Shown here one piece after another: positions 1 through 64,000 of a DNA stretch of 64,000 bases. Positions within the stretch are counted from its first letter, which is position 1; each line of letters begins with the position of its first letter. The position numbers and the translations under genes are program-made. The stretch comes from a virus: IMG/VR virus record IMGVR_UViG_3300049436_000052, positions 201,433 through 265,432 of that record; one strand, written 5' to 3'. Below the pieces are notes generated by a model. It was given only the letters and a program-made list of their open reading frames with translations. It had not been told where the DNA came from and did no database searches.

Positions 1-712
1 AGTAACCAATTAAAAATTTATAAAATGACAGAAAAAAAATTATTTACACCAAATGCTGTTAAGCAATCCAATGGATATTATCGTGTGTCTATTTACATTT
101 ATCCAAAAGGATTAGATTATAAACCACAAACAAATGAAACTTATCCAATAGGTAAAATTGTTATGTGTGAAATATTGAGTGAAACAAAGGCTCAATTATT
201 ATTCCCTGGTAGTTTAGACAATTCTTGGGAAAAATCTAATTATAAAGAAGGTTGGTATGAAAAAATTGAATCAATTAATGCGATTAATTTTAATCCTCAC
301 TAATAAAAATATAAAATATTTTCTCAAAAAACTCATATAATATAAAAGGAATAGTTATGACAGAAGATAAGAAAATAGATAAGAAACCCAATTCTCCAAA
401 AACAGAACCAATAGACGGTGCTAGGGAATACTTTAAATTAAAAATTAATGTTGATCCAAGAACAGGTGAAACAAATGATGATTGGTTGGAAGATATTTTT
501 GATTGGGTTAATGAATAGAAATAATGGACGATTTTACAACAAATTTAGATTATAATTCTGTTCAAATTATTCATCTTACTAATTTTCTAAGAGATAATTT
601 TATACATGAGTTTAATGTAGAACTATTTAACATATTGAGGTTAAATTCATTGTTGTGGAATATAGAATTAGAAATAAAATCTATTTTAGGAGAATAGTTA
701 AAACTAATTAAA

Positions 713-1174
713 ATGCCAACATTTTATAAATACCGACAATGGTGTAAAACATGCAACGACTATACACTTCACAGATATAGTACAGAAGATGAATTATTTT
801 GCGAATGTTGTAGTACAATTTATTCTGATGTTTATTTAAAAGACATTCCAGAAGATAGGTTAATTGAACAAAGAAAAAGATACCATGACATGAAATTTGG
901 TTTTGTGAAAAATATTGGATTTAATTCAGTATTTGGACAAGATTGCCTACAAACAATTAATGATGAATTTCCGCAATATGAAATTCTTGAAAGTGATGCA
1001 GGGCAAGAATATTTAGATAAGCAATACCTAGAAAACTTTGAAAGAGTAATGAAAGAACAACAAGAAAAAGAAGAACTGCAAAAAAAACATAAAAAGATTG
1101 GAAGAAACGAACCTTGTTTTTGTGGAAGTGGATTAAAGTTTAAAAAATGTTGTTATGATAAAATATATTACTAA
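713..1174 (+). CDS. SEC-C motif (zinc-binding) protein with N-terminal Cys cluster
   Basis: C-terminal GRNEPCFCGSGLKFKKCC is the canonical SEC-C motif; N-terminal CxxC pairs. Confidence 0.85.
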   Translation: MPTFYKYRQWCKTCNDYTLHRYSTEDELFCECCSTIYSDVYLKDIPEDRLIEQRKRYHDMKFGFVKNIGFNSVFGQDCLQTINDEFPQYEILESDAGQEYLDKQYLENFERVMKEQQEKEELQKKHKKIGRNEPCFCGSGLKFKKCCYDKIYY

Positions 1175-1338
1175 TTTTAAATAGCTAAATAATTATGGAA
1201 ATTTTACTTGGAATGATTGGAATAGCAATAATTGGCTTTGCATTGAAATTTTTATTAAATTCTGAATCGACTAATTGTCAAAATTTAAAGAAATAAAATT
1301 GTTTGTTTTTTCATGAGTTTAGGTTTTTAATTGGTTTT

Positions 1339-1375
1339 GATTTGGGTATTGAAATTACCAATGCCCAAATCTTTT
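1339..1375 (+). terminator. Rho-independent terminator
   Basis: GATTTGGGTATTG-loop-CAATGCCCAAATC followed by TTTT. Confidence 0.6.
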
Positions 1376-1629
1376 AAACTCAAAATTTAATATATAATAA
1401 GATATGATAGAACACAAAGATGATGAAAATTTTGAACATTGTTTTACCAAATCAAAATTACTAGAACTATTTCATTCCTTATATTTACATGGAATTAAAC
1501 ATAGAATGAAGCTAGAAGCAGATGCACATAGAAACAATACGCTATTCCAAAATAAAGATTTAACGTTTGATGGTTGGCTAACCAAAGAAAATCCATTTAA
1601 CAAATAGTATCATTTAACGTTAATTAACT

Positions 1630-1659
1630 TTTGTATTTGAAAAAATAAATTTACTTTTG
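1630..1659 (+). promoter_or_regulatory. Bacteroidota primary-sigma promoter (TTTG...TAnnTTTG)
   Basis: TACTTTTG at 1652-1659 with upstream TTTG; similar sites at 2811, 6456, 10695, 41581, 54616, 57719. Confidence 0.6.
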
Positions 1660-1699
1660 TATTATTAAAATAAATATTAACTAATTTTAAATTTTATAG

Positions 1700-2767
1700 A
1701 TGAAAACTTTAGAAGATTTAACGCCCGAAATTAGGGCAAAAATTCCTTTATATAAGGAAAAATGTGTAAAAGACCTCTATAGTGGTGTAGAAGCTGCTAA
1801 TTTTAACAGAGCATTTTCAACTTCATATGTTGAAAAAATATATGAGATCGCTGGTTATAAAAAACCAGTAGTAATTTATGCTGATAATCCAAATGAGTTT
1901 AAATTAAAGTTTAAACTTCTGTGTGATAAGAGAATTCAAGATCTTATTCATAAAGGATTTGAAGACAAAAACACTGAAAAAGGATTTGACGAAGAAACGA
2001 TTGATAAAGCAATTGCATCAATTGAATTGACTGATGAAACTAAAGACATAAAGGTTGATAGTCATTGGATTTTCTTATGTTCTACATACCACAGAGTATA
2101 TTTGATGTGGTACAAATTCATCCAAGATGAGTTTTGTATAGAACATAAAAATAAAGATCTGTTAAATTGGCTCTATGACCACGCCAATAACAACATTGCA
2201 AAATGTTATTTTACTGAAGAATATGTTTTGGTATTAAAAATGCCTAAACTTATTTCCAGAAACAATGTTGGTTTCCACAATGTAGATCAAGCCGCAATTC
2301 AATGGCCAGAGTATAATCTCTATTATATTAATGGTAGAAGATTAGAAGAAGATCTATTCTTAAAGGTTCTCAATAAAACATTGACTTTTGACGAATTCAT
2401 GAAATTAGAAAATGAAGATACAAAAGGTTCTATTGTATCTCTAATTATTGAAAAATTTGGTCAAGAAGAACTAATGAGATTCTTAAATGCTTATGTGGTT
2501 GACGAACATATTGTTGAACACAGATCTGGTCATAAAGATCATTTTAAGTTATGGAAAACCAAAGAAAAGTTTAACTTCCTTGCTGATGCAGATGGGAACA
2601 TGAATCAACCATATGCTTGGTTTGAAGAAACCTGTCCATCGACAGGAACTGTTTATCTTCTAAGTACCAATCCTTCATTTGAAAAAGCATTGGATTGCGC
2701 TAAATTTCATAGACCAACAAGAATACCAACAGAATTGGTTTATGATATAAAATCATTTAATAGTTAA
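1700..2767 (+). CDS. DUF6745-like phage protein
   Basis: N-terminal LEDLTPE...IPLYKEK, central FHNVDQAAIQWPEYNLYYING, C-terminal CPSTG motif; recognised by eye. Confidence 0.6.
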   Translation: MKTLEDLTPEIRAKIPLYKEKCVKDLYSGVEAANFNRAFSTSYVEKIYEIAGYKKPVVIYADNPNEFKLKFKLLCDKRIQDLIHKGFEDKNTEKGFDEETIDKAIASIELTDETKDIKVDSHWIFLCSTYHRVYLMWYKFIQDEFCIEHKNKDLLNWLYDHANNNIAKCYFTEEYVLVLKMPKLISRNNVGFHNVDQAAIQWPEYNLYYINGRRLEEDLFLKVLNKTLTFDEFMKLENEDTKGSIVSLIIEKFGQEELMRFLNAYVVDEHIVEHRSGHKDHFKLWKTKEKFNFLADADGNMNQPYAWFEETCPSTGTVYLLSTNPSFEKALDCAKFHRPTRIPTELVYDIKSFNS

Positions 2768-2890
2768 AAAATAATTGTGCTAAATGATTTGTTTGTTGAT
2801 AAATTTGTATTAATTTTGTATCGAATAGTTTTTTATTATTGAAGACTATTTAATTATATAATTTTATTTTTTAAATTTAAAAAATTAACT

Positions 2891-3271
2891 ATGCAAAAAG
2901 ATTTTAAAATTTTAGATTTCATTGGCCACCAAGGCGATGTTCAGTTCTATGCAATAGATGCTATTCCAACTGATGCAAAGAAAATTGCAAAACAATTTGT
3001 TGCTGCTTCGGAAAAAAGTGGACATGTTCATGCGTTGAATGGAAACTACGACATGTATGAACTTGAGGACGGTTTTTTATTAGATGTTAAAGAAACATCA
3101 ATATTTAACCACACTTCAAAGTCATTGTTAAATGCAGAGACTTGGGATAAAGCAACTGCATTACCTGAAGAAGATCATGGAGTTTCTGTGATTGAAAAAG
3201 GTAAATATTTTGTTGGAATTCAACAAAGATTTGACCCAATCGAAGCTGCCCGTAAAAATGTAAAAGACTAG
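2891..3271 (+). CDS. Conserved His-rich phage protein, usual partner of DUF6745-type genes
   Basis: GHQGDV...SEKSGHVH...EDH...QQRFDP motif pattern; adjacent to 1700..2767. Confidence 0.55.
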   Translation: MQKDFKILDFIGHQGDVQFYAIDAIPTDAKKIAKQFVAASEKSGHVHALNGNYDMYELEDGFLLDVKETSIFNHTSKSLLNAETWDKATALPEEDHGVSVIEKGKYFVGIQQRFDPIEAARKNVKD

Positions 3272-3543
3272 TTCTTTACATTAGAATAATAATAACATCC
3301 AAGATTTTAATAAAATAAGATTTTGGATGTTTTTTCTTTTAAATATAACCAATTCTGAAAAAATGAAAAATTATAAAGTTAGTGGATATATAAAACTTGA
3401 TAAAATATTCGAATTAAATTTATCTGCTAAAAATAAACCACAAGCACTAAAATTTACTAAGTGGTTGTATGATCTGAATAAGATAAGATTAAAAATTGGT
3501 TTAACAACAGATCATCCAACAATTATTGCTGAAGATAAATAAA

Positions 3544-3595
3544 TTAACATTTTTTAACATAAAAACTGAAACATCTATTCATTATTTTCGTATAA
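3544..3595 (+). promoter_or_regulatory. ECF-type phage promoter TTAAC-N5-TTAAC-N9-GAAAC-N16-CGTATAA
   Basis: Exact motif upstream of ORF 3629; about 21 copies in the window, co-oriented with the downstream gene. Confidence 0.85.
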
Positions 3596-3628
3596 TATAA
3601 TAAATAAACTTAATTAAAAAGAAAAACA

Positions 3629-3820
3629 ATGAAAAGATTAGTTAGATTATTTATTGTGATATTATGCGTGTATATCGTTTTTAACGCATACCAAGATACT
3701 CAAAAAAACAAAAAGTCTATTTGGTACAACATTGCTTACCAAGGAAAAAAGGTTGTTGATTTTGGCGTTGAAAAAACAAAATCAGTAGTAAATGAATTTA
3801 AATCTGGATTGAAAAATTAG
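3629..3820 (+). CDS. Small membrane-anchored hypothetical protein
   Basis: N-terminal hydrophobic segment; directly after promoter. Confidence 0.6.
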   Translation: MKRLVRLFIVILCVYIVFNAYQDTQKNKKSIWYNIAYQGKKVVDFGVEKTKSVVNEFKSGLKN

Positions 3821-3821
3821 T

Positions 3822-3950
3822 TGTTAACGTTGGTGGTATGGTTAGTTGGGGATTAGAAACCACAAACCTAGACACAAGTACAAACTTAATAAATTGATAT
3901 AATGATGAATAACGCAGAAAAACCCCAATTAACTATACCACATGTTAGCG
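3822..3950 (-). repeat. attC-like recombination site (array 1)
   Basis: TAAC...GTTAGCG cores flanking imperfect inverted repeat GTGGTATGGTTAGTTGGGG / CCCCAATTAACTATACCAC. Confidence 0.75.
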
Positions 3951-4339
3951 TTTCGGTTATGGATTTACGCATTGGGAATTTAGTTAAATTAAACGATAAA
4001 GACTATCACGCACTAGAAGAAGATGGTCAGTTGAACGATAAAAATAACATTTGGGCAGTGAAACGCATTGATGAAGATGGTGATATAAGTATTTACAATA
4101 AGATAGAAAATTTATTTGAATATGTAAATATTGAAGAAGTTGAAGGCATTAATCTAAATGACGAATTGTTGGATAAAATAAAAGTAACAACTAATGAATA
4201 TTTCAGCAAAGGTAATGGTGTTTATTGGTTTACTCGTCATAATCCTCATACTCCAATAGTTTATTTACACCAATTTCAAAATATATTTCACGCTCTAAAA
4301 ACATACGAATTACTAGTCGGTTCTTTAACTGAACGCTAA
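3902..4339 (+). CDS. Cassette-borne hypothetical protein (starts inside attC-like site)
   Basis: ATG lies in the hairpin loop; reads through GTT AGC; stop TAA is within the next CGCTAAC core. Confidence 0.75.
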   Translation: MMNNAEKPQLTIPHVSVSVMDLRIGNLVKLNDKDYHALEEDGQLNDKNNIWAVKRIDEDGDISIYNKIENLFEYVNIEEVEGINLNDELLDKIKVTTNEYFSKGNGVYWFTRHNPHTPIVYLHQFQNIFHALKTYELLVGSLTER

Positions 4340-4464
4340 CGGTTGCGTATAAAAAACGTTGCCATTTTGAAACACGAATGTTTAATTTAAAAATAAACTT
4401 AATATGAAATACAAAGTTCAATTAACCGATGAAGCTGGCAATGTTTTTTTATACGATGTTAGCC
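4334..4464 (-). repeat. attC-like recombination site (array 1)
   Basis: CGCTAAC...GTTAGCC cores; arms CGTATAAAAAACGTTGCCA / TGGCAATGTTTTTTTATACG with one unpaired base. Confidence 0.8.
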
Positions 4465-4667
4465 GTAGTTCTTGTTCTGAAAAAACACTTAATGACTTCA
4501 TTTTAGAAGCGTTACAAATTTCGGAGGATAAACGGGAACTTCCTGTAAAAATACAGTGTCCAAACGGATTAGAAGTAGCACCTTCAATTAAAATGAAATT
4601 TGAAAACTATGGAAGTCCGATACTTGGCGATAAGTTAGAAGCGATGCACATCACTTGGCGTGATTAG
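4404..4667 (+). CDS. Cassette-borne hypothetical protein (starts inside attC-like site)
   Basis: ATG in hairpin loop; body bounded by GTTAGCCGTAGTTCT and AGAATTACGGCTAAC. Confidence 0.75.
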   Translation: MKYKVQLTDEAGNVFLYDVSRSSCSEKTLNDFILEALQISEDKRELPVKIQCPNGLEVAPSIKMKFENYGSPILGDKLEAMHITWRD

Positions 4668-4673
4668 AATTAC

Positions 4674-4767
4674 GGCTAACGAATATATATATTTTTATGG
4701 TTATAAATATCATTAAATTAGATAATTACAACCATAAATTTTAAAGATTTGATTTAAATTTATAAAA
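4674..4767 (-). other. attI-like terminal site of array 1 / recombinase leader
   Basis: GGCTAAC core with no hairpin partner, then TATATAT and a 44-bp block (4724-4767) identical to 10626-10669. Confidence 0.65.
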
Positions 4768-4774
4768 ATACTAT

Positions 4775-5556
4775 ATGAAATTTGATGAACTACTAAAACA
4801 ATATTCCAATAAAATTGAATATTTCAAATATTCAAAAAGAACTAAAGAAATGTATATTCATTATACATCCAAATTTTTGATAAAAGTAAACAAATATCCA
4901 CAACATATAACATCTAAAGATTTTGAGGATTATTTGTTAAAATATAAATTCACTTCGATTTCTCAACAAAATCAAATAATAAATTCAATAAAATTTCTTT
5001 ATGAAAAGGTATTAAATAAAAAATATAATAAAATTGATTTTGAACGTCCAAGAACAGAAAAGCATTTACCACAAATAATTGATAATGGATTTTTGTTAAA
5101 TAAAATTAATCTAATACCAAATTTAAAACATAAAGCAATAATTTCTTTAGCATATTCTGTTGGTTTAAGAGTATCAGAAGTAATTAATCTTAAAATTGTG
5201 GATGTAGATTCAAAAAGAATGATAATCAATATTAATCAAGCAAAGGGTAAGAAAGATAGAATAGTTCCATTATCAGAACATATTTTAGATTTATTGAGAA
5301 AATATTGGAAAGAATATCATCCAAGAGAATATCTTTTTAATGGACAAAATTCATTACAATATTCTGCAACTAGTTGTAATCAAATAGTAAAAAAATATTT
5401 AGGAGATAAATATCATTTTCATTTACAACATTATTAGAATGTGGAACAGATCTAAGAATTATTCAAAAATTGGCTGGACATAATTCTTCTAAAACAACCG
5501 AAATTTATACACATGTGAGTACTAATGTTTTATCAAAAATTAAATTACCCTTATAA
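4775..5556 (+). pseudogene. Tyrosine recombinase (N-terminal SAM-like domain, XerD/IntI-related), frameshifted
   Basis: YSVGLRVSE and KGKKDR motifs; frame breaks at HFHL; alternative frame continues [34 protein letters not shown] to stop 5556; the LRH motif is missing. Confidence 0.9.
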
Positions 5557-5759
5557 TGATAGAAAAACAAAAAAATAAAAAGCAATCCGAAAACGACAAT
5601 ACTACAAATTTAAGTGTTATGTGTTGTTGTGCTAATTGCAAAAACTGGAAGCTTAAAACTAAAAAAACGGGTGTGCTTGGAGTTTGCAAATTAACAAGTT
5701 TTGATGCTTTTTTTAATGATGTTTGTGGTAGTCACATATTGAAAATTATAAAAAAATGA
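5556..5759 (+). CDS. Small Cys-rich hypothetical protein, possible degenerate cassette
   Basis: CANC...C...C; contains in-frame GTT ATG TGT like the cassette genes. Confidence 0.5.
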   Translation: MIEKQKNKKQSENDNTTNLSVMCCCANCKNWKLKTKKTGVLGVCKLTSFDAFFNDVCGSHILKIIKK

Positions 5760-6708
5760 CGAAAATTTAACTTAAAATATTTAAAAAGGAGAATAAAATG
5801 GATTATCACATTTCAAAAGACAGTAAGGGCAATGATTTGCCAAGATATAATAAAGCAGAAGCGTTGAAACTTGACGGTGCGATTGAGACAGATGCAACAT
5901 TAAAAAAGAACCTAGTAGTTGTGCTTAAAAATATTTTTGGGGAGGGTGTTGCAAAAATATTAGATGAAGATGAATTAAACTATCAGGTAAAAAATGAATT
6001 GGGAAGAAAGCAAACTTTCTTAATTTACCCACCTTTAAAAAACGAATAACATGAACGACATTGACAAAAAAATAATTGCATTAAGAAAACTAACAACTAA
6101 CTTTGTATTTATCGAATGGGATGTTCACGAATCTTCTGATTGTTATAAGATTTTTGATGAATATTCTAAAAATAAAGACAAAGTTATTCTTTGTAAAGTT
6201 GAGGATGGAATTGAAATGGCTATTGACAATGCAATAAAAGTAGTCGGAAAATGGCGAGATGAGTTTTTCGGAAAATAATTTTATATAAAATTTGTTTTAT
6301 GTCACCATATGATAAACTACTTTTTTATTTTTCGTTATTAATTGTAATTTTTTTACTATCGTTTCTCTACTATCATAACAAGAACAAACGTTTTAAAAAA
6401 ATAAAGTATCGAAAACTTATAAAAAAAGAAGAATTGAGAAATTTTTATCATCACTTAAATTTGTAATCAACTATGGAAAAATATAAATTTCACCTCAAAC
6501 CTGAAGAACTTGGACAATTGGATCATCATTTTGTAGATGATAATGACAAAAAGATTGCTACTTTGTTACGTGAACCTAATGATAAAGGATATAACGTTAT
6601 TACTTATTTTGAAAGTAATGAAAATAAACCACCGTTCGTACATACTTTAATTGAAGGATTTGTTGCAGTTAGAAAACTCTTAAAGAAAGTTGGAATTAAT
6701 GCTGATTT

Positions 6709-7380
6709 TCAATAATTGTTTAATTCTTGATTTACCACATCTTTTGCTTTATTCTCAGGTTTATAGAGATAATCTTGTTTTTCAGGTTCGTCATATTTCT
6801 CATCATCAAAAAATGGTATTTTAAATTTAACATTTTTAATAATTGAGTAAAAATCTTCTGCGGTTTCTAAATTTTCCCTATTGCTTAATATGGTATATCT
6901 TTCGTTATCCATTGGTTCGTTTGTCATTGTGTTGTACATATTCCATACAAAATAAACTTGATTCGAATCGTCAAATTTAGCTTGCTTTTCACCAAATATA
7001 TATGATTCCTGATTAAATTGTTTTGATAGTTTTGCAATATCATTTAATGTGATGTTTGGAACAACTAGTGAATTTTCAAAATTGCCATATTTCCCTTTGA
7101 TTTTAATAAAACCATAATTCAACGATCTTAAAGTAGATTTTAAATTATCCATTCTTTTGTTATTTTCTTCAGGACTTACTTTCATTGCTTGTGGATTTTC
7201 TGCGGTAAATATTCCAATCGTATTGACAGCATTAACATCGCCACTCATCATTCGTTTTAGTCGTGGATAACCTCCTTCATCAACATCTGCTTCATCAATA
7301 TTTTCATTAAGTTTTGGTTTGAAGGTTTTATCTAATCTGGCCATAACTTCAAACAATCTTTTCTTACTATCATTTATCAT
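6709..7380 (-). CDS. Conserved phage hypothetical protein (GIFTAENP motif), lone antisense gene
   Basis: 223 aa ORF opposing the + block; leader ending LNE...DE. Confidence 0.7.
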   Translation of the reverse strand: MINDSKKRLFEVMARLDKTFKPKLNENIDEADVDEGGYPRLKRMMSGDVNAVNTIGIFTAENPQAMKVSPEENNKRMDNLKSTLRSLNYGFIKIKGKYGNFENSLVVPNITLNDIAKLSKQFNQESYIFGEKQAKFDDSNQVYFVWNMYNTMTNEPMDNERYTILSNRENLETAEDFYSIIKNVKFKIPFFDDEKYDEPEKQDYLYKPENKAKDVVNQELNNY

Positions 7381-7499
7381 ATTGTAAATTTTTATATAAA
7401 TAGTTAAAAAATGTTAAATTAATTTGTTGTATCATATTTTTTTCTAACTTAGCCAAAACATTTTTTAGTTTTTTTCGTATAATATAGAAAATACGTAAT

Positions 7500-7859
7500 A
7501 TGTTAACAGTTAATCAAAATTTGGTAGATGAATTTGTTTTTTATTTAAAAGATGTGAAATTTCGAAATAAAATTCAAAACTTAAAACTTGAATATCAGTA
7601 TCCGATAACTAAATGTGATGGTTGGTTGTATTTAGCATTAATTATCATAAAAAAATCTAAAAGAAATCAGGGTATTGGTTCAGAAATAATTAAAGAAATT
7701 ATTAAATTTGCTGATACATACAATCTTGAAATTAAACTTTGGCCTAGTGATAAACATGGTAGTGATTACAATAGATTGATTAAATTCTATGAAAACTTGG
7801 GATTTTTTTTAATTGATAAATTTGAAAAAGAATATATGTCTTACAAAAAAATAATTTAA
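7500..7859 (+). CDS. GNAT-family acetyltransferase
   Basis: RNQGIGSEII acetyl-CoA motif A and LIKFYENLGF motif B. Confidence 0.85.
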   Translation: MLTVNQNLVDEFVFYLKDVKFRNKIQNLKLEYQYPITKCDGWLYLALIIIKKSKRNQGIGSEIIKEIIKFADTYNLEIKLWPSDKHGSDYNRLIKFYENLGFFLIDKFEKEYMSYKKII

Positions 7860-8442
7860 AGATTATGGAAATTATTCAAAAAATAAAACAATTAAATTCT
7901 GGAAAAGACAAACTGGAATTTATCTTAAATTCAATATATAGTGGTCATAAAAACTTAAGTGTTATTATGAACCTACATAAACATCTAAATCCTCTTAAAA
8001 ACGAAGAAATTGATGATTTTATGGAAGGATTGATAAATGATCTGCTTGGTTATTATGTTTTTGTTGAAAAAAACAAATTAGATGAGAATGAGTTTGTAAA
8101 AACAGCATTACAAGATCTTTTTGTTTATATGAAAAAAAATAAAGATTTAAAATTCAAATCAAAAAGATTTTCTAATTACTTGAAAATAATTTAATAACTA
8201 AATTAAAAAATATGAAGAATAAAATTATTTTTATAAAACGGTTTTTGTATATATATTGGAAATTTTTATTAATAGCAATCGTTTGTTTTATTTTGTTTTC
8301 AGTGTCATGTGGTTGTATAGAAGGTATAATTGCAACAATATTTATAATGGGATATTTATATGGGTTATATCGAATAAATTCATTATTTTAATAAAAAAAT
8401 AATTAAAATAATGATTGAATTATTAATAAAATTAGAGAATAA

Positions 8443-8901
8443 ATGAAAATTCCTGAAGACGATATATTTAAAGATTCAAATGAATGTCATAAAATTTGGC
8501 ATAAATTCTCGAATTGGTTGGTTAAAACTTTTGGAAAAGATCTTCATGGTGAATGGGAAATCGTTGAAATTACAAATGATGATGGTAAAATAGTAAAATT
8601 TAAAAGTAGAAGCTTTAACGAACTTGAACTTAGCCGAAGATTGGTTGGTTATGATGTAATGTGCAAAATTGAAAGATATGTAAAAAGATGTTGCCCTGAG
8701 ATTAAAATAATTGGTTGTGATGATTCTTATTATAGTAGTTCATTTATTTTATTAATTCCACATCCTAGGCATGGAATTACAATTATGTTCATTCCTCAAT
8801 GCACAACAATTCAAAATCAATTGTTTTTATATGATGGGCATTTCGATCTTTTGATGGAAGAATTGAAAAAAATGAAATATGTTTATAAAAATCAGATATA
8901 A
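8443..8901 (+). CDS. Hypothetical protein
   Basis: 152 aa ORF in co-oriented block. Confidence 0.65.
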   Translation: MKIPEDDIFKDSNECHKIWHKFSNWLVKTFGKDLHGEWEIVEITNDDGKIVKFKSRSFNELELSRRLVGYDVMCKIERYVKRCCPEIKIIGCDDSYYSSSFILLIPHPRHGITIMFIPQCTTIQNQLFLYDGHFDLLMEELKKMKYVYKNQI

Positions 8902-8910
8902 AATAAAAAT

Positions 8911-9243
8911 ATGAAAGAAATTCCAAAAATAGGACAAAGATACAACTGTTTTGACGATGGCAAAATAAGTTATAACAGATTATATACTGTTGATGTGAAA
9001 GAAGTAGTTCCTTTTGATAAAATAGATAAAACTACACTAAAGAAATGGAAGGAAGAAGTTGAAGAATGTTATTGGTTATATGCAAAAGAAACTGATTTTT
9101 TTATCAAGACAGAAAATGGTGAAGATGGTGATGCTGTTTTTGTAAGAACAATTAATGGTGGGTGGTTTAGTATAGGTAATTTTATGAATAGTGGTAGATT
9201 AGATGTGGATGGCGAATTAACTGAGATGCTTAATGTTACATAA
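8911..9243 (+). CDS. Conserved phage hypothetical protein
   Basis: 110 aa ORF with FDDGKI...SGRLDVDG. Confidence 0.7.
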   Translation: MKEIPKIGQRYNCFDDGKISYNRLYTVDVKEVVPFDKIDKTTLKKWKEEVEECYWLYAKETDFFIKTENGEDGDAVFVRTINGGWFSIGNFMNSGRLDVDGELTEMLNVT

Positions 9244-9498
9244 TAGTTATGTACATGACATTTAATATTTAAAACTTAATGGAAAAATTTAAAAGAGTAG
9301 CATTAGAAAGAAAATTACGAGCAGATTCTGATGGAATGCCAGTTTTTAGAGATTGTTTTGAACATGAAACTTTATTATCATTTTTTGATGATGGTGGTAA
9401 TTACGCATTTAATGAATGGTGGGAAAAAGAAGGTTCGAAACAGTTTAATGAGTGGGTTTTGAAAAATGATGAATATAAAATGTATGGTTCTTAATTGG

Positions 9499-9590
9499 CT
9501 ATAACGTTGGTAATATGAAAAGTTGGCTTTGTAGTCACTTCCAATTTACCACAAACGCTGATAGCTAATTTTTTATATTGCGTGTTGTGT
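9499..9590 (-). repeat. attC-like recombination site (array 2)
   Basis: CTATAAC...GTTGTGT cores; arms TAATATGAAAAGTTGGCT / AGCTAATTTTTTATATTG. Confidence 0.75.
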
Positions 9591-9624
9591 GTAGTACGGA
9601 TTATTAACGATAAATATTAGTAAA

Positions 9625-9807
9625 ATGAGAAATTATAGAATAGTAGAAGGTAAAATTGAGGTGGATGATTGGTTTGTTGCTTTTGGTGTTATTGGTAAAT
9701 GCACAGAAGTTGATAAAACATATGACCAAAATGAACCTAATTATAATAGTAAAGAAACAAAATGGACGTGTGGTAAACACTGTAAAAAAATTGAATTTAT
9801 AGACTAA
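9625..9807 (+). CDS. Cassette-borne hypothetical protein
   Basis: Bounded by GTTGTGTGTAGTAC and complementary GTATTACACACAAC. Confidence 0.7.
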   Translation: MRNYRIVEGKIEVDDWFVAFGVIGKCTEVDKTYDQNEPNYNSKETKWTCGKHCKKIEFID

Positions 9808-9818
9808 CGTAGTATTAC

Positions 9819-9948
9819 ACACAACGGTGAAGCTATGACCAGTAAAGGATTACAGAGCGATGCGCTATCAACCGATACCCAACTGGATGCGAGCTGAAAT
9901 GTTACAAGCAAGCACTGAAACCTTTATTGGTTATAGCTTATGTTAGCG
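9819..9948 (-). repeat. attC-like recombination site (array 2)
   Basis: ACACAAC...GTTAGCG cores; arms AGCTATGACCAGTAAAGG / CCTTTATTGGTTATAGCT. Confidence 0.8.
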
Positions 9949-9993
9949 TTTCGTACTTTTTAAATCGAATTATAAACTTTTAAATATTAAAAA

Positions 9994-10272
9994 ATGGAAA
10001 ATCAAAATTACTTAACCCTTAAATGGGGAACACTTAAAAGCTGGTATTTTACAAACTCAGAAAAGGGAAAAGAACTTTTAAAAGAATACCGTGAAATCGG
10101 TTCATCTTTTAGTGCTATGGCTCAAAATGATACTCCACGACAAAAGGAAATTATTTGCGAACTTATCGACTTATGTGATGGTGATACAATTTATCTCGAT
10201 TGGGATGGTGAAGATGTGTCAAAAGAGAAAGCAAAAGAATATGTGATGAACTATGGTAAAGAGCGTTCTTAG
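9994..10272 (+). CDS. Cassette-borne conserved phage hypothetical protein (LKWGTLK motif)
   Basis: Bounded by GTTAGCGTTTCGTACT and AGTATGAACGCTAAC. Confidence 0.75.
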   Translation: MENQNYLTLKWGTLKSWYFTNSEKGKELLKEYREIGSSFSAMAQNDTPRQKEIICELIDLCDGDTIYLDWDGEDVSKEKAKEYVMNYGKERS

Positions 10273-10278
10273 TATGAA

Positions 10279-10408
10279 CGCTAACGTTAAAATGTAAGGT
10301 GTCGTGGCTACCTAATAAAAGCTACATATTTGTAAATTTAGATAAATATTAATATGAAAAACGAAACTTCAAAAACCAAGCAGCCATGCACTTTACATAG
10401 TGTTATAG
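10279..10408 (-). repeat. attC-like recombination site (array 2)
   Basis: CGCTAAC...GTTATAG cores; arms ATGTAAGGTGTCGTGGCT / AGCCATGCACTTTACAT. Confidence 0.8.
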
Positions 10409-10581
10409 CCAGTTATTCAATAGAGCAAAAAGAAGACAAAGCTCTTAGCTGGTGGGGTGTTTTAACAAACAGACAAAAATCAAAATATGCTAAAAAGTAC
10501 TATAATAAGTTAAGTATTGAAATAAAAACCAGCGAAAAAATAGTTATATGGGAAAATAACGCTTGGGGTAATTGGCTATAA
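10354..10581 (+). CDS. Cassette-borne hypothetical protein (starts inside attC-like site)
   Basis: ATG in loop; GTTATAGCCAGTTA pairs with terminal TAATTGGCTATAAC, which holds the stop codon. Confidence 0.75.
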   Translation: MKNETSKTKQPCTLHSVIASYSIEQKEDKALSWWGVLTNRQKSKYAKKYYNKLSIEIKTSEKIVIWENNAWGNWL

Positions 10582-10669
10582 CTATTATATATATTTTTAT
10601 GACAGTAAGTTACTTATTTAAAATAAATTACAACCATAAATTTTAAAGATTTGATTTAAATTTATAAAA
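10576..10669 (-). other. attI-like terminal site of array 2 (no adjacent recombinase)
   Basis: CTATAAC core then TATATATATTTTTATG and a 44-bp block identical to 4724-4767. Confidence 0.65.
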
Positions 10670-11783
10670 TCATTATTTTTTAATCTTTTTTTCTTATTTT
10701 TGTAAAAAATATTTTTAATTTATGGAAATAAGAAAAAAAGCAAATGCCTACAATATAGAATATAAACAACTTTTAAATTCAATAGAACGGTTAAAAGAAG
10801 AAGTTTTTGAACGTTTAAAATTTCTATCAAAGAAATATCCAGAAACAATTCTAATAGATAATATTACTTCAGAAATTATTTTATCAACAACCGATAGAAA
10901 CAGCATTTCGTTAGAAACTCAAATAAATCTAATAAAGATATTTGAAACAATGATTGAAAATATTAATAATAAATATGTTCAAAAGCAAATTAATTTTGAG
11001 ATAAATGATAATAATTAAAATTATTTTGTTGTTGTTTACTATAAGTGAAATTATAGTTCACAATACTCCACTTTACTATAAAAGTAAAAACGAAAAAATA
11101 GTAAGATGTAATTACGAATTTGTTCAGATTAGTTTAACAAAAAACGTCATAGTAGTGTTTAATATCGTTGAAAACATAATTTGTTTATTTGATTATCAAC
11201 GCAACATAAATGGCATATCAGTCTGCATTTGCAACATAACAATTAAAATAAATAACGAATAAAAATGGGAAAGAAAAATAATAAATGTGAAGTGTGTGGT
11301 AAAAAGATAAAGTGGAAAGAAAAACTTTGCCAAGATTGTGAAAAAGATAATAAAATTTCTTTATATTTACTTTATAGATATCTTACAGATGTTGAAAAAG
11401 TTCCATCAGATTATGATTATTAGAGGTTTATTACAAAAAAATATTATTAAGTTATTTTGCATTGAAAAAGCATATCTACGTCCAAATTTTATTATTGGTT
11501 TAATTAGTTTAGATTTAGAAAATTTTCTTTATGATGAAATGTCAATAGAAACTTATTTAGATAATATTATTACAGTAGATAATATCTTTATAAAAATTAT
11601 TAAACAATAAGATGAGAAATATTTTAAATGAAAAACTGTGCGATGTATTTGAAATAAGACATCAAAATTATAGATACCCTCAATTTATCACAATTCCACC
11701 ACATAAAATAGAATTGGTGTTTTTCTTTTTCCAAATGATGAATGATTTTCGTGAAGTTCCTTTTTTGATTGAAATTTAACAAG

Positions 11784-11825
11784 AAAACATCTCATCATTA
11801 AATTAATAGTGATGAGATGTTTTTT
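11784..11825. terminator. Bidirectional terminator between convergent genes
   Basis: AAAACATCTCATCA...TGATGAGATGTTTTT. Confidence 0.8.
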
Positions 11826-11845
11826 AGATGATCAATCTGAAAAAA

Positions 11846-12172
11846 TTATTTTACAAATTTCTTAGATTTAAATAATATTTCTTCTTTTTTTATACCTCTC
11901 CACTTAAAAGATATTAACACAATTCCAATAAAACCTGGAATTCCAACAACAAACGGATTGAAAGAAAAAATAGCAAATAGGATCATTAATGTCATTGATC
12001 CAATAATTCCAACATTCATTTTCATATTATAAAATTTAATTGATTTATAAAAACTTTTTAAAACTTTAATTATTTCTGTTTTGTAATGACAGGCACTACA
12101 GGAATAGTAATGAGTTCCATCGTCATTATGTTTCTTTTTAAAAGTATTCGCTTTACATCTAGGACATTCCAT
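11846..12172 (-). CDS. Zinc-ribbon protein with two C-terminal TM segments
   Basis: CPRC...CSAC, then hydrophobic helices. Confidence 0.7.
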   Translation of the reverse strand: MECPRCKANTFKKKHNDDGTHYYSCSACHYKTEIIKVLKSFYKSIKFYNMKMNVGIIGSMTLMILFAIFSFNPFVVGIPGFIGIVLISFKWRGIKKEEILFKSKKFVK

Positions 12173-12644
12173 GATTTTATTTTTAATGAAAATTATTTAA
12201 AATTCTTTTAAAATAAATAGTTTTTTTTCCTGAACAAAATTAAAAATATTTTTCGAAAAAACACCAATTTTTTCAAATTTTTTATTATTTATATAAAATC
12301 GATAAGATGAAAATTTTAAATCTCTTGCTTATCAAAATAAAAAGTTATTGTAAGAAACTTTTCGTTAAGTTTACAATAAAATCGGTAATTTCTTCTCAAA
12401 ATCTTTTAAATTTAAAAAAAATCAAGGTCGGATTCAACGATAATGAAATCTTCATTAGTTTATTTATTTCAAATAAAATTCACGAAATTTTTGAGAATAA
12501 TGTGGTTATTTCAAAAATAGATTTTAAAAATCTTCTGAAGAAACTTAATGATGTAAAAAACATTACTAATGTTATTATCGATCCACCTATTAAAATTAAT
12601 GACAATCCTATTATAAAAATAATAAGAATAGTTTTAAAATATGA

Positions 12645-12902
12645 ATGATTATGAAAAAGGGAATATGTGAAAAATGTGGTAAAGAACATTGGTTACAAGA
12701 ACATCATGTACCACCAAAAGGTTCAAAGATACCAAATCAAATAACATATTCGCTCTGTCCTAATTGCCATGTTGATTTTCATCAATATCTTGGAATGAAA
12801 AACATAAAAAATGATTCCATCAAATATCATCATCTTATGTTTTATAGATGGTTACTAGGTTTGGGTGTTGCAACAATCATTCTTTATTTAACTGCTTTTT
12901 AA
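12645..12902 (+). CDS. Small HNH-like protein with C-terminal hydrophobic tail
   Basis: CEKC...EHH...LCPNCHVDFH pattern. Confidence 0.65.
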   Translation: MIMKKGICEKCGKEHWLQEHHVPPKGSKIPNQITYSLCPNCHVDFHQYLGMKNIKNDSIKYHHLMFYRWLLGLGVATIILYLTAF

Positions 12903-13277
12903 GAAGATTTTATTAATTTGATTTAAAACAACTTCTGGTTTAATTGGTTTCTTTAAGTAACCATCAAATTTTAAATCATCTAAATCAATATCTTCAGTAT
13001 CATACGCTGTTGAAATGAAAACAGGTGTGTTGATATTATTTGTTTGCATATATCTAATTAAATCAATTCCTGTGAGATCATCATCCGATAAATAAACATC
13101 CATTATAATCACATCAAATTTATGTTCTTTAATTAATTCAAAGAATTGTTTTACGTTTTCTGCCTGAAAATGTTTAATTTTGGTTGGTTCTAAAATTAGT
13201 TTTAATAGTAGTTGATTTAATTTAACATCATCAACAACTAATATCGATTTATCCTGCCAGTTAAAAGTTGGTTTCAT
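12888..13277 (-). CDS. Stand-alone response-regulator receiver (CheY-like)
   Basis: ILVVDD, DVIIMD, STAY, KKP motifs. Confidence 0.9.
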   Translation of the reverse strand: MKPTFNWQDKSILVVDDVKLNQLLLKLILEPTKIKHFQAENVKQFFELIKEHKFDVIIMDVYLSDDDLTGIDLIRYMQTNNINTPVFISTAYDTEDIDLDDLKFDGYLKKPIKPEVVLNQINKIFLKSS

Positions 13278-13309
13278 TAGTAGTTTATAGATAAATAATC
13301 AGAAATTTA

Positions 13310-14746
13310 TTATTCGTCTATTTTTGTGGTTAAAATTGTGGCAGAAATTTCTGGCCTAGTGAAAGCAACGTATTTTATTTGATTACGTTCTTTAATTAAC
13401 CAATTTTGATTTATGTCGGTTTCTAAGATCATTGCAAATTTATACGTACTCCCTTGACTCTTGTGAATTGTTAAAGCATAACCATAATCAATATCTTTTC
13501 CAATACATTCAAATTTATTCCTAGCAGTTCCATTTCTATATTTATCAATATCAGTCATTAGAAAATTCTCTCTTCTAAATTCGTAATATTTTGACCAAAG
13601 CCTCTTATCTAATTTTGCTTTATATTTTAAAACATCATGCATTTCTGCATAATTATGCAAATTATTTTCATCTTCCGAATTTATAATAAAAATATTTTGA
13701 TAATTGAATTCGTCTTTTTTAATTTTTTCTTCAAGTTTTATTCTATATCCCCAAATACCATGTACATTTTTTTCAATTTTACTTTTCTTAACTATTTTAT
13801 AATCTGCTGAATTTTCGACAATATTATATCTTTGTTTTGCATCAGACACACTTCGATAACCCATTAACAAATCATTGACTTCAACAATGTCTTTGGCATC
13901 TTTCAGTAATTCATTTCGAATTATTTTATTAGATTCCATCACAGTATCGTTTTTCCATGCCAATAATTTCACATAATCAATATCTTTTTTATATTCATCT
14001 GAAAGAAATTTTTCAAAAATCATTTTTCTAAATTCCTTTTTATTTAAAGTAAAAATTACGCCTTCTTTATTCTCATTTAATGAAGTTTTTCTAACAAACC
14101 CACCATCAATAGTATTTAAATTATTTCTCAAATCATTAGCAACCAATAACAATGGATTTCCGATACATTGTCTTTCGATTTTTGTTAGCCAAATTGATTC
14201 AAAATCTGTTTGGTGAAATACCATAGATATTTTCTCACCAACTGGTGGAATTTGTGCAGGATCGCCAATAAATAAAACTTTTGTTGAAGAATTTATAACT
14301 TTATCTAAAATAAGATTGTATAGATCCTCATTAATCATTGATGCTTCGTCAATGATTACAAAATTATGATCGGTTATTCTAGGAATGGCAATGGGATTGA
14401 AAATCGGATCATTCGGATTAAACGACTCAACGGATATATCAGCCCTTAGACCTAATAATGAGTGCAGGGTTTCAGCCCCTCTTCCTGTTATATTTCCAAT
14501 AACACGTTTTGCCTTATGTGTTGGTGCAGACACTACAACACCTCCACAATACCAATCAAGTATTTTCTTTACAACACTGGTTTTGCCAGTACCACTATAA
14601 CCAGCTAAAACAAAAAAACTTTCTTTTTCATTTTTACGTAAAATCCAATCTTTAATTTTTTTTACTGCCTCAAACTGTTCAGCGTTAAAGGTAATTATCT
14701 TACCATTTGGCAGTTTTAATTGATTCTCTAAAATCTTGTTTCCCAT
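13310..14746 (-). CDS. dda: SF1B DNA helicase, Dda/RecD-like
   Basis: GYSGTGKT, APTHKA, DEASM, GDPAQIPPV, YALTIHKSQGST, YVAFTR. Confidence 0.85.
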   Translation of the reverse strand: MGNKILENQLKLPNGKIITFNAEQFEAVKKIKDWILRKNEKESFFVLAGYSGTGKTSVVKKILDWYCGGVVVSAPTHKAKRVIGNITGRGAETLHSLLGLRADISVESFNPNDPIFNPIAIPRITDHNFVIIDEASMINEDLYNLILDKVINSSTKVLFIGDPAQIPPVGEKISMVFHQTDFESIWLTKIERQCIGNPLLLVANDLRNNLNTIDGGFVRKTSLNENKEGVIFTLNKKEFRKMIFEKFLSDEYKKDIDYVKLLAWKNDTVMESNKIIRNELLKDAKDIVEVNDLLMGYRSVSDAKQRYNIVENSADYKIVKKSKIEKNVHGIWGYRIKLEEKIKKDEFNYQNIFIINSEDENNLHNYAEMHDVLKYKAKLDKRLWSKYYEFRRENFLMTDIDKYRNGTARNKFECIGKDIDYGYALTIHKSQGSTYKFAMILETDINQNWLIKERNQIKYVAFTRPEISATILTTKIDE

Positions 14747-16100
14747 AATGCAAAAATAACAAAAAAAATTCTGATCAACAACTTGTCAGAATTTTTTTCT
14801 TTAAAACAATCACAATTTACCGAATATATAATGTCTTTTTTTTCACCAATCCTAGAAATCTACCAACTTTTTGAATAAGTTTTCCATTGATATATGTTTC
14901 TAAATATTTAACATCATTTAATTCACTTAAACAATATTGATTGTTTTTAGAATCCGTAACAATGTCTGTTTTGAGATTTAATGATCCAATTTTAACATTA
15001 TTTGTTTTTGGATTTCTAAATGTGATTTTTTGATTCATAGCTATTTTTATTTAAGTTAATATTTTAAGTTCTTTTAGTTCCATAAACTATTTGTTCCAAT
15101 TTTTAGCAAGTTTTTTTCTATCATCTTTTGAAACAACAAGATTTCCATCACCATCATCTTTAACTGACAGTGCAAACATTAGTGCGTTTGCAATACCCTT
15201 TTGCGATTCTTCAAGTCTTTCTCTTGAATCTTTAATCATTTCATTTCTAAGATTTTCAAATCGTTCTTTATAGTGTTTAGCTTCCGCTTTCCAGAAATCT
15301 ATTTCATCACAAAGTTCAGCAAGTTTAAGATCAATTGTTTTCATATAAATTATTTTATTTCTTCGTTTCTAAATTCTAAAATTTCATTTAACATTTTTAC
15401 AAATTCTTTACGTATTGACAAATTTCCCTGAATCATATAGATTCTTACTTTATTTTGAACAGGATTTCTCATCAAAACTTCAAGTTCATCACCATAGTCT
15501 TTTATCTCTTGTTCTGTGTCTTTTATATCCTGAAGAATTTCTTTTGTTTGAATGTGATTAAATTGTTCCATTTTTTATTTTATTATGTTAATTCTTTTTC
15601 AAGGAGTTTCGCTTCTGCGTTTGATAAATTCTTCTAATTTTTCATAAAAATTTTCATGATAATGATTATAAATATATTCCACACATTCATAGTCCATATC
15701 ATAATCTTCTGCTGTTTGGGCAATAAAGGGATTTTTATGATTAAATTGTTCCATATATTATTTCTTTAAAACAACATTAATAATAGGATTATTAAAGATC
15801 AACGAACAGATATAAAATGTTTCTTGATCTTTACATATAATTTCAATTAACAGATTATCAATTTTTTTTAACCTTAACCTTTAATTGATAATCTTTTATT
15901 TTTTGTTTTATTATTTTAGTATTCATTATTATGCACTATTCTTGTAACTAGATCATTAATTTGAGCATAATCAAGATATAGTTCTTTAAATGTTTCATCA
16001 ATCAATTCTTCAAAAAACTCTGAATACCATAAATTATTTAAAAGTTCTTCTTCAAGATTTTTAATCTTCTTGTTTTTCTCAAAAAAGTTTTCATTTATTA

Positions 16101-16625
16101 TCATTCCAAAGATTTTAAATGTTCTTCATCTTGTGGAGTTCCAGCGAAATTTAAGAACCTAAACCATGCAATTATTTGATCATCAGTTATTCTAATATCC
16201 CAAGGTTCATTTACTAAATAATAATGAAAATCATAACATTCTATTGCAGTTTTATAATCATCTGGTAATTGAGAAAAAAGATATTCTTTATCTTCCAATA
16301 TTATTGTAAATTTATCGTCTATGAAATCGAATAGACTTGATAATCTTTGTTTACCATCTATTATCAAATAACGATCTTTATATTCATTTTCTTTGTTAAT
16401 ACTATTGATAATAGCACAATGAGGGATATGTCTGCCAATTAAAACAGAATTTATTAATTCTCGTTTTTGTTGTAGTGTCCAAACAAAATCCCGTTGAAGA
16501 TTCTTTCCTTTTGATGGTAAATATACATTCCAATTAATATCATATCTTTTAAAATATTTAGTTCTTGAAGATAATGGTGATGGATGTAAATCTAATTGAC
16601 TTCTTAATTCCCTAATTGTTTTCAT
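16101..16625 (-). CDS. DUF262 (GmrS/ParB-like) domain protein
   Basis: QRDFVW and IIDGKQRL motifs, F..LN near C-terminus. Confidence 0.85.
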   Translation of the reverse strand: MKTIRELRSQLDLHPSPLSSRTKYFKRYDINWNVYLPSKGKNLQRDFVWTLQQKRELINSVLIGRHIPHCAIINSINKENEYKDRYLIIDGKQRLSSLFDFIDDKFTIILEDKEYLFSQLPDDYKTAIECYDFHYYLVNEPWDIRITDDQIIAWFRFLNFAGTPQDEEHLKSLE

Positions 16626-16641
16626 AATTATATTTTTTTCA

Positions 16642-17250
16642 TTACTGGTTAAGTTTTTCTGGGTTTCTTAAATAGTTTAACCAATCCTCAATACCGTTAA
16701 TTGCATTAATTGTTCTATCATTTACACCATAACAAATTTTATTGAACAAATCTATTGATAAAATATATCCACAATCTCTCAAATCTTCGTAATGTGGTTT
16801 GAAGTCCATTTCTTTAAATTTTGTTTCAGTTAATCCCTTTAATTCATATTTACGATATTTAGGATAATTGTACTTATATTCTAACGCCCTTATATGAAAT
16901 TTATTTCCATCAAGTATATAGATATATTTATGTGATTGTCTTTCTTCTATTAATATCTTAATTTTTTCGTGTTTTACTATCCATAAATAACCATCTGGAT
17001 GCATTTCACCAAAAGCAGTATTTTTCGAAAAACTGGTTCGTTCTGTTAAAACATTATACGCCTCTTCAAAAACCGATATATTTTTATTCATTCTTAGAAA
17101 AACATGATTTTCAACAAACCAATTTAAATACATATCGCCAATTCTATTTATTGGAATATATTTATTTGGATTTTTGTAAAAATCTTCATATTCTTTTTCT
17201 TTTTTCTCTTCATGAGATGGAAATTTTTTAAAATATTCTTCTCTTGTCAT
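16642..17250 (-). CDS. Hypothetical protein
   Basis: 202 aa ORF downstream of GAAAC-N16-CGTATAA at 17290-17317. Confidence 0.7.
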   Translation of the reverse strand: MTREEYFKKFPSHEEKKEKEYEDFYKNPNKYIPINRIGDMYLNWFVENHVFLRMNKNISVFEEAYNVLTERTSFSKNTAFGEMHPDGYLWIVKHEKIKILIEERQSHKYIYILDGNKFHIRALEYKYNYPKYRKYELKGLTETKFKEMDFKPHYEDLRDCGYILSIDLFNKICYGVNDRTINAINGIEDWLNYLRNPEKLNQ

Positions 17251-18056
17251 TTTCTTTTATATCTTTTTAATTGCATCTAATATATATTATTATACGAAAA
17301 AAAGAATAATTTGTTTCTAATTTAATGGATTTTATGATCTAATTTAACATTAATTAACTAAAAACATTATTTCATTGTTTAGAAGCTTTGTTTCCACTTC
17401 CATTTCAATATAGAGTAGATCATCAAGATTGTTTGAAAGTTCTAAAGAAATTGATGAATAATGTGGATTCATCAATAAATCATTCTCATTGTGTAATGAT
17501 TTTCTAAGCATTTCAGAGAGTTTATGTTTAAAATAAATATTCATTTTTTGGATTCAACAAATTTAACAACATTATTAACATAATTATTTGATGTTCCATT
17601 GATCACTAAACGCCCTGGCTAATTTTGCTGAAGAACAATACATATTAACTCGTTCAAAATAATATTGTTCAGCATCACTAAAATGGCTTCGATCTGTTTT
17701 CATATCTTTTAGCCTTTCCTTTTTATATTTTTCCCAAGATATAGTTCTCCATCTATTGCCAGTTCTAGCCAATATTTTTACAATATTTAGTGCAATAGTT
17801 TCAGATTCACCATTTTGTGAAATACTATTGTAGGGGCGTGTTGATATAAGATTGCTTGGTTTTAGTGTATCTGTCGTTTGTGTTATGATTTCACATAAAT
17901 TTCTTAACATTTTTTCCATCTTTTAATTAATTTTGGTTATTATTTTCATCATTTTCTTCTAATTGTTTTTCTTCATCATCAAATTCGGCATTGATTCTAT
18001 CGTGGAATTCGAAAGATAAGAATTTATTTGGTTTGTTGTCCTTTTCTGAATTGTTT

Positions 18057-18839
18057 TTATTTTCCATTTTTTATCAAGCTTCTATAAAATTTAGCACCGT
18101 TTACAAAATCTCTTCTAATATTTGCTAGATCAATCCTAGTTAATTTATCATCAGATTCAAGTTGTTTATAAGCATAAGTATCACCAGCACTTTCAATAAT
18201 ATGATCTTCTTCTATAGGACTTTCATCTGGATTAAAAGGAATTGTTTTAACAATTTTATTGTCCCCTTCTTTAGACTCAAAAATACATTCATCAGTAGTT
18301 GCACAATTAGATCCATTTGGATGCATGCATTCACCATGTTGATGTTTGTTTATCTTAACGTTGTGTTTACATTCAATAGAATTACAAATTGGATAAAAGG
18401 GATAAACACAAACCATTCTATTTCCAATTATTACAAAATCTACCTTTTTATTAATAAGATGTAAAAGATCTTCACTAACATTATCTATTAGTGGAAGATT
18501 TAAGTTAGTATCGGTTGTTGCTATTATTTTAAAATCAAATTCTGTGATATCACCAATTCTAGCAATAAAATTATATTTTGAATTCCAAAACCAATCTCCG
18601 TTAAAACCTTCTTTAACTGTGAATGTGTTTTCTTTTATTTTTTCTTCATCATCAACAACATACAATTGATATTTTTCACAAAATCCTTGTTCTTGACTAA
18701 CGTTTGGATTTTTATTAATGAAAAATTTATCAACATTATTTTCTCCTAGAGAAATGTTTAATGGAGAGTTTTTTATAACTTTAACTATGTTACTAACGTT
18801 TATTTTTGAATCATCTTTTATTGCTATGAGTTTTTTCAT
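18057..18839 (-). CDS. Phage hypothetical protein (KIIATT family), paralog of 29055..29834
   Basis: Shared MKKLIA start, LYV, K(I/V)IATT, F.xG..F motifs. Confidence 0.7.
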   Translation of the reverse strand: MKKLIAIKDDSKINVSNIVKVIKNSPLNISLGENNVDKFFINKNPNVSQEQGFCEKYQLYVVDDEEKIKENTFTVKEGFNGDWFWNSKYNFIARIGDITEFDFKIIATTDTNLNLPLIDNVSEDLLHLINKKVDFVIIGNRMVCVYPFYPICNSIECKHNVKINKHQHGECMHPNGSNCATTDECIFESKEGDNKIVKTIPFNPDESPIEEDHIIESAGDTYAYKQLESDDKLTRIDLANIRRDFVNGAKFYRSLIKNGK

Positions 18840-18905
18840 TTTTAAATAAATTAAATGATTAGTAAAGAACCATATAGGTATAGATTTATGTATTTATTTG
18901 GTTAT

Positions 18906-18985
18906 TGTCAAAGAGAAGGACTCGAACCTTCAATCTTAGCCATGTTAAATGGTTGGCTACGCTCTACCATTGAGCTATCTTTTGA
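18906..18985 (-). tRNA. tRNA-like element with enlarged anticodon loop (pseudo-tRNA or mimic)
   Basis: D-arm GCTC-AATGGTA-GAGC, T-arm GAAGG-TTCGAGT-CCTTC, anticodon stem TAGCC/GGCTA with 13-nt loop, bulged acceptor stem. Confidence 0.75.
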
Positions 18986-19018
18986 TAATTGCTGGAGATA
19001 AAATCCTCCAGCAATGTT

Positions 19019-19414
19019 TTACTTTAATTGCTTAAGATATTCATCAAATTCCTTTTCTGACATATTAGCAATTCTTTCTTCCTCATTTGCATTAGTTACT
19101 TTAGCTCTGATTGCTAAAGCACGTTCTGTTTTCTTTTTAAGATCTGCGGCATTAGCAGCAGTTTCTTCTTCATCCAATTTAGTATTTAGTATGTCCAATG
19201 CAATATCAAACATAAGTTTTAAGGTTTTGTCCTTCTTAGTTTTTACACGAAGATAGGATTTACCCTTACTTTGTTCATATTGTTCTTCCAATGACACTAC
19301 TACTGTGTTTAATTCTGTTTTATCCAAATCACACAATTGTTCGATAGATAGATTTCCTTTAGTTGTTGGAAATCTCAATTTTAACATAATTCCTTCTTTG
19401 TACATATTATTCAA
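19019..19414 (-). CDS. Conserved phage coiled-coil protein (LRFPTTKGNLSIEQL family)
   Basis: Recognisable motif; typical neighbour of the 701-aa protein type. Confidence 0.7.
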   Translation of the reverse strand: MNNMYKEGIMLKLRFPTTKGNLSIEQLCDLDKTELNTVVVSLEEQYEQSKGKSYLRVKTKKDKTLKLMFDIALDILNTKLDEEETAANAADLKKKTERALAIRAKVTNANEEERIANMSEKEFDEYLKQLK

Positions 19415-19672
19415 TTTTTATTTGTTAATATTTAAAACTTTTTACAATAATAAACTAAATGCACTACCTATTGTATATAATATTAATAATATTACACACA
19501 TTACTATTAATATGAAAAGATTTACAAATCCCCTTATAATAATATCTCCCGATGAAGTCGGATTTATTATATTATTAGACCATAAATTAGGTATTATTCC
19601 TAATAAATATAGAAGGATGCTTATTATGACTATTCCAATTAAAGTATTTATCATGTTTTTATTTGTTAATAA

Positions 19673-21778
19673 TTAAAATTTTATTTTTAATATTCTTTTA
19701 AAACTACCACTTAATTTTACGATTAATTCATCATGAACGGTTGCATTATATCCTAAACCCGATAATTGTTTATTAGTAGTTGGAATCATATTTGTTGTTC
19801 CCAAAACTTCCATTACTTTTCTATGTTGTAAAAGATCAGATATCAAGTTTTCGTTATGAAAACTTCTTATACTGGTTGGAGATTTACATTTTTCCAACAT
19901 AAAGAAATAATGCTTATTCCCAACATTGTTATCATTCCAATGATTAGGAGATAAACAAATAAGATTTACTTTATGAAATTCATTTGTTTCTAATCCATAA
20001 ATTTCTTTGGATGAATCAATTTCTGGTAAATGGTGTTCAATACTAAATTCACCATTTTTTAAAGTGACAGTCGCAATTGGAGTATCTTTTAAGATATTCC
20101 CCAAACATTCATAATGGTAAATTTCACCATTAAACTCTACTTCTGCCTCAAAACCTGTGTTGTTTCCACCATCAAAATTTCTATTAAAGAATTTATATTC
20201 CCCAGATTTCATTTTAGACAAATCTATCCAAGTAATATTTTCAACACCTATACTAGCAGGACGGATCATATCTACATCTAAAAATCCAGACATGGTTGTT
20301 TTGTTATTCATTCCTTTGTATGAACCATAATAAATCTCAGTTCTATTTGGCTCAATAGCATGAGCATCAAAATCACAGATACTTCTACCGTCTTTATTCC
20401 AAGCAATTGAAAAACGTAACACACCGTCTACTTTTCCACCTGCACTTTTAACCGCTTCTTTTATCTGACTCTTACCAGCCAAATTACCATTAAATGTCCA
20501 CGAATAGTTATTTGACCATTTAAATATTGGTTTGCTTTCTTTTATAGTGGCAGTAGTAAGACTTACCATATTTTTCTCATGATTATTCTTCAACAATACT
20601 TCAACTGAAGTACATGAAGGAAGTATATCTTTCATGAATTTTTCAATAGAAACTTCTTCAACACCATCAAATTCGCTTCTTTTATGTCTTGTAGAAGTAG
20701 ATTTGACATTATCAAAAATAGAAACTGTTTTAATGTCCCCTTTACCTGAATTGATATGAAGTATCTCACTAGCTTTAATATCCTCGATAGTTGCAAATCT
20801 TCTGTCAAAAGATTCAACATATCCATTTTCTTCAACAAACTTTTGTGCTTCTTCGATTTGTTTTTTAGTAATTGGAGCGATTGCCTTCATATAATTAGCA
20901 GGATCAACCATTTTATTCCACATTTGACATGCTTCATTAAGTTCTTTTCCTTCCGATAGATCGGAACATAATTTACCAATGGCTTCATTTCTAAATTTAG
21001 CAGTTTTAAGGTTGTATGAATTTACCCAACACCAACTATCTTTATTGGATTGTTTGTCATATTCCACTTTTAAGGGAATTATTTGTTCAATTTTATAAAG
21101 ATGTGTTGCACCATCTAATAATGAACCTTGGTTAATTAAATCTTTTACTAGATTTAATGTGTCTAGTGAAATTTCTACCATAGCTCTTTGAAATACGTTT
21201 TTTGCATCTCTATATTCACCCATAATAGCTTCAATAGATTTTTTAGACATATCAACAAATTCTTTCGGTATATCTAAATGAAAATGATTAAAAGTTCGAA
21301 TTTCATTTGGTTTAACCACTCCAAATTTTTCCGCCTCTTCTTTAGTATATCTCTTGTGATTCTTATCAATTCCCAATCTAAAAACAGAATTAGATTTAGA
21401 ACAAGATTCATAAGGCAACGAATTGAGTTCGTCAAACGTTTCAAAAAACACATCAACAATTTTTGAATTTTTAATTGTTTTTGATAGTATTTTTGTAACG
21501 TTTATAAATTCATCTTCTGCTTCAACATCAAACATTGAAACAATATCATAATTTTCATCCACAGAAACTATATTACCATATCTACGAATAAAATTCTTAC
21601 AATGGTTACAATTGTGAATACTTGAATCAGGATCTCTAAAAATAGGATCTTCCTCTTTTGTAAATGATTTAAGGTATAGATCCCAAATTTCTTGACCACT
21701 CATAGCCACTCTAAATAACTTACCAGATTTACACATATCGTTAAACTGGTTTTGAATTTTTTTATTTAAGTTAATCAT
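19673..21778 (-). CDS. Large conserved phage protein of unknown function (CxxC N-terminus; DUF2135/TerD-like C-terminal motifs)
   Basis: CNHCKNFIRRYG; LRFSIAWN...DFDAH...LDVD...VENITW. Confidence 0.7.
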   Translation of the reverse strand: MINLNKKIQNQFNDMCKSGKLFRVAMSGQEIWDLYLKSFTKEEDPIFRDPDSSIHNCNHCKNFIRRYGNIVSVDENYDIVSMFDVEAEDEFINVTKILSKTIKNSKIVDVFFETFDELNSLPYESCSKSNSVFRLGIDKNHKRYTKEEAEKFGVVKPNEIRTFNHFHLDIPKEFVDMSKKSIEAIMGEYRDAKNVFQRAMVEISLDTLNLVKDLINQGSLLDGATHLYKIEQIIPLKVEYDKQSNKDSWCWVNSYNLKTAKFRNEAIGKLCSDLSEGKELNEACQMWNKMVDPANYMKAIAPITKKQIEEAQKFVEENGYVESFDRRFATIEDIKASEILHINSGKGDIKTVSIFDNVKSTSTRHKRSEFDGVEEVSIEKFMKDILPSCTSVEVLLKNNHEKNMVSLTTATIKESKPIFKWSNNYSWTFNGNLAGKSQIKEAVKSAGGKVDGVLRFSIAWNKDGRSICDFDAHAIEPNRTEIYYGSYKGMNNKTTMSGFLDVDMIRPASIGVENITWIDLSKMKSGEYKFFNRNFDGGNNTGFEAEVEFNGEIYHYECLGNILKDTPIATVTLKNGEFSIEHHLPEIDSSKEIYGLETNEFHKVNLICLSPNHWNDNNVGNKHYFFMLEKCKSPTSIRSFHNENLISDLLQHRKVMEVLGTTNMIPTTNKQLSGLGYNATVHDELIVKLSGSFKRILKIKF

Positions 21779-22295
21779 ATTATTTTTTATTATTGATTAG
21801 TAGTCGAATTATTCTCTTTTCCATCTATCTTGTTCCCAAAGTTTTTTACCAGTACAGATTTTAAATAAATCTGCCTGAAAACCAAATAATGATCTTAATT
21901 CTCTATTTTGATTTTCGTTTGTCGAATTACAATCAGGAACTTTGTTTAACCATTCAGTTTTTTCTTGTTCGTAATGCATTTCTTCTTCAGAACTTGTTTC
22001 AACAGAAATAGATTGTTCTATCTTTTTATTCTTTAAAAATTTAAAAATGCTCATAATTTTAAATTTTAAAAGGTTTGTCTATTTTTTTTCATAAAACGTT
22101 CCATTGTAAATATAACCATATTTTTCACAAATTTCTTTTTCATGGTTTTTATAGTTTTCAATAGATTTAGGATTTACACTTAGCATCTTACAGAAAAACA
22201 CATAATCTTCGTAAAGATCATAAATTTTAGATATTACACTTCCCATATTTAACTAATTTTAAAATTTTGTAAATTTATATATAAAAATTTGATAA

Positions 22296-22691
22296 TTAAA
22301 ATTCGTCCATTTGTTTTATCCATCTTTTGGGTAATCTTCTAAAGCAAATTTCTTTGCCATTCTCTTGATTATCCCAAGTAGAATATTCTCTAATCTTCCA
22401 TTTATAACAATTATCACAATATTTAGATTTCTTTCTATTTGGATTAAAAATACCAATATTCTTTTTCCAAAATTTCCAAATATCTCTATGTTTACCATCA
22501 GACCACAAACAATAATTTACAAAATAATGGGTATAGTTTTTTTCTATGTAAGTTTCAACCTCATTACCATAACCCTTTATTAATAAATTACCATGAAATT
22601 TAGTGTATAAAAAAGCAAAGGTATATGCACCACCAATCCAATTTGGGTTTCCATCTGGTGATATTTCAATAATTTTCAATTCTTTTTTCAT
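22296..22691 (-). CDS. Hypothetical protein
   Basis: 131 aa ORF in co-oriented block. Confidence 0.65.
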   Translation of the reverse strand: MKKELKIIEISPDGNPNWIGGAYTFAFLYTKFHGNLLIKGYGNEVETYIEKNYTHYFVNYCLWSDGKHRDIWKFWKKNIGIFNPNRKKSKYCDNCYKWKIREYSTWDNQENGKEICFRRLPKRWIKQMDEF

Positions 22692-23149
22692 GTCAAATCG
22701 ATTAAATGATTAAACAAACTATATAGGAACATAGATTTATGTGATTGTTATGCTTTCAGATAAATCAACATCTATGTCCCATTCGGGATTATTATGCATC
22801 TATATCAATCCACATATAGTTTGTTTTTTTAATTAATTCTCAGTTTAATATCTTTGTTTGCAATTTTTTCTTGTTCAAAATGTTTGCTAATGTTTTTTAG
22901 ATTATTGTTAGTTTTTTCAAACGTTTTGGATTGTTCTTTTATAGATTCAGTTAGTTTATTTATTGAATCTACTAATTTTTGATAATTCGTTTTCATAATT
23001 TATGAGTATTATGTTTATAAACATTAATGGTATTAATATTATAGGAAATATATTAAACCCTATCCTTATTAAACTTTCTATACAGACCATAATCATAAGA
23101 AAGTTATTTGTTGTTAAAAATGTTTTCATTTATTGTGTTTAAAAATTTT

Positions 23150-24170
23150 ATAAATCTAATACATAAGAAAATAAATTTAAATTAAACAACCAATCCCCCA
23201 AACATTACACATTATCTATCCAAGTGCCTCAAAGGTTAATCTACTTCCTTGGTAATTGTAACTATCTTTTATTTATTCACAGTGTTGACCATACTACTGA
23301 CTGGAACTAGTCGTTTAAATTTAAAAGATTTGATAATTTTTGATAGTACGTTTCAAGCACAAGTGCATTGTTACTACTTCCTATAAGCAATTTCGTCTTA
23401 CACGCCTTTCGGCACTAGATCCTAAGCTAGAATGTATTTAGTAAAAAGATTGGAGTATCCTTTCAACTCTCTCTGTTTATACATGTATGTACCTTTATAC
23501 CAATAAGAATTAAACAACAATATTGACTAAATAATATTGGGTGTTAAACAGAGATTATGCTGTATATCTGATGTTACAATATTATTTAGTTACCAAATCT
23601 TTATATTTTCAAAGAACTTTTAATTTAAAAAAATGTGGAGTATTATCTTATCCACTTACCAGACTCTTAACTGAATTATCAAGTTCATCACATGAGCTTG
23701 CAACCTTACAAGTTAAAAAATCTTTTTGTACCTGGCAAAGTATTAATCTCTTTTACTTGTCTCTAGTCTTATCTCATACCGTCTTAAACTTTCTTTAGAA
23801 ATTAACTTAATTCACAAACTGATTTGCCAAATCATATTTACCCTTCAACTCATATTTATGGTATTTATTAGGGCTGTTTCTTTCAACACTCATATTGTTT
23901 GCTTCATTAAGCAAAAAGATTTTATAGGTGGAGAGTTTTGTCTGCTTACATGACTCATGACGAATTTTCACATTGCAATCACTTCTCTTTAATCGTTACC
24001 TAGTATTAATTAACTTGAGTCTAATCTATGATTACGTTATAAGCAACTCTCCATATATTTTCAAAAAAATCATTAGACTTAGATTTGATGTACTCATCAT
24101 TACAATTCCACATATTTAAGGAATAAACGACCAGGTTCATCTAATGATTTATATTTTCAAAGAACTTTTA
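23150..24170 (-). ncRNA. Putative structured non-coding transcript / RNA module array
   Basis: About 1 kb with no credible ORF downstream of promoter 24180-24231; GTTCTTTGAAAA boxA-like copies and several stem-closed modules. Confidence 0.5.
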
Positions 24171-24179
24171 ATTATTATA

Positions 24180-24231
24180 TTATACGAATTTTTTAAAAAA
24201 AGGTTTCAAGAATAGTGTTAATAAACGTTAA
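24180..24231 (-). promoter_or_regulatory. ECF-type phage promoter
   Basis: Full motif on minus strand. Confidence 0.85.
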
Positions 24232-24721
24232 TTAATAACAATGCTTGAAACAATCCTTCTTCCAAAACATTTCCGAAACTAATTCCACTTATATCATTTT
24301 CATTTAAACAATTATAGGAATAACCATTTTCTATTTTATAAAGATTGGCATCGTACCAAATCTTGTCTTCATCATGTCCTAACGTTATTTCAATATGAAT
24401 TTTATGAACATCTCTCAAAAACTTTTGTAATAATGATTGTGTTGGTAGTGGAAATTTAACAATATTCTTTTTATCGCCATAATTTTCTCTATCGTTCATT
24501 GCATCTTCTTTTGTAGAATATATTTCCTCACCAAGTTCAATCATCTCCAACCATCTGCTAATATCGTTTTCACTAACAATATTCAATTCTTTAGTAAAAT
24601 AAATACACTCCCAATCAATTAACACATAATTATTTAAATTGGTATAAACGTTACATGACCAATCAAATCCTTTATCTTTGGCTAAATGTGATGTTTTTTC
24701 TGATATTCTTTGATCTTTCAT
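24218..24721 (-). CDS. Conserved Bacteroidota-phage hypothetical protein
   Basis: LAKDKGF...PTQSLLQKFLRDVHKIHIEI...LEEGLFQAL. Confidence 0.7.
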   Translation of the reverse strand: MKDQRISEKTSHLAKDKGFDWSCNVYTNLNNYVLIDWECIYFTKELNIVSENDISRWLEMIELGEEIYSTKEDAMNDRENYGDKKNIVKFPLPTQSLLQKFLRDVHKIHIEITLGHDEDKIWYDANLYKIENGYSYNCLNENDISGISFGNVLEEGLFQALLLINVY

Positions 24722-25403
24722 TATTTATATTTTTTTAATAAATCTCTAACTTTTTTATGATGTTGTTGTCCATTATAGAAAGAAACACTTCTACTTGGAA
24801 TTACTCCGAAATTACCTTTTTGATTTAACATTTTATTTGCAAGATTTAAAGCATCTTGTAAGAAAATAATTTTTTCAGCTAATTCATATTCTAAACTATT
24901 TCTATCAAAGTTATTATCAATTGGTTGTTCAGTTACTTCATTTCCATCCCAATCAAATATTTTATATAATTCACCACTTAATTCTTCATCTGTATTCATT
25001 TTTATAATAACCCACCACCATTGAAAAGATCTTTTTTCGAAATCTTTATTGTTGTTTATCCATTTAATAACGCTTTTTATCGATAAACTAATAAAACAAT
25101 TAAGAATTTCGATATTGGTATTACCTTTTCGCATTTCAACTATGAATAGTTCCATAAAAATGTTTTTTATTATATCTAAAAACGTATAAATTACTGATTA
25201 AATTAGTTTTTAGATTAGAATGCATATAATTAAATATTATTATTTAAATTTTCTAAATATTTTTTTTAAAGATGACAATTTAGTTTTATTAAACGCTTCT
25301 TCTTCTTGAAGTAGAAATACTGAAAAACCCTCAACAACATACCTTAAATTAAAATCCCTGTCAGCTTCAGAAAAAAAATTCGCCTAATATATATCTAACA
25401 TGA

Positions 25404-26024
25404 CTAATTGGAAATATAAGCATTCTCTATTTTTAATACATTCCAAATTATTTGTCTAATTTCAGGTAGTCTTTCTTTTTCAAATTCAGGATGCTCTTTG
25501 TACCATCTAATATTCAAAGGAGATGGATGAGGAAGTACAATTGTGAGTATATCATTTAGAGTATTGTTTTTGAAAATCAATTTATTGTAGTCCTCATTAG
25601 GAAATAAAAAATTTGCAGCTTTCCCTCCAATTATAATAAATAATTCGTTTTTTACAATTTCAATTTCTTTTTTAAGCCATTGTTTTGCACAACTTATTGG
25701 TGGCAAATTATCACCACCTTTAGAGTTTTTGCCAGGGAAACAATGAGAGAGCGCAGAAATATAAAAATTGTCTTTAGAATAAAATATGTCATCTGAAATT
25801 TGATACCATTTATATTTCAGCTTTTTACCAGTACTATCATTAAATGGTTTTTTTGTTAAGTGAACGTTTTTCGATGGTGCTTGACTAATTTGGAAGATCT
25901 TAGAATATTTATTACCATGTATTATTGGTATAGGTTTAAATCCAAATTTAGTTTCGCAATCATTGCATCTTAAAATTCCTTCTTTTAATCGTTCAAAATC
26001 TAAAAATTTAATTTCCATTTTCAT
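25404..26024 (-). CDS. Uracil-DNA glycosylase superfamily protein
   Basis: CxxC, ISQAPS, CFPG, DNLPP, LPHPSPLN motifs. Confidence 0.85.
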   Translation of the reverse strand: MKMEIKFLDFERLKEGILRCNDCETKFGFKPIPIIHGNKYSKIFQISQAPSKNVHLTKKPFNDSTGKKLKYKWYQISDDIFYSKDNFYISALSHCFPGKNSKGGDNLPPISCAKQWLKKEIEIVKNELFIIIGGKAANFLFPNEDYNKLIFKNNTLNDILTIVLPHPSPLNIRWYKEHPEFEKERLPEIRQIIWNVLKIENAYISN

Positions 26025-28351
26025 TAATTTTATTAATTATTAATTCAGATATTTGTTCACAAATTTCATCATTATTTTTATTATCGTCAATTTGAATTAG
26101 TTCCCTTTTGTTAACATAGTACAAATAACTTTTTCTTATTTTATTCAGTTGTTCAAGACTTTACAATTAACATGTTTCATGATAATTACTCCTCATTTAA
26201 GAAATCATATAAAGAAAGCTTATTTGGTTTTATATACGATGAAAACATTTTACAAAATGACGATATAAAGCAATTCTTTGGCATATCTTCACCACATATT
26301 TGTTTCAATTTAGTTACTGCATTTTCAGCATCAGCAACATCTTTAATTTTGTCAGATGTAAATTGATTGGTATCAATAACATAGCCAATTAATTTCTCAT
26401 ATTTTTCTTTCATGATAATTATTTTTATGATCCAATATCAAAAGGACTTCTATGATTTCCGATTCTTGGTGAATTTCTCATTGTTCGTTCGAAGAAAGTT
26501 TCATCTTCGATACAATCAATACATCTTCCATCACCAAGTAAAATTTCGTAAGAATATTCACCACAACATGGGCATTTCCCGTTTGTTAGATCATAATGTG
26601 AATATGTAGTTTCAATTTTCATAGCATTTATATTTTACCTAATTTAACATCACTTTCAGTTTGTTTAGTGTAATATTCGTCTCGATTTAAATTAATGATT
26701 ATTCCATCTTCAATCTTATCAATTCTTTTTTGGGATAAACCAGAAACATCAGTTCTTTTTATAACAGTGTTATCTTCCCATTTAAGAACTTCAATGTATG
26801 TAAATTTATTATTCATGTTTATTTTTTAAAGTGAATATTTGTGTTATTTTTTATAGATTGAAGAAATGCTGAATAGTGAGAATATTCATATTCTTTAATA
26901 CGGGAATGAAAATACCATTTTTCAAAACATTTAGGACATTCAATCACAATCATATTTCCATAATTTGAATCAGCGAATCCAATAGAATTATTGTGTAAAC
27001 TATCTGGTTCAAAATAACAAAATGGACAGTAGTAAACACCTTTGTGATATTTCCCAGTTAAATTAATTTTATATTCTATATCAATTTCCATGAAAGATAT
27101 TATCTAAATAATTGATTTCTATTATTAATTTTTTTATATTCTTTTTTAAAAAGACCAGCATATACAACAACGTTTCCATATAAGGGTAAAAGATTATCAA
27201 CATTTTCATAATGTGCTGAATCTAATTCCAATACGTTTGTAAATTCATTTTTATGTATTCTAAAGGCATAACCATTAGCGAAACTTTCTGCTTGATATAA
27301 ACCTTCTTGCTCAAATATTTGTTCAAATTTCATATAGAATATTTTTAATTGGTTTCTATATTATTATACGCAAAATTAAACAAAATGTTTCGAATATAAC
27401 TAAAAATTTTCATTTAATTAACATCTTTTAATAAAAAATCCCGAAAACAAATAATATTCTCAGGATTTTTTCAACTAATCTATTTGAGGTATTTATTTGA
27501 TATGCATAATTTCAAATTCTTCTATCATCGGATTACCACTTCCAACAACAACACTATTAAACGGTTTTAGCCAGTTAATAATATTTTCTTCATTATCTTC
27601 AACAAAGCAATGTAATCCGCTTTCAATACGATCTGTAAAAATAACCTTCAATTCACCAAAATCTGCAACAATTTTACATGTTTCGGGTTTTGTTTGATAA
27701 ATTTCTTGAGTAAGTAGTAAATGTAATTGCATCTTATTTTAATTTAATTGTTTTTACATAAAATTTTGATTACCATATTCATCTACAGTTCCAATAAATA
27801 ACATTTGTAGCTTAAAATCAAGATCTTTTGTTGTTTCATCGGATACATCAAATTCTTCCCAACCATTCATTTTAATAATCTGAAGAATTGCCATTTGTTC
27901 TTTATCGTTTTGTAATTGTTTTTGAAGATATTTGATATCGTTTTCTTTTCTTATGATATTCTTTAAAAACAAATCTTCAATTTGATAATGTTTTCATGAT
28001 GTTTTACCAATGCTAGTGATAAAAAATCCCTAATTTCTTTTTTATCTAAACCTGTGTGAATTTCACTATTTTTCATATATTATAAATAAAAATTAAATAA
28101 CACTATTATGTTCTTTGTACAGCTACATGGTAAATGGTAATCATTGTTATGTATAAATTCTCTATATATAAGCCACTTAAATACTACAAAATGCCAAAGA
28201 TGTATATTAATAGGTGTGTGGTATATAAATATATGTCCCCTTCTATTATCAGTTACTTTAATCATATCAATCTATTTTAATTTTTAACAATGTATTCTTT
28301 GATCACATTGAGTTTCTAATGAATCTCCTCAATATACATATCCTTCATTTG

Positions 28352-28732
28352 TCATAATTTATCCTCTTTAATCCCAGCAGCAATCCTAAGTGTTGTTTCA
28401 ACATCCACAAATCCATTATCATCAGTTTGATCGTTCCAATATTTTAAAGCCTTTTCATATCTTTCTTCAGCATTTTTTTGCCCCATACTATGTAAAAATT
28501 GTTCAGATATCTTAGTTGAATTCTTCACAAATTCATCAGTAGCTTCTTTAATAAAATCATTTAAATTGATTTCTTCCCACCAATATTCAACATTTTTAAA
28601 TTTGTTAACATAATGTGGCATATTGGGAATAAAATAAAGAGTAATTTCATTAGAATCAGTGCTTCTTTTGCAATGATAAGTTCCCTTTTTAGTAGGAAAT
28701 CTATCATAAACTTTTATTAATATTGTTTTCAT
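28352..28732 (-). CDS. Hypothetical protein, N-terminus shared with 45070..45447
   Basis: DRFPTKKGTY...VEYWWEEI vs ERLPTKEGIY...VEYWYEEI. Confidence 0.65.
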   Translation of the reverse strand: MKTILIKVYDRFPTKKGTYHCKRSTDSNEITLYFIPNMPHYVNKFKNVEYWWEEINLNDFIKEATDEFVKNSTKISEQFLHSMGQKNAEERYEKALKYWNDQTDDNGFVDVETTLRIAAGIKEDKL

Positions 28733-29054
28733 GTTCTATATTTTAATAAGATTTAATCGTTCCTTTATTAATCTGAATTTTCTTTTCAAATATGAATACC
28801 ATTCTTCATATTTATCTGATTTCTTATAGTAGATTCTATCATCATTCTCTGAATCATACAATGGACATTCTAATTTAAAATCGTTATGATTAATATTAAT
28901 AGAAATGAAGAAATAGTAACTGGCTATAGTAATACTTAATAAATCACAATGATTTTGCCATCCCACTTTATCATACATTTCATTGTTAATTTTTTGAACC
29001 GCTTTTAGAGCCCCCAATTGGTTTTCTGAAAGATAATCTTTTGTTTTAGGCATT

Positions 29055-29834
29055 TTATTTCTTTTTGAAATCATTAAACCATTTCTCAATAAGTGAATTA
29101 ATTTTCATCAATTCGCCAATCATTTCTAATTTATTTCCAGTAATTTCTTTTGATATGTGTTCTCCAAAATTACACATCATTTTTAATGAAATTGTTTTAA
29201 GTTCTTCTTCAGAATACGTTTTAGTTTTAGCAAATTCATATCCAGCAATAAATCCTTGATATTTTTCAACCCATTTTTGATTTATGCTTCCATCTAAACT
29301 ATGTTTATTGTAAAATTCAGAAGCACATTCATTAGCAGCTCCTTCTACAGTTTCTATATTGTTGTCTAAAGAAATATTGCTAATAGGCTTTACAATCACC
29401 AAATCATAAAAAGGATTATCAACAGATGATTTATATTCAACATCAATCTCACATTCGACCAATTCCAGACAGTCTTCAACATTTAATATTGTTGGAAGTA
29501 TTTCTTTATACATTTCATTGGTTGTTGCAATCACTTTCAAACATTTATGATTACAACCACCTTCACCAACTAAACCTACTTTATGATCGTAAGGATCATA
29601 AACCAATCCATTATGTTCTAATTTGTCATTGGTAACATAAAGATTTAATTTTTGACAATGTCTTCTGTGATCGCAATTAGGTTCTAATGAATCTCCCCAA
29701 AATATATATTCATCGCCCGCAGTATGATCTATTTCTGTGCAAATTTTTATAATAGCATTGCTTTTATAATTTGCTTTGAACAAATCCCCTACTTTAATTG
29801 GTGTGTTGTCGATAACTGCTATTAATTTTTTCAT
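29055..29834 (-). CDS. Phage hypothetical protein (KVIATT family)
   Basis: Paralog of 18057..18839. Confidence 0.7.
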   Translation of the reverse strand: MKKLIAVIDNTPIKVGDLFKANYKSNAIIKICTEIDHTAGDEYIFWGDSLEPNCDHRRHCQKLNLYVTNDKLEHNGLVYDPYDHKVGLVGEGGCNHKCLKVIATTNEMYKEILPTILNVEDCLELVECEIDVEYKSSVDNPFYDLVIVKPISNISLDNNIETVEGAANECASEFYNKHSLDGSINQKWVEKYQGFIAGYEFAKTKTYSEEELKTISLKMMCNFGEHISKEITGNKLEMIGELMKINSLIEKWFNDFKKK

Positions 29835-30447
29835 GATATTAAGTTTTATTATTTATTGTTCCAATATTTATTTGCTCCAAATTTTGTAAATCCAATCATG
29901 TTCATCCAAATCGATTTGGGTTCTGGTTCAGATAGAGTCGAAATTTTTTTATATTGTTGAGTTTTTCCACAACATTTACAAATTCTAACATCAGTTCTTT
30001 CACTATAATAATCTGAACTTGTGAAAAAATATTTCCAATTATGTCCAAAGAATTTACATATTATTTTTTTCATTTCAATGAATTTAAATAGATTCTAAAT
30101 ATTTTAAAATTTTATCTTTTTCTTCATCATTAAGATAATATTCATGCAAATCTTCATAATACCTAAATCAAGAAGCATTTTTTATTTAAAACTTACTGAA
30201 CCATATTTTTTTAATTCTTCTCCATAGTTCAATATCATTTTATAGGCACTATAATGATCAGCAGAATCATCATTATAATAATAAAATTCGTTTAAAAACA
30301 TCTCATATACTATTAATTCAACAATTCTTGGAAGTGGATAATTTAGAATTATTTTTTCGTAATTAGCCTTTAGTCCATACAAATCAGCTATCAATAGTAT
30401 TGAATCTTGAACTTCTTTTTGTGTGTTTTTCATGATAATAAATTTTA

Positions 30448-31854
30448 TTATATATTAATTATACGAAAAATTTTTAGAAAGGTTTCCAATTTTCTGTTAA
30501 TATATGTTAAAATTTCTATTTTTTTCCTTTTTCTCAATAAAATTCTGATAATCCTTTCTTTCTTATAACCATCCATTTGAAGTTCGAAAGCAAACTTTAA
30601 ATACTTTCCTAGTTCAATACCTGGTTTCCACCCAAGATCGATTAACTCTTTTCCATTTACAATTGGTTTAATAACATCACCAAATTTTTTAAAATACTTT
30701 AGTGATAATTCAGATGGCAGATGTTCATTATCTAAAGATCTGTCAGTCCTACCATTAGAATCTGCTTTGGATAGCCAACCTAAAACATCTAAACGATATT
30801 TATTATGTAGTCTTTTCCAAGCTGAAATATTTGCTTTACCTATTGTTAATTGACCAACTCGCATATGCAATCCAACCAGTTTCTTTACATTATCGATCAA
30901 ACTAATTTCATTGGTGATCCTTAACATAAAACTTTCAGCAATCTCAATTCCAGCATCATCATGTCCATAACTAGTTAAATCATTAGGATTTGTTGTAGAA
31001 GGTTTGCCAACATCATGCAATAATGCTGCAAACATATATGCCAATTGCAAATCTTCTGGAACATTATGTTTTAATATTGCTGCATTATCAACAACCATTA
31101 AAGTATGGATCAAAACATCGCCTTCTGGATGATGTTCAGGATTTTGTTTACAACCAATTAAATTAAATAATTCTGGAAAATGAATTAACCAATTCGAATC
31201 TTTTAGAAAATTTAAACCTAAACTTGGTTTATCGGCTTTCAATAAAAGTTTTTTAAATTCTTCGAAAATTCTTTCTTTTGGTAATGTATGATAGTCATCA
31301 ACAATCGATTGACACAACTTAATAGTTTCTGGTGCAACAGTTTTTCCTTTTCTTGGTAATAGTTGCATAATTCTTAATACTCTTAATGGATCTTCAACAA
31401 ATGTTTTGTTATTTGTTGCTCTTAAAATACCATTATTTAAATCGGATAAACCATCATAAGGATCTATGATTTCGTTTGTGTGAAGGTTTTTATACATGGC
31501 ATTTATTGTCAAATCTCTTCTTTTTCCAGCTTCTAATGGAGTTAGATTTGAATCTAAAATAACATCAAAACCTTTGTGACCTTTACCTGATTTGTTTTCT
31601 AAACGAGGAATTGACAAATCTAATTCAAGATCATCAATTTTGGTTTTTATTATACCAAATGCTTTACCAACTAGATTAACAGGTAAATTTAATTCAGTTA
31701 ATATTTCAGATAGTTTTTGATAGGAAATATTATAAACTTCAATATCCCAATCCTTAATAGGTTTGTTTTGAATTGCATCAATAACAGCACCACCTACTAA
31801 TAAAGCAGTTCCATTGTTTTCGGCTATTTTATTTATTAATAGTTGTAGGGACAT
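30448..31854 (-). CDS. cca: CCA-adding tRNA nucleotidyltransferase with HD domain
   Basis: LVGGAV.D, DWDIEV, RRDLTINAM, EDPLRVLR, ERIFEE, HPEGDV, LHDVGK. Confidence 0.9.
   Translation of the reverse strand: MSLQLLINKIAENNGTALLVGGAVIDAIQNKPIKDWDIEVYNISYQKLSEILTELNLPVNLVGKAFGIIKTKIDDLELDLSIPRLENKSGKGHKGFDVILDSNLTPLEAGKRRDLTINAMYKNLHTNEIIDPYDGLSDLNNGILRATNNKTFVEDPLRVLRIMQLLPRKGKTVAPETIKLCQSIVDDYHTLPKERIFEEFKKLLLKADKPSLGLNFLKDSNWLIHFPELFNLIGCKQNPEHHPEGDVLIHTLMVVDNAAILKHNVPEDLQLAYMFAALLHDVGKPSTTNPNDLTSYGHDDAGIEIAESFMLRITNEISLIDNVKKLVGLHMRVGQLTIGKANISAWKRLHNKYRLDVLGWLSKADSNGRTDRSLDNEHLPSELSLKYFKKFGDVIKPIVNGKELIDLGWKPGIELGKYLKFAFELQMDGYKKERIIRILLRKRKKIEILTYINRKLETFLKIFRIINI
30459..30510 (-). promoter_or_regulatory. 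ECF-type phage promoter embedded in the 3' end of cca
   Basis: TTAAC-ATATA-TTAAC-N9-GAAAC-N16-CGTATAA on minus strand. Confidence 0.8.
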
Positions 31855-32686
31855 TATTTACTATATTTTACGTAATTTGGTTTCAATTAAATTTTTAGAT
31901 TCGGTTAATGTGAGATTTAATTTATTTTTTACTATTCTTATAACATTTATCCATCTTTCTGATTGAATATAGATGGCAAGTTCTTTATTGAAAAACAATT
32001 GAATGTTTTTTATTGGATTTCTTGTTAAAGAAAGAAGTTTCCAAGATTTCTTAGGTTTAAGCATCAATTCAATTGCATTTTCAGGCAGCGTGGCAGGTTT
32101 GTGTTGACCAAACAACATATAGTTTTCTGATAACGAAACGCAAACATCAGTAAGCATAAATACTTTTTCAGTTTTAAGATCAATATAAAATTTTATGTTT
32201 TTCATATTTATTTAATTATTATTACTTTAACTTTGTGAAGATAAGAAAATTTGATAAATTCTTTTTCAATTTCAGTTATATCGTTTGTCCAAATTTTTAC
32301 ATCAATACTAGTATTATTTGGATAAACCATTATTGGTAAAATCCACCAACTTAAAAGAAACGAAAATATTGTTTTTTGTTTTAACTGTGCCTGATATACA
32401 ATTTCATCATTTTTAACAATCTTCTTTATTTTTCCTAAATAAGTTTTCATAATTATTTATTATTTAGTGGTGATTCCATCAATCTAGTTAAATTAAAACC
32501 AATCACATTTCCACAATGATTACATTTAAATCCATATGTTTGTTCAACCATTCTTGACATTGTAGAACAAACTAAACAATATGGTTTCCATCCATCATAC
32601 CAAGTACCCCCTTTTGCTTCTTTTATTCTTTTCAATTTTTCGTCATTGGAAAGAATTTCATTTTCTTTAATAGTTTCCATAATTTA

Positions 32687-33295
32687 CTATTCTTTTTTCG
32701 ATTCTTCTTCAAATTTCTTTTTTAAATTTAACAACACTTCATTATCTGCAAGTGTAGTGTGCATCCCACTCATTTTCTTTGCACCAACTTTAATTTCTTT
32801 TGGAGAAAGTTCACTAAAACTTTTCTTTATTTGTTTTTGATGAATGGCATATTCAATCTTTTTATTATCTCTAAACATTTCATTGATTGAAAAATCCCTT
32901 AGAGCAATAAGTGCAGCAATGCAAATTGGTTTGTCAGATTTATCTGATTTGAATTGTTTAATTGCTTCTATCGACCACCCTTCAGGAATTTTATTTTTAG
33001 AAACTAAATCTAATCGTTTTTGTTCAATTTCTTTATTTATTTTTTCGTCTTGAGTAAAAGCATTTTTCATTCTGCTTATAGATAGATCTGTAATTTCTTC
33101 TAATCGTGGAAACGAGCATCCCATTATTGCACATGGTTTATCTGTTCCAATCGCATAATCTGATTGATCAATAGGTATATAAGCATGAATTAGATGTAAG
33201 ATAAATTTTTGTGCCTTTTCACCAGAATTCCAAATTTCTTGGATTTTCTTATAAGCTTCTTGTATTTCTTTTTCTAATGTTCTTTGTGATTCCAT
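32687..33295 (-). CDS. Hypothetical protein
   Basis: 202 aa ORF. Confidence 0.7.
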   Translation of the reverse strand: MESQRTLEKEIQEAYKKIQEIWNSGEKAQKFILHLIHAYIPIDQSDYAIGTDKPCAIMGCSFPRLEEITDLSISRMKNAFTQDEKINKEIEQKRLDLVSKNKIPEGWSIEAIKQFKSDKSDKPICIAALIALRDFSINEMFRDNKKIEYAIHQKQIKKSFSELSPKEIKVGAKKMSGMHTTLADNEVLLNLKKKFEEESKKE

Positions 33296-33773
33296 AATAT
33301 TATTTTTATTTGTTAATTATTTTAAAGGAAATCGGTTAATCTTCCATTATTTTCTAAAATTTGTTATAGTTTAGGTAAATTAGTTAAAATCTATTTTTGG
33401 ATTATCGTCACTTTCATTAATTATAGAAAGAAAATTATCTATTTTTGATTTTAAATAAATTACTCGATTTAGAATTTTTTCTTTCAATATATCTAAATTT
33501 TTTGAAATATCTTTTTCAAAAGAGTATGTTGTATATTCAATGGTATTTGAAAAATCAAGATACGATGATTTTATATCCTGAATTGATTGAATATTAATTC
33601 TTCTTTCTATAATTTCTCCCTCAAATTTTCTTGTTAATTTATAAATTGTTTTTTTCTTTTCACAATTCCACTTTGTAATCATATAACCCAAACCTTTCGA
33701 GGTTAAAGATGCACTTATTTTATAAATATGACTATTATTTTCCATAATTTTTATAATTTAGTTATAATACTTC

Positions 33774-33826
33774 TTATACGAATAAATTAATAAAAATGTT
33801 TCCTAGATTTGGTTAATAAAAGTTAA
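33774..33826 (-). promoter_or_regulatory. ECF-type phage promoter
   Basis: Full motif on minus strand, N17 spacer. Confidence 0.85.
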
Positions 33827-34118
33827 AATTTAGATGACTTTAAAATCAATAAGTTCAAATTTAATATTTGAAAAACCACTAAACCCATTTAAATCTTTTT
33901 GAACAAAATGCGTCCACCAACAAATAAAATTTGCAACATCTTTTGAATACTCGTTTAAACTTATTTCTGCTAAATTTCCAAACATTCTTATTTTAATTGG
34001 TTCTGATAAATCTAAACAGGTTTCGAAAATTAAATAATTGCATCCATGTTGAAGTTTTTCTTTTCTATCTTCAACACTAAGTAACCCAATTTTATTCAAA
34101 ATATTAATTTTATCCATT

Positions 34119-34781
34119 TTATTTAGTTTTTAATGTAAAATATTGAATTTTCTTATTTTTATAGTGATAAGTTTGTAAACCAAATATCCATGCAAATTCA
34201 AGATATTCTTCTTCATTATCAACATAGAAAACATAATCATTTCTTTGATTTAATTCAATCAGTTGAATTATTTTCTTAATTTTTCCTTTACAAGAATATA
34301 TTTTATTTGGTAATATATAGTTTCGTTTTTCGAACCAAGTATTATCAATTGTTGGATTTGCAGAACAAATGACTGTTCTGTTTCTTTCCAAACACAATTC
34401 ATATAATTTTGAAAATGAATTTTCTGTAACTACACCATCAAAATCCAATACAATCAAAACATCCAGTCCTTTGTATAAATCAATTGTTGGAAAGAAATTA
34501 TCTCTGCTGGATTTAACAATATTATTAATATCACCAATAAAATCTCTTGAAAAATGATGAACTTTTCTTATTCGATTGGTCATGTATTCCATATAATTAA
34601 ATAAAGTCCAATTGATCTTATCCAAATACTTTTGAATATCAATATTTTTTCTAACAAAAATCTCAGTTAAAATATGTTTAATATGGATAATTTCATGTCG
34701 AACCAGTAAAGTTTTACATAAACCATATTTTTCAATATCTTGTGGAATGTTAGTTAGATAATTATTGTGATCCATAAACAA
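34119..34781 (-). CDS. HAD-superfamily phosphatase-like protein
   Basis: LDFDGVV motif I, ICSAN motif II, K, YVDN motif IV. Confidence 0.65.
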   Translation of the reverse strand: MFMDHNNYLTNIPQDIEKYGLCKTLLVRHEIIHIKHILTEIFVRKNIDIQKYLDKINWTLFNYMEYMTNRIRKVHHFSRDFIGDINNIVKSSRDNFFPTIDLYKGLDVLIVLDFDGVVTENSFSKLYELCLERNRTVICSANPTIDNTWFEKRNYILPNKIYSCKGKIKKIIQLIELNQRNDYVFYVDNEEEYLEFAWIFGLQTYHYKNKKIQYFTLKTK

Positions 34782-34975
34782 TTGAATTATAGTTTGACTA
34801 CATCAGAATTTGCGTTCATTGTTTTAATTAATTTGTAATTCTTTTGAGCATTTTTTAAAGAACAAGATTGTCTCATTGATAATTGTTTCCAAGCATCTTC
34901 TTCACTTTCAGCAGAAACTAAATAATAATGAAAACTACGTTTAAAAATAAATAAAGTCCATTCCATAAAAACAAA

Positions 34976-35539
34976 TTATTTTATTCTTTTAATACCAAAA
35001 TCACATTTTCTAATTTTACACATTCTACCATCTGTTTTGTGATGGAATACAATTCCTTCTATATCTACTTCAGGATTTGATAAATAGGTTTTTAATCCTT
35101 CAAAAGAAAAATTAGTAACATTAAGTTTAACACAACCATGTAATATTAATTGATGATCAGCAAAATTTTCAGAATTTCTTTGTATTTTAGGACCACACAA
35201 TTCATAGGTGCTGTCTATTTTCCCAACTAAATTATCAAAACCTTCGAAATGATATTTGTCAGCAGGATTGTTTCTATCACATTTAATCCAATGTGGATGA
35301 TGTCCCGTAATTTCATCTGGTTCTTGACACGGAATTGCATTTGGCGGAACTTCTTTTCCTTTTTTCACATCATATCTTTTATAAAGTTCGCCATTTATAA
35401 TAGCACAAGCAGTTCCATCAAATTTACGAGTTGCAATTCCTTCACCACTATTAACCCATTCATTTTCGGGATTGATCTCATTAATGACTTTACTTAAATC
35501 ATTAGGATCTTTTTTGTATAATGTACTTATTTTTTTCAT
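34976..35539 (-). CDS. ATP-dependent RNA-ligase-like nucleotidyltransferase (DUF5565-like)
   Basis: RKFDGT (KxDG), YELCG, EGIVF, CKIRK ligase motifs. Confidence 0.7.
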   Translation of the reverse strand: MKKISTLYKKDPNDLSKVINEINPENEWVNSGEGIATRKFDGTACAIINGELYKRYDVKKGKEVPPNAIPCQEPDEITGHHPHWIKCDRNNPADKYHFEGFDNLVGKIDSTYELCGPKIQRNSENFADHQLILHGCVKLNVTNFSFEGLKTYLSNPEVDIEGIVFHHKTDGRMCKIRKCDFGIKRIK

Positions 35540-36341
35540 AGTTAACTATTTAGATTTTAATTTCTGTAATTGTTCTTGTTTTTCTTTGATTTCATTTTCA
35601 AGATTTTCAATATATTTACTATATAACTTGTCTTTTTCATATTCGGTTATATCAACAATTCCTAAAGAATCGAGTAAATTACAAAATTCAGGTTCTTGTA
35701 TAATTTCACTATCAAATTCTGCCATTTTTTCTAACAAATCTTTGATTAACCACAATGCAGACCAACTATCTTCAAATGCTTTTAATCGTGCTGCTAATGG
35801 TTTGTTTTTATGAATTTCAATAAATTCAACTTCAAATTCGCCACTTGTTCCACCTTCTGGATGATACATTCCAATCATAATACTTATTTTACCATTTAAT
35901 GATTTAGAATACCATGCATTACTGTTTCTAACATATGCTCTTACACAACCTTCATGATTTTTCATAGTTAACTATTTTTAAATGTTATTAATATAATATT
36001 TCAAAGCCAATCTAATGGTTTTTTTCCATTGTTTCTTTTGAACAAAAACAGTAAAATTTCCTAGAAGTTTTTGTTTACCAGTTACGACTTGTTGATAACC
36101 GTCTCCAGTAATTGCAAACAATCCATTGTCATCGTAAATTAAACAAGGTGCATACCCAAATCTGGTATAAGTTTCCAATATAAAATCAACTTCGTATTGA
36201 TTGAAATTCTTTTTTATTTCGGTTATAATTTCTTCTTTAATTTCATCAATTCGAATATCATTGTAATCTATTTCTATCAAAGTTTCTCTTTCATCAAGAA
36301 GCTTTAAAAGATATTGTTTTTCGTTTTTCATATAGTTTAAA

Positions 36342-36995
36342 TTAATAATACATTTCGTTAGTTTCAACCACATAATAAACATCATCTTTTTTATTAATTG
36401 ATGTAGTCGTTTTCTTAATGTTGTTATTAAATTTTGATTTATATTCTGCTAATATAGTTTTTAATTTGGTTTTACAAACATGTAATCTGTTATGTACGGT
36501 ATGCGATGGAATGTTCAATTCCTCAGATATTTCATTATATTTTTTGTTTTCAAAATAAAACATGTTAAAGATTATTTGATCAGTTTCTTTTAATGTTGAT
36601 ATTGCTTCAGATATTCTTTTTGACAATTCGTTTTGATCATACTCGTTTTCAATGTCTATTGATTTATCAGCAATATCATACCTTAGTTTGTTTTCGCCCT
36701 TCCATTCACTCCCATTTTCACTTTCAGGGGATAATTGTGAAAAGAATAGAGGTTTATGTTTATATGCATCAAGTCTTGAATTGTCAATTAATAAACGATA
36801 AGCAATATTATATAACCATGTTTTTATTGCTGATTTTTTAGGATCATATTTTGAAATATTTTTAAATGCTTTAGCAAATGCCATTGCAGTTATTTCCTGA
36901 GTCAAATATTCGTTTCTAAAAGTTTTAGCTAAAATTGCCGAATAGACATCTTTATAATATGTTTTATAAATTTCATCAAAAGTAATGTTTTTCAT
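36342..36995 (-). CDS. RNA polymerase sigma-70 factor, ECF subfamily
   Basis: Region 2: F.KAF...YDPKK...KTWLYNIAYRLLIDNSR; region 4: L...DQIIF.M.Y....YNEISEELNIP..TV..RLH..K..LK. Confidence 0.9.
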   Translation of the reverse strand: MKNITFDEIYKTYYKDVYSAILAKTFRNEYLTQEITAMAFAKAFKNISKYDPKKSAIKTWLYNIAYRLLIDNSRLDAYKHKPLFFSQLSPESENGSEWKGENKLRYDIADKSIDIENEYDQNELSKRISEAISTLKETDQIIFNMFYFENKKYNEISEELNIPSHTVHNRLHVCKTKLKTILAEYKSKFNNNIKKTTTSINKKDDVYYVVETNEMYY

Positions 36996-37012
36996 GAGAT
37001 ATTATTTAGGAG

Positions 37013-37078
37013 TTTAAATCAAATCTTTAAATTTTATAGTCATACTGACTAAGTATTGAGGATATATAACCGTTAAGC
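37013..37078 (+). other. attI-like terminal site of array 3, directly upstream of the ECF sigma gene
   Basis: TTTAAATCAAATCTTTAA (reverse complement of the motif at 4741 and 10643), ATATATA, then GTTAAGC core. Confidence 0.6.
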
Positions 37079-37357
37079 GCAATAAAGCAACTCATCTAAA
37101 ATGCTCTTAGGTAAATTTGGAGATTCACACGATTTTAGAAATATCCAAATTTGAACATCACCACTATCCATCATTTGATGGATTATATCAGTTACAACAT
37201 AAAATCCTTTTTTTAACTTTAAAAAATCTTGGTCATAATCTTTTTCATATCCCTTTTGCTCTTTTCGAATAGCTATAAATTGATTTTCTTTTAATAATCT
37301 TAAATCAAATGAAAACCCAATATTAAAAATTTCTTTATTATCAATAAAAACTTTCAT
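37073..37357 (-). CDS. Cassette-borne hypothetical protein
   Basis: Bounded by GTTAAGCGCAAT (37072) and AATGTGCTTAAC (ending 37378); stop codon inside core; ATG at 37357 preferred over TTG. Confidence 0.7.
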   Translation of the reverse strand: MKVFIDNKEIFNIGFSFDLRLLKENQFIAIRKEQKGYEKDYDQDFLKLKKGFYVVTDIIHQMMDSGDVQIWIFLKSCESPNLPKSILDELLYCA

Positions 37358-37371
37358 AATCAATAAAATGT

Positions 37372-37466
37372 GCTTAACGTGCAATATAAATCAGTTGCTA
37401 TTAAGCTATTTTGTAAATTTGAAGCGTATCTGTTGGCAACCGCTTCATATTGCCTTACCGTTAGCT
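37372..37466 (+). repeat. attC-like recombination site (array 3)
   Basis: GCTTAAC (RYYYAAC)...GTTAGCT; arms GCAATATAAATCAGTTGC / GCAACCGCTTCATATTGC. Confidence 0.8.
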
Positions 37467-37741
37467 GCAATGCCCTCAAACTCATCCCATAATTCTTTTT
37501 CGGTATGTGGGTAATTGATTTCATACCATTCCCAAAAGTCAAAGTATCGCTGTCTGAAATATCTTAGGTTTTCCAATTCTTCTTTATGCGTATCAATTAC
37601 CCACTGTTCTGGTTTTCCACCAAATCCTGCAACAGGTAACGAAGGTATAACAGCAAATAAATCCAATACTTGCTTTTGTGTGTCAGCAACAGTTATCTTT
37701 CTATCATCAAGTTTCTTAAATATTTCTTTTATCTTTTCCAT
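37445..37741 (-). CDS. Hypothetical protein, probable degenerate cassette
   Basis: Ends reading through the GCTAAC core; contains in-frame GTT ATA. Confidence 0.6.
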   Translation of the reverse strand: MEKIKEIFKKLDDRKITVADTQKQVLDLFAVIPSLPVAGFGGKPEQWVIDTHKEELENLRYFRQRYFDFWEWYEINYPHTEKELWDEFEGIAANGKAI

Positions 37742-38584
37742 AACTTAATAAAATTTGTTGTTATTAAAACTCATTCAACAAAGCTTCAAGTTTTGATAAG
37801 ATAATATACTCAACCTTCCAATCAGTTGAATTGCCATAGTATTCGTGTCTGGTTTCTTCATTGTCATGAATTAAACTATCGATTTTTTTATACTGAAGAT
37901 AGGTTATATTTGGTTTAAGTTTTTCCAAAATTAAATCCAAAACTTTAAATCTATCTTTTGGGGGTTTTACATTATGTGGTTGTGGTTCATCACCATTATA
38001 ATCTCCCCCAGAATATCCACCAATTTCATATCTACAATAAACAACTGGTTCTTTAATAGATACTGGTATCATTGGTGGTTGAACGAATATCCCTTGATTA
38101 TAAGGGCATTTTTCGTTAATTTCATTAATTTCTTGTTTTGTCATGATAATAAATATTATTTTTTCAAAGTATTTAATTCAATCTTTTTATATTTTTCATA
38201 AAAATCTTTGTCAGAAACATATTGTCGTTTATTTTGATAGAGATAAAAAATAATATCAGTACCTCTTTGTATATTTCTTCCAACTTTAAGATTATATTCT
38301 TTTCCTGTTTCAGAATTTATAAATCTTCCAAGTGCTCTAATGTTAGTTAGTTTTGTCATGGTATTTAGTTTTTTATTTATAATAATTACAATCAATTAAA
38401 CAATATCAAAGTCAGTAACTAAAATTCTGTTACCATTCCTATCTATTATAGTTACATTAGGTAAATTATAAAGTGGGTTATTTGTAACTTCAACAATTTC
38501 ATATATTGGATGTATGTTAACTGATAACCTATTACATTTTATTTTCATTCCAACTTTTAATTCTACAACTTTTGTCATAAGTTT

Positions 38585-38944
38585 TTATTTAAAATTCCTT
38601 CTACAATAAAGATGTGCCATTTGTAAAGTAAAATGTGGAAAAGCGTATCTTATAAGTTTTGAAGCTTCAAGAAGTTTACGATTATTCCAACAAATTTTGG
38701 CATTTTCAATTAAATTCTCATTTTCATCTTTTAAACATTCAGATGAAGAAGCAACATTATAAAAATAACTTCCCTGATTGTTATAACCAAGTGAAGAACA
38801 TCCACGAATTTCAACATTTAGAAGATTTGAGATTTTATTACAAAAATTTGCGAAATCTTCCCATGTTGAAAATTCTATTGAGTCTTGGGATAATTCGTCC
38901 CACGCAAAACCAGATTTCTTTATAGTGTAATAAAAAGTTTTCAT
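38585..38944 (-). CDS. Hypothetical protein, paralog of 52104..52304
   Basis: M.TFYY.IK...IEF..WE.F..FCN...EIRGC...GYNNQGSYFY shared. Confidence 0.75.
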   Translation of the reverse strand: MKTFYYTIKKSGFAWDELSQDSIEFSTWEDFANFCNKISNLLNVEIRGCSSLGYNNQGSYFYNVASSSECLKDENENLIENAKICWNNRKLLEASKLIRYAFPHFTLQMAHLYCRRNFK

Positions 38945-39560
38945 GATAATATTATATAAAGGTACATAAATAATAAATATTTATTTCCGATTCTTGAAGA
39001 AAATTAATATCAATTTGTTTAGTTTCTTTAATAATTTTAATACTTTTAAAATTAAATTGATTTTCTAATTCATTAATTTTCTCCAATATTTCGTTTTTAG
39101 TATCTTCACTAAATTCATCAATTTCTTTAGGTGTAATATTATTAACGCACAAAGAAATAACATCACCAACATTAAATGGGTTTGAAACCATATTACTAAA
39201 TACGGCTATATTGGTTTGTTCATAATCCGTTAAATAAAAATATATTGTCATAATATTATTTTTGAAATTTCATCAACAATAGAATTGTGCTCTTCTCTTC
39301 CTTCTTTTGAAGAGTATGGTCGATATCCACCTGAACCCCATTCGCTCCAACATCTGGTTGGTTTAATGTTTTTTTCCAACAATTCTGCACAATATTTTAA
39401 TTCATATGCATCTGGTGAAGTATATTTATCATCTTCCCCATTTTCAGGTTTCCAATCAGGACTAATACCAGCATATTTATCTAAAAAATTATAGATTCTT
39501 TTTGCCAATTTTTGTGAGTTTGTTTCTTTCATAATAATATTTTTTAATTGTTTATACTAC

Positions 39561-39613
39561 TTATACGAAAATTGTTATGAATATGTTTCACGAATTATGT
39601 TAAAGAATGTTAA
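39561..39613 (-). promoter_or_regulatory. ECF-type phage promoter
   Basis: Full motif on minus strand. Confidence 0.85.
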
Positions 39614-41440
39614 ATTATATTATAATTAATGAAACATATTACCACCTCTTAAATCAAATTCATCAAAAACAATCGTAAAATTTTCAGAAAATAATGAATC
39701 TAGTAAATTTTCTTTTAATTCTACTGTAAGATAATTATCAAAACTATCCATAAGATATGGATCAAAATCTATTTCAAGTTTCCAAAAAAAATTATTTACA
39801 AAAACAATTGGTTTCAATAGTTGAGATAACATTTTTTTTACTTATTTAACTAAAAAGCCAAACCAATTGCAATTCCAAGGATTAGACCACAGAATAAAAC
39901 AATTAATAGAAATTTGGCACTACTGTTTTCATTTGCCAAATAATATTTTTTAATTGCTTTTGGAACATCACTATTCCAATAAAAGATAGCATTAGATGCT
40001 TCTTCATAATGTTCTAATGTTTTATTCATTAAATCTTTTTGTGGGGTATTATAAGCACGATTTTCCATATTGTTTTTTATTTTAAATTAGTTAATAAATC
40101 TTTTGCAATTAAATACGCACAATTAACATTATGATTTATTTCATTTTATTATATTCTTCAGTTGTAGCATATAACCACAAAATTCGATATTCTTCTAAGG
40201 TTAATTCATATAAACTTTCTTTCTTAAATTTCTCAAAAATAACCTTTTTATTGTTTTGATCATTCCAATCCAATAAATAATAGTATGATGTGGAACTCAC
40301 TTGTGATTTATCTGCTAATGTTTTCATGTTTAATTTTCTTTTGTTTCTTAGATTCTCGATTAAATTTCTTTTCAGAAATTTCTACAAAACCAGTTAAATT
40401 GGGATTTTCAACAGATTTTCCAAATGCATCATAAAAAGAATCTGGAATGTTTTTGATATATTCTGAAATGTGTTGAACTTTTTTTATTAATTCACCAGTA
40501 TTCGAATTTTTGTAATATGTGTAAGTTGTTTTCATATTTTATTTTTAGAAATTTCAGTATTATGATATGCAATTTCAATATTATATTCATCAATTGATTT
40601 GTTAAGTTCACTTATTCTACTCTTGATAATAGAAATGCTTTTTTCGTGATATTCAACTAAAATATTTGATATATATTCAAAAAGTGTTGTCGATTCATTA
40701 ACAAAATCAGGGAAAGATAAAGAAAAAATAACTTTATCTATCTGGCCTTGTCTTGTAAAATTTTTAGATTTTTTTGTCATCAAATTATTATTATCGATTT
40801 TTTATGTTAAATTATATCTTTTTATTATAGTTTTTTATTACTTTTTATCTTTTATTAGTATTTATAGTCAGTTCTTTGATATTTGGTTGTTAAAAAAATT
40901 ATACCTTTTTAACGTAAAATCATAAAGGTCAACAATTTTAGAAACAAGACGTTAAATTAAAATTTAGTTAAATGTTATTATATTAATGTTATTTTATAAA
41001 AATTAATTTTAACGAATCAAAATAATAGTTTCAAATAAAAGCAATCCTAAATACGAAAGTTGATAGGATAGAGGATATGGAGTTTATCCAATACTCAACA
41101 ATGGTATAAAGAAATGATATTATATGTTGTTTCATACTCTTCTTTAAAATTTGGTATATCTTACACAAATAAATTAGAATAATTTAGATTACTATCTTTT
41201 TCATTAATATTTAAATATTGATCGGTAGATCTAAGATGCCAAGCAACAAAAACAATTCCCAATTCGTTGCAATAATCTCCTATCAAATTTTCAACAGATT
41301 CATGTAAATCTATACCAAAATGATTAATTTTTTTTCCATTTAATGGTTCAACCAATTTATTTAAATTAGTTATTATTTCACCAACAGTTATATTTTTTTG
41401 TTTTTCCATGATACTTTTTATTAAATTATTGACTACCCAA

Positions 41441-41493
41441 TTTTACGCAAAAATAATAAATAAAGTTTCATGTTCAATGTTAAATTTTGTTAA
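41441..41493 (-). promoter_or_regulatory. ECF-type phage promoter at the divergent strand switch
   Basis: TTAAC-N5-TTAAC-N9-GAAAC-N17-CGTAAAA. Confidence 0.75.
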
Positions 41494-41611
41494 TTGTTAT
41501 TTAATTTAGAATCATTCTAAATGAAACCATTAAATAATGTTAATTTATTTATATTTTTTTGTTTTATCGATAATCATCTCTATTTTTGTAAATCTTATAA
41601 ATATAATAAAC

Positions 41612-44075
41612 ATGTTTAAAATTGAGAAATTAAATAATATTGATCAAACGTTTGACAAACAGTTATTACCAAATGGTTTTATTAGAAATAAATTTGTTGA
41701 TTTATTTTATATAACATTGATGACTGAGTTTAGCCGTTTATTTAATTATGGGGTAATTATTCCCACCACAACAATATTTACAAATACCTTAAAAGATAAT
41801 TAATAATCTAAATTAAGATGTTTAAGATTGAAAAATTAAATGACATTGATCAAATACTTGATGATTTGTTATTATCAAATGGTTTATTTAGATATAATTT
41901 TGTTGATATGGTTTCTGTAGAATTGATGGATGAAGTTGATTTTTTATTTAATCATGAGATAGGTATTTCTACCAAAATAATACTGAAAATATATTAGATG
42001 TTGAATAATAATTTAAAACAGATGTTTAAAATCGAGAAATTAAATAATATTGATCAAATACTTATTAATCATTTGCTACCATATAGTGTAATTAGAGATG
42101 AATTTTATATAATGTTAATGGGTGAGCTTAATTTTTTAGTTCTGAATGAGATAGATATTTATTCTATATGTATATATAAAAATACATTAAAAGATGAATG
42201 AAAGAATAAATCTATTAATTAGTAGAAAGTTATATGAACGATTTGAACTACAAGTATATGTTCTAAGAACTTACTTTGATAATGATATTGATCTTAGTTT
42301 AGATGATATTTTAACAGATATTTTATATTCCAAATTAAAAGATGATTTTGAAAATTTTGGACAAATATTAAATTTAGAAAATGATCAAAAATATAGATTT
42401 ATTATTTGAAAAAAATATATCTGAACAATTCAAAATGAATCCATATTTGTGGCTATATTCTGATAATGATATTGATTTTAAGTTAAAAAGTACTATATTT
42501 AGTTCTCTATTTTCTGAGATAAATATAATTGATAATCAATTTAATCAAATATTAAGTAAAATATTATCTTTATGAATCCGAAAAATAACTTTAACTTTAT
42601 TAATTTCCATATAACATTATTATTGTTTAAAAATTCGTTTGACGTTCAAATAATAGGTTTTGGTGAAATTATTAAGATAGATGTTTGCAATCCAGACGAA
42701 TATTCGCTTGATATTCATTTGTGCGAAACTATGGGAAACTTTTTTATATGAAAAAAATGGTTGGTAAGTTGTCTTTTAAATATTCTTTAACTTTAGAACT
42801 TCAAAAAATGCTGGAAATTGGTTTACATCATTTTGATGTTGGTTTTATTCGTCGTACAATTAATATAGGTATTACTGATGATGATATTGGTGTTGAAATC
42901 AGAAAAAATCCTAATACATTAAATGAACTTTCTGAATTATATATTTTAATTAATGATGTTTAATGGATAGAATTCTTGATATAAATTTGATAAATTTATT
43001 TAAAATCAAAGGATGTTATTCTCGACCAGATTTTATTAATGTGGATTTATTTCAATTAGAATATGAAGTTTGTTTGAGTCATTATATTTAAGATTTCAAT
43101 TAAATATATAATATAGTTTAACTATGGAAAAAGAAACATTGTTTTATGAATTCCTTGATGAAAAAATTATTATGTTGTTTAACATTAAAGGACTATATTC
43201 TGAACCCGATTTCATACCACCATTATATTCTGGTTTAGTGTCGAATGTTTGCCTAAATGAAGTTTACAAATCTTGTCTTGAACTTTATGAGGTTTGTTAT
43301 TAAATCTTAATTTACTGAAAATGAATAAAATAGAACTTAAGACATTAGATAATGTTTTAAAAATAATTGACAATCTATTATTTGATTATTTTAATAATGA
43401 TATTAGTGGAGAAATTAAGAATTCGTTTAATGAAAACATTTCAGAAATTTTATTAGGATTGGATAGTCTTTTTAAAGAAGTGGGTATTGATGAGATCACA
43501 TATATTTTTGAATGAACTTATCTTCAGATAACATGAAAACAATTTATTTATCATTGCAAAATGAGCATAGTAACTTTATAAATGAAATGAATGATGTTGA
43601 AAGGATATTTCAATTTATGATTGGTTATAACTTTATTAAATTATTTTTCGAATTAAAAGGAAATCTTAGTTTAGATCTTGAAGAATTAAATGATATTAAT
43701 TTTTAAATTAAAATATTATATATGGTAAATGTTTTTAGTAACAATGTTTTAAAGGCTATTGAAGAGGATTTAAATTCAAAATGTATCAGATTCCACATTT
43801 CTTCTAAAGCTTATGAAAGAGGTTATGTTGATGTAAATTTTGAGTTATTAATGATATTAAACGATGATTTTGAAAATATTTTAATGGGTGAGATTGTAAA
43901 TTAAGGAAATGTGAAAAATAAAATTTTTGAAGAAAACTTTCAACTATATTTTAATAGATTATATCAACTTGATGAACTAATTCCATTAGAATTAAGAATA
44001 CTTTTAAATGTATTGGAATTTAATAACCAATATCGGAGAGAATTTGATGATATAGTTTTTTTGTTATCTGATTGA
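41612..44075 (+). other. Tandem cluster of about 13 micro-ORFs (50-70 aa)
   Basis: Back-to-back ORFs, many with ATGA/TAATG overlaps, after a TATTTTTG promoter at 41581; first three start MFKIEKLN.IDQ. Confidence 0.7.
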
Positions 44076-44121
44076 TTTTTCATCATTAACCAACTTGTTA
44101 ATTTATTATGATAAAAGATTT

Positions 44122-44173
44122 TTAACTTTTTTTAACATAAACATTAAAACAAATTTTAATAATTGTCGTATAA
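44122..44173 (+). promoter_or_regulatory. ECF-type phage promoter (AAAAC variant)
   Basis: TTAAC-N5-TTAAC-N9-AAAAC-N16-CGTATAA. Confidence 0.7.
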
Positions 44174-44735
44174 ATAAATAAACTTAGAAATTTTAGGTTT
44201 AAATGCCTATAAAAAAATACAAGAATGGAAGATAAATTTTTTTATGTTTTTAAATCTGATCTTGGTACAAAAGAAAGTAAAATAAGAAATTTAAATAAAG
44301 AACTTTCATCTGCTTTATATTATAAATTAAGTGATTTAATACTTGGTACTATTTTTCAAAGTGTTGAAATTGCATTAACATTTGAAGAAGATGTTGTAAA
44401 TGATTTAGAATTGTGTACTTTTTAACTATAATAAATAAAATAACAATGAAAAACTGGAAGGAAGAGGCTCAAAAAATTTTGGATAAACATTTAACAACAA
44501 TGTTAAATAAATACCCAGAATCTTACAAAACATTAGAAGAAATGACAAAATTGCCTGAATATGAAATTATAATTAATGTAATGTTTGAATTTGCCAGATT
44601 GTACGCAAAAGAAGCTTTTGAAGCAGCTAGAAAATTGGTATTAAATAAAGGCAGTTTTGAAAGAAAAGACACTAATGAATGTTATATAAATATGTTTGAA
44701 ACATTTAACGATTTTTTAACTAATAATAAAATATC

Positions 44736-45053
44736 ATGAAAACAAAAAAATTATTTATTGTAATTTTTATAATCCTACTATACTCATTATTAGGATTATT
44801 TGGTTGTACAAAACCAGTTAAAGAAACTGTGGAAGATCCAACAGTAACCACTACAGTAAAACTTCAAGAATTGCCAAAAGATACTGTTGTGATTAGTGTT
44901 GATGATGACAAGCTTTATGTTTTTGATAAAGATAATAAAGTTATTTATGTTACAACGGGTGAAAATATAACAGGAAATGGGATGTTAATATTTTTGTTTA
45001 TATTTTTAGTATTCTTTCTTATAATATCAATATTTGCCAACATTAATCAATAA
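44736..45053 (+). CDS. Putative lipoprotein with C-terminal TM segment
   Basis: MKTKK + hydrophobic stretch + LFGC lipobox. Confidence 0.6.
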   Translation: MKTKKLFIVIFIILLYSLLGLFGCTKPVKETVEDPTVTTTVKLQELPKDTVVISVDDDKLYVFDKDNKVIYVTTGENITGNGMLIFLFIFLVFFLIISIFANINQ

Positions 45054-45631
45054 TTAAAAATTTTCGATTATGAAAACATTAAGAAGAGTTAGCACAAGTG
45101 AAAGACTTCCAACTAAAGAAGGGATTTATTTTGTTGTTAAATTAAACGGTATTATAGATACATTAGTTGCAATACCGAAAAATGAAAATAATAGAATTTG
45201 GTGGAAGCAAGATGTAGAATATTGGTATGAAGAAATTGAAAATTTAAATAATTTTGAATTTGTTATTCCACTACTTGAAGAATTAGGTTTTGTAAAAGGC
45301 GCTAAATATGAACATACAACAGGAACATATACATTAGATGGTGATTTATGTAGTGATGAAAATGGTGTATGTGAAACTGGAAGTGGAAATTATTTATGGG
45401 TTTACTTTAAAGGACTGTGTGCCAAATTAGTGAATAACGATTTTTGAACCTAGTAATAAATATTAAAATGAAAACCAATGACATGTTTTGTGAATTGTTT
45501 GATAAAGAATTAAAAACAGTTTGTATTGGAAAAGGATTTATGTGTTTTAATGAAATGCACTTTGAATTGGAGAATGAACTTTATTTAGATCTAGCTAGAT
45601 TTATGAGTAATTTAAATCAAGAAATATTAAT

Positions 45632-45934
45632 ATGAACATAAAAGAACGTTATAAATTAAACAAATCGTTAAAAGTTGGTGATGTTTGCATTTGCCCTTCT
45701 TGTGGAAGTAAATTTATAAAAACTAATTATCAACAAGCTTTCTGCAAAACCAAAAGTAAAACAAAATGCAAGGATAGATACTGGAATACCGTAACACCAA
45801 CTAAAAGAAATAACACAACCAGAATTTCTCCTGCTAATGCTGCGTGGATGAGTAGTAGAGAAAACAGATTTAATCCTGAAGATTATGAACATCCATTTAG
45901 TTGTGAAGGATTAGGACAGTGGATAGATGATTAA
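45632..45934 (+). CDS. Zinc-finger phage protein
   Basis: CPSCGSKF...QAFC...CKD pattern. Confidence 0.65.
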   Translation: MNIKERYKLNKSLKVGDVCICPSCGSKFIKTNYQQAFCKTKSKTKCKDRYWNTVTPTKRNNTTRISPANAAWMSSRENRFNPEDYEHPFSCEGLGQWIDD

Positions 45935-46580
45935 TTTACATACCAAATGAAAAGATTTAAAAAAGTTTTTATTGAATTAAAAATATATGAATAAAAACAT
46001 AAACACAATATTGACACAAAACACTATATTTTTGGTGGATGATTTATATAAATTCACACGTACTAATGTGGGTAATATATTTTTTGATGAAATTATGGAT
46101 GAAATAGATGATTTATATTATTTGTTTTTAGTAAATTCAATAAACGAATAAAATATCATAAAACTTTCATAAAATAAAAATCATGGAAAATTTGTTCAAC
46201 ATAATAATTAATAATTCTAAAGAAATATTTAAACATCAAATAGAATCACATCTTGAAATGTTTAGGAATAATTTGAAATTAATTGAGAAAACTAAAAGAG
46301 AATTATTTGATTCTTTTGAATTTCAGTTATCTCCAATGGAAAATTCTAATATACCAATATTTGATAATTTTCAACTAGAAGATAATAATCCCAAATCATT
46401 AAAAGATGTTCTTGAAAAGTATTGCAAAATAAACGATAGAGGGTATTATGAAAATAATAACGTTTCTTGTTGGTTATTAAAAAATTCATTAAATAATAGT
46501 GATTTGGTGGAAGTTTATCAAGGTAATAATCTTTTAGGGAATTTTACTAATATTAATGATTTGATAAGTTTTTTTGAAAA

Positions 46581-49500
46581 ATGATAAATAACAATATTTA
46601 TAAAAATTTAGATAATGTTTTACAGATAAACATTAATGTATTGGATGAATTAAATTTGGAACTTTATTGTGAACTTATTGATAATTTATATAATACTTCT
46701 GAAGATAGGGAACTTCGTATTGTGTTTAATTTTGTGGTTGAGTAATAAATGGAAAATCAGTTTTACGATAGAATTCAAAAATTTAGTTGGTTGTTTGATT
46801 ATGATATTGATCAGAAAATTTCAATAAATATAAAAAACATAATTTCTATTGAACTTAGATTAGAACTATATAAAGAATTAGGAAATTATTTTAGAATTAT
46901 GTTTAACGAAATAGAATGAATGATAAATTTTTAAATAAGGTTTATAGTGTTGATTGGCATTTAAATTCTGATCTTAATTACCCACTTTCAGGATATTTAC
47001 TTAATTTAGTTTATTCTGAACTTAAATCAGAACTCAATGAAGATTTAAATACTAATATTTATGATATATTTAACGAAATAATTAATTAAAAATAGGAGAT
47101 AAAAAAAAATGACTTATAATGTAAGCGGTAAAGCAAATTGGACTATTCAAGACACTCCAAAAACAAAAAAAACCAAAGTAGAAGACAAGGTAGAAGAAAA
47201 AACAAATGTGGATTACAAGCCATTTGATAAAGATTCTTTTGATAGATTGTTATCAAATGCTAAAATAGAATATGATCTAACACACTCAAAGAATTTGGGC
47301 GATATCTTAACACATTTGGAAAGAATTGATAATTTACTTAAAATTTAAAACATTATGAAAATATTATGGTTTCTAATCTTTATAATTATAGAACTAACCG
47401 TTATTTGGTTAATAGGCAGTTTCATTGCGATGGATATAAATCCTTTACATTGGTGGTTATTTACTGAAGCTAGTGGAAGAATTGCATCAGTACTAATTCT
47501 TCTTCTATTAATTGCTGGTAATGTTAAAGCACTAACCGAAGATTATTGAAACAACCATTAATGCTAAATCTTCTGAATTAGATAGAATTAGAGAAAGCAT
47601 AACAGTCGATTTATCTGATATGCTTTCTTATTTTCTTTATTGGAAATATACAGAAATGTTTAGAAATATTTTTAATGAATTCGATGAAATTGAAAATATG
47701 TTTAATATCATTAATATACCAGTTAGTGATATTGAATGTATTTTGGATTAATATATTAGAAAATTTGGTATAACAAAAACAATAAAATTTATGCTTCTAG
47801 GGCTTTTATTTCTATTATTGACATTATATTATATAAGTGTTATTATCGCATTAATAATTGGTGATTATCACTCAAAAAAAGAATTCTACTTTGATCTTAT
47901 TCCATTGTTTGGGTTGGTTCAAATATTTATTTTATTTATGAAAATAATGAAAAAATAATATTAACTTAGAATATGAATAAATTTAATATACAACAGTTTG
48001 ACATTAAAGTACATATTGTCGTTAATTTGTGGTTTAATTTTGACTATGAATTTAAATATAAACTTATATGTGAATTGGAAGATTGTTTAAAAATAACATC
48101 AATGGCGGAGCTTGCAAATCTTGGTAATGAAATTTCAAGAAAATATTAGAATGAATAAAATTTTTGATATAAATTTACATAATAAGATAATTAAAACGTT
48201 TGATTCTATTGAAAATGTAATTGAAAATGATTTTAACTATATCCTATGTGATGAATTGCGTGAACTCATTAGCATTGATAATCGTTTTGGATTGACTGAA
48301 TTAACAAGATCAATTATTGAATGTTTATAATATTCTTTCATAAAAAAATGTTATGGATAAGAAATTTGATGAAAATTTGCTTAATAATATATTTAATATA
48401 ACCAATTTTATTGAAGAAATTGCTAATAACATTCATACTAGATTACTGTTTAAAATTCGTAATATTTTTATCAATAATAACAATACTATTAAATTGAATG
48501 AATTAATGGGTGCGATTGATGAGAACAATTGATTTAACCAGAAATAATCAAATTCTGATGAATATACGAAACTTTGAAAGAAACTTGAATTCAAAACTAA
48601 ATAAGTTTATTTTTGAATTTGAAAATGACTATATTCGATATGATTTTCTTGTTGAACTCTTTAATATTAATATTGATATTGGTGAAGAATATGACTATAA
48701 TATAATTTGTAATGAATAGTTTCTACAATAAATTACTTAGTAAATTTAGTTATAAATATTATAGTGAATTGTTTGGGATTGATAATCTCAACGACAATTT
48801 GTTTTCATTTCTTCGAAATGAATTAGAAATAAACATGGAACTTTATGAGGAGATCGAAACGTTTAATTATAATGAATAGAAATAGGTTATATGATGATTT
48901 GTATAATTTTGTTAATTATAAATTTGATGATGAAATTTGGGATATTGCTTATCTAAATTTAGAAGATAAATTAAACTTATTTCTTCAAAATGTACTTGAT
49001 ATTAATAAAGAGTTATATAATTTAAATGAAAACTTTATTCTTGATGAATGATCAGTTTTATGATATTTTACTTAATAAATTTAACAAGAAGTTAGATTTT
49101 GAATTTAGCAATAAATTAGATAGAAAACTTAATAATGAATTATATCTTACGATTTGGCATGAATTAGATCTTGATGTTATGTACAATATGTTTAATCAAA
49201 GGACTAATTCTGCTTTTTAAAAAACAACATTAATTGTAATAAAATGAATAAATTACACACACCACTTTATAGTAAATTGATATCATTTAATGATCATAAA
49301 CTTGCTGTAGTGACTAAAGAAATTGATGCTGAGTTGTTTTTAGTTCTTTGGGATTTTTTTGAAATGGATGTTTATCATGATATGTTTACTGGTGATAATA
49401 ATTCAGCATTTGAAATAAAATAAGAAATGGAAAATGATATTAATGTTATTGGTGAGTCTGGACACGACTTTGTAGATAAATTATATAATTATACGAATGG

Positions 49501-50248
49501 TTTAAATTTAAATTCCTTTATTGATTTAAATTTATTTAAACATTTAGATATTTAGATTTTAATTTTGGAAATTTAAGCAATTTTAAAATATTCTCTAATG
49601 AACTTTCTGAACTATATATTGATACAAAAATTTAGTAATTAATTCTATTTATGAAACGTTTCTTAATCGAAAATGTTTATTTAAATCAAATAGATTCTGA
49701 TTTTTATATGGATTTTGAAATGAAATTTTTATTATCTCTTTGGTCAAAAGTTCATGATGAAATAAAATTAGATATATCTAATCAACAATATGAACTTTAT
49801 CTTGAAATTGAAAAAACATACGAAAATGATTAATAACAAAACATCTTTCGAACCTAGAAAACTTGGTAATAATGAAACTGTTAATGAAATCATCCCTATA
49901 CTTAATATGTTGCTTAATCCAAATCTATATCTTGAGTTAACTGGTAATATATATGTTGAGGTTAATATAGAATTAAAAAATTGTATTGATCTTTCATTAC
50001 ATTTATCTCATTAAATTATGATGAATAGAAATAGATTGTATGTTAAGTTATATAATGGATTAAATCTTAATTTTGATGATGAAATTAATCCTAAACTTGA
50101 TAATTTATTTAACACAAATTTATATGTTGAACTAAAACGACTGTTAACTATTAATTTATATGTTGAAGTTAATAGAGAATTAAAAGACTGTATTGATCTT
50201 TCGTTACTTTTTTATGTTTATATACGAACTTTCTTCAAGGATTTATAA
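46581..50248 (+). other. Second micro-ORF cluster (about 16 ORFs, interrupted by 47109-47960)
   Basis: Contiguous 50-75 aa N/L/E/D-rich ORFs, many below the 60-aa track cutoff. Confidence 0.65.
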
Positions 50249-50275
50249 AATTTATTATTACAATTTTTTTTGTTA

Positions 50276-50328
50276 TTAACATTTATTAACTAAATGCCTG
50301 AAACAAAACAATGATATTTTTCGTAGAA
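50276..50328 (+). promoter_or_regulatory. ECF-type phage promoter
   Basis: Motif with CGTAGAA -10. Confidence 0.75.
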
Positions 50329-50874
50329 CTAATATTATAAACAACAAAAATATCTCATGGAAATTATATTTGTCAATAAAAATCCTAATTTTACAATTGT
50401 ATGTGGATTAGATGAAATTATAAACGGTATTGAAATAACTACATTTGATCTTGCAAATAATCACAAAATTCTTAATCTGTTACATTTCATCTCTATGTAT
50501 GCCGAAAATGATGGTTCTGATAAACAGAAAAAATATGCATTTGATTTCTTTTGTTATTATATTTCTGCGTTTGATAGTGATAATAGTAAAAAGAAATTTG
50601 ATATTTTAAGTAAAAACCCAAAACTTCAAATATTATGTTCTGGGGAATTGCTAGGTAATTTGAAATCAAATTTTTAAACTTAATCACATGAAAAAAAATA
50701 CATTATACTATAAAAAAGAAACTGCCCGAAAAATGATGAATTTTCATGGCAAATTGCTTGCTTGGTCATTAGTTATTGCGGTTTTTATAGTAATTATTGC
50801 AACATTAAGTTAAGAATAAAAAGCGTCTATTGAAAATCCTTTAGAATATTATTTTTTAAAGGATTTTTTTTTCA

Positions 50875-50927
50875 TTAACATTATTTAACTAAATTATTGA
50901 AACATTTTATCCGATTTAAACGTATAA
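50875..50927 (+). promoter_or_regulatory. ECF-type phage promoter preceded by terminator hairpin
   Basis: Full motif; AAAATCCTTTA...TAAAGGATTTT upstream. Confidence 0.85.
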
Positions 50928-52020
50928 GAACTATATAAACAATTAAAATAAATAAGTATCATGAAAACATATCCACAATTCCCTGAAGATTGGAAAGATG
51001 CAAAACAAACTCTTTATAGAAATTTTTATTTGAAAAGTAGTGTTGATATTGAAATTCTAAAAGATTTGGTTAAAACTCATATTTCTGATAAGGGCAATAA
51101 TGGTGTTTTACGGGCAAGATTGTTAGGCATTCTCAATTCTTATTTTAGTAGAGCTAATGAACTTTTTTGGACAAAACACTATCATCCATATACATATAAA
51201 CTTATTTTATTTTGGAAACATACTGGAGAATGGTTTGCAAGAACTTTCAATACTTGTAAATTTCGTAATAATGTAGAATTATGTAATATTGCCTCCTCTG
51301 TGGTGGATGAAATCCTTGCTGAAGAAAAAAGTAAATAATAAAATAATAAATATCATGAACCCAAATAAACAAAAATGTCCATTTAAAGATTATGAAATAA
51401 TCAACTCTGAATCTTTTAAATTAAGATATCATTGTGTGGGATATTATGGTTATAGAAAACCAGATGAAATTGCTGAATATCCACACGAAACACATGTTTT
51501 TCAAAGTCATTTTGTAATAAAAATATTCAATTATTGTTTAAACTAATTAAATAAATAAACATCATGGAAACATCAAACAATTGGAAATTTAATATAAAGA
51601 TTAAACATCTTTTTACAAGCAAAACAACGCCTGAAGTAATAATAATCATATGCACTTCTTTAATTCAACAATTAAAATCATTGATTGAAAGTATTGAAAA
51701 ATCAAACATTGTTGAAGACGATAAATATTATTTAACTTCAAATCTTGAAGAGATTAAAGATGGTTTTCAATTTCTTCAAGAACTTGCAGATGGTTCAATT
51801 CCAGAAAATGAATGGGATGATTATTGTTTTGAGGGTGATTTCGAAAGTGAATTTAATGGTAATTTAACAACACTTTATGATCTTGCTGATTGTAAAATAG
51901 AATCAAAATCTGGTGATGATACTATTCAGGAAAAATTTCTTTGGATTGATTAATTAAAATAATTAAAATACATCTATTAAAAAAATCTCTTATAACTTAA
52001 TTTGTAAGGGATTTTTTTCA

Positions 52021-52073
52021 TTAACATTCTTTAACTAAATTATTGAAACAAATTATCTGGTTTGTTCGTATAA
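52021..52073 (+). promoter_or_regulatory. ECF-type phage promoter
   Basis: Full motif, N17. Confidence 0.85.
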
Positions 52074-52103
52074 GAAGTAATATAAACAATTAAAAAATAA
52101 GTT

Positions 52104-52304
52104 ATGGAAACATTTTATTATTCGATAAAAACGGCAAATAAATCTTGGAATGAAACCAAGCAACATGAAATTGAGTTTGATTCGTGGGAAAATTTTGGAA
52201 AGTTCTGTAATGGACTGTCAAAACATTTAAAAAAAGAAATTAGGGGATGCGAAACTTCTGGCTATAATAATCAGGGATCGTATTTTTATAAATTTTGGAC
52301 ATAG
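52104..52304 (+). pseudogene. Hypothetical gene interrupted near its 3' end by the TnpB element
   Basis: Matches paralog 38585..38944 up to GSYFY; continuation NVVTLPKKKINVL resumes at 53627. Confidence 0.75.
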
Positions 52305-53626
52305 TAGTAAAGTTTTTTTGTGAATGTTTCTCAATCAAAATGTAGCTGATTTACAAAAAAACTTGCAAATTGTAAAAGATAGTGTATCTTTACAAAAAAT
52401 TAGACTATTTACCAATAGATGAAAGTAATTCACAAATCATACAAGTTTAATATTGCTCCTGATAATGAGCAAAAAGAGCTCCTTGCAAAACATTTCGGAG
52501 CTTGCAGGTTTGTGTTTAATCGTTACTTGAATAATAGGAAAGAAAATTATTTAAATGATAAAACTTCCTTAAATTATTATGACAATGCTAACGATTTAAC
52601 TAATTTAAAAAAACAAAATGAATTTAATTGGTTAAAGGAAATTAATAGTCAATCATTACAATCTTCTTTAAGAAATTTAGATACTGCATACAATAAGTTT
52701 TTTAGAAAGCAAAGTAAATTTCCAAGATTTAAATCAAAGTATGATAGACAAAGTTTTACTATACCACAATCATTAAATGTTGAAGTAGATATGTTGTTTA
52801 TACCAAAATTTAAAGAAGGTATTAAAATAAATTTACATAGAGAAATTAAAGGTAAAATCTTGTTTGGTACAATATCCAAATCTACAACAGGTAAATATTA
52901 TGTAAGTATAACTTGCGAAATAGAATACACTCCTATTGAAAAAACAAATTCAAAAGTTGGTATTGATACTGGAATTAAGGATTTGGCAATATTATCTAAT
53001 GGTAAAACATATAAAAATATTAAAACACTTAAAACCAATTTAAAGAAAATAAAATATAACCAAAGACAATTATCTAAAAAAGCAAAAGGAAGCAATTCCA
53101 GATTAAGACAAAAATCAAAACTTGCAAAAGTACATGAAAAAGTAACCAATATTAGGAAAGACTATTTGCACAAAGTCACTACAGAAATAATCAAAAACCA
53201 CGATGTGATTTGTATTGAAGATTTAGCCGTAAAAAATATGATGAAAAATCATAAATTATCACAAGCATTTTCTGATGTTGCTTTAGGTACTTTTTATACA
53301 ATGTTAGAATATAAAGCTAATTGGAATGATAAGACAGTTGTTAAGATTGACAGATATTTTCCAAGTAGCAAAACCTGTAATGTTTGTAATTACATTAACC
53401 AGGATTTAACATTAGATATTAGGGAATGGACTTGTCCAGATTGTAATACAGTACATGATAGGGATTACAATGCAAGTTTAAATATATTAAAACAAGGATT
53501 AAATATATTATCTGGTTCAGGAATTGAGTCGGATATAAAACAAAAACGTAGTGAGGCGTTGCCATTAGGTGAGTCTATGACCTACGAAACCCAACCTATT
53601 GCTATTAGCGTAGGTGAGTAGTTCAC
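52290..53626 (+). mobile_element. Non-autonomous IS200/IS605-family (IS1341-type, tnpB-only) element
   Basis: Inserted after TTTAT, ends TTCAC, no target duplication, left-end hairpin AAGTTTTTTTGTGAAT/ATTTACAAAAAAACTT. Confidence 0.85.
52419..53621 (+). CDS. tnpB: RNA-guided endonuclease TnpB
   Basis: HTH N-terminus (FGACRFVFN), RuvC GIDTG, IEDL and DRDYNAS, zinc finger CNVC/CPDC. Confidence 0.95.
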   Translation: MKVIHKSYKFNIAPDNEQKELLAKHFGACRFVFNRYLNNRKENYLNDKTSLNYYDNANDLTNLKKQNEFNWLKEINSQSLQSSLRNLDTAYNKFFRKQSKFPRFKSKYDRQSFTIPQSLNVEVDMLFIPKFKEGIKINLHREIKGKILFGTISKSTTGKYYVSITCEIEYTPIEKTNSKVGIDTGIKDLAILSNGKTYKNIKTLKTNLKKIKYNQRQLSKKAKGSNSRLRQKSKLAKVHEKVTNIRKDYLHKVTTEIIKNHDVICIEDLAVKNMMKNHKLSQAFSDVALGTFYTMLEYKANWNDKTVVKIDRYFPSSKTCNVCNYINQDLTLDIREWTCPDCNTVHDRDYNASLNILKQGLNILSGSGIESDIKQKRSEALPLGESMTYETQPIAISVGE

Positions 53627-53654
53627 AATGTGGTTACTTTGCCAAAGAAAAAAA

Positions 53655-53707
53655 TTAACGTTCTTTAACTATAATAACGAAACATTTTTAATTAATTTTA
53701 CGTATAA
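53655..53707 (+). promoter_or_regulatory. ECF-type phage promoter
   Basis: Full motif, N17. Confidence 0.85.
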
Positions 53708-53714
53708 GTATATA

Positions 53715-53907
53715 CCCACTGCCTAAAAAGTAGATAAGCGAAACTTATTAAAGATATTTTAGGATGGTATAAAGAAAGTCCAATTCTTTCCTGTGGGTCG
53801 AATGCCGTTCGAATCGGCTCGTTGATTGAGGTTAGGTAAGTGACAAGGTTTAATTCCTTGCAAATTAGTTGATACTACAAACAATCTGGCAGCTTGGAAA
53901 GACAAGC
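53715..53907 (+). ncRNA. Putative structured RNA / 5' leader
   Basis: CCCAC/GTGGG multibranch domain, two T-arm-like hairpins, GCTTG-GAAAGA-CAAGC hairpin; starts right after promoter. Confidence 0.6.
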
Positions 53908-54516
53908 AAATTTTTTAAAATAAATTTAATTAACATTATAATGGAATTATTCACAGAAATTGAATTTAAAGTGTCAGAATTTGATAAAATTGATAAGGTT
54001 TTATATTTTTTGACCAATGAAGGTTGGGAAATTATAAATACCAGAGAATTTTCAATTATAAGACCAAACAAACCAAAAGAAATAACAGCAAAAAAATATA
54101 AATTTAGACGCACAATCTAATAATTTTTAGTTACAAAATCATTTTTAAAAAATGCATTATGGAAAATATAAACGTGAATAAAGAAGCTATTCTTAAGCGT
54201 ATTCAAAGACATGAAGAAAATATTAAAACATATATGTTAAAATTAAAAGAAAGTGAAACCGTTCTTGATAGTGAATATTACATTAAATATATTAGGGAAT
54301 TAGAATTAAGAAAAAATGAATTAGGTTTAGTTTTATCAACTTGTTTTGAATAAATTTAATTACCTAAAAACTGACCAAAAAGCTTGTTTTTATGCCGCTA
54401 ATCCTAAGAACGATATTTATTTATGGATTGCACCGAGAAATGTCTTAGATGTCGTTAAAATTGATAATTCAGATGTTCTTTCATAATTGATTGTTTATTG
54501 TTTATAATTGTTTTAA

Positions 54517-54548
54517 AATCCCTGAGATTAAATTTAGTTTCAGGGATT
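54517..54548 (+). terminator. Terminator hairpin, identical 32-bp copy at 57604-57635
   Basis: AATCCCTGAGATTAAATTTAGTTTCAGGGATT twice. Confidence 0.8.
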
Positions 54549-54642
54549 TTTTTTGTTCCACATAAAACATTATGTTAATATTTATTAAAAATTGTTTACT
54601 TTAACATTTATTTTTTAATTTTGCAAAAATAACATAGCTTAT

Positions 54643-55658
54643 ATGTTCGAAAATAGTTTTGATAGTGTGATTAATGATAATCTTAATTGTTCAGATATAG
54701 GTTTTCCGTTTGATTGTAATACTTTTCCATATAATAAACTTTTAAATTTATTATATGATGATATGGATGTAGAATTGAGTCAGCTAAATTTTAATATACT
54801 TATTCATTGTAGTTCTTTTTCTGATTAATTAATAAGATAATATGACAAATTTTGACAATAAACTACACCAATCAATAACATTTCCATATTTTGATTATAA
54901 TATCTTGCTTAATGATCAACTTATTCATTTCTTGTCTAACAATCTTTATATTGAGTTAAATGATTTAAATAATAACATATCTACTATTTTAATATGAAAT
55001 TACCTAATCCAGAATTTAATGAAGATCTTTTTAATAAATTATTTAGGATTTTCAACAATAAATTATTTGAAAATATACGAAATGAATATTTTCAAATCGT
55101 TGAAAGCAAATCAAATATTGAAATACAAACTGAAGTTAGATTTTCATTAGTGAAAGAATTTAAAATTGATCTACTAAACGAAATTTCTAAACTATTGTAA
55201 TTAATTGGTATATTCTTATGAAAATAGATTTTTATAACACAACTCAAGATGATTTTTATAACATAATTCAAGATAATTTGGATGATAATTTTCGTTTAAG
55301 ATTATTGTATGATATTACTGCATTATATTGTCCAAGCATTGGAGGTAACAAATTATCAAAGCCATTACACCGTGAACTTATAAATACATTTGATTTTATT
55401 AGACTTGAAATATCATTTAATAGGTTATTTGATGTTAGTTTTTAATAATAAAATAATATATAAATGAAATCTATTGAAATAATACTTTATGATAAATTAA
55501 ATGGTTTTGATAAAAATTTATGTAATGATCTTATTAATGGTTATGTTTTATCAATTAAAGGTGAATTAAGTAGTGAATTACACAATGAATTTTATTTTGA
55601 AACTAAACAACTTCTATTTTTTGAAACATTATCCCTTTTGAACTTACCAGGAAAATAA
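54643..55658 (+). other. Third micro-ORF cluster (5 ORFs)
   Basis: After TAATTTTG promoter at 54616; same size and composition as other clusters. Confidence 0.65.
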
Positions 55659-55667
55659 TAAATCCTT

Positions 55668-55720
55668 TTAACATTATTTAACTATGTTAAGGAAACATTT
55701 TAAAACGTTTAATCGTATAA
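55668..55720 (+). promoter_or_regulatory. ECF-type phage promoter
   Basis: Full motif. Confidence 0.85.
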
Positions 55721-56213
55721 GAACTATATAAACAATCTAAAACAATAACATTATGAAAGCAAAATCAAAAAAAATTAAATTTTGGAATCTTCCGAAAGAA
55801 ATAAAATTAATTAAATTTCTATTTGATGGTGAAAAAGATAATAAATATTTAGATATTGTGGAATCTTTTTCATGGTCAGCAAAAAAAGAAAAAAAGTATT
55901 ATAAAATCACCAATCAAATTGATGAACTTGAAGTTTTAGGTAATGGCTGGAGAATTTATTGTTGGTATGACATTAGTGGATATGATTATTGGGTAAAACA
56001 ACAAGAAGAACCTAATTACATTGAGGTTACAATAAGTTTCGATAAAAAGTCAATTTTAAAAAGCGAAATCGGAAATATTGAAAATGCCTTAAACGATATT
56101 CTTAATAAATGCAGAGAAATTGAAAATAAATATTTTAGGTAAAAATAATGTTAAGATAGGTAATTCTTTAAATAATGTCCCTTGTATAATAACCATATAA
56201 GGGATTTTTTTAT

Positions 56214-56266
56214 TTAACATTTTTTAACTATTTGTTCGAAACAAAACAATGAGTTTTTACATATAA
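56214..56266 (+). promoter_or_regulatory. ECF-type phage promoter (CATATAA variant)
   Basis: Motif with one -10 mismatch. Confidence 0.7.
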
Positions 56267-57725
56267 GTAATAAACAATATAAAACATAAGAAATATGAAA
56301 GCAATAAAAAAACAATCAATCATAATAAAGGTTTATGTGGCCTTTGCACAATTTCTAATTATCCCAAACATAAAAAAATTAACAAGGGATTTAGAACATA
56401 TTGAAAACGAATTGAAAAATGGTAAATGGTCGGATAAATTGCTACGAATTAAATTTTCTGAAAAGGATTTAGTATGTCCTCCTTATAGATATTATCTAAG
56501 TAAAGTTTCTGAAAATGAAAAAAAATCAGTAAAAGAATTCCATTTGAATCTTATTATTGAAGGGGTAAATAACCAAACAATTGAAATCTATTTTTATTAA
56601 AAATCGTTTCACATAAAACATAATAAAACTTTTGAGTAAGCTATAATTATAAAATAATCAACAAATGAAAAACTTAGAAAGAATAATCCAATTCTTATTG
56701 GAATACAAAATGAATGAGAAAACTGGATATAATATACATATTCAACATGCACCAGATTTAGATGTTACAACTAGTCATTGTTCTGATAATGGAATTACCT
56801 ACAAAGGACATCCATATTATTCAATTTTTAATGATATTTTAAAAACATATGAATCTGATTTTATATATCATGTAAAGAACAGTCAAGAAATTGATTGGGA
56901 AGGTTATTTAATAACTCCAATTCTAGGTTATATAATAAAAATAAACCTACTTTTTATTGATTATGGCACAAATAATGGTTTAGATTGGAATTATTCTATA
57001 ATTGGAATGATCAATTTGCCAAATGTGGATTATATTGCAAAGAATCATAATTTAGTTGAAAAAATAGTACAGCAAATATATTCGGATGAATCTATCTGGA
57101 AGCGAAATAAAAGAGAAAAAAATAAATTAGAAATTCATCCATATAAAAATATTTTTGGTAGAGAAATACAACCCACAAAAGGACTTAGGAAAAGAAAATC
57201 TAAAGCAAAACCTATTCCAAATTTATCATAAGTTAATTTTTGACATATGGAAGATACACATAAAACTAGGCAATATCTTAAAGAACTAAATGCAGTTTTT
57301 GTAGAAGATAAAATAATAGTAAGTCCAGCAATTATTAATAGTAAAATAGCCGTATTTACTCGAAAATATTATAAAAAAAGAAACAATAAAATTTGCTATG
57401 TTGATACAAACATAGTATTATTTAATGTTGAGTGGGATAAAACCAAAACACACAAAAACGTTTCAAACATCTATATTAATGATTGGAATAATACGTTTTT
57501 TAAAAATGAAATTACAAAAATTTCAAAAGAATATAAAGAGGAACTGATCGAAAAATACATTAAAATACATGTTAGTTAGTTGTTTATAATTGTTTATGCT
57601 AATAATCCCTGAGATTAAATTTAGTTTCAGGGATTAATTATTTTATATAATAGCACTTACATAAATATCGTTTTACATAATAATTTTTAATAAATTACTC
57701 CTAATAAAATATATTTATTACCTTT

Positions 57726-59685
57726 GTGAAAAAATATTCAATAATTAATCTTAATTTAAGTTTTATGCAATTACTATCAGGACTATCAGGTTTAACAGAA
57801 TTTGATTTATTTAATTTTAATTCTGATTTAAAAATTTGTCTTTGGACTGTTCTTTATAGTGAAATTAGAGGTAGTCTAAGTATAGAATTTAATGAACTTA
57901 ACAATAATATCTTTTTATAAATTTGTGACAACAATAGATAATAAACTTAGTATAAATCATTGGTCAATATTTTATCATACAAGAATTACTGAAAGTTATT
58001 TTTGGAATGTTCTTGATGATGAAGGTAAGAATGATTTAGCTATAGAACTTAAAGAGCTTAATATATTATTTTATGTAAATTTATGAAAACAATCGAACTT
58101 AATAATAAAAAGTATTATAAACTCCTAATAGACACACATAGCCTTTGGAGCGAAATTAAATATTGTTTTAATGATGAATATTTAAACCAAATTTATGACA
58201 TATGCAAAGATGAATTTGAGGGGTTGTGGGATGAACTTAAATTAGAATTGGATTATATATTATAACTAATGAATTGTAATGTTATGAAAGAAACAAATGT
58301 AGATGTTAATATAAATTTGGCCAACACTTTAAATAAAATTATAAAAGATATAAACTGTCAATATAATTTAAAACTTTGTATTGAACTTAATAATCTTCTA
58401 TTTATCGATTTATATCCTATGGCTAATGAATTACTTTATATAGATTTATGAAGAAAATATTAAATTCAAGACTAGTTCAAATTGGGGATGATTTTTATAA
58501 GGATCTTGCTAAAAAAATTGAAATTGAACTTCAGAAATTTCTATATAATCAACTCTTGTCTGATTTATATAGTGAATTTTATCCTGAGTCACCATTCGGA
58601 AATCTAAATTTATAAAATTTAAATAACAATGTTAACGTTTAATAAATTAATCGAAATAAAACATTATCAAAATGTTGAGTTCTGCAATAATTTCCATAGT
58701 GAGATTAAGACAGAAGTTTGGAATTTTCTATATAGAGAAATTAAATCAGAATTGCATGAAAATTTTGATAACGAATTTTATATAATATTTAGTGAAATAA
58801 TCAAATAAACCTTGTGTTATGTATGAAATAAATGTTAAGTTTATCACACATTGGTATGATAATATTAATATCTATGATATTTTTTATAGTAATCTTGATA
58901 ATGAACTTTGGGAATTTCTTAACGATAAAATTAATCTTGATTGCTATAGAGATTTCAAAGAACTTGATAGAGAATTAAGTTTTTATAGAAATTTATGAAA
59001 AACAATGGATGATAAACTCAATATATATTGCTATAGTTTTAATTCAGAATTTTGTGATAAAATTTATCACAAATGCGATGATAAACTTTTTAAAGAATTT
59101 ATACATATATTCAATAATGTGTTTACCGATACATGGAATATGCTTACTATAGAATTTATGTTATGAAAAAAACAAATAAAATTTTTATTAAAAATATAAA
59201 TAATACATTATTGGATATTGTGTCATTAGATTTAAATTATTCATGTGGTATAAATTTTTATATTGAACTTAAAGATAAATTATTTAATGATTTGTATCAT
59301 ACATCTAACGAAATCCAATTACTTTAAAATATGACAACACCACATAAAAAAATAGGTATTCAATTTGATAGAGATTTATATTGTGAACTCGCTGAGAATA
59401 ATCTATATGATAATCTTTGGAAATTTCTTTATAAAGAACTTACTAAAGATTTAAATATTGAACTTGATGTTTTTTCAGGAATAAATAAGGAACTTATAGA
59501 TTGTATTAATTTATAAATGAAAAAAACAATATTATTTAATATTATTTTTAATCGATATAATACTCAATTATTCGAAAACCCTCTTATTAAAAATAATGTA
59601 GATAATAAACTTTATGTAGAAATATTAAATATATGTTATGTTGAATTTTTCGAATTGTTTTATGAATTATATTATATTTGATTAA
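57726..59685 (+). other. Fourth micro-ORF cluster (about 11 ORFs)
   Basis: After TACCTTTG at 57719; repeated ..EL..EL.. and LW.FL patterns. Confidence 0.7.
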
Positions 59686-59734
59686 CATTCTTTAACTAAA
59701 ATACTGAAACATTAAATCAAATTTCAACGTATAA
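59682..59734 (+). promoter_or_regulatory. ECF-type phage promoter
   Basis: Full motif. Confidence 0.85.
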
Positions 59735-60242
59735 GTATTATATAAACAATTAACAACTAAAAAATATAATCATGGAAACAATAAAATTTGTTCAACTAAA
59801 AAATAATGTTATCGATAAAAAGAATAACATTAATTTGCCAAAAGATACTGATCTACTTTTTAAAGTTGATAGTAAAGGCAGATATTATGCAGCACAACCC
59901 GAAAACGAATTTTTTATCTGGATCTCATATAGAGATATTAAAAGCGAATCTTTTGAAACAAATCCTATAAATTAATCAAATAAAATCTTCTCTTATTAAC
60001 AAACAATTATAAAACTTTACAACTATGAAAAAAATTATAACATTCACAATCAACATTAACTTAGATAAAGTTAAATCTTATGTAGTTTTATTATCTTTTC
60101 CAGCTATTATCATAAGCACAATTGTTTATAATTGTATTATTCATGGAACAAATCTACAATTACTAATTTTGTAAAAACCCTTCTTCCAAATAATTTTTAA
60201 TCAAAATCCTTTATAAATATCTTATAGAGGATTTTTTTTATT

Positions 60243-60295
60243 TTAACTTTTATTAACTATAATATTGAAACATTTTAAAACAATATTTCGTATAA
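60243..60295 (+). promoter_or_regulatory. ECF-type phage promoter (near-identical to 61321-61373)
   Basis: Full motif; spacer sequence also shared. Confidence 0.85.
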
Positions 60296-60613
60296 GTATT
60301 ATATAAACAATTCTAAAAACTAAATTTATGGCACATATAAAAAACAAATATGTAACAAAGAAAGAAGTTGAAAAATACTTTAAAAATGTCTACTATTGGA
60401 ATTTAAACCCTAAAAAGTATGGTTCAGAACCGAATTGTCTTCCTTGTAAAATCGATTTTAAAAAAGATAAACCAGCAAAAAGACAAATTTGGAATGATCT
60501 TGTCGATTCATTAAAAAAAGATGGAACTATAAATCCAAATAGCAATTGGAATCAACCTAATTTCATTTCAAAGTAAATAATAACTTAATATAAACAATTA
60601 AAACAATATAATC

Positions 60614-61252
60614 ATGGAAACTCCAGTAAGAACAATCAATCACAGAAATTTCGAAATAGAAATTTATCACGATTCTAACAATGTTAATCCAAGTGAAGAT
60701 CAAAACGAAGACATTTTTTTGGTTTATGATCACAAAGATTTTAATATTGAGGTTAAAGGATTTAAACCAATAGACATTTATAGATATCTTCAAATAAAAG
60801 AACAATTAAAACTCCCATTCGTTGAATTAAATCATTACAATGATCTGATAGAAGAACTAAAAGAATATTCAGAATTTGATAAATACGAAATCTTCACAGT
60901 CTTTGCCTATATCCATTCTGGAATAGCTTTAAGCCTAAATACTAATAATTATCCATTTAATTGTCGATGGGATGTTTCTTCAAGTGGTTTTATCCTTGTA
61001 AAAAAAGACATTCAATGGAATAATGAATTAGAAGTTGTTGCAAATTCTTTAATTAAAGAATGGAATGATTGTTTATCTGGCAATGTTTATGGATTTGTTA
61101 TTAATTTTGATGATCAGGAAATTGATGCGGTTTGGAGATTTATAGGAGATATTGACAAATCAGGAATTATTGAAGATGCAAAAAGCCATATTGATTATAG
61201 AATCAGAAACAACCCTGAAAAATATGCAGAACAATTAAACTTGGAAATATAA
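60614..61252 (+). CDS. Conserved MGE hypothetical protein
   Basis: AYIHSGIALS...FNCRWD...GNVYGF motif. Confidence 0.7.
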   Translation: METPVRTINHRNFEIEIYHDSNNVNPSEDQNEDIFLVYDHKDFNIEVKGFKPIDIYRYLQIKEQLKLPFVELNHYNDLIEELKEYSEFDKYEIFTVFAYIHSGIALSLNTNNYPFNCRWDVSSSGFILVKKDIQWNNELEVVANSLIKEWNDCLSGNVYGFVINFDDQEIDAVWRFIGDIDKSGIIEDAKSHIDYRIRNNPEKYAEQLNLEI

Positions 61253-61403
61253 TAATAAAAGTATTTTTTATTTTTCAATCCCTTATATAAAAATCATGTA
61301 AAGGATTATTTATTTTTATTTTAACTTTTATTAACTATAATATCGAAACATTTTAAAACAATATTTCGTATTACACTATATAAACAATTTAAATTTATAA
61401 GTT

Positions 61404-61841
61404 ATGAAAACATATTTATTACAAAGAGCATCATTTAAAAATGGTAAAGATAAGAGTGGAAAGGGTATTGATACTATAATAAGTTTAGATTATATGGGTA
61501 GTTCTGAATTTGAATGGGGAGCATTGCCGAATTCTCTTAAAAATATCAGAAAAGATATTAATGATTATACTTATTTGGACGTACTTGTATCGGATAAGCT
61601 TATTACTGTTTTTTGTAAAGTTTCTCAAAAAAGTGATGTGGAGTTATATTTGATCAACCTTGCAAAAAATAATATGATATTAAAGGAATTTTCTGCATTT
61701 GATTCTTATATTAATAATGATGGATATTTCAAAGATAGGTTTGATTTCTGGTGGGATATTGATAATGATTTAATGTTTTGGAAGAAAAATCAGGAGTTTG
61801 AATTAAAATTTAAAACGATTATTACCACAAAACCATCTTAA
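61404..61841 (+). CDS. Conserved phage hypothetical protein
   Basis: DYMGSSEFEWGALP motif. Confidence 0.7.
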   Translation: MKTYLLQRASFKNGKDKSGKGIDTIISLDYMGSSEFEWGALPNSLKNIRKDINDYTYLDVLVSDKLITVFCKVSQKSDVELYLINLAKNNMILKEFSAFDSYINNDGYFKDRFDFWWDIDNDLMFWKKNQEFELKFKTIITTKPS

Positions 61842-62049
61842 TATGAAAACAAAAAAAATAAAATATATCTTTAACGGTAAAATTGTAACAGCCAAGATAA
61901 AAAATAATAAGGTTGTAAATACTGGCATAAAACCTAAAAAATAAAAAAGATATCTTGATTGTTTATATAAATTGTTTTCAAAATAATCCTTTTATAATTA
62001 TTCTATAAGAGGATTATTTGTTTTAAATATTATCATTTGACAAAAATTA

Positions 62050-62065
62050 TGTTCCACGTGGAACG
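62050..62065. other. parS-like site
   Basis: TGTTCCACGTGGAACG, 15/16 match to the palindrome at 63755. Confidence 0.7.
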
Positions 62066-62099
62066 TAAAATAAACTACTTCTAATAAATTTTATGATAT

Positions 62100-62152
62100 T
62101 TAACTTTTATTAACTAAATTCAAGAAACATTTTAAAGTCGTTTTACGTATAA
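62100..62152 (+). promoter_or_regulatory. ECF-type phage promoter
   Basis: Full motif. Confidence 0.85.
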
Positions 62153-62185
62153 CAAGTATATAAACAACAAAAAAACAATATAATC

Positions 62186-63397
62186 ATGAATAAGCAAGTA
62201 GATAAAAAAACAACAATCCTACAACCAAACCAGGGAATTTATTCAATTCTTTATGGTGGTCGTTATGGATATATAACCAAAATCGAAGGCGAACAAAGAC
62301 CAGAAACAATAAAAAGCTTATTAGGAGATGTTTGCGTTAGTGGTGGAAATGCAAATATTTTCATTAGATTTTCAAGTGGTAGCGAAACCAGCGTTCCTGA
62401 ATCAATTGTCAGAGGTGTCCAGTGGGAAATTTATGAGATTTTAACAGAAGAAGAAATAAAAGAAATTGATCAACATTATTTCGAAGCTGTTGAAGATCGT
62501 AAAAAAGCTGCAATTGCAAAAGAATTAAAAGATAAGGAAGAAACAGAATATTTTTTAAACAAATATTCATCATACCTTATTCAGAAAAAAGATCATGCAA
62601 AAGGTGAATTTGATGTTGTTAAGCAAAACATAAGAATCGAACTTAAAAGAGAATTCCCAAATATAAAATTTTCTGTTAGTTCCGATCATTATGGATGTGT
62701 AAATATTAAATGGACAGACGGCGAAACTGTTGAATCTATAAAAAACATTACTTCAAAATATGAAGATCATGAAACTGATTTTACAGGTGATTTTAGGGAT
62801 TATAACCCAAGTAATTTCAATAGAATTTTCGGTGGATGCAATTTTGTTTTCGAAAACAGAAACATAAGTGATAAGTCAAACGAAATTTTATTGGAATGGG
62901 CAAAAGAAAGATTTGCTAATAACGATACTTATAATTGTCATGATGTTCATAATTTAGCTCACAAACTATCTTATCAATATCCAATTTATGATGGGTTTAA
63001 AATTGTAAAAAAAGATGTTGAATTTGCTGTTTATAGCCCTGAAAAATTTTGGCAGATAATTAATGTTAATAAAGAATCTGTAAAAAATGTTGTTAATAAA
63101 ATAAAGGTAAATAACAACAATTTAGATAAAAGTAATTCTTTAAATGTTGTTAAGGAAAATTCTTTGAATAATAATCTATCTATAAAAAGTAAATTACCAA
63201 ATGATAGTAAAGAAACTATTTTAAATATTATTGATTACTCCGAAAAATCATTTGCAATCACAGGCGATACTTATCAAATTAAAGACACATTAAAAGAATT
63301 AAATGGCAAATTTAACAGGTTTCTAACTTGTGGCGCTGGATGGATATTTCCAAAAACCAAACTTAATGAGGTTAAAGAAAAATTGAATATTGTTTAG
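62186..63397 (+). CDS. LPD29-like (large polyvalent protein-associated) multidomain protein
   Basis: KQNIRIELKREFPNIKFSV...IKWTDG; C-terminal IIDYSEKSFAITGDT..IKD.LK.L.GKFN.FL....GWIF domain. Confidence 0.65.
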   Translation: MNKQVDKKTTILQPNQGIYSILYGGRYGYITKIEGEQRPETIKSLLGDVCVSGGNANIFIRFSSGSETSVPESIVRGVQWEIYEILTEEEIKEIDQHYFEAVEDRKKAAIAKELKDKEETEYFLNKYSSYLIQKKDHAKGEFDVVKQNIRIELKREFPNIKFSVSSDHYGCVNIKWTDGETVESIKNITSKYEDHETDFTGDFRDYNPSNFNRIFGGCNFVFENRNISDKSNEILLEWAKERFANNDTYNCHDVHNLAHKLSYQYPIYDGFKIVKKDVEFAVYSPEKFWQIINVNKESVKNVVNKIKVNNNNLDKSNSLNVVKENSLNNNLSIKSKLPNDSKETILNIIDYSEKSFAITGDTYQIKDTLKELNGKFNRFLTCGAGWIFPKTKLNEVKEKLNIV

Positions 63398-63580
63398 TTG
63401 TTTATATGAATACATTTTCTTTAATCCCTTATGTAAAATATATGTAGGGGATTAATTATTTTAAATAAAATACTTCTAAAAAATAACATTAAATAAATTT
63501 TATTTAATGAATTTAATTGGATTAATTACTTTTACCGAAATTTATAAAACAATTTTAGAAAACTTTAAAAAAATAATGAT

Positions 63581-63730
63581 ATGTGTAATGAATTTAATAA
63601 ACTTGATATTGAACTTTATAGTAAAGTTCATACTAATCTTTTTATTGAACTTTGTAATGAACTTTTTAATGAACTTCGAAATGAGATTTGTAGTGAATGT
63701 GATGAACTTAATAGGAATTGTATGATCTAA
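63581..63730 (+). CDS. 49-aa tetrad-repeat micro-protein (not in ORF track)
   Basis: MCNEFNKLDIELYSKVHTNLFIELCNELFNELRNEICSECDELNRNCMI; 12-nt DNA repeats A(A/T)TGAACTTnnn. Confidence 0.7.
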   Translation: MCNEFNKLDIELYSKVHTNLFIELCNELFNELRNEICSECDELNRNCMI

Positions 63731-63754
63731 TAATATATACCTTAAGATAAATTA

Positions 63755-63770
63755 TGTTCCACGTGGAACA
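63755..63770. other. parS-like perfect palindrome
   Basis: TGTTCCACGTGGAACA. Confidence 0.75.
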
Positions 63771-63788
63771 CTAAATATATTTATTTTA

Positions 63789-63841
63789 TTAACATCCTTT
63801 AACTATATTAACGAAACATTTTATCTAATTAATTCGTATAA
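63789..63841 (+). promoter_or_regulatory. ECF-type phage promoter
   Basis: Full motif; drives ORF starting 63876 (runs off window). Confidence 0.85.
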
Positions 63842-64000
63842 GAAGTATATATAAACAATCTAAAACAATAATCTTATGAAAACAATTCAATATTATGTAA
63901 CTTCTGACAATGTTCATCATTTAACAGAAGAACAAGCAAACAAACATGAATCTCAAATCATAGAAGTAAAAAAATTTATCGAAAACGAAGTTAATCAATG

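Follow-up and report, generated by a model that had tools for sequence, protein, structure and literature searches.

Putative integron-like cassette array beside a Xer-like recombinase pseudogene in a large phage genome

Integrons are regarded as a bacterial, and recently also archaeal, invention defined by the integrase IntI with its extra domain. Among other modular systems, pdif sites are 28-bp duplex sites used by the host recombinases XerC/XerD, and the PeSL promoter/stem-loop cassettes of T4-type phages are shuffled by recombination between such repeats. The IntI-specific insertion around patch III has been called defining and necessary (bioRxiv 10.1101/2022.02.06.479319). Clusters of attC sites without an integron integrase (CALINs) are known from virulent phages, one of them Polaribacter phage P12002L (Qi et al. 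2023, PMC9892861). They were found with IntegronFinder and treated as stray parts of bacterial integrons, and no phage enzyme was named (PMC9892861). Bacterial IntI1 recombined 5 of the 6 phage sites tested (PMC9892861), a result in favor of such sites being functional as folded substrates. In the literature, no paper was found that links phage sites of this type to the enzyme described here.

The locus analyzed here, herein referred to as array 1, is located in a window of 64,000 nucleotides (positions 201,433 to 265,432 of IMG/VR record IMGVR_UViG_3300049436_000052), which is a part of a 334-kb phage genome with a G+C content of 25%. Judged from the sequence, array 1 probably represents a two-cassette, integron-like gene-capture array operating by the mechanism proposed below, and its system a virus-borne counterpart of bacterial integrons with a simpler enzyme (probability about 0.8). 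All positions are those of the window unless given as genome positions.

Organization of array 1

The following features were found in array 1, all of them on the plus strand:

3828 to 3946, plus strand: hairpin site 1 (attC-like), with AAC at 3828-3830 and GTT at 3944-3946
3831 to 4340, plus strand: predicted cassette 1, including hairpin 1, R' flank (3944-3958), gene 1, and R'' end (4327-4340)
3902 or 3959 to 4339, plus strand: gene 1 ORF, matching phrog_10066, a family of unknown function
4338 to 4460, plus strand: hairpin site 2 (attC-like), with AAC at 4338-4340 and GTT at 4458-4460
4341 to 4680, plus strand: predicted cassette 2, including hairpin 2, R' flank (4458-4472), gene 2 (4404-4667, 87 aa), and R'' end (4666-4680)
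4678 to 4680, plus strand: last AAC core, where the array meets the docking (attI-like) site
4681 to 4774, plus strand: right half of the docking site and upstream region of the recombinase gene (GAATATATATATTTTTATGG...AAATTTTAAAGATTTGATTTAAATTTATAAAA)
4775 to 5556, plus strand: tyrosine recombinase pseudogene in two frames, 4775-5437 (N-terminal 220 codons) and 5431-5556 (C-terminal 41 codons)

This organization agrees with the original prediction. The two hairpins described there (3822-3950 and 4334-4464) are present, closed by AAC and GTT, and differ in their boundaries by only a few bases. Complementary ends of 14-15 bp were found for both genes, which point toward the recombinase as had been described. 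The core predicted to end the array (4674-4680) was located at 4678-4680, 94 nt before the recombinase gene, and the order recombinase, docking site, cassette, and hairpin proposed for the minus strand proved correct. Neither Pfam nor PHROGs assigned a function to the cassette genes.

Like integrons, especially the sedentary chromosomal ones, the system includes a recombinase gene, an adjoining docking site, and then an array of single-gene cassettes. The likeness extends to an imperfect palindrome per cassette with ...AAC and GTT... cores; several of these cores are exact matches to RYYYAAC/GTTRRRY, such as GCCTAAC/GTTAGGC (loci L028 and L061). In both systems, discrete mobile cassettes are bounded at the core, where the crossover is placed; cassette ends match their own site and not that of the neighbor; the variable end is the recombinase-proximal one; and the palindromes are conserved in structure over sequence. 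The differences concern gene orientation, strand, and genomic context. In integrons, genes point away from intI, are read from a promoter located in the platform, and have attC on their 3' side, whereas all cassette ORFs in the phage loci face the recombinase and have the hairpin on their 5' side, often with the start codon in it. Additionally, the coding strand is the favored folded strand here, the sites depart from classical attC in their spacer lengths and mismatches, and the arrays reside in phage genomes, with several arrays per genome.

By their published description, the phage CALINs share with array 1 hairpin sites with GTTRRRY-type cores between small genes, in phages of marine Flavobacteriia and other hosts; the sites analyzed here differ in their association with a conserved docking site and a Xer-like recombinase encoded by the phage. 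With at least two attC-type sites and no functional integrase, array 1 would itself be classified as a CALIN, with the qualification that its sites are not classical attC.

Each cassette unit consists of a hairpin, an R' flank, one gene, and an R'' end, and is delimited by invariant AAC cores on the plus (coding) strand. In the proposed mechanism, the cassette would be excised as a circle in which the R'' end joins its own hairpin, forming one long imperfect palindrome, R''-AAC-spacer-stem...stem-spacer-GTT-R'; such joining would account for the pairing of both gene ends over 13-16 nt. The Xer/XerA-like tyrosine recombinase encoded just downstream would exchange strands at or within AAC, between the cassette site and a docking site (TAAC-TAYTATAT..., the hyphen marking the junction) about 50-95 nt before the recombinase start codon. 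With the docking site beside the recombinase gene as the exchange partner, new cassettes would enter at the recombinase-proximal end. The cassette site would most likely be read as a folded plus strand, as the integron attC is read as a folded bottom strand.

Hairpin sites and gene ends

Between its AAC and GTT, hairpin 1 has an imperfect stem of 20 bp, set off by a short spacer on the AAC side and a 2-nt spacer on the GTT side, and a loop of about 65 nt with an ATG at position 3902. Its arms (3833-3854 and 3920-3941) are 86% complementary. Hairpin 2 is formed by AAC, the spacer GGTTG, a stem, a loop containing the start of gene 2 (4404), the spacer AT, and GTT. Both strands were folded as single-stranded DNA, as the original prediction had advised, and the plus strand was better for both hairpins: -12.8 versus -9.3 kcal/mol for hairpin 1 and -20.0 versus -17.8 kcal/mol for hairpin 2 (z = -3.45). 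This single-sequence folding signal is modest, especially for hairpin 1 relative to shuffled sequences (z = -2.0).

A new covariance model for the site family, also envisaged in the original prediction, gave 82 bits for hairpin 1 and 80 bits for hairpin 2 on the plus strand, both being members of its seed alignment, and 6.9 bits on the minus strand. The model also matched non-seed sites at 9501-9588 (27 bits) and at genome positions 184906-185032 (47 bits) and 80370-80496 (59 bits). With default filters, even the seed sites went undetected in the full window and were recovered only with the filters off; default-filter negatives in this AT-rich DNA therefore carry little weight. No Rfam 15 family matched across 3500-11000. 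At a threshold of 34, the hairpin detector produced 28 genome-wide matches versus 16-22 in shuffled sequences, which corresponds to background; informative calls are those with a detector score of about 39 or more or those made by the covariance model.

For gene 1, GTTAGCGTTTCGGTT (3944-3958) pairs with AACTGAACGCTAAC (4327-4340) with one bulged T and one G.T, the latter being the family's G.T at position 8. For gene 2, GTTAGCCGTAGTTCT (4458-4472) pairs with AGAATTACGGCTAAC (4666-4680) with one G.T. An earlier anchored-complement scan was too permissive (954 matches versus about 760 in shuffled sequences), and a GC-weighted ungapped scan for GTT...AAC pairs was used instead. The latter found 23 pairs in the genome versus 2-9 in 20 shuffles; the gene 2 pair had the highest score among the gene-flanking pairs, and only GTTCCACGTGGAAC palindrome pairs scored higher.

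Recombinase and docking sites

The recombinase gene 4775-5556 is the sole copy in the genome. A deletion of 19 nt between 5421 and 5422 has split it over two frames and taken out the box II xLRHS catalytic motif. Programmed frameshifting was considered and rejected, the lost 19 nt holding the codons for the catalytic Arg and His. By its sequence, the recombinase copy in this phage is dead. With a pseudogene in this position, the array 1 copy is probably inactive unless it can draw on an enzyme in trans. The genome contains four further arrays or single sites; array 2 and the other arrays have no recombinase gene. Together with array 1, all of these would be immobile as long as no enzyme is provided by the host or a co-infecting phage. 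The decay lowers the experimental value of array 1 and leaves its evidential value unaffected.

The catalytic residues R, K, HxLRH, H, and Y are invariant in 29 intact homologues. Relative to IntI4 (2A3V), an intact homologue has 44 residues across the interval where IntI4 has 92, and about 50 gap columns had to be introduced in aligning the enzyme to 2A3V with Foldseek. The scores for the IntI models were below the cut-offs (TIGR02249, 155 bits with a cut-off of 265; NF011946, 107 bits with a cut-off of 435), and an IntI-type integrase with the additional domain around patch III is not present. The best matches in sequence and fold were found for XerA (NF040815, 197 bits; PDB 5HXY, E 2e-35; Foldseek, E 1e-16), at scores under all curated Xer cut-offs: XerA_Arch (197/220 bits), XerD (153/330), XerC (149/335), and XerS (84/267). 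The enzyme is thus Xer/XerA-like and lacks the IntI-specific insertion, as had been read from the sequence originally. It resembles the chromosome-dimer resolvases XerA of archaea and XerC/XerD/XerH of bacteria as a simple two-domain tyrosine recombinase of about 270 aa with a full catalytic set, but it is phage-borne and accompanies hairpin cassette arrays instead of a single dif site, a short duplex with two arms of roughly 11 bp around a 6-8-bp center. A single-recombinase scan of bacterial and archaeal genomes gave only two distant, uninformative matches.

In IntI, the insertion contacts extrahelical attC bases; since it is absent here, recognition of the hairpins would need another solution. 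We lean slightly toward a broader reading, in which an insertion-less Xer/XerA-type enzyme acting on folded coding-strand hairpins forms a separate integron-like lineage. This lineage would be a main route of small-gene exchange among Bacteroidota phages, from 40-kb siphoviruses to phages of >300 kb, and the IntI additional domain would be dispensable for cassette recombination at hairpin sites. If so, it bears on the origin of integrons from Xer enzymes. The combination of the same cassette logic with a plain Xer-like enzyme points to a possible beginning of the integron reaction, and such a platform bears on whether the extra domain of IntI is really needed.

Next to the recombinase gene, the docking site and the hairpin arrays are the conserved sequences. 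The sequence 4681-4774 recurs at 10585-10676 (after array 2), at genome positions 185356-185437 (after another array), and at 37000-37040 (minus strand). A hairpin at 4694-4738, after the last core, was considered as a third site and rejected, being not conserved in the copy after array 2. In related loci, an attI-like TAAC-TAYTATATGTA is mostly located 52-57 nt before the recombinase start; the docking-site regular expression failed in about one third of the loci, and this consensus is indicative only. Cassettes would be inserted at this site.

Evidence for movement of cassettes and competing explanations

Copies of cassette 2 (4341-4680) with 72-90% identity were found in at least 19 other viral contigs of 12-640 kb. 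The homology begins at 4334-4350 and stops at 4674-4689, i.e., at the two AAC cores; the sequences on either side are unrelated and differ in every case. In at least 14 contexts, the hairpin and gene of this cassette are kept together and bounded by both cores. Among its homologues (loci L090-L092), R' and R'' covary: GTTAGCCGTAG/TTACGGCTAAC versus GTTGTGCGCAG/TTGCGCACAAC. A fixed gene order with breakpoints away from the cores had been named in advance as the observation that would speak against cassette shuffling; the related genomes instead differ by whole units breaking exactly at AAC. At the DNA level, no match to 3300-5800 was found among 50,697 deposited phage genomes.

Hairpin 1 is about 90% identical in five contigs (L100-L104), with boundaries at AAC and GTTA, in contexts that differ on both sides, including the downstream gene. 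One crossover at AAC is thus insufficient as an explanation. For hairpins shared between unrelated gene bodies, either exchange occurs also at the GTT side, or there is some other route of attachment.

Ten near-identical cultured Polaribacter phages named Freya differ only by blocks inserted at ...AAC beside the conserved site upstream of the recombinase. Six of them (Freya_1, 5, 6, 8, 9, and 10) are 99.8-100% identical around this site and have from 0 to about 4.9 kb inserted exactly between ...AAC and ACCCCTATAAC, 50 nt before the recombinase gene. The insert series is nested from the recombinase-proximal end, where Freya_6 has different units. With only about 38% identity between the Freya recombinase and the enzyme family of this phage, these observations concern a cousin system. 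A cultured, tractable model is available in the Freya phages on Polaribacter. The original prediction spoke of a distinct cassette-shuffling system of a large Bacteroidota phage. Cassette shuffling is supported by these comparisons; the assignment to Bacteroidota derives only from the hosts, Polaribacter and Cellulophaga, of cultured phages with enzymes related to this family.

The alternative that survives best, although it is unlikely, is double-stranded Xer-type exchange of modules, as at pdif sites. Here, duplex junctions would alternate in orientation, both hairpins and gene bodies would be modules, and the palindromes would be a by-product of site history. Such exchange agrees with the alternating junctions, with the inverted repeats flanking every segment (hairpin or gene), with the behavior of hairpin 1 as a separate module having different partners on both sides, and with a Xer-like enzyme that lacks the IntI insertion. 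The pdif modules of Acinetobacter plasmids also lie between sites in alternating orientation, and their exchange is ascribed to a Xer-type enzyme (PMC7399989). The phage sites differ from them as structured palindromes of 85-135 nt with covarying stems and a dedicated adjacent recombinase gene; this single gene scores only 149-155 bits against the XerC/XerD models (cut-offs about 330).

Duplex exchange would need no inner stem, yet compensatory changes were found in 12 of the 13 consensus stem pairs, and one G.T pair is kept in 64 of 66 sites. The spacers are asymmetric: of 131 sites, 88 have a 5-nt spacer following AAC and 108 have a spacer of 1-2 nt preceding GTT, so the longer spacer is on the crossover side, as originally proposed; this asymmetry, as well as the R stem of 13-16 bp with its conserved G.T at position 8, also separates the phage sites from those of integrons. 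AAC and GTT were required by the site detector, and their constancy among the detected sites is therefore no test, but the unrequired flanks are conserved in the 131 sites as well (T before AAC, 93%; G after AAC, 92%; A after GTT, 91%). The R'' arms are highly variable, only AT-n5-M-TAAC being conserved, and the hairpin and gene of cassette 2 travel together, both of which argue against duplex modules. Overall, the geometry of the sites is conserved and strand-specific, while their sequence is variable. Mismatches under strand-neutral detection are also biased, with 221 G.T on the plus strand versus 68 would-be G.T on the minus strand; since the plus strand is also the mRNA strand, this bias and the conserved wobbles could reflect selection for RNA structure instead of folded DNA.

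This last point leads to an explanation that is less probable than duplex exchange, namely that the hairpins serve mainly at the RNA or regulatory level of the small-gene operon (in processing, termination, or translation control). Shuffling would then result from homologous or illegitimate recombination between these repeats, as for the PeSL cassettes, and the recombinase would be an unrelated enzyme of lysogeny or dimer resolution. Apart from the strand preference, it is favored by the start codon of the downstream ORF, which is located inside 49 of 136 hairpins and at most 120 nt away for 77 more. Being located at or near start codons, these structures must exist in transcripts and could affect expression. 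However, the breakpoints fall on a 3-nt core between unrelated sequences, which is too little for homologous recombination. The covarying pairing of gene ends spans 200-500 nt, for which an RNA role is not obvious. Of 102 units, 92 have the post-hairpin flank paired with their own cassette end and not with the flank that precedes the hairpin (Wilcoxon p = 5e-14). Moreover, the hairpins are linked to one recombinase family. In 54 loci with a homologous recombinase, 107 hairpins were found upstream (185 kb) versus 6 downstream (265 kb), i.e., at about 25 times higher density, and the arrays stop at a conserved site whose distance to the recombinase start is fixed. All 54 further covariance-model matches in independent loci are on the cassette coding strand. 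The lack of Rfam matches likewise gives an RNA function no help.

Finally, the idea that the inverted repeats arose by chance in AT-rich DNA, next to an ordinary prophage-type integrase in decay, can be dismissed almost entirely: weak inverted repeats are common at such a G+C content, and low-threshold detectors give as many matches in shuffled sequences, but the array hairpins score 36-50 where background fills only the range of 34-37, the covariance model reaches E-values of 1e-9 to 1e-15 and recovers non-seed sites too, near-identical copies occur in other genomes, and own-end pairing, the core breakpoints of cassette 2, and stem covariation all contradict it.

Read as an integron-like array, the system offers a concrete way in which phage genomes become mosaic in their small genes, and an annotation as "integrase" in such phages need not mean a temperate lifestyle. 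Separately, the 87-codon cassette was found nearly unchanged in phages with far more diverged core genes.

Layout and sequence signal of array 1

The source viral contig (334,326 bp, rated complete by CheckV; G+C content 25%), of which bases 201433-265432 form the window, carries array 1 upstream of a tyrosine recombinase pseudogene. Each of its two cassettes consists of a hairpin and one gene, delimited by AAC cores.

Features of array 1 (window coordinates)
3629-3820, plus strand, small gene with its own phage promoter-like motif
3828-3830, plus strand, core AAC within GTTGTTAAC
3828-3946, plus strand, hairpin 1
3902 or 3959 to 4339, plus strand, gene 1 ORF
4334-4340, plus strand, core CGCTAAC
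4338-4460, plus strand, hairpin 2
4404-4667, plus strand, gene 2 (product of 87 residues)
4674-4680, plus strand, core GGCTAAC, end of array 1
after 4680, plus strand, AT-rich spacer of 94 nt from the core to the recombinase gene
4775-5437 and 5431-5556, plus strand, tyrosine recombinase gene in two frames

The ends of both genes are mutually complementary. For gene 1, post-GTT GTTAGCGTTTCGGTT pairs with pre-AAC AACTGAACGCTAAC with one bulged T and one G.T; for gene 2, post-GTT GTTAGCCGTAGTTCT pairs with pre-AAC AGAATTACGGCTAAC with one G.T. The hairpins, cores, end pairing and recombinase described in the original prediction were accurate within a few bases. Folding of both strands, a check suggested there, favored the plus strand for each hairpin: as single-stranded DNA, the plus strands reached -12.8 kcal/mol (z -2.0) for hairpin 1 and -20.0 kcal/mol (z -3.5) for hairpin 2, and the minus strands folded more weakly. 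A GC-weighted ungapped scan found 23 GTT...AAC end pairs in the genome, versus 2-9 in shuffles. The gene 2 pair was the top gene-flanking pair, outscored only by pairs of the palindrome GTTCCACGTGGAAC. Taken from its own sequence alone, the signal of array 1 is moderately above chance; the decisive evidence for the system is comparative.

Cassettes bounded at AAC cores

Twenty-five viral contigs, from 4 to 640 kb long, encode relatives of the gene 2 product, with identity up to 98%; in the closest large relative, conserved neighbor genes are only 56-69% identical. At least 19 of the 25 contigs share DNA homology that starts at window 4334-4350 and stops at 4674-4689. Copies of cassette 2 compared side by side each follow a different ...TAAC, and the sequence past GAATTACGGCTAAC differs in each. 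Because homology stops at these points and the flanks differ, the unit 4341-4680 is a discrete cassette bounded by two AAC cores. In the diverged copies (L090-L092), both ends changed jointly, GTTGTGCGCAG with TTGCGCACAAC, and the eighth-position G.T was kept in all 17 copies examined, the diverged ones included. These joint changes and the kept G.T support selection on end pairing in cassette 2.

Among deposited sequences, the enzyme is closest (about 38% identity) to the 'integrases' of Cellulophaga phage Ingeline and of Polaribacter phages Freya and Leef. In the description of Freya, this gene was interpreted only as hinting at a possibly temperate lifestyle (PMC8776804). Six of the ten Freya isolates (MT732463-MT732472, L065-L072; 43,978 to 48,920 bp) were compared. 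They show 99.8-100% identity to either side of a single point, ...AAC|ACCCCTATAAC, located 50 nt before the recombinase start. Nothing is inserted there in Freya_1, about 1.7 kb in Freya_5, about 4.6 kb in Freya_9, and about 4.9 kb in Freya_10, equal to the Freya_9 insert plus one unit; Freya_6 combines the Freya_5 block with 441 bp absent from the other compared isolates. Every insert junction is AAC, and some cassettes contain several genes between hairpins. The inserts form a nested series from the recombinase-proximal end, which is what insertion at an attI-like docking site would be expected to produce. Cassettes at this one junction, amounting to 0 to about 4.9 kb, account for the differences in genome size (44.0-48.9 kb). 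The original prediction had proposed looking in related genomes for breakpoints and for cassette gain or loss at the cores; cassette 2 homology stops exactly at AAC cores, and closely related Freya phages differ by blocks exactly at AAC.

Recombinase-linked sites and the enzyme

A search with the recombinase fragment yielded 54 viral loci, most with an intact gene of about 270 codons. A conserved site, taken as the docking site, adjoins this gene: in nearly all loci having upstream sequence, a gene end ...YTAAC is followed by TAYTATATGTA, most often 52-57 nt upstream of the recombinase start; the gene ending there has complementary flanks GTTRRRY... / ...RYYYAAC. Hairpins closed by AAC/GTT numbered 107 in 185 kb upstream of the recombinase genes versus 6 in 265 kb downstream.

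The hairpin geometry is conserved and strand-biased. Among 131 sites found by strand-neutral detection, the spacer after AAC is 5 nt in 88 and that before GTT is 1-2 nt in 108. Their flank consensus is AT-n5-M-TAAC-G-K-T on one side and T-GTTA-K-n5-G on the other, and their mismatches include 221 G.T on the plus strand versus 68 would-be G.T on the minus strand. From 66 sites, RNAalifold derived a consensus of 13 pairs; compensatory changes occur in 12 of these, and 64 of the sites retain one particular G.T pair. Complementarity of cassette ends is likewise kept by covariation. The post-hairpin flank pairs with the end of its own cassette, not with the same hairpin's preceding flank, in 92 of 102 consecutive units, the pattern predicted for cassettes that circularize and then re-enter through a crossover at AAC. 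A new covariance model trained on this site set, also among the proposed checks, found 54 more sites, all on the cassette coding strand, in loci fetched independently through cassette homology and not through the recombinase.

Residues R, K, HxLRH, H, and Y are invariant in the intact homologues. The best NCBIfam match is the archaeal XerA model (197 bits, cut-off 220); the integron-integrase model gives 155 bits in two pieces (cut-off 265), and the XerC and XerD models each give about 150 bits against cut-offs of about 330. Alignment to XerA structures runs without a break. Where Vibrio IntI4 (2A3V) has 92 residues, the aligned interval of this enzyme has 44, and the predicted fold (pLDDT 87) best matches XerA 5HXY, followed by 2A3V with about 50 gap columns. 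On these results the IntI-specific insertion, called defining and necessary in the literature (bioRxiv 10.1101/2022.02.06.479319), is absent, in agreement with the original prediction. The window copy of the gene carries a 19-nt deletion between 5421 and 5422, so that the LRHS codons are gone and the frame is shifted.

Proposed mechanism, known systems and other arrays

That a recombinase moves these cassettes by crossing over at their cores is given a probability of 0.8. The recombinase would excise a cassette as a circle, in which the cassette end (R'') meets its own hairpin. The site would then fold, probably from the plus strand, during replication or recombination; exchange of one strand with the docking site would take place at AA|C, and replication would resolve the product, as in integrons. 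The folded single-strand step is favored less strongly than the system as a whole. Since the favored plus strand is also the mRNA strand, sequence analysis does not separate RNA-level selection from DNA folding. Of 136 family hairpins, 49 contain the downstream start codon, and the sites may therefore serve translation initiation as well as recombination.

One observation does not fit this mechanism. Five contigs (L100-L104, near 3001) have hairpin 1 at about 90% identity but differ in both flanks and in the downstream gene, and the hairpin loop encodes a leader (3902-3958), MMNNAEKPQLTIP(H/R)VS, in frame into unrelated proteins. Exchange may also occur at the GTT side, homologous recombination may act inside conserved hairpins, or hairpins may be attached to new genes by a further process. 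The uniform repeats of Vibrio super-integrons pose the same puzzle of site attachment to new genes.

The cassette system shares the working logic of integrons but falls outside them on two membership tests, the enzyme insertion and cassette orientation. IntegronFinder attC clusters were reported in virulent phages, including a Polaribacter phage, and bacterial IntI1 recombined 5/6 tested phage sites (Qi et al., 2023; PMC9892861); in contrast to the present loci, those sites were left unconnected to any phage enzyme. No description of such a recombinase-hairpin-docking-site system was found in full-text literature searches. Array 1 belongs, as a decayed locus with two cassettes, to a phage-borne, integron-like system that appears to be undescribed; the original observation is confirmed and its interpretation supported.

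The covariance model, run on the genome with filters off, found nine sites in five places.

Sites and associated features
genome 80370-81038, minus strand, two sites (59 and 29 bits)
genome 184906-185032, plus strand, one site (47 bits); array spans 184906-185437
window, plus strand, two sites of array 1
window 9501-10406, plus strand, three sites of array 2; three cassettes ending at 10584
window 9504-9586, 9823-9944, and 10283-10404, plus strand, array 2 hairpins
window 9625-9807, 9994-10272, and 10354-10581, plus strand, array 2 genes
window 37464-37374, minus strand, single site (27 bits) and hairpin
window 37354-37076, minus strand, ORF of this cassette, with end ...GCGCTTAAC at 37073

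The approximately 95 nt after the last core of array 1 recur after array 2 and after the genome 185 kb array, with a partial copy after the minus-strand cassette (window 37000-37464). Array 2 (9494-10676) ends in this docking region with no recombinase gene behind it, and no second recombinase copy was found in the genome. The genome thus holds four docking-region copies and one dead enzyme gene. A 13-nt sequence, AATTGGCTATAAC, stands as an exact direct repeat at the two ends of array 2 (9494-9506 and 10572-10584), and the array 2 gene 10354-10581 has its hairpin and N-terminus in common with the genome 185 kb cassette gene. Downstream of the minus-strand cassette and partial docking motif lies an ECF-type sigma factor gene (36995-36342, phrog_1740).

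Other repeats were found in the window. The motif TTAACnTTnTTTAACTA-n7-GAAACA-n~20-CGTATAAG...TATAAACAA lies upstream of small genes in at least 10 places (50246-63856; also 3544-3604, 7431-7491, and 44122-44182) and resembles a class of phage-specific promoters. At 41600-42105, three units of about 205 nt stand in tandem; they are 76-78% identical, each opens with ATGTTTAAAATTGAGAAATTAAAT, and together they resemble a small family of paralogous genes. The 14-nt palindrome GTTCCACGTGGAAC is located at window 62051 and 63756 and at genome 266552, with a spacing of 1.4-1.7 kb, and lies within a longer conserved stretch (62037-62087 and 63742-63792).

Follow-up and report, generated by a model that had tools for sequence, protein, structure and literature searches.

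Probable hairpin-first, integron-like gene cassettes in a phage genome, with putative start codons in some of the hairpin loops

Two cassette arrays and the remnant of a third

The window analysed here is a 64,000-nt stretch of a 334 kb phage genome, in which sequence analysis revealed an integron-like system of small swappable gene cassettes. Positions 3.8-10.7 kb of the window hold two short integron-like cassette arrays, and a third-array remnant is found on the minus strand at ~37 kb. This type of system is common in Bacteroidota-type phages, and a literature search did not find a paper describing such a cassette system in them. The features are the following:

3828..4339, plus strand: cassette 1, from the C of the left core through hairpin A and ORF 3902-4339 to an end on the TAA of CGCTAA|C
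3826-3828, 3833-3854, 3920-3941 and 3944-3946, plus strand: AAC, two arms and GTT of hairpin A
4340..4679, plus strand: cassette 2, with hairpin B, ORF 4404-4667 from the loop, and a TAG at -13 that opens the 3' extension TAGAATTACGGCTAA|C
4338-4340 and 4458-4460, plus strand: AAC and GTT of hairpin B
4680..4774, plus strand: terminal attI-like element 1, beginning right after AA|C, with the conserved core TAYTATATRTA in relatives
4775..5556, plus strand: Xer-like tyrosine recombinase pseudogene, with an open frame as far as 5437, followed by a deletion and a frameshift
9503..9824, plus strand: degenerate or compound unit, with left core GGCTATAAC (9497-9505), short hairpin C0, ORF 9625-9807 and 3' extension GTAGTATTACACACAA|C
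9825..10284, plus strand: cassette C, with hairpin C (GTT 9942-9944), ORF 9994-10272, a TAG at -13 and then CGCTAA|C
10285..10581, plus strand: cassette D, with hairpin D and ORF 10354-10581 from the loop, ending on the TAA of GGCTATAA|C
10283-10285 and 10402-10404, plus strand: AAC and GTT of hairpin D
10582..10680, plus strand: terminal attI-like element 2, not followed by a recombinase gene
36996..37384, minus strand: third array end, with ORF 37073-37384 (likely ATG 37357), whose stop is on the TAA of GCGCTTAA|C
36996-37072, minus strand: terminal attI-like element 3, after ORF 37073-37384 and directly upstream of a sigma-factor gene

Each mobile unit begins with the C of a ..TAA|C core and is closed by the AA of the following core. 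Its parts are, in order, an imperfect hairpin of 70-230 nt, a GTT core, 10-14 nt complementary to the 3' end of the same unit, an ORF, and a 3' extension whose last letters are TAA. In the compound unit hairpin C0 has a mutated right core, with a second right core (GTTGTGTGTAGTAC) at 9586, and the complementarity of the unit ends was read directly from the sequence. Hairpins A, B and D were delimited by sequence reading; a Rfam scan of the window returned tRNA only and no attC-type family.

As proposed in the initial annotation, ORFs 3902, 4404 and 10354 open in the loops of hairpins A, B and D, read through the right arm and cross the GTT as a Val codon, the translations being ...TIPH|VSVSV, ...FLYD|VSRSS and ...TLHS|VIASY, respectively. 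Codons 1-22 of ORF 4404 are therefore inside the recombination site. The proposal that three ORFs stop on the TAA of a TAAC core was also borne out, at 4337-4339 (CGCTAA|C), at 10579-10581 (GGCTATAA|C) and, on the minus strand, at 37075-37073 (GCGCTTAA|C, adjoining the third copy of the terminal element). ORF 9994-10272, which starts 52 nt after the GTT, is a counter-example to in-hairpin starts inside the window. Two other ORFs to which the core signature had been attributed, 5556 (LSVMC) and 37741 (FAVIPS), are explained by chance and were rejected as cassette junctions, since both lack a hairpin as well as a complementary partner at the unit's 3' end, and an in-frame GTT+A is found in codons 11-35 of 22% of the genome's ORFs of at least 60 aa.

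Unit ends and position of the crossover

A nucleotide all-against-all comparison of the arrays yielded mostly hairpin-hairpin similarity and only three longer matches, from which units could not be defined; they were defined instead by protein homologues plus a 16-mer at the cassette end. A variable 3' extension and its AAC adjoin the conserved TAYTATATRTA in ~30 independent phage contigs, with no hairpin between them and with the junction located 45-55 nt before the recombinase ATG. The arrays thus end at a conserved sequence, which is immediately followed by the gene for a short Xer-like recombinase, and AAC|TAYTATATRTA lies in these ~30 loci where an integron has its insertion site, between integrase gene and array, suggesting an attI function. 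The copies in this phage carry an additional small stem-loop. Across 54 viral loci the arrays are tightly linked with one recombinase family.

The ORF-4404 cassette was found in 10 contexts (the window, L177, L178, L185, L193, L195 and L197-L200), with homology extending from (T)AAC|G or the hairpin left end to GGCTAAC|. It has its own upstream hairpin in all of them, and both neighbours are different each time. In addition, when the 10 nt after the GTT were compared with left-core flanks in reverse complement, the flank of the next left core scored 5.64 of 10, the site's own flank 3.43 and a random flank 3.01. The unit ends are circularly permuted, and the units appear to be exchanged at a conserved triplet, as in integron cassettes.

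On this evidence the crossover is placed at the left AA|C core, with the GTT as the core's pairing partner and no junction; the exact cut in AAC is unreadable from sequence. Consequently, the hairpin would belong to the ORF downstream of it, and the comparisons show it to lie 5' of its own gene, the opposite of classical integron cassettes. The TAA|C stop would then be located at the crossover and travel with its cassette. A crossover at G|TT, with the hairpin owned by the upstream ORF, was ruled out by the AAC/attI-like junctions and by the ORF-4404 unit in its 10 contexts.

The initial annotation had taken these sites for recombination sites, and the AAC junctions and permuted ends support an integron-like system. 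A reading along its lines, with GTT as the crossover core, the hairpin as a part of the upstream cassette, and an exchange that would swap N-terminal leaders and create in-frame fusions, now appears improbable. The indirect evidence for swapping comes from hairpin D and its leader, which are homologous to genome site E (184908-185030), located before an unrelated MazG-like ORF: the common leader M(K/E)NE(T/L)SKT(K/E)QPCT(L/I)H(S/N)V is followed by unrelated proteins, and the similarity stops exactly at GTTA. Likewise, four 'NLNISD|V' hairpins, all with the GTT in frame, are followed by bodies whose first residues are not the same, and the GTT frame is biased in general (see below). However, no exchange junction was seen at GTT, all the array-attI junctions are at AAC with the hairpin absent after them, and the ORF-4404 gene retains its upstream hairpin while the downstream one changes. 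Homology had been expected to begin abruptly at the V-S junction, but the 369 homologues of ORF 4404 run past it to the loop ATG. The left-core flanks of D and E also differ, and therefore this pair does not single out the GTT. Moreover, similar sites on unrelated genes are usual in cassette pools, as in the Vibrio repeats of classical integrons.

Folding of the sites

Hairpins A-D are imperfect inverted repeats between ..AAC and GTT.. cores, like attC sites. Hairpins B and C fold far better than shuffled sequences (z -3.8 and -3.4), while the whole segments of A and D, which have arms of 19-22 bp, gave weaker values (z -0.6 and -1.3). A strict hairpin scan recovered site B only; the others came out once the criteria were relaxed and DNA energy parameters used. 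Upstream of recombinase genes in related loci, 118 attC-type sites were collected, with the consensus T-N6-TAACG ... T-GTTA, and the hairpins form a sequence family. The 14-mer ATGTTAGCGTTTCG was found 114 times in viral contigs, about as often as by chance, and these matches were not used.

The plus strand folds better at 106 of the 118 sites. Pairs of a G in the 5' arm with a T in the 3' arm numbered 180, against 27 of the opposite polarity, and bulge counts over 109 sites showed no consistent side and no consistent extrahelical base. In the B family the 3' arm has a bulged T that is conserved. The coding (plus) strand would thus be the strand that folds for recombination, but an RNA hairpin formed by the mRNA could account for the G.T asymmetry equally well.

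In T4-type phages, promoter-stem-loop cassettes consist of shuffled genes flanked by an early promoter and a stem-loop, for which homologous recombination has been proposed. By analogy, the hairpins could be RNA or regulatory elements, such as terminators or processing or stability sites, shuffled by homologous recombination between repeats. The G.T asymmetry, which favours the transcribed strand, a sequence family able to support homologous exchange, and the dead local recombinase would all agree with this. We nevertheless consider it very unlikely, given boundaries that are base-exact at AAC in 10 contexts and ~30 attI-like junctions, the circularly permuted unit ends, and the linkage of the arrays with one recombinase family in 54 viral loci. 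The exact AAC boundaries also argue against membership in the T4-type class itself.

Recombinase

The recombinase pseudogene has lost the box II HxLRHSFAT region, and a C-terminal remnant continues in another frame to a stop at 5554-5556; the gene is inactivated in this phage. Two intact relatives (L116 and L117) are 266-268 aa long. They scored 155-156 on TIGR02249 (cut-off 265) and, when aligned to VchIntIA (2A3V), have no counterpart of its chain residues 218-265, indicating that they do not have the extra domain near the catalytic region that defines the IntI clade. They also fall below the curated cut-offs of the Xer families, with 188-197 bits for their best model, XerA_Arch (cut-off 220), and 140-154 for XerC and XerD (cut-offs 330-335). 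The closest solved structure is that of P. abyssi XerA (4A8E).

Translation starts and stops

A survey of 111 closed cassettes showed the start inside the hairpin in 35 (32%) and after the GTT, usually 3-55 nt downstream, in 68 (61%). The earlier view that each cassette carries its own translation start in its site is supported as regards the unit, and applies to the site itself only in that 32%. The GTT frame had been thought fixed; it is biased, with a distribution of 24:7:4 in the 35 hairpin-start cassettes. Twelve of these cassettes have no later in-frame ATG, and in nine the next one is at least 33 codons away. Frames opened by an ATG and continuing across the GTT numbered 33/20/15 on the plus strand of 75 long hairpins and 10/6/3 on their minus strand, a control that is not composition-matched, as the plus strand is A-rich. 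The most frequent stop positions are -13 (21 cassettes) and -1 (12 cassettes).

The strongest case for a loop start is ORF 4404, with 369 homologues at 77-99% identity and full-length coverage, in which M1, D9, G12, Y17 and S23 are invariant. The family has three arm versions that covary with the non-coding arm, encoding the residues VFL, IRQ or VQQ; a G.T pair and a bulged T are retained unchanged in all three. Copies without a hairpin (L172, L184 and L186-L191) keep the same N-terminus. Translation of ORF 4404 from the loop ATG is strongly supported by this conserved N-terminus and by the covariation of the coding with the non-coding arm. An AlphaFold2 model of the family had a mean pLDDT of 42, too low to place the leader inside or outside the fold. 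For ORF 10354, the homologue search was empty and there is no alternative in-frame ATG. In contrast, the loop start of ORF 3902 is doubtful, because homologues outside cassettes begin at about the position of its in-frame ATG 3959, five codons after the GTT and just past the core. One homologue (P0002) has the ORF 3902 body with a different short leader.

Loop ATGs could also be mostly incidental or open short upstream ORFs, with the true starts past the GTT and the leaders outside the mature proteins. The majority of starts after the GTT and ATG 3959 are in line with this, as are an in-frame ATG 12 codons past the GTT in the MazG-like ORF after site E, the mostly non-synonymous differences between the D and E leaders, and 16 long hairpins in which a loop ORF crosses the GTT and stops before or at the main ATG (~10 of them short, ending 10-33 nt past the GTT). 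As a general explanation it is nonetheless unlikely, since the N-terminus of ORF 4404 is conserved, with conservative substitutions, even in hairpin-less copies, 21 of the 35 cassettes with a start in the hairpin lack an in-frame ATG in the 33 codons past the GTT, and loop ATGs have the same A-rich context as the ordinary starts of these phages.

Taken together, the sequence data are probably best explained by hairpin-first integron-like cassettes with a crossover at the left AA|C and with start codons in some of the loops. In long hairpins (about 120-135 nt) the A-rich loop would act as the region of translation initiation. For about one third to one half of the long-hairpin cassettes the start codon itself would be in the loop, with translation proceeding through the right arm, the GTT (usually Val) and the extension, as suggested by conservation and ORF logic. 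One predicted leader peptide reads MKYKVQLTDEAGN. The two in-frame stop positions of the 3' extension (-13, and -1 in TAA|C) would terminate translation within the unit, making each cassette a self-contained reading frame whatever its neighbours.

More tentatively, the hairpin might, besides being a recombination site, be a portable module for starting translation, with an A-rich unstructured loop, a start codon and a leader in GTT phase, which new genes may join in frame at the GTT. If so, it would explain the same leader on unrelated proteins (D/E and 'NLNISD|V'), and would link the unsolved question of how integron cassettes originate with a signature visible in the sequence.

Comparison with known systems

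In classical integrons the site is seen as a non-coding tail behind the gene, and expression comes from a platform promoter. The arrays described here share with them imperfect hairpin sites between ..AAC and GTT.. cores, a crossover in a conserved triplet, circularly permuted single-gene units, site families common to unrelated genes, and an array adjoining an attI-like site by a tyrosine recombinase gene directed away from it. They differ in a recombinase of 266-268 aa without the ~48-residue IntI insert and below the IntI cut-off, in a strand asymmetry that appears to consist mainly of G.T pairs and not of consistent extrahelical bases, and in being phage-borne. Genes are on the folding strand, with the site 5' of the gene and the ORFs directed toward the recombinase, whereas in integrons attC is 3' of the ORF and ORFs read away from attI/Pc.

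With this reversed polarity, the loop can hold a start codon and the first 15-22 codons, and one DNA stretch would be under two constraints, hairpin pairing and protein sequence, visible as compensatory changes in the coding and non-coding arms and as hypervariable residues 14-16 in an otherwise conserved protein. A frame with its own start and stop per cassette would suit long read-through phage transcripts. The arrangement also provides a concrete rule for gene callers and integron finders in this system, and a tractable case for the question of cassette birth.

Acinetobacter plasmid dif modules are likewise small gene modules moved by Xer-type recombinases, but their 28-bp duplex dif sites have no long hairpin, and they have neither permuted unit ends nor an attI-like platform. 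In aac(6')-Ib cassettes, known for variable N-terminal fusions, and in other 'fused cassettes', a cassette-protein N-terminus is also encoded by site or neighbour sequence; those are context-dependent junction accidents, whereas the leader here would be inside the unit and travel with it.

Phage-borne attC-type sites and cassette clusters were reported by Qi et al. 2023 (PMC9892861), who described integrons and attC clusters with canonical IntI and attC in phage genomes; a term search of that article turned up no Bacteroidota phages, Xer-like enzymes or jumbo phages. A parallel for a translated frame within a recombination site is provided by ORF-11, ORF-17 and ORF-18 in attI1 of class 1 integrons, which cross the crossover point, can take their stop from the GTTRRRY core, and serve cassettes without their own initiation region (PMC8876359). 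A minority of the hairpins described here resemble them in carrying short ORFs that end just before the main ATG. However, the attI1 ORFs are short peptides that act by translational coupling on the first cassette only, while the site in this phage would be owned by each cassette and could encode the N-terminus of the cargo protein.

Gene content of the source phage

The window comes from a single contig of 334,326 bp with 25% G+C (bases 201433-265432). Its products include a Dda-like helicase, a TnpB-type protein and a tRNA nucleotidyltransferase, and it also codes for a large conserved phage protein whose nearest relatives are found in uncultured huge phages and Cellulophaga phages. These relatives, together with the gene content, place the window in a huge phage with a Bacteroidota-type host, as judged by homology. 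Other features mapped to the following positions:

6709-7380, minus strand: DUF3293 ORF
18907-18985, minus strand: tRNA-Gly, anticodon ACC
36342-36995, minus strand: ECF-like sigma factor gene (Pfam Sigma70 regions 2 and 4)
52419-53621, plus strand: TnpB/IS605 OrfB-type gene
3544-3604, 44122-44182 and 50246-63856: copies of a ~60-100-nt repeat motif

The DUF3293 ORF is one of twelve small ORFs without hairpins that fill positions 5556-9494, between a recombinase pseudogene and the second cassette array. The repeat motif (TTAAC-N6-TTAAC...GAAACA-N16-17-CGTATAA; families D1-D3 and D5) lies upstream of many plus-strand genes, and its internal spacing looks like that of an ECF-type -35/-10 pair.

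Hairpin sites and the mobile unit

Four long imperfect hairpins, each bounded by a left AAC and a right GTT core, were found between small same-strand ORFs:

Hairpin A: AAC 3826, GTT 3944
Hairpin B: AAC 4338, GTT 4458
Hairpin C: AAC 9823, GTT 9942
Hairpin D: AAC 10283, GTT 10402

Compared with shuffled sequence, hairpins B and C are far more stably folded (z of -3.8 and -3.4). The whole segments of A and D score less well, yet their arms are 19-22 bp long. The bases that follow GTT are the reverse complement of those preceding the next AAC:

Post-GTT GTTAGCGTT with next pre-AAC AACGCTAAC
Post-GTT GTTAGCCGTAGTTC with next pre-AAC GAATTACGGCTAAC
Post-GTT GTTATAGCCAGTTA with next pre-AAC TAATTGGCTATAAC

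Among 111 closed units from related contigs, the post-GTT flank has 5.64 of 10 positions in common with the next AAC flank, against 3.43 for the unit's own AAC flank and 3.01 for a random flank. This complementarity of unit ends reads as a signature of circular permutation, as in integron cassettes.

We first assumed that the cassettes follow the classical layout, in which recombination takes place at G|TT and each gene is followed by its site; two sets of junctions refuted this. First, in ~30 contigs the variable 3' flank of the last cassette, ending in AAC, abuts a conserved TAYTATATRTA located 45-55 nt before the recombinase ATG, and none of these contigs has a hairpin between the terminal AAC and this sequence. 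Second, the cassette carrying ORF 4404, which starts in hairpin B, was found in ten contexts (the window, L177, L178, L185, L193, L195 and L197-L200); its homology extends from (T)AAC|G, or from the hairpin's left end, to GGCTAAC|, and its upstream flank is different in 10/10, as is the hairpin downstream. From these junctions and boundaries, the mobile unit is delimited as C + hairpin + GTT + ORF + ...TAA, and the sequence comparisons therefore assign each hairpin to its downstream ORF, with which it moves; we regard unit boundaries and hairpin polarity as established at this level.

The window contains three of the attI-like elements that terminate arrays, the third (36996-37072, minus strand) being directly upstream of the sigma factor gene. 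Copies in this phage carry an extra ~40-nt stem-loop (TTTATGGTTGTAA...TTACAACCATAAA) that is absent from most relatives:

4680-4774: terminal attI-like element
10582-10680: terminal attI-like element
185361-185450 of the genome: terminal attI-like element

The distance from AAC to the recombinase ATG is 97 nt in the window phage vs 45-55 nt in relatives. A compound site at 9497-9620 includes a degenerate fifth site from 9503, with a short hairpin (C0) in which CTG replaces GTT. The outer stem of C0 pairs with the 3' flank of the ORF upstream, and a second right core (GTTGTGTGTAGTAC), 25 nt beyond C0, pairs with the flank preceding hairpin C. This site may be the scar of a partial cassette deletion.

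Recombinase

The first array is followed by a tyrosine recombinase pseudogene (4775-5437): where intact relatives have KYHFHTLRHSFATH, the window copy has KYHFHLQHY-stop, with the remainder of the protein in another frame. Relatives are encoded by 54 viral contigs, most of them with strong hairpins clustered upstream. The intact enzymes are 266-268 aa long and fall short of the curated cut-offs for IntI and XerA; an alignment to 2A3V shows that the ~48-residue IntI insert is absent from them. In a related huge phage, L116 (IMGVR_UViG_3300035208_004239, 327 kb), the corresponding locus contains an array with an intact recombinase; the genes beside it have homologues at window positions 2321-3238, but its cassettes are entirely different.

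ORF 5556 starts on the recombinase stop (overlap TAATG), and the DNA of several relatives preserves this start. The initial annotation had taken ORFs 5556 and 37741 for hairpin-less cassette junctions, which they are not: neither has a complementary partner at its unit end, and an in-frame GTT+A at codons 11-35 occurs in 22% of all genome ORFs of at least 60 aa.

Proposed translation starts within the hairpins

As previously annotated, ORFs 3902, 4404 and 10354 begin in the loops of hairpins A, B and D and continue through the right arm, with GTT as a valine codon (peptides predicted to begin at loop ATGs include MKYKVQLTDEAGN and MEYKVQITDEAGN). The further proposal that each cassette carries its translation start in its own site holds best for ORF 4404, whose loop start is very probably real. 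Its 369 homologues (77-99% identity) are full length and extend to the loop ATG, contrary to the expectation that homology would begin at the V-S junction; M1, D9, G12, Y17 and S23 are invariant, and loop-encoded residues vary conservatively. Three arm versions were found in this family, in which changes in the left arm, which is non-coding, are matched by compensatory ones in the coding right arm: residues 14-16 are VFL, IRQ or VQQ, and the same G.T pair and bulged T are present in all three. Copies without the left arm keep the N-terminus. These alignments demonstrate a dual constraint on the cassette, from hairpin pairing and from the protein. The product has 87-90 aa, and in other phages (L172, L175-L182) its gene very often neighbours genes for DNA methyltransferases (N6_N4_Mtase, DNA_methylase, Dam).

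For ORF 3902 the loop start is doubtful. Two homologues without hairpin context (P0004, from L171, and P0005) start 3-4 residues before a conserved E(L/I)R(I/V)GN, about the position of an in-frame ATG at 3959, and a third (P0003, from L169) has a long unrelated N-terminal extension; leaders vary among homologues. The loop start of ORF 10354 is no more than plausible: a search for homologues found none, and the ORF has no other in-frame ATG. A genomic site (184908-185030) upstream of an unrelated MazG-like ORF shows homology to the hairpin and leader of ORF 10354.

Start, frame and stop in 111 cassettes

When the start was taken from the longest same-strand ORF, it was inside the hairpin in 35/111 closed cassettes (32%) and after GTT in 68, mostly 3-55 nt downstream; the other eight had a minus-strand ORF or none. 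Nearly all hairpin-internal starts (33/35) are in hairpins 121 nt long or longer. No later in-frame ATG is available in 12 of the 35, and in nine the next one is at least 33 codons away. Counting the first genes of two-gene cassettes, the loop opens an ORF of ~70 aa or more in about half of the long hairpins; about ten others have short ORFs whose ends are 10-33 nt past GTT and 4-19 nt ahead of the main ATG.

The GTT frame, initially described as fixed, is biased (24:7:4 in the 35 hairpin-start cassettes) and not invariant. The ratio is ~17:6:4 once related hairpins are collapsed by eye (p ~0.004 vs uniform). Frames that open with ATG and continue through GTT were counted in 75 long hairpins: 33/20/15 for the three frames of the coding strand and, as a control not matched for composition, 10/6/3 for the opposite strand. 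The bias may come from common descent, since many hairpins are related and the frame stays open even where the gene starts later.

Stop codons are most frequent at -13 (21 cassettes) and -1 (12 cassettes; TAA of TAA|C), two positions in the same frame. As had been annotated, the TAA of the core terminates the ORFs ending at 4339 and 10581 and, on the minus strand, the one ending at 37073, which adjoins the third terminal element.

Folding strand and proposed mechanism

The coding strand folds better at 106/118 sites. Pairs with G in the 5' arm and T in the 3' arm outnumber the reverse polarity (180 vs 27), and correspond to A.C mismatches in the complementary strand. In classical attC sites, extrahelical bases mark the recombined strand. 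The G.T asymmetry could have the same meaning, and is equally compatible with a role of the folded RNA in the mRNA. If it does mark the recombined strand, the coding strand would be the one that folds for recombination. In the proposed mechanism, the A-rich loop would serve as a translation-initiation region, and the two in-frame stops would close the reading frame within each cassette, whatever its neighbours.

Comparison with integrons

A literature search found no description of this cassette system. The closest precedent for an att site with coding sequence inside it is ORF-11/ORF-18 of attI1 (PMC8876359), and a term search of a published phage-integron survey found neither Bacteroidota phages nor Xer-like enzymes (PMC9892861). 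Our analysis adds a base-exact definition of the unit, the coding overlap with covariation, and frequencies from a larger set. The system works like an integron, although two defining features are missing, namely the IntI insert and a site 3' of the gene. Viewed from the opposite strand the platform is classical, with the recombinase pointing away, then attI, then the array, whereas the cassette genes lie on the strand opposite to that of classical cassettes.

Follow-up and report, generated by a model that had tools for sequence, protein, structure and literature searches.

Integrons are the textbook device by which bacteria capture genes, and a specialised integrase is generally held to be essential to them. 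Gene modules and phage genomes may also be moved by Xer-dependent recombination, as in the pdif modules of Acinetobacter plasmids and in the single-strand integration of CTX phage at dif, where 28-bp XerC/XerD sites are processed by the enzymes of the host.

In viruses, clusters of attC sites without an integron integrase (CALINs) were documented in virulent phages, for instance in Polaribacter phage P12002L, and were read as parts of bacterial integrons carried by phages; IntI1 recombines several of these phage sites (Qi et al. 2023, PMC9892861). In T4-type phages, conserved promoter-plus-terminator cassettes (PeSL) have been described, for which homologous recombination is assumed (PMC2839356, PMC4122927). 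A virus-borne, integron-like cassette system of the kind considered here did not appear in the literature that we searched.

The locus under study belongs to an IMG/VR virus record of 334,326 bp with 25% GC. The window, that is, the whole stretch of 64,000 nucleotides that was analysed, covers bases 201433-265432 of this record, and positions below are those of the window unless the genome is named. The genes near the array that concerns us (array 2) are nearly all small, lie on the plus strand and have no assigned function. A megablast of 3000-11500 against cultured phages gave no match, nor did the family-1 hairpin against the same collection, and no close relative that would allow comparison of the orthologous locus was found in the cultured-phage and IMG/VR searches. 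Our main reading, to which we give a probability of roughly three in four, is that array 2 is the orphan platform of a phage-borne, integron-like system of site-specific recombination. Comparison with other phages confirms that array 2 is a true cassette array, which lacks a recombinase and has a canonical landing site.

Sites and cassettes of array 2

The features of the locus are collected in Table 1. A preliminary description of this DNA had placed three hairpins at 9499-9590, 9819-9948 and 10279-10408 and had called their arms unrelated. The true AAC...GTT edges lie within 4-5 nt of these positions, a covariance model trained on other phages (R1, see below) matches all three sites, and the arms are indeed mutually unrelated. 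The self-complementary ends that it saw on the intervening genes were found as well: when the start of a cassette body is compared with the reverse-complemented end, 13/16, 9/16 and 13/16 positions agree in cassettes 1, 2 and 3, respectively, and only 4-7/16 do so for the two flanks of one hairpin.

Table 1. Coordinates of array 2, its landing site and related features (window positions unless marked as genome positions).
Feature	Position	Strand	Description	Basis
T1	4674..4767	+	Paralogous landing site of array 1, beside the recombinase gene	Block shared with T2
Tyrosine recombinase gene	4775..5556	+	Broken; 220 aa in one frame, 48 aa in another	Sole PF00589 match
Gene X	9279..9494	+	71 aa; distal flank of array 2
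Site h2a	9503..9586	+	Short class, 84 nt, AAC...GTT; head of cassette 1	R1 75.8 bits, E 1e-13
Cassette 1 body	9587..9822	+		Ends are inverted repeats (13/16)
ORF c1	9625-9807	+	60 aa; in cassette 1 body
Site h2b	9823..9944	+	Long class, 122 nt; head of cassette 2	R1 39.4 bits, E 8e-6
Cassette 2 body	9945..10282	+		Ends complementary over 9 nt (9/16)
ORF c2	9994-10272	+	92 aa; in cassette 2 body
Site h2c	10283..10404	+	Long class, 122 nt; head of cassette 3	R1 37.5 bits, E 2e-5
ORF c3	10354..10581	+	75 aa; body closes with the 14-nt repeat also found at gene X (copy at 10569-10582)
T2	10579..10669	+	Terminal landing site (attI-like) of array 2	Core, spacing and 44-nt block
Further site	37366-37472	-	One site	R1
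Further site	genome 184898-185040		One site	R1
Further site	genome 80362-80504		One site	R1

The site h2a has the highest R1 score of the whole genome and is 70-83% identical to the largest family of short sites in other phages. Its canonical long stem is obtained only if G-T pairs are permitted, and with RNA parameters its top strand folds at -20.7 and its bottom strand at -12.0 kcal/mol. For h2b, the DNA fold has a z-score of -3.5, and the site scores 18.5 in the scan for AAC...GTT hairpins. In h2c, the start codon of ORF c3 lies within the loop and the GTT is an in-frame codon. This site is 81% identical to a site of array 3, which is outside the window; the first 17 codons are the same in both places and the gene bodies are different.

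Pfam and PHROGs gave no matches for gene X, c1, c2 or c3. No relatives of c1 and c3 were found in IMG/VR, and a search for relatives of the 98-aa gene downstream returned none. ORF c2 has 17 homologues in IMG/VR. Four of them (L088-L091) lie inside arrays where the heads are different and the neighbours unrelated, and in L089 the homology to array 2 ends at TAAC; in the 13 other contigs there are no hairpins near the gene. The predicted fold of c2 is confident (pLDDT 84) and found no match among the structures of the PDB.

At its distal side, array 2 is preceded by gene X, which had been noticed to carry the same end as the last cassette. The repeat in question, TAATTGGCTATAAC, occurs at 9492-9505 and 10569-10582, has exactly these two copies in the window against a chance expectation of 0, and brackets the whole array-2 block. 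In gene X, the 14 nt counted from the stop codon correspond to the canonical left flank of a site and end in TAAC. Gene X itself is probably not a cassette, since a homologue of 55% identity in the metagenome contig L110 has neither a hairpin nor the TAAC end; this contig holds the only relative of gene X, in a non-cassette context. A flanking repeat of this type was present in 0/29 other arrays, and the distal flank is not generally equal to the flank of the landing site. The cassette model given below does not predict the repeat, which may record an event that involved the block as a whole.

The hairpin family in other phages

For comparison, 80 IMG/VR loci around homologues of the recombinase were fetched and scanned for hairpins bounded by AAC and GTT. 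The scan gave 0-1 matches per 334 kb of shuffled control and, in the real genome, essentially the arrays only. Over the 80 loci, the hairpins are massively enriched directly upstream of the recombinase gene and on its strand, in arrays of up to 16, and they fall into two main size classes of 84-90 and 120-128 nt. This shows the link between the site family and the recombinase gene as a matter of position.

As the scan requires AAC and GTT, these letters are imposed on the picked sites, and conservation has to be sought beyond them. On the left it comprises A-T-K at -9 to -7, M-T before the AAC and G-K-T-T after it; on the right, T-A-T-A at -10 to -7 before the GTT, a T directly before it and A-K after it. 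The wider core is TAACG / TGTTA, compared with RYYYAAC / GTTRRRY in integrons. An alignment of 69 short sites revealed compensatory changes in 19 of the 24 predicted pairs and a nearly invariant G-T pair beside the AAC/GTT core.

R1 was trained only on these 69 short sites, all from other phages. Run over the whole 334-kb genome, it returned 8 sites at 5 loci only: array 1 accounts for two, array 2 for three, and the rest are the three single sites of Table 1. The hairpins are not generic stems, because the model recovers just these 8 sites genome-wide. The scores of the array-2 sites are within the range of sites beside uninterrupted recombinase genes, and their recovery by the model shows them to be members of the family. 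Simpler procedures were of less use: ungapped or strictly anchored hairpin scans were too strict and missed known sites, a plain listing of inverted repeats is uninformative at 25% GC, and counts of the words GCTAAC / GTTAGC revealed no enrichment genome-wide.

The preliminary description had also considered that the hairpins might prove to be terminators or processing stems with invariant gene content in relatives. Between 3300 and 11200, no terminator-like sites were found and promoter-like sites were not above the shuffled expectation; no Rfam family was matched by the hairpins, and the gene content does vary in relatives.

The recombinase

A search for PF00589 over the 334-kb genome hits one place, the broken gene that follows array 1, so the search of the remainder of the genome that the preliminary description had advised gave no intact recombinase. 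The open frame from 4775 stops after 220 aa, and the C-terminal box (…GH…TTEIYTHV) goes on in another frame. Relative to homologues of 263-268 aa, about 19 nt (LLRHSCF) are deleted, including the Arg of the HxxR box. Such homologues number thousands in metagenomes and are 60-76% identical.

With respect to its class, the family scores well below integron integrases. On TIGR02249 (IntI), the full-length relatives P0002 and P0049 reach 151 and 147 bits at a cut-off of 265, compared with 394 bits for the true IntI of Shewanella phage M16-3, which has insertions that are absent from the 266-aa family. The equivalog cut-offs of the Xer proteins are not reached either (XerA 180 vs 220, XerD 137 vs 330, XerC 131 vs 335). 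The 266-aa family is Xer-like and, on these profiles, not an IntI.

The idea that array 2 could be serviced in trans is to be divided. Such service is plausible in principle, but the phage's own enzyme cannot provide it, because its gene, the sole recombinase gene of the genome, has lost the HxxR box through the deletion of 19 nt.

Landing sites and satellite arrays

After the last AAC of array 2 there follows a terminal site of 90 nt, T2. It consists of the core TAAC with the AT-rich run TATTATATATA and, at a spacing of 55 nt from the core, of a block at 10626-10669 which is identical over 44 nt to 4724-4767 in T1, as had been stated. Across the fetched loci, the consensus core, TAAC followed by the same run, is located 35-57 nt before the ATG of the recombinase in 46 loci, and other loci have one-base variants of it. 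T2 agrees with the consensus core at every position that was not imposed, and the core of T1 has two rare bases. The spacing between core and block in T2 is the same as in T1, L045 and L012.

The 20-nt core of the 44-nt block was found in one other IMG/VR contig only, so the block is specific to the lineage and no general part of a landing site. In L012 and L049, the place of the block is taken by the beginning of the recombinase coding sequence.

Both of these loci contain satellites. Three of the four arrays of L012 are satellites, and so is one of the two arrays of L049; every one of these arrays has a core of its own at its end. In each locus there is a single recombinase gene, and its match to the query is full-length. 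At the satellite termini of L012 and L049, one can still recognise, directly after the core, what is left of the initial ~60 nt of the recombinase gene. The block common to T1, T2, T3 and a site near 37020 resembles that stretch from the recombinase start, at the same spacing of 55 nt. It follows from the remnant and the equal spacing that satellite landing sites are descended from complete platforms, by duplication or deletion. Landing sites occur in four places of the array-2 genome. The claim of a second array with the same terminal site and no recombinase has thus gained on three sides: the site family is tied to the recombinase, the core of T2 is canonical, and recombinase-less arrays with their own landing site recur in other phages whose single recombinase gene is uninterrupted. 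By R1, array 2 comprises three sites, and the nearest recombinase gene, the broken one, ends 3.9 kb upstream.

Other loci gave less. In the relative L026 (327 kb, with an uninterrupted recombinase ORF of 268 aa), the gene that follows T2 is found at the syntenic place, without an array; with an identity of 37%, this is weak evidence. In L009 and L010, an AAC with an AT-run 9.1 kb after the recombinase gene was dismissed, as it lies in a hairpin-free stretch and looks like chance.

The mobile unit

The complementarity of gene ends is a general property of these arrays. The four variable flank positions are fully complementary across the gene in 129 of 202 cassettes, compared with 2% of random pairs; between the two flanks of a single hairpin, the value is 1.4%. 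This is the signature that integrons show for an exchange at the edge of the site.

A more direct view was provided by L030 and L038, which are 97-100% identical and carry their cassette blocks in different order. The identity ends exactly at ATAAC, and all breaks are at TAAC, so that the comparison shows them to be exact. The moved block starts with TAAC and its hairpin. One cassette end abuts the landing-site core in L030, and in L038 this end is followed by a small hairpin instead; the junction shows the core to be a recombination partner. Moreover, where near-identical hairpins occur in different places, the downstream flank alone is common in 11 pairs and the upstream flank alone in one. 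Owing to the L030/L038 breaks and this 11:1 linkage, the mobile unit is a hairpin with the gene after it, most likely exchanged at or beside the AAC. Such a unit fits the start codons in the loops and the terminus of the array, where a bare AAC borders on the landing site. The opposite arrangement, a gene that travels with the hairpin after it, was rejected, being contradicted by the terminus, the start codons in the loops, the flank linkage and the L030/L038 breaks.

This unit does not account for everything. Neither flank is common in 118 of 132 pairs of near-identical hairpins, and h2c and the array-3 site share the head and N-terminus and not the gene body. For both reasons, heads would seem also to be exchanged at the GTT edge, or to be attached to genes by a process outside a one-crossover model. 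Among the 80 loci, contigs that end within 200 nt of the recombinase gene do so upstream in 12 cases and downstream in 4, an excess as expected if arrays vary within populations.

Proposed mechanism and alternative explanations

The scheme that we propose starts from a cassette composed of a folded-strand site (~86 or ~123 nt, bounded by AAC and GTT) and the small gene that follows it. Cassettes would follow one another head to tail, up to a landing site with the core TAAC and an AT-rich run. On the gene-sense strand, an Xer-like enzyme of ~266 aa would most likely cut and join at or beside the AAC, once where the hairpin begins on the left and once inside the core of the landing site, so that a hairpin with its downstream gene leaves as a circle and re-enters beside the landing site. 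From a long head, the gene would also take its start codon and ~20 initial codons. Catalysis by the 266-aa recombinase, the folded single strand as substrate and action in trans are what we infer here; for the folded strand, the evidence is the asymmetry between strands, the top strand being the more stable in 212 of 229 sites, together with the conserved G-T pair. Since no HxxR box is left in the sole recombinase gene, array 2, with a landing site of its own and no enzyme, would stay frozen in this genome until an intact relative supplied the activity in trans, be it from a co-infecting phage or possibly from a Bacteroidota host. A more far-reaching version can be put forward only tentatively: that, in phages mostly of Bacteroidota, one Xer-like enzyme recombines folded hairpins of the gene-sense strand and serves several landing sites in trans, and that heads and bodies are separately exchangeable, being joined in frame at the GTT. 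If this were true, capture would not only move a gene but also give it a start codon and an N-terminus, and the system would be a gene-assembly device and more than a likeness of the integron.

The history of array 2 may have been different. A full recombinase gene could once have stood beside T2 and been deleted later, array 2 being a fossil since then, a course of events that we consider possible though doubtful. It draws on the recombinase-start remnant of ~60 nt at the satellite termini of L012 and L049, and on the likeness of the block in T1, T2, T3 and the site near 37020 to that stretch at 55-nt spacing. What speaks against decay is the state of the locus itself: the core of T2 is fully canonical, more so than that of T1, the array-2 sites score like those beside uninterrupted genes, and after the T2 block no trace of recombinase coding is seen. 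Moreover, L012 keeps three satellites together with a full-length recombinase gene, which would be hard to explain if satellites were useless.

Two further explanations dispense with recombination by a dedicated enzyme. The hairpins might act as RNA-level leaders only, for control of translation, processing or stability, with the adjacency to a recombinase incidental. The gene-sense (top) strand is the more stable fold in 212 of 229 sites and has many G-T (G-U) pairs, and among 158 long sites the loop contains an ATG in 97, with the GTT in frame in 70 of these, all of which would suit a leader. Such a role leaves unexplained why ends that are 200-400 nt apart should be complementary, and it is at odds with sites that are found only beside one recombinase family, with arrays that end in a conserved core, with L030/L038 breaks exactly at TAAC, one of them against the landing-site core, and with the absence of terminators and of Rfam matches. 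We judge it improbable as the sole function; the hairpins may have an added role in RNA beside recombination. That repeated regulatory motifs recombine by homology and so shuffle the genes, in the manner of PeSL and without a dedicated enzyme, deserves still less credence and strikes us as very improbable. There would be no homology to recombine, because the arms in array 2 are mutually unrelated and only AAC and GTT are invariant; the breaks are exact to the base, and a promoter-plus-terminator motif is not present. The setting in a hyperplastic phage region of small unknown genes, and the hairpin families common to different phages, are what one would expect of such shuffling. The orphan platform of an integron-like system remains our preferred reading of array 2.

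Comparison with known systems

Here the logic of the integron, with folded sites, a landing site and stacked cassettes, is seen in viruses that use a plain Xer-like enzyme and have several landing sites in one genome. Should the enzyme act in trans, a phage could hold many independent slots for accessory genes, presumably for host takeover or counter-defence, and co-infecting phages could swap them precisely. It would be a second, independently evolved case in which to study the adoption of folded single strands by tyrosine recombinases, and it bears on the origin of cassette sites. To this, array 2 adds that a perfect landing site is kept without a recombinase, that satellites are recurrent and that they descend from complete platforms.

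The PeSL cassettes are the closest phage precedent, but a homology-based one. They too concern small genes of unassigned function in hyperplastic regions, bounded by stem-loops and swapped between relatives. Here, in contrast, the arms are unrelated, there is no terminator, a recombinase gene is linked to the sites, and the breaks are exact at a core of 3 nt. The phage CALINs are similar in being attC-like clusters without an integron integrase in lytic phages, a flavobacterium phage among them; by their description, they differ in having no phage recombinase, landing site, size classes or unit of head plus gene (PMC9892861).

Xer-dependent elements share with the present system a small Xer-type recombinase and modules with inverted sites or a folded single strand, but here the sites are hairpins of 84-122 nt and the enzyme is encoded by the phage and falls below the cut-offs of XerC, XerD and XerA.

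The resemblance to integrons is the most extensive. Both have imperfect palindromes that fold, an AAC/GTT inverse core and arms that covary without being conserved in sequence; in both, cassette ends are complementary, the folding strand is exchanged at its AAC, newly acquired cassettes come to lie against a landing site that adjoins the recombinase gene, and some arrays have no recombinase. On the folding strand, the order is array, landing site, recombinase gene, as on the bottom strand of integrons. The likeness of the landing site to attI is an analogy of function only, as it has no sequence relation to attI1. The phage enzyme, unlike integron integrases, has no IntI-specific insertion and stays below the TIGR02249 cut-off. 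Further differences are that the phage cassette genes are encoded by the folding strand and point to the landing site, that the site precedes its gene and, in the long class, contains the start codon, and that the sites come in fixed size classes of about 46, 86, 123 and 190 nt. Finally, satellite arrays here carry their own copy of the landing site, and the carriers are phages.

Further arrays and the surroundings of array 2

Further arrays of the same genome are listed in the table below. In the single-cassette array, the short-class site scored 59 bits by R1, a covariance model built from 69 short sites of other phages, and the cassette ORF encodes ~95 aa. Its terminal site carries the TAAC core as well as the lineage-specific block, the 44-nt stretch identical between T1 and T2, which are the landing sites of arrays 1 and 2. 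The ORF next after this site, judged by eye, looks like a putative sigma-70/ECF-type factor. The long site of array 3 is 81% identical to h2c, one of the sites of array 2, and has the first 17 codons in common with it, while the gene body (123 aa) is different from that behind h2c; the terminal site shows 90% identity to T1.

A 14-nt direct repeat encloses all three cassettes of array 2. Such a flanking repeat is not what a single crossover at AAC would be expected to leave, and 29 other arrays lacked one. The gene of cassette 2 (c2) belongs to a strongly conserved phage family of ~90 aa, in which 18 columns are invariant in contigs that differ widely in GC content; the confident fold prediction for c2 found no match in the PDB. 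Two genes ahead of the array lies a 110-aa gene, a 53%-identical homologue of which directly precedes the first hairpin of the 14-site array of another phage (L055).

Positions of the arrays and of associated features
Feature	Position	Strand	Content
Tyrosine recombinase gene	window 4775-5556		
110-aa gene	window 8911-9243		
14-nt direct repeat	window 9492-9505 and 10569-10582		
c2	window 9994-10272		
Single-cassette array	window 37005-37472	-	short-class site, cassette ORF, terminal site
Its short-class site	window 37472-37366	-	
217-aa ORF	window 36995-36342		
Array 3	genome 184898-185437, outside window (L002, L120)		one long site
Mini site	L030:1815-1880		
Polaribacter phage Freya_10 locus	3791-4146 (L108, MT732472.1)		hairpin, cassette, TAAC site before integrase gene

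Recombinase and site classes

The only tyrosine recombinase of the genome has lost LLRHSCF (HxxR box) and suffered a frameshift through a deletion of ~19 nt, which may be an assembly error. Shorter recombinase forms of 223 and 230 aa were among the protein search matches (P0034, P0116).

Other size classes of site were also observed. 'Mini' sites, ~46 nt from AAC to GTT, recur at cassette borders in L030 (the tabulated copy and four more) and likewise in L038; this class was left out by the length limits of the hairpin scan. Sites of ~190 nt form another class, with an ATG inside in 15 of 20.

Relatives in Bacteroidota and in a cultured phage

Recombinase homologues with 40–48% identity were found in chromosomes of Bacteroidota (L133, L146, L169, L191, L199, L205, L207), including Maribacter, Arenibacter, Winogradskyella and others. 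Here R1-type site arrays lie downstream of the recombinase gene on the opposite strand. Close reading of seven loci showed an inverted repeat, GGATAT...ATATCC, at the 3′ end of that gene in three (L146, L169 and L205). These loci look like a bacterial cousin of the phage cassette system in 'inverted' form, and suggest a host among the Bacteroidota.

In the cultured phage Freya_10, the ATG of gene Freya10_10 lies within the loop of a 188-nt hairpin, the cassette ends are complementary to each other, and a TAAC site is directly ahead of the integrase gene (integrase 40% identical). In the records of Freya_1 to Freya_10, the distance between the start and the integrase ranges from 0.1 to 4.2 kb. 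Freya_10 could serve as a laboratory model for the cassette system.

Follow-up and report, generated by a model that had tools for sequence, protein, structure and literature searches.

A jumbo phage with an array of small genes probably carries one tandemly expanded family of about 50 predicted helical proteins

Blocks of small early genes in phages are usually made up of mutually unrelated genes. The 'host-takeover' clusters, represented by SPO1 genes 37-60, the early small ORFs of T4 and the pre-early genes of T5, consist of 40-100-aa genes in dense operons, and these genes have no known homologs and are mostly unrelated to one another. Lineage-specific tandem expansion is known from large eukaryotic viruses, in the 'genomic accordions' of poxviruses and the MGF families of ASFV. 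The jumbo phage locus described here shares with the host-takeover clusters the host-polymerase type of promoter, the location near replication genes and a presumed action on host proteins, but it differs from them in that it appears to hold about 50 paralogs of one strict-tetrad family common to no other phage. As in the poxvirus and ASFV families, the expansion seems to be in tandem, the nearest paralog is usually a neighbour and divergence is fast, whereas here the family belongs to a phage and encodes much smaller proteins. About 9% of all genes of this one phage are spent on a single family of 50-78-aa proteins with a strict four-residue repeat, found nowhere else. Our overall explanation, to which we assign a probability of about 0.55, is that a helical family of about 50 genes would have grown by tandem duplication, would be read early by the host polymerase and would act as a host-interaction panel.

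The window analysed is a stretch of 64,000 nucleotides from a metagenomic contig, which represents a jumbo phage of 334 kb with 25% GC and Bacteroidota-type signals; its host is probably a member of the Bacteroidota. A plus-strand block of minigenes, about 35 kb long, extends from about 41.6 kb to about 76.7 kb, past the end of the window, and contains about 80 minigenes arranged as short operons. The first-pass annotation had described roughly 45-50 small coupled ORFs in four clusters, and we counted 47-48 plus-strand ORFs of 42-80 aa in clusters A to D (13 + 18-19 + 5 + 11). They tile one strand with small overlaps; between 41.5 and 59.7 kb, neighbouring ORFs overlap by ATGA (gap -4) at 10 junctions, and most of the remaining gaps are 20 nt or less. 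A megablast search of the region against GenBank phages gave no match. The features are listed in Table 1.

Table 1. Positions of the small-gene clusters, single family members and putative transcription signals.
Feature	Position	Strand	Remarks
Bacteroidota-type promoter (TTG, 19 nt, TATTTTTG)	41559..41588	+	23 nt upstream of ATG 41612, divergent intergenic region
Cluster A, 13 small acidic genes	41612..44075	+	Main-family membership unsupported against controls
Cluster A paralog groups	trio 41612, 41818, 41998/42022; pair 42194/42381; pair 42963/43124	+	
Family member	45444..45635	+	Profile E 2.8e-9; ATGA overlap with each neighbour gene
Cluster B, 18-19 small genes	46581..50248	+	Profile members 46581, 49026, 50018
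Cluster B, sub-profile-linked ORFs	46749, 46916, 48712, 48845, 49244, 49651, 49790	+	
Cluster B, hydrophobic membrane-like ORFs	47355, 47791	+	Among the unassigned remainder of the cluster
56-nt promoter-like element, first of 11 copies	50887..50942	+	AACTA..GAAAC..CGTATAAG..TATATAAACAA
56-nt element, further copies in the window	52033, 55680, 59694, 60255, 61333, 62112, 63801		
Intrinsic terminator hairpin (CCCTGAGATTAAATTTAGTTTCAGGG + T run)	54515..54550	+	Ahead of cluster C
Bacteroidota-type promoter (TTG, 21 nt, TAATTTTG)	54592..54623	+	19 nt upstream of ATG 54643
Cluster C, 5 minigenes	54643..55658	+	Members 54643, 55218, 55464; 54842 near threshold
Terminator hairpin, copy 2 (same as 54515..54550)	57603..57636	+	Ahead of cluster D
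-7 box TACCTTTG	57719..57726	+	38 nt upstream of ATG 57765
Cluster D, 11 minigenes	57726..59681	+	Members 58448, 58629, 58819, 59005, 59133, 59331, 59517; 57726 linked
Family member, 49 aa	63581..63730	+	12-nt tandem repeat in CDS, 63638-63697, 5 copies; tetrad visible at the DNA level
Isolated family member	17350..17544	-	Profile E 1.1e-5
Small acidic gene	39626..39832	-	Linked to 42194/42381 sub-profile

The proteins are rich in N (11.7%), L (13.8%), I (10.9%), E (7.9%), F (7.8%) and D (7.0%), and the net charge averaged -3.0 across the region and -4.6 within the family, compared with -0.4 for other small genes, in agreement with the earlier description of acidic, N/L/E/D/F-rich products. 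About 46% of the residues are hydrophobic, Cys accounts for 1.4%, and Ser and Thr are not enriched. A hydrophobic residue at about every fourth position had also been pointed out, and it was confirmed at period 3.8-4.0 (z 8-10 against shuffles). The hydrophobic power at this period was 0.49-0.62, as compared with 0.25 for shuffles (z 7.5-10), 0.31-0.33 for other small genes of the genome and 0.26-0.28 for long genes. The power is greatest at 3.8-4.2, with no signal at 3.5, which is not the pattern of a canonical heptad coiled coil.

An all-against-all phmmer comparison gave 99 real and 4 decoy matches at E<=1e-3, and a genome-wide iterated profile collected 50 members at this threshold, whereas no shuffled or reversed decoy of the 1140 passed it. 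Profiles built from separate seed clusters had overlapping member sets and converged, and two extra family copies missed by the gene caller were found. The outcome that had been set against a family beforehand, namely no homology beyond shuffles, was checked and did not occur. The family profile is composed of two runs of xxEL tetrads, four and then seven, with a spacing of exactly 4 and a fixed linker; its hydrophobic columns are 9, 13, 17, 21 and 35, 39, 43, 47, 51, 55, 59, 63, most of them preceded by an acidic column. From these comparisons, one family of about 50 genes very probably exists. Its most conserved block is at 70.5-76.7 kb, just outside the window, and there are three remote clusters in addition. 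The first-pass annotation had placed all 45-50 ORFs in one family; the divergent paralog family proved to be real, but only 14 ORFs in 41.6-59.7 kb are members by profile, or 24 once sub-profile links are added. Clusters C and D consist mostly of members and cluster B does so partly, whereas cluster A was indistinguishable from controls, its scores not exceeding those of tetrad-preserving or reversed sequences. The non-member minigenes, including the whole of cluster A, would be other small paralog groups or singletons in the same genomic niche and with the same composition. Some cluster ORFs are of membrane type or unrelated. Among the singletons named earlier, 17350 and 63581 belong to the family and 39626 has a sub-profile link, whereas 524, 15916 and 44225 have no supported membership.

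The alternative that survives best, although we consider it improbable, is that no single family exists and that unrelated small early genes owe their similarity and periodicity to extreme AT bias, the codons being said to drive a composition rich in N, L, I, F, E and D, together with generic helical amphipathicity. The state of cluster A and of about half of the ORFs, for which no tie to the profile could be made, fits this explanation. When the unassigned ORFs were aligned with the core alignment by hhalign, the probabilities were 28% or less, and cluster A equalled its reversed controls. A degree of periodicity, at 3.6-3.8, was likewise seen in other small genes of this phage, and block-shuffled decoys rose above the background, outscoring generic small genes; the tetrad pattern itself therefore supplies part of the profile score. 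However, such a bias would have to accommodate 50 real proteins against no decoy among 1140 at E<=1e-3, a periodicity power about twice that of other small genes, and the positional conservation of the N-terminal F-x3-L-x3-L-x-D-E-L-I motif, the linker position and the C-terminal tetrads. In addition, an independent profile, made only from members outside 41.6-59.7 kb, gave more than 8 bits in 27% of the region ORFs but in 5.5% of tetrad-keeping decoys, and with it the real proteins outscored phase- and block-preserving shuffles.

When the family profile was compared with 1.84 billion representative proteins, the small-protein matches came from its own genome only, and the outside matches were mostly tetrad-repeat linkers of phage DUF6745 (PF20530) proteins, with E down to 3e-15. 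These linkers are a recognisable, phage-associated sequence type. They have the four-residue register x-x-[E/Q/K]-L in common with the micro-proteins, but run to 20-60 tetrads, whereas the micro-proteins stop at 4 + 7 tetrads, joined by a fixed linker, and contain neither the DUF6745 domain nor the N-terminal domain conserved in DUF6745 proteins. In having a four-residue repeat array (x-x-E/Q-L/V), the family resembles DUF6745 proteins in pattern without belonging to them. When 34 members were scanned with Pfam, none matched PF20530, and the domain was present only in a separate gene of this phage, which encodes a 428-aa protein with a (G/R/W)(D/N)QV repeat and lies between minigene clusters, within the array. 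The family might consist of free-standing copies of the linker tetrad module that work together with this DUF6745 protein, for instance through pairing with its stalk, and other contigs do carry DUF6745 genes in early-type phage regions rich in small genes. We regard this as very unlikely: the phage's own linker is of the xxQV type and is missed by the family profile, small genes beside DUF6745 in four other phage contigs had no family match, and the shared repeat pattern alone can account for the match. Because the tetrad pattern adds score and the profile matches DUF6745 linkers, some weak family members could be convergent. A literature search on DUF6745 gave nothing relevant.

At 90% identity, the members formed singleton clusters from one contig. 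The family was absent from the nearest viral contigs, and none of the relatives reached through a 145-aa neighbour gene (24 loci) or the terminase (one locus, 51%) has it. The best large relative (G001) has 39/581 genes in common, with a median identity of 36%; the family is absent from the relatives examined, the closest of which are very distant. Selection was measurable only between paralogs, because no related genome has the family. The dN/dS values of about 0.3-1.0, computed between saturated paralogs in an AT-biased genome, are consistent with the rapid diversification that had been claimed. The best paralog was in the same cluster for 27 of the 50 members, as compared with 8 expected and a maximum of 18 in 2000 permutations. 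This arrangement, in tandem clusters whose genes mostly have their nearest relative within the cluster, is that of virus multigene families. A search of the literature on phage paralog expansions found nothing relevant. Local tandem duplication followed by fast divergence probably expanded the family. What persists through this divergence would be an open frame, the hydrophobic position of each tetrad and its preceding acidic residue, with most other positions free to change.

In the first AlphaFold2 model, helices spanned residues 3-27 and 33-63 (pLDDT 80), and in the second, residues 3-26 and 28-67 (pLDDT 84.5); the two models differ in that the helices are folded back in one and extended in the other. 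The family proteins are thus predicted to form two alpha-helices, and these helices together with the negative charge of the family uphold the earlier proposal of acidic amphipathic helices. An ESM Atlas model of one member had a pLDDT of 0.52 and gave no feature match of use. A Foldseek search of the PDB found no match, and the best E in a profile sequence search of the PDB was 0.38. VIA-align gave only generic helical hairpins or coiled coils; the best Z scores, 7.3 (PHIST helices, rmsd 1.8 over 64 residues) and 6.6 (coiled coils), are both under the level meaningful for helices. The best values in the Pfam scan of the 34 members (E 0.026) and in a PHROG scan of 10 proteins (E 0.013) were not significant, and Pfam and PHROG scans of the neighbouring mid-size genes returned nothing informative.

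The resemblance of the core model to long coiled-coil segments, at the noise level for helices (Z 6.6), and the hydrophobic content of about 46%, which suggests oligomerisation, could point to structural or assembly proteins (scaffold, decoration or compartment) that form coiled coils and are not directed at the host. Structural genes usually exist as one copy, show conservation across relatives and lie in late operons. About 50 fast-diverging copies behind host-type promoters, absent from relatives, make such a role highly unlikely.

The minigenes are almost certainly real genes, as indicated by the coding signal and the tiling and by the lack of effect of recoding. In a codon log-likelihood model whose training set was 135 ORFs of at least 200 aa, the tiling ORFs scored about +0.2 per codon, comparable to long genes, and alternative overlapping ORFs were negative. 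The usage ratios of TAA, TAG and TGA were similar across all ORF size classes. When TAG or TGA was read as sense, the minigenes did not fuse into long genes, and stop-codon recoding was rejected. The AT-rich sequence, the dN/dS near 1 of some paralog pairs and the few copies overlooked by the gene caller might suggest chance ORFs, decayed pseudogenes, or fragments of longer genes that use a different genetic code. This reading is already disfavoured and has hardly any probability left: stops are frequent at 25% GC, yet about 80 ORFs of about 60 codons tile one strand with codon usage of the coding type, and their similarity was found in the protein translations. RiPP-type precursors, such as the prochlorosins with their large paralog sets and conserved leader, would also give many 50-75-aa paralogs with a common conserved N-terminal motif, but here the C-terminal part is conserved and helical rather than a hypervariable core, Cys, Ser and Thr are not enriched, and neither a Gly-Gly type cleavage motif nor, in a genome search, a radical SAM enzyme was found, so that this already disfavoured possibility is negligible.

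As the likeliest function, we propose that the amphipathic acidic helices would attach to other proteins, which may be factors of the host, defence factors or fellow members of the family, and the family may represent a diversified panel of host-interaction proteins made early in infection. Antagonism of the host or its defences is a possible but doubtful role. Anti-defence proteins such as anti-CRISPRs are defined by what they do, and no sequence match to any known family was found in PHROG, Pfam or the 1.84 billion proteins. The members could even form a combinatorial library of about 50 helical modules with a period of 4.0, an undescribed structural type, pairing mutually or with the DUF6745 stalk to give many anti-defence surfaces, a phage parallel to the multigene families by which large eukaryotic viruses evade immunity; we offer this as a speculation with little likelihood. 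Should the members bind host or defence proteins as a diversified set, they would provide a clear case of gene-family expansion as phage counter-defence, and also a new small helical scaffold.

Three clusters had been said to begin at host-type TAnnTTTG promoters, and the motif was indeed located 23, 19 and 38 nt upstream of ATGs 41612, 54643 and 57765. On its own, the bare motif occurs in the window about as often as expected (139 observed, 139.6 expected), whereas the full TTG-N17-21-TAnnTTTG precedes 4 of the 7 minigene operon starts as compared with 2.8% of all genes. Host-type promoters at operon starts are a mark of early genes. The 11 copies of the 56-nt element are conserved, and each lies ahead of an interspersed non-family gene. 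The phage therefore appears to have two promoter classes, the -33/-7 Bacteroidota type and a phage-specific 56-nt element; the minigene operons would lie behind terminators and promoters of the former class, and the interspersed larger genes would use the latter. Since the operons use host-type promoters and the larger genes the 56-nt element, reading of the minigenes early in infection by the unmodified host RNA polymerase is the most likely arrangement, and we hold it to be reasonably probable. One Pfam model detected no RNA polymerase beta-prime domain in the phage, and divergent phage polymerases could be missed by such a single model. The two classes offer a testable map of early transcription in a jumbo phage that probably infects Bacteroidota. 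The TTACCTTTGTGAAAAAA of the -7 box ahead of cluster D recurs before the family member at 64435, just past the window.

The minigene array at 41.6–59.7 kb represents the expansion, within one lineage, of small phage proteins that are probably made early, and it stands out by its scale and its strict period-4 repeat. The window spans bases 201433–265432 of a single virus record of 334,326 bp, which has a GC content of 25% and 14 tRNA genes and was rated complete by CheckV. Codon-based gene calling over the whole record gave 581 genes with a median length of 98 aa, and the density of small genes peaked at 240–280 kb of the genome (39–79 kb of the window). No near match to GenBank phages was found, and no close relative of the terminase was found. 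The top GenBank phage matches of the Dda-like helicase in the window were crAss-like phages of Bacteroides, with about 32% identity.

The four minigene clusters, A (41.6–44.1 kb), B (46.6–50.2 kb), C (54.6–55.7 kb) and D (57.7–59.7 kb), together contain 47–48 plus-strand ORFs of 42–80 aa, and thus the manual count of about 45–50 in the first-pass annotation was borne out. With 135 long ORFs as the training set, the codon log-likelihood was about +0.2 per codon for the tiling ORFs, as in long genes, and negative for the alternative ORFs overlapping them. ATGA overlaps were found at 10 junctions, and the remaining gaps were mostly 20 nt or less. Because stop codons are frequent in such AT-rich DNA, we take the tiling of one strand by about 80 ORFs of about 60 codons each as a mark of selection. 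TAA, TAG and TGA are all in use in each size class. Recoding of stop codons was rejected, as reading TAG or TGA as sense did not fuse the ORFs.

When the 285 small proteins encoded by the phage were compared all against all with phmmer, 99 real matches were obtained versus 4 shuffled-decoy matches at E ≤ 1e-3. The comparison gave 22 seed clusters, seven of which came to overlap on profile iteration. With a single iterated profile, 50 proteins passed the threshold of E ≤ 1e-3, but not one of the 1140 decoys (three shuffles and the reversal of each protein) did. Homology beyond shuffled sequences, on which the proposal of a family had been staked beforehand, was thus detected. Sixteen of the members are in the window, 14 of them within 41.6–59.7 kb, where 10 additional ORFs were linked through sub-profiles only. 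The best-conserved block, with 17 members, lies beyond the window at 70.5–76.7 kb (window numbering continued past its end), and other clusters are at 16.2–18.1, 53.6–55.4 and 296.5 kb of the genome. As a stricter test, a profile built from the 34 members outside 41.6–59.7 kb was scored on the ORFs of that region, using block-shuffled or phase-shuffled decoys in which the tetrads are preserved. Scores above 8 bits were obtained for 27% of the real ORFs versus 5.5% of the decoys. Clusters C and D were clearly related to the outside members and cluster B in part. Cluster A, with a mean of 2.5 bits, was inseparable from the controls in this test, and hhalign did not tie it to the family either. 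Since the stricter test splits A from C and D, the earlier description of one family is true of about half of the ORFs (C, D and partly B), although their tally was correct.

The claimed hydrophobic spacing of about four residues and the acidity were both confirmed. The hydrophobic power at period 3.8–4.0 was 0.49–0.62 versus 0.25 in shuffles (z 7.5–10), about twice that of other small genes and of long genes, and the mean net charge, which was −0.4 in other small genes, reached −3.0 in the region and −4.6 in the family. In the family profile, hydrophobic residues occupy 76–100% of each of columns 9, 13, 17 and 21 and, after a 13-residue hydrophobic linker, of columns 35, 39, 43, 47, 51, 55, 59 and 63, and an acidic column directly precedes most of them. 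The architecture is therefore 4 + 7 xxEL tetrads, with the N-terminal signature F-x3-L-x3-L-x-D-E-L-I. In the member starting at 63581, the tetrad is visible in the DNA as a 12-nt tandem repeat. The helicity proposed earlier agreed with AlphaFold2 predictions of two helices in each of two members: residues 3–27 and 33–63 in member 49026, the example quoted in the first-pass annotation (pLDDT 80), and residues 3–26 and 28–67 in a core member (pLDDT 84.5; 92–98 in the second helix). Structure searches with the two models returned generic helical hairpins alone and long coiled coils alone, respectively, with Z of 7.3 or less and no nameable fold family. The members may adopt either a helical hairpin or an extended helix, as the two models differ on this point.

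The full promoter motif TTG-N17-21-TAnnTTTG was found 13–23 nt before the ATG at clusters A and C, at member 64435 and at a remote cluster at 18 kb of the genome. This is 4 of 7 operon starts versus a background of 2.8% of genes, far beyond chance (about 2e-5 by our binomial estimate). TAnnTTTG promoters had been assigned to three cluster starts; A and C carry the full motif and D the −7 box alone. The bare 8-mer TAnnTTTG showed no enrichment in the window. The hairpins ahead of clusters C and D sit in a segment of about 60 nt that is itself repeated (TTGTTTATAATTGTTTA...), and variants of the hairpin occur at 63.4 kb and, past the window, at 64.2, 67.8 and 68.9 kb. Non-family genes interspersed among the minigenes have another, highly conserved element of 56 nt, with 10 of its 11 copies located 8–22 nt ahead of the ATG of a non-family gene, often with a hairpin terminator upstream. 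This element probably serves as a promoter or regulatory site specific to the phage and marks a second temporal class. The presence of two kinds of promoter points to two temporal classes of genes, in which the minigenes would belong to the host-polymerase, presumably early, class. An RNA polymerase beta-prime domain was not found in the phage. The 56-nt element also precedes the genes at 52104 and 59772.

Features of the phage genome in and around the minigene array (L001 and L041, further stretches of the same genome)
Feature	Position	Remarks
Basic protein, 100 aa	45632-45934	CxxC...C...C motif; joined to family member by ATGA overlap
56-nt element, AACTA..GAAAC..CGTATAAG..TATATAAACAA	50887-63858 (8 copies); L001 1548-4821 (3 copies)	plus strand
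TnpB / IS605 OrfB gene, 400 aa	52419-53868, including downstream non-coding stretch	HTH, OrfB and Cas12f-like zinc domains
Terminator hairpin	54515-54550	ahead of cluster C
Terminator hairpin	57603-57636	ahead of cluster D; identical to that at 54515-54550
LPD30 + LPD29 protein (polyvalent-protein modules), 403 aa	62186-63397	behind 56-nt element; border of minigene block
CCA-adding enzyme		in window
DUF6745 protein, 428 aa	L041:907-2193 (window-equivalent 65612-66898)	among minigene clusters
Family copy absent from gene calls	L001:6675-6860	profile E 3.5e-6
Family copy absent from gene calls	L001:10119-10361	profile E 1.2e-4; inside longer open stretch
Non-family paralog pair	54346-54486 / 59772-59975	dN/dS 0.28 (rough)
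Non-family paralog pair	38585-38944 / 52104-52304	dN/dS 0.17 (rough)

When 1.84 billion representatives were searched exhaustively with the profile, 36 matches were obtained, among which all the small proteins were from this phage genome. The others were mostly proteins of 300–720 aa with long tetrad arrays (xNEL, xSEL, xSQL) flanked by a conserved N-terminal domain on one side and a DUF6745 (PF20530) domain on the other, and a few were tetrad-repeat proteins without that domain. Nine family proteins were present in a 15-billion-protein collection, as singleton clusters from this one contig. The family was absent from contigs sharing a neighboring 145-aa gene, including a 184-kb phage; these are only distant kin, with 39 of 581 genes in common at a median identity of 36%. 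The phage's own DUF6745 protein has a linker of about 18 (G/R/W)(D/N)QV tetrads, and those in four other phage contigs have xxEL or xxQL linkers. In these four contigs, the DUF6745 genes head small-gene operons in early-type regions, and their small neighbors did not match the family. No literature on DUF6745 was found. We read the link between the family and DUF6745 as a common repeat type. The two might also be connected in function, though this lacks support.

Of the 50 members, 27 had their closest paralog within their own cluster, versus 8 expected and a maximum of 18 in 2000 permutations, and this excess is consistent with local tandem duplication. The two uncalled copies in L001 suggest that birth and decay of copies are still ongoing. 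The Nei-Gojobori dN/dS of paralogs was about 0.3–1.0 at dS 0.25–2, and both non-family pairs were below the family, all of these values being rough through saturation and AT bias. Helices that are acidic and amphipathic, and about 46% of whose residues are hydrophobic, would probably bind partners or associate with themselves. In copy number, divergence speed and restriction to a single lineage, the array resembles multigene families that viruses direct against host factors. By this analogy the micro-proteins might act as antagonists of host or defense factors, as had been proposed, which we regard as a tentative and rather doubtful assignment.

With a best E of 2.6e-16, the 100-aa CxxC protein matched four PHROGs whose function is unknown, and its gene is the sole one in the block having relatives in other phages. 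A more GC-rich non-coding stretch of 247 nt lies 3′ of the TnpB gene and could be the site of its guide RNA. The minus strand carries a second TnpB / IS605 OrfB copy at window-equivalent 84714.
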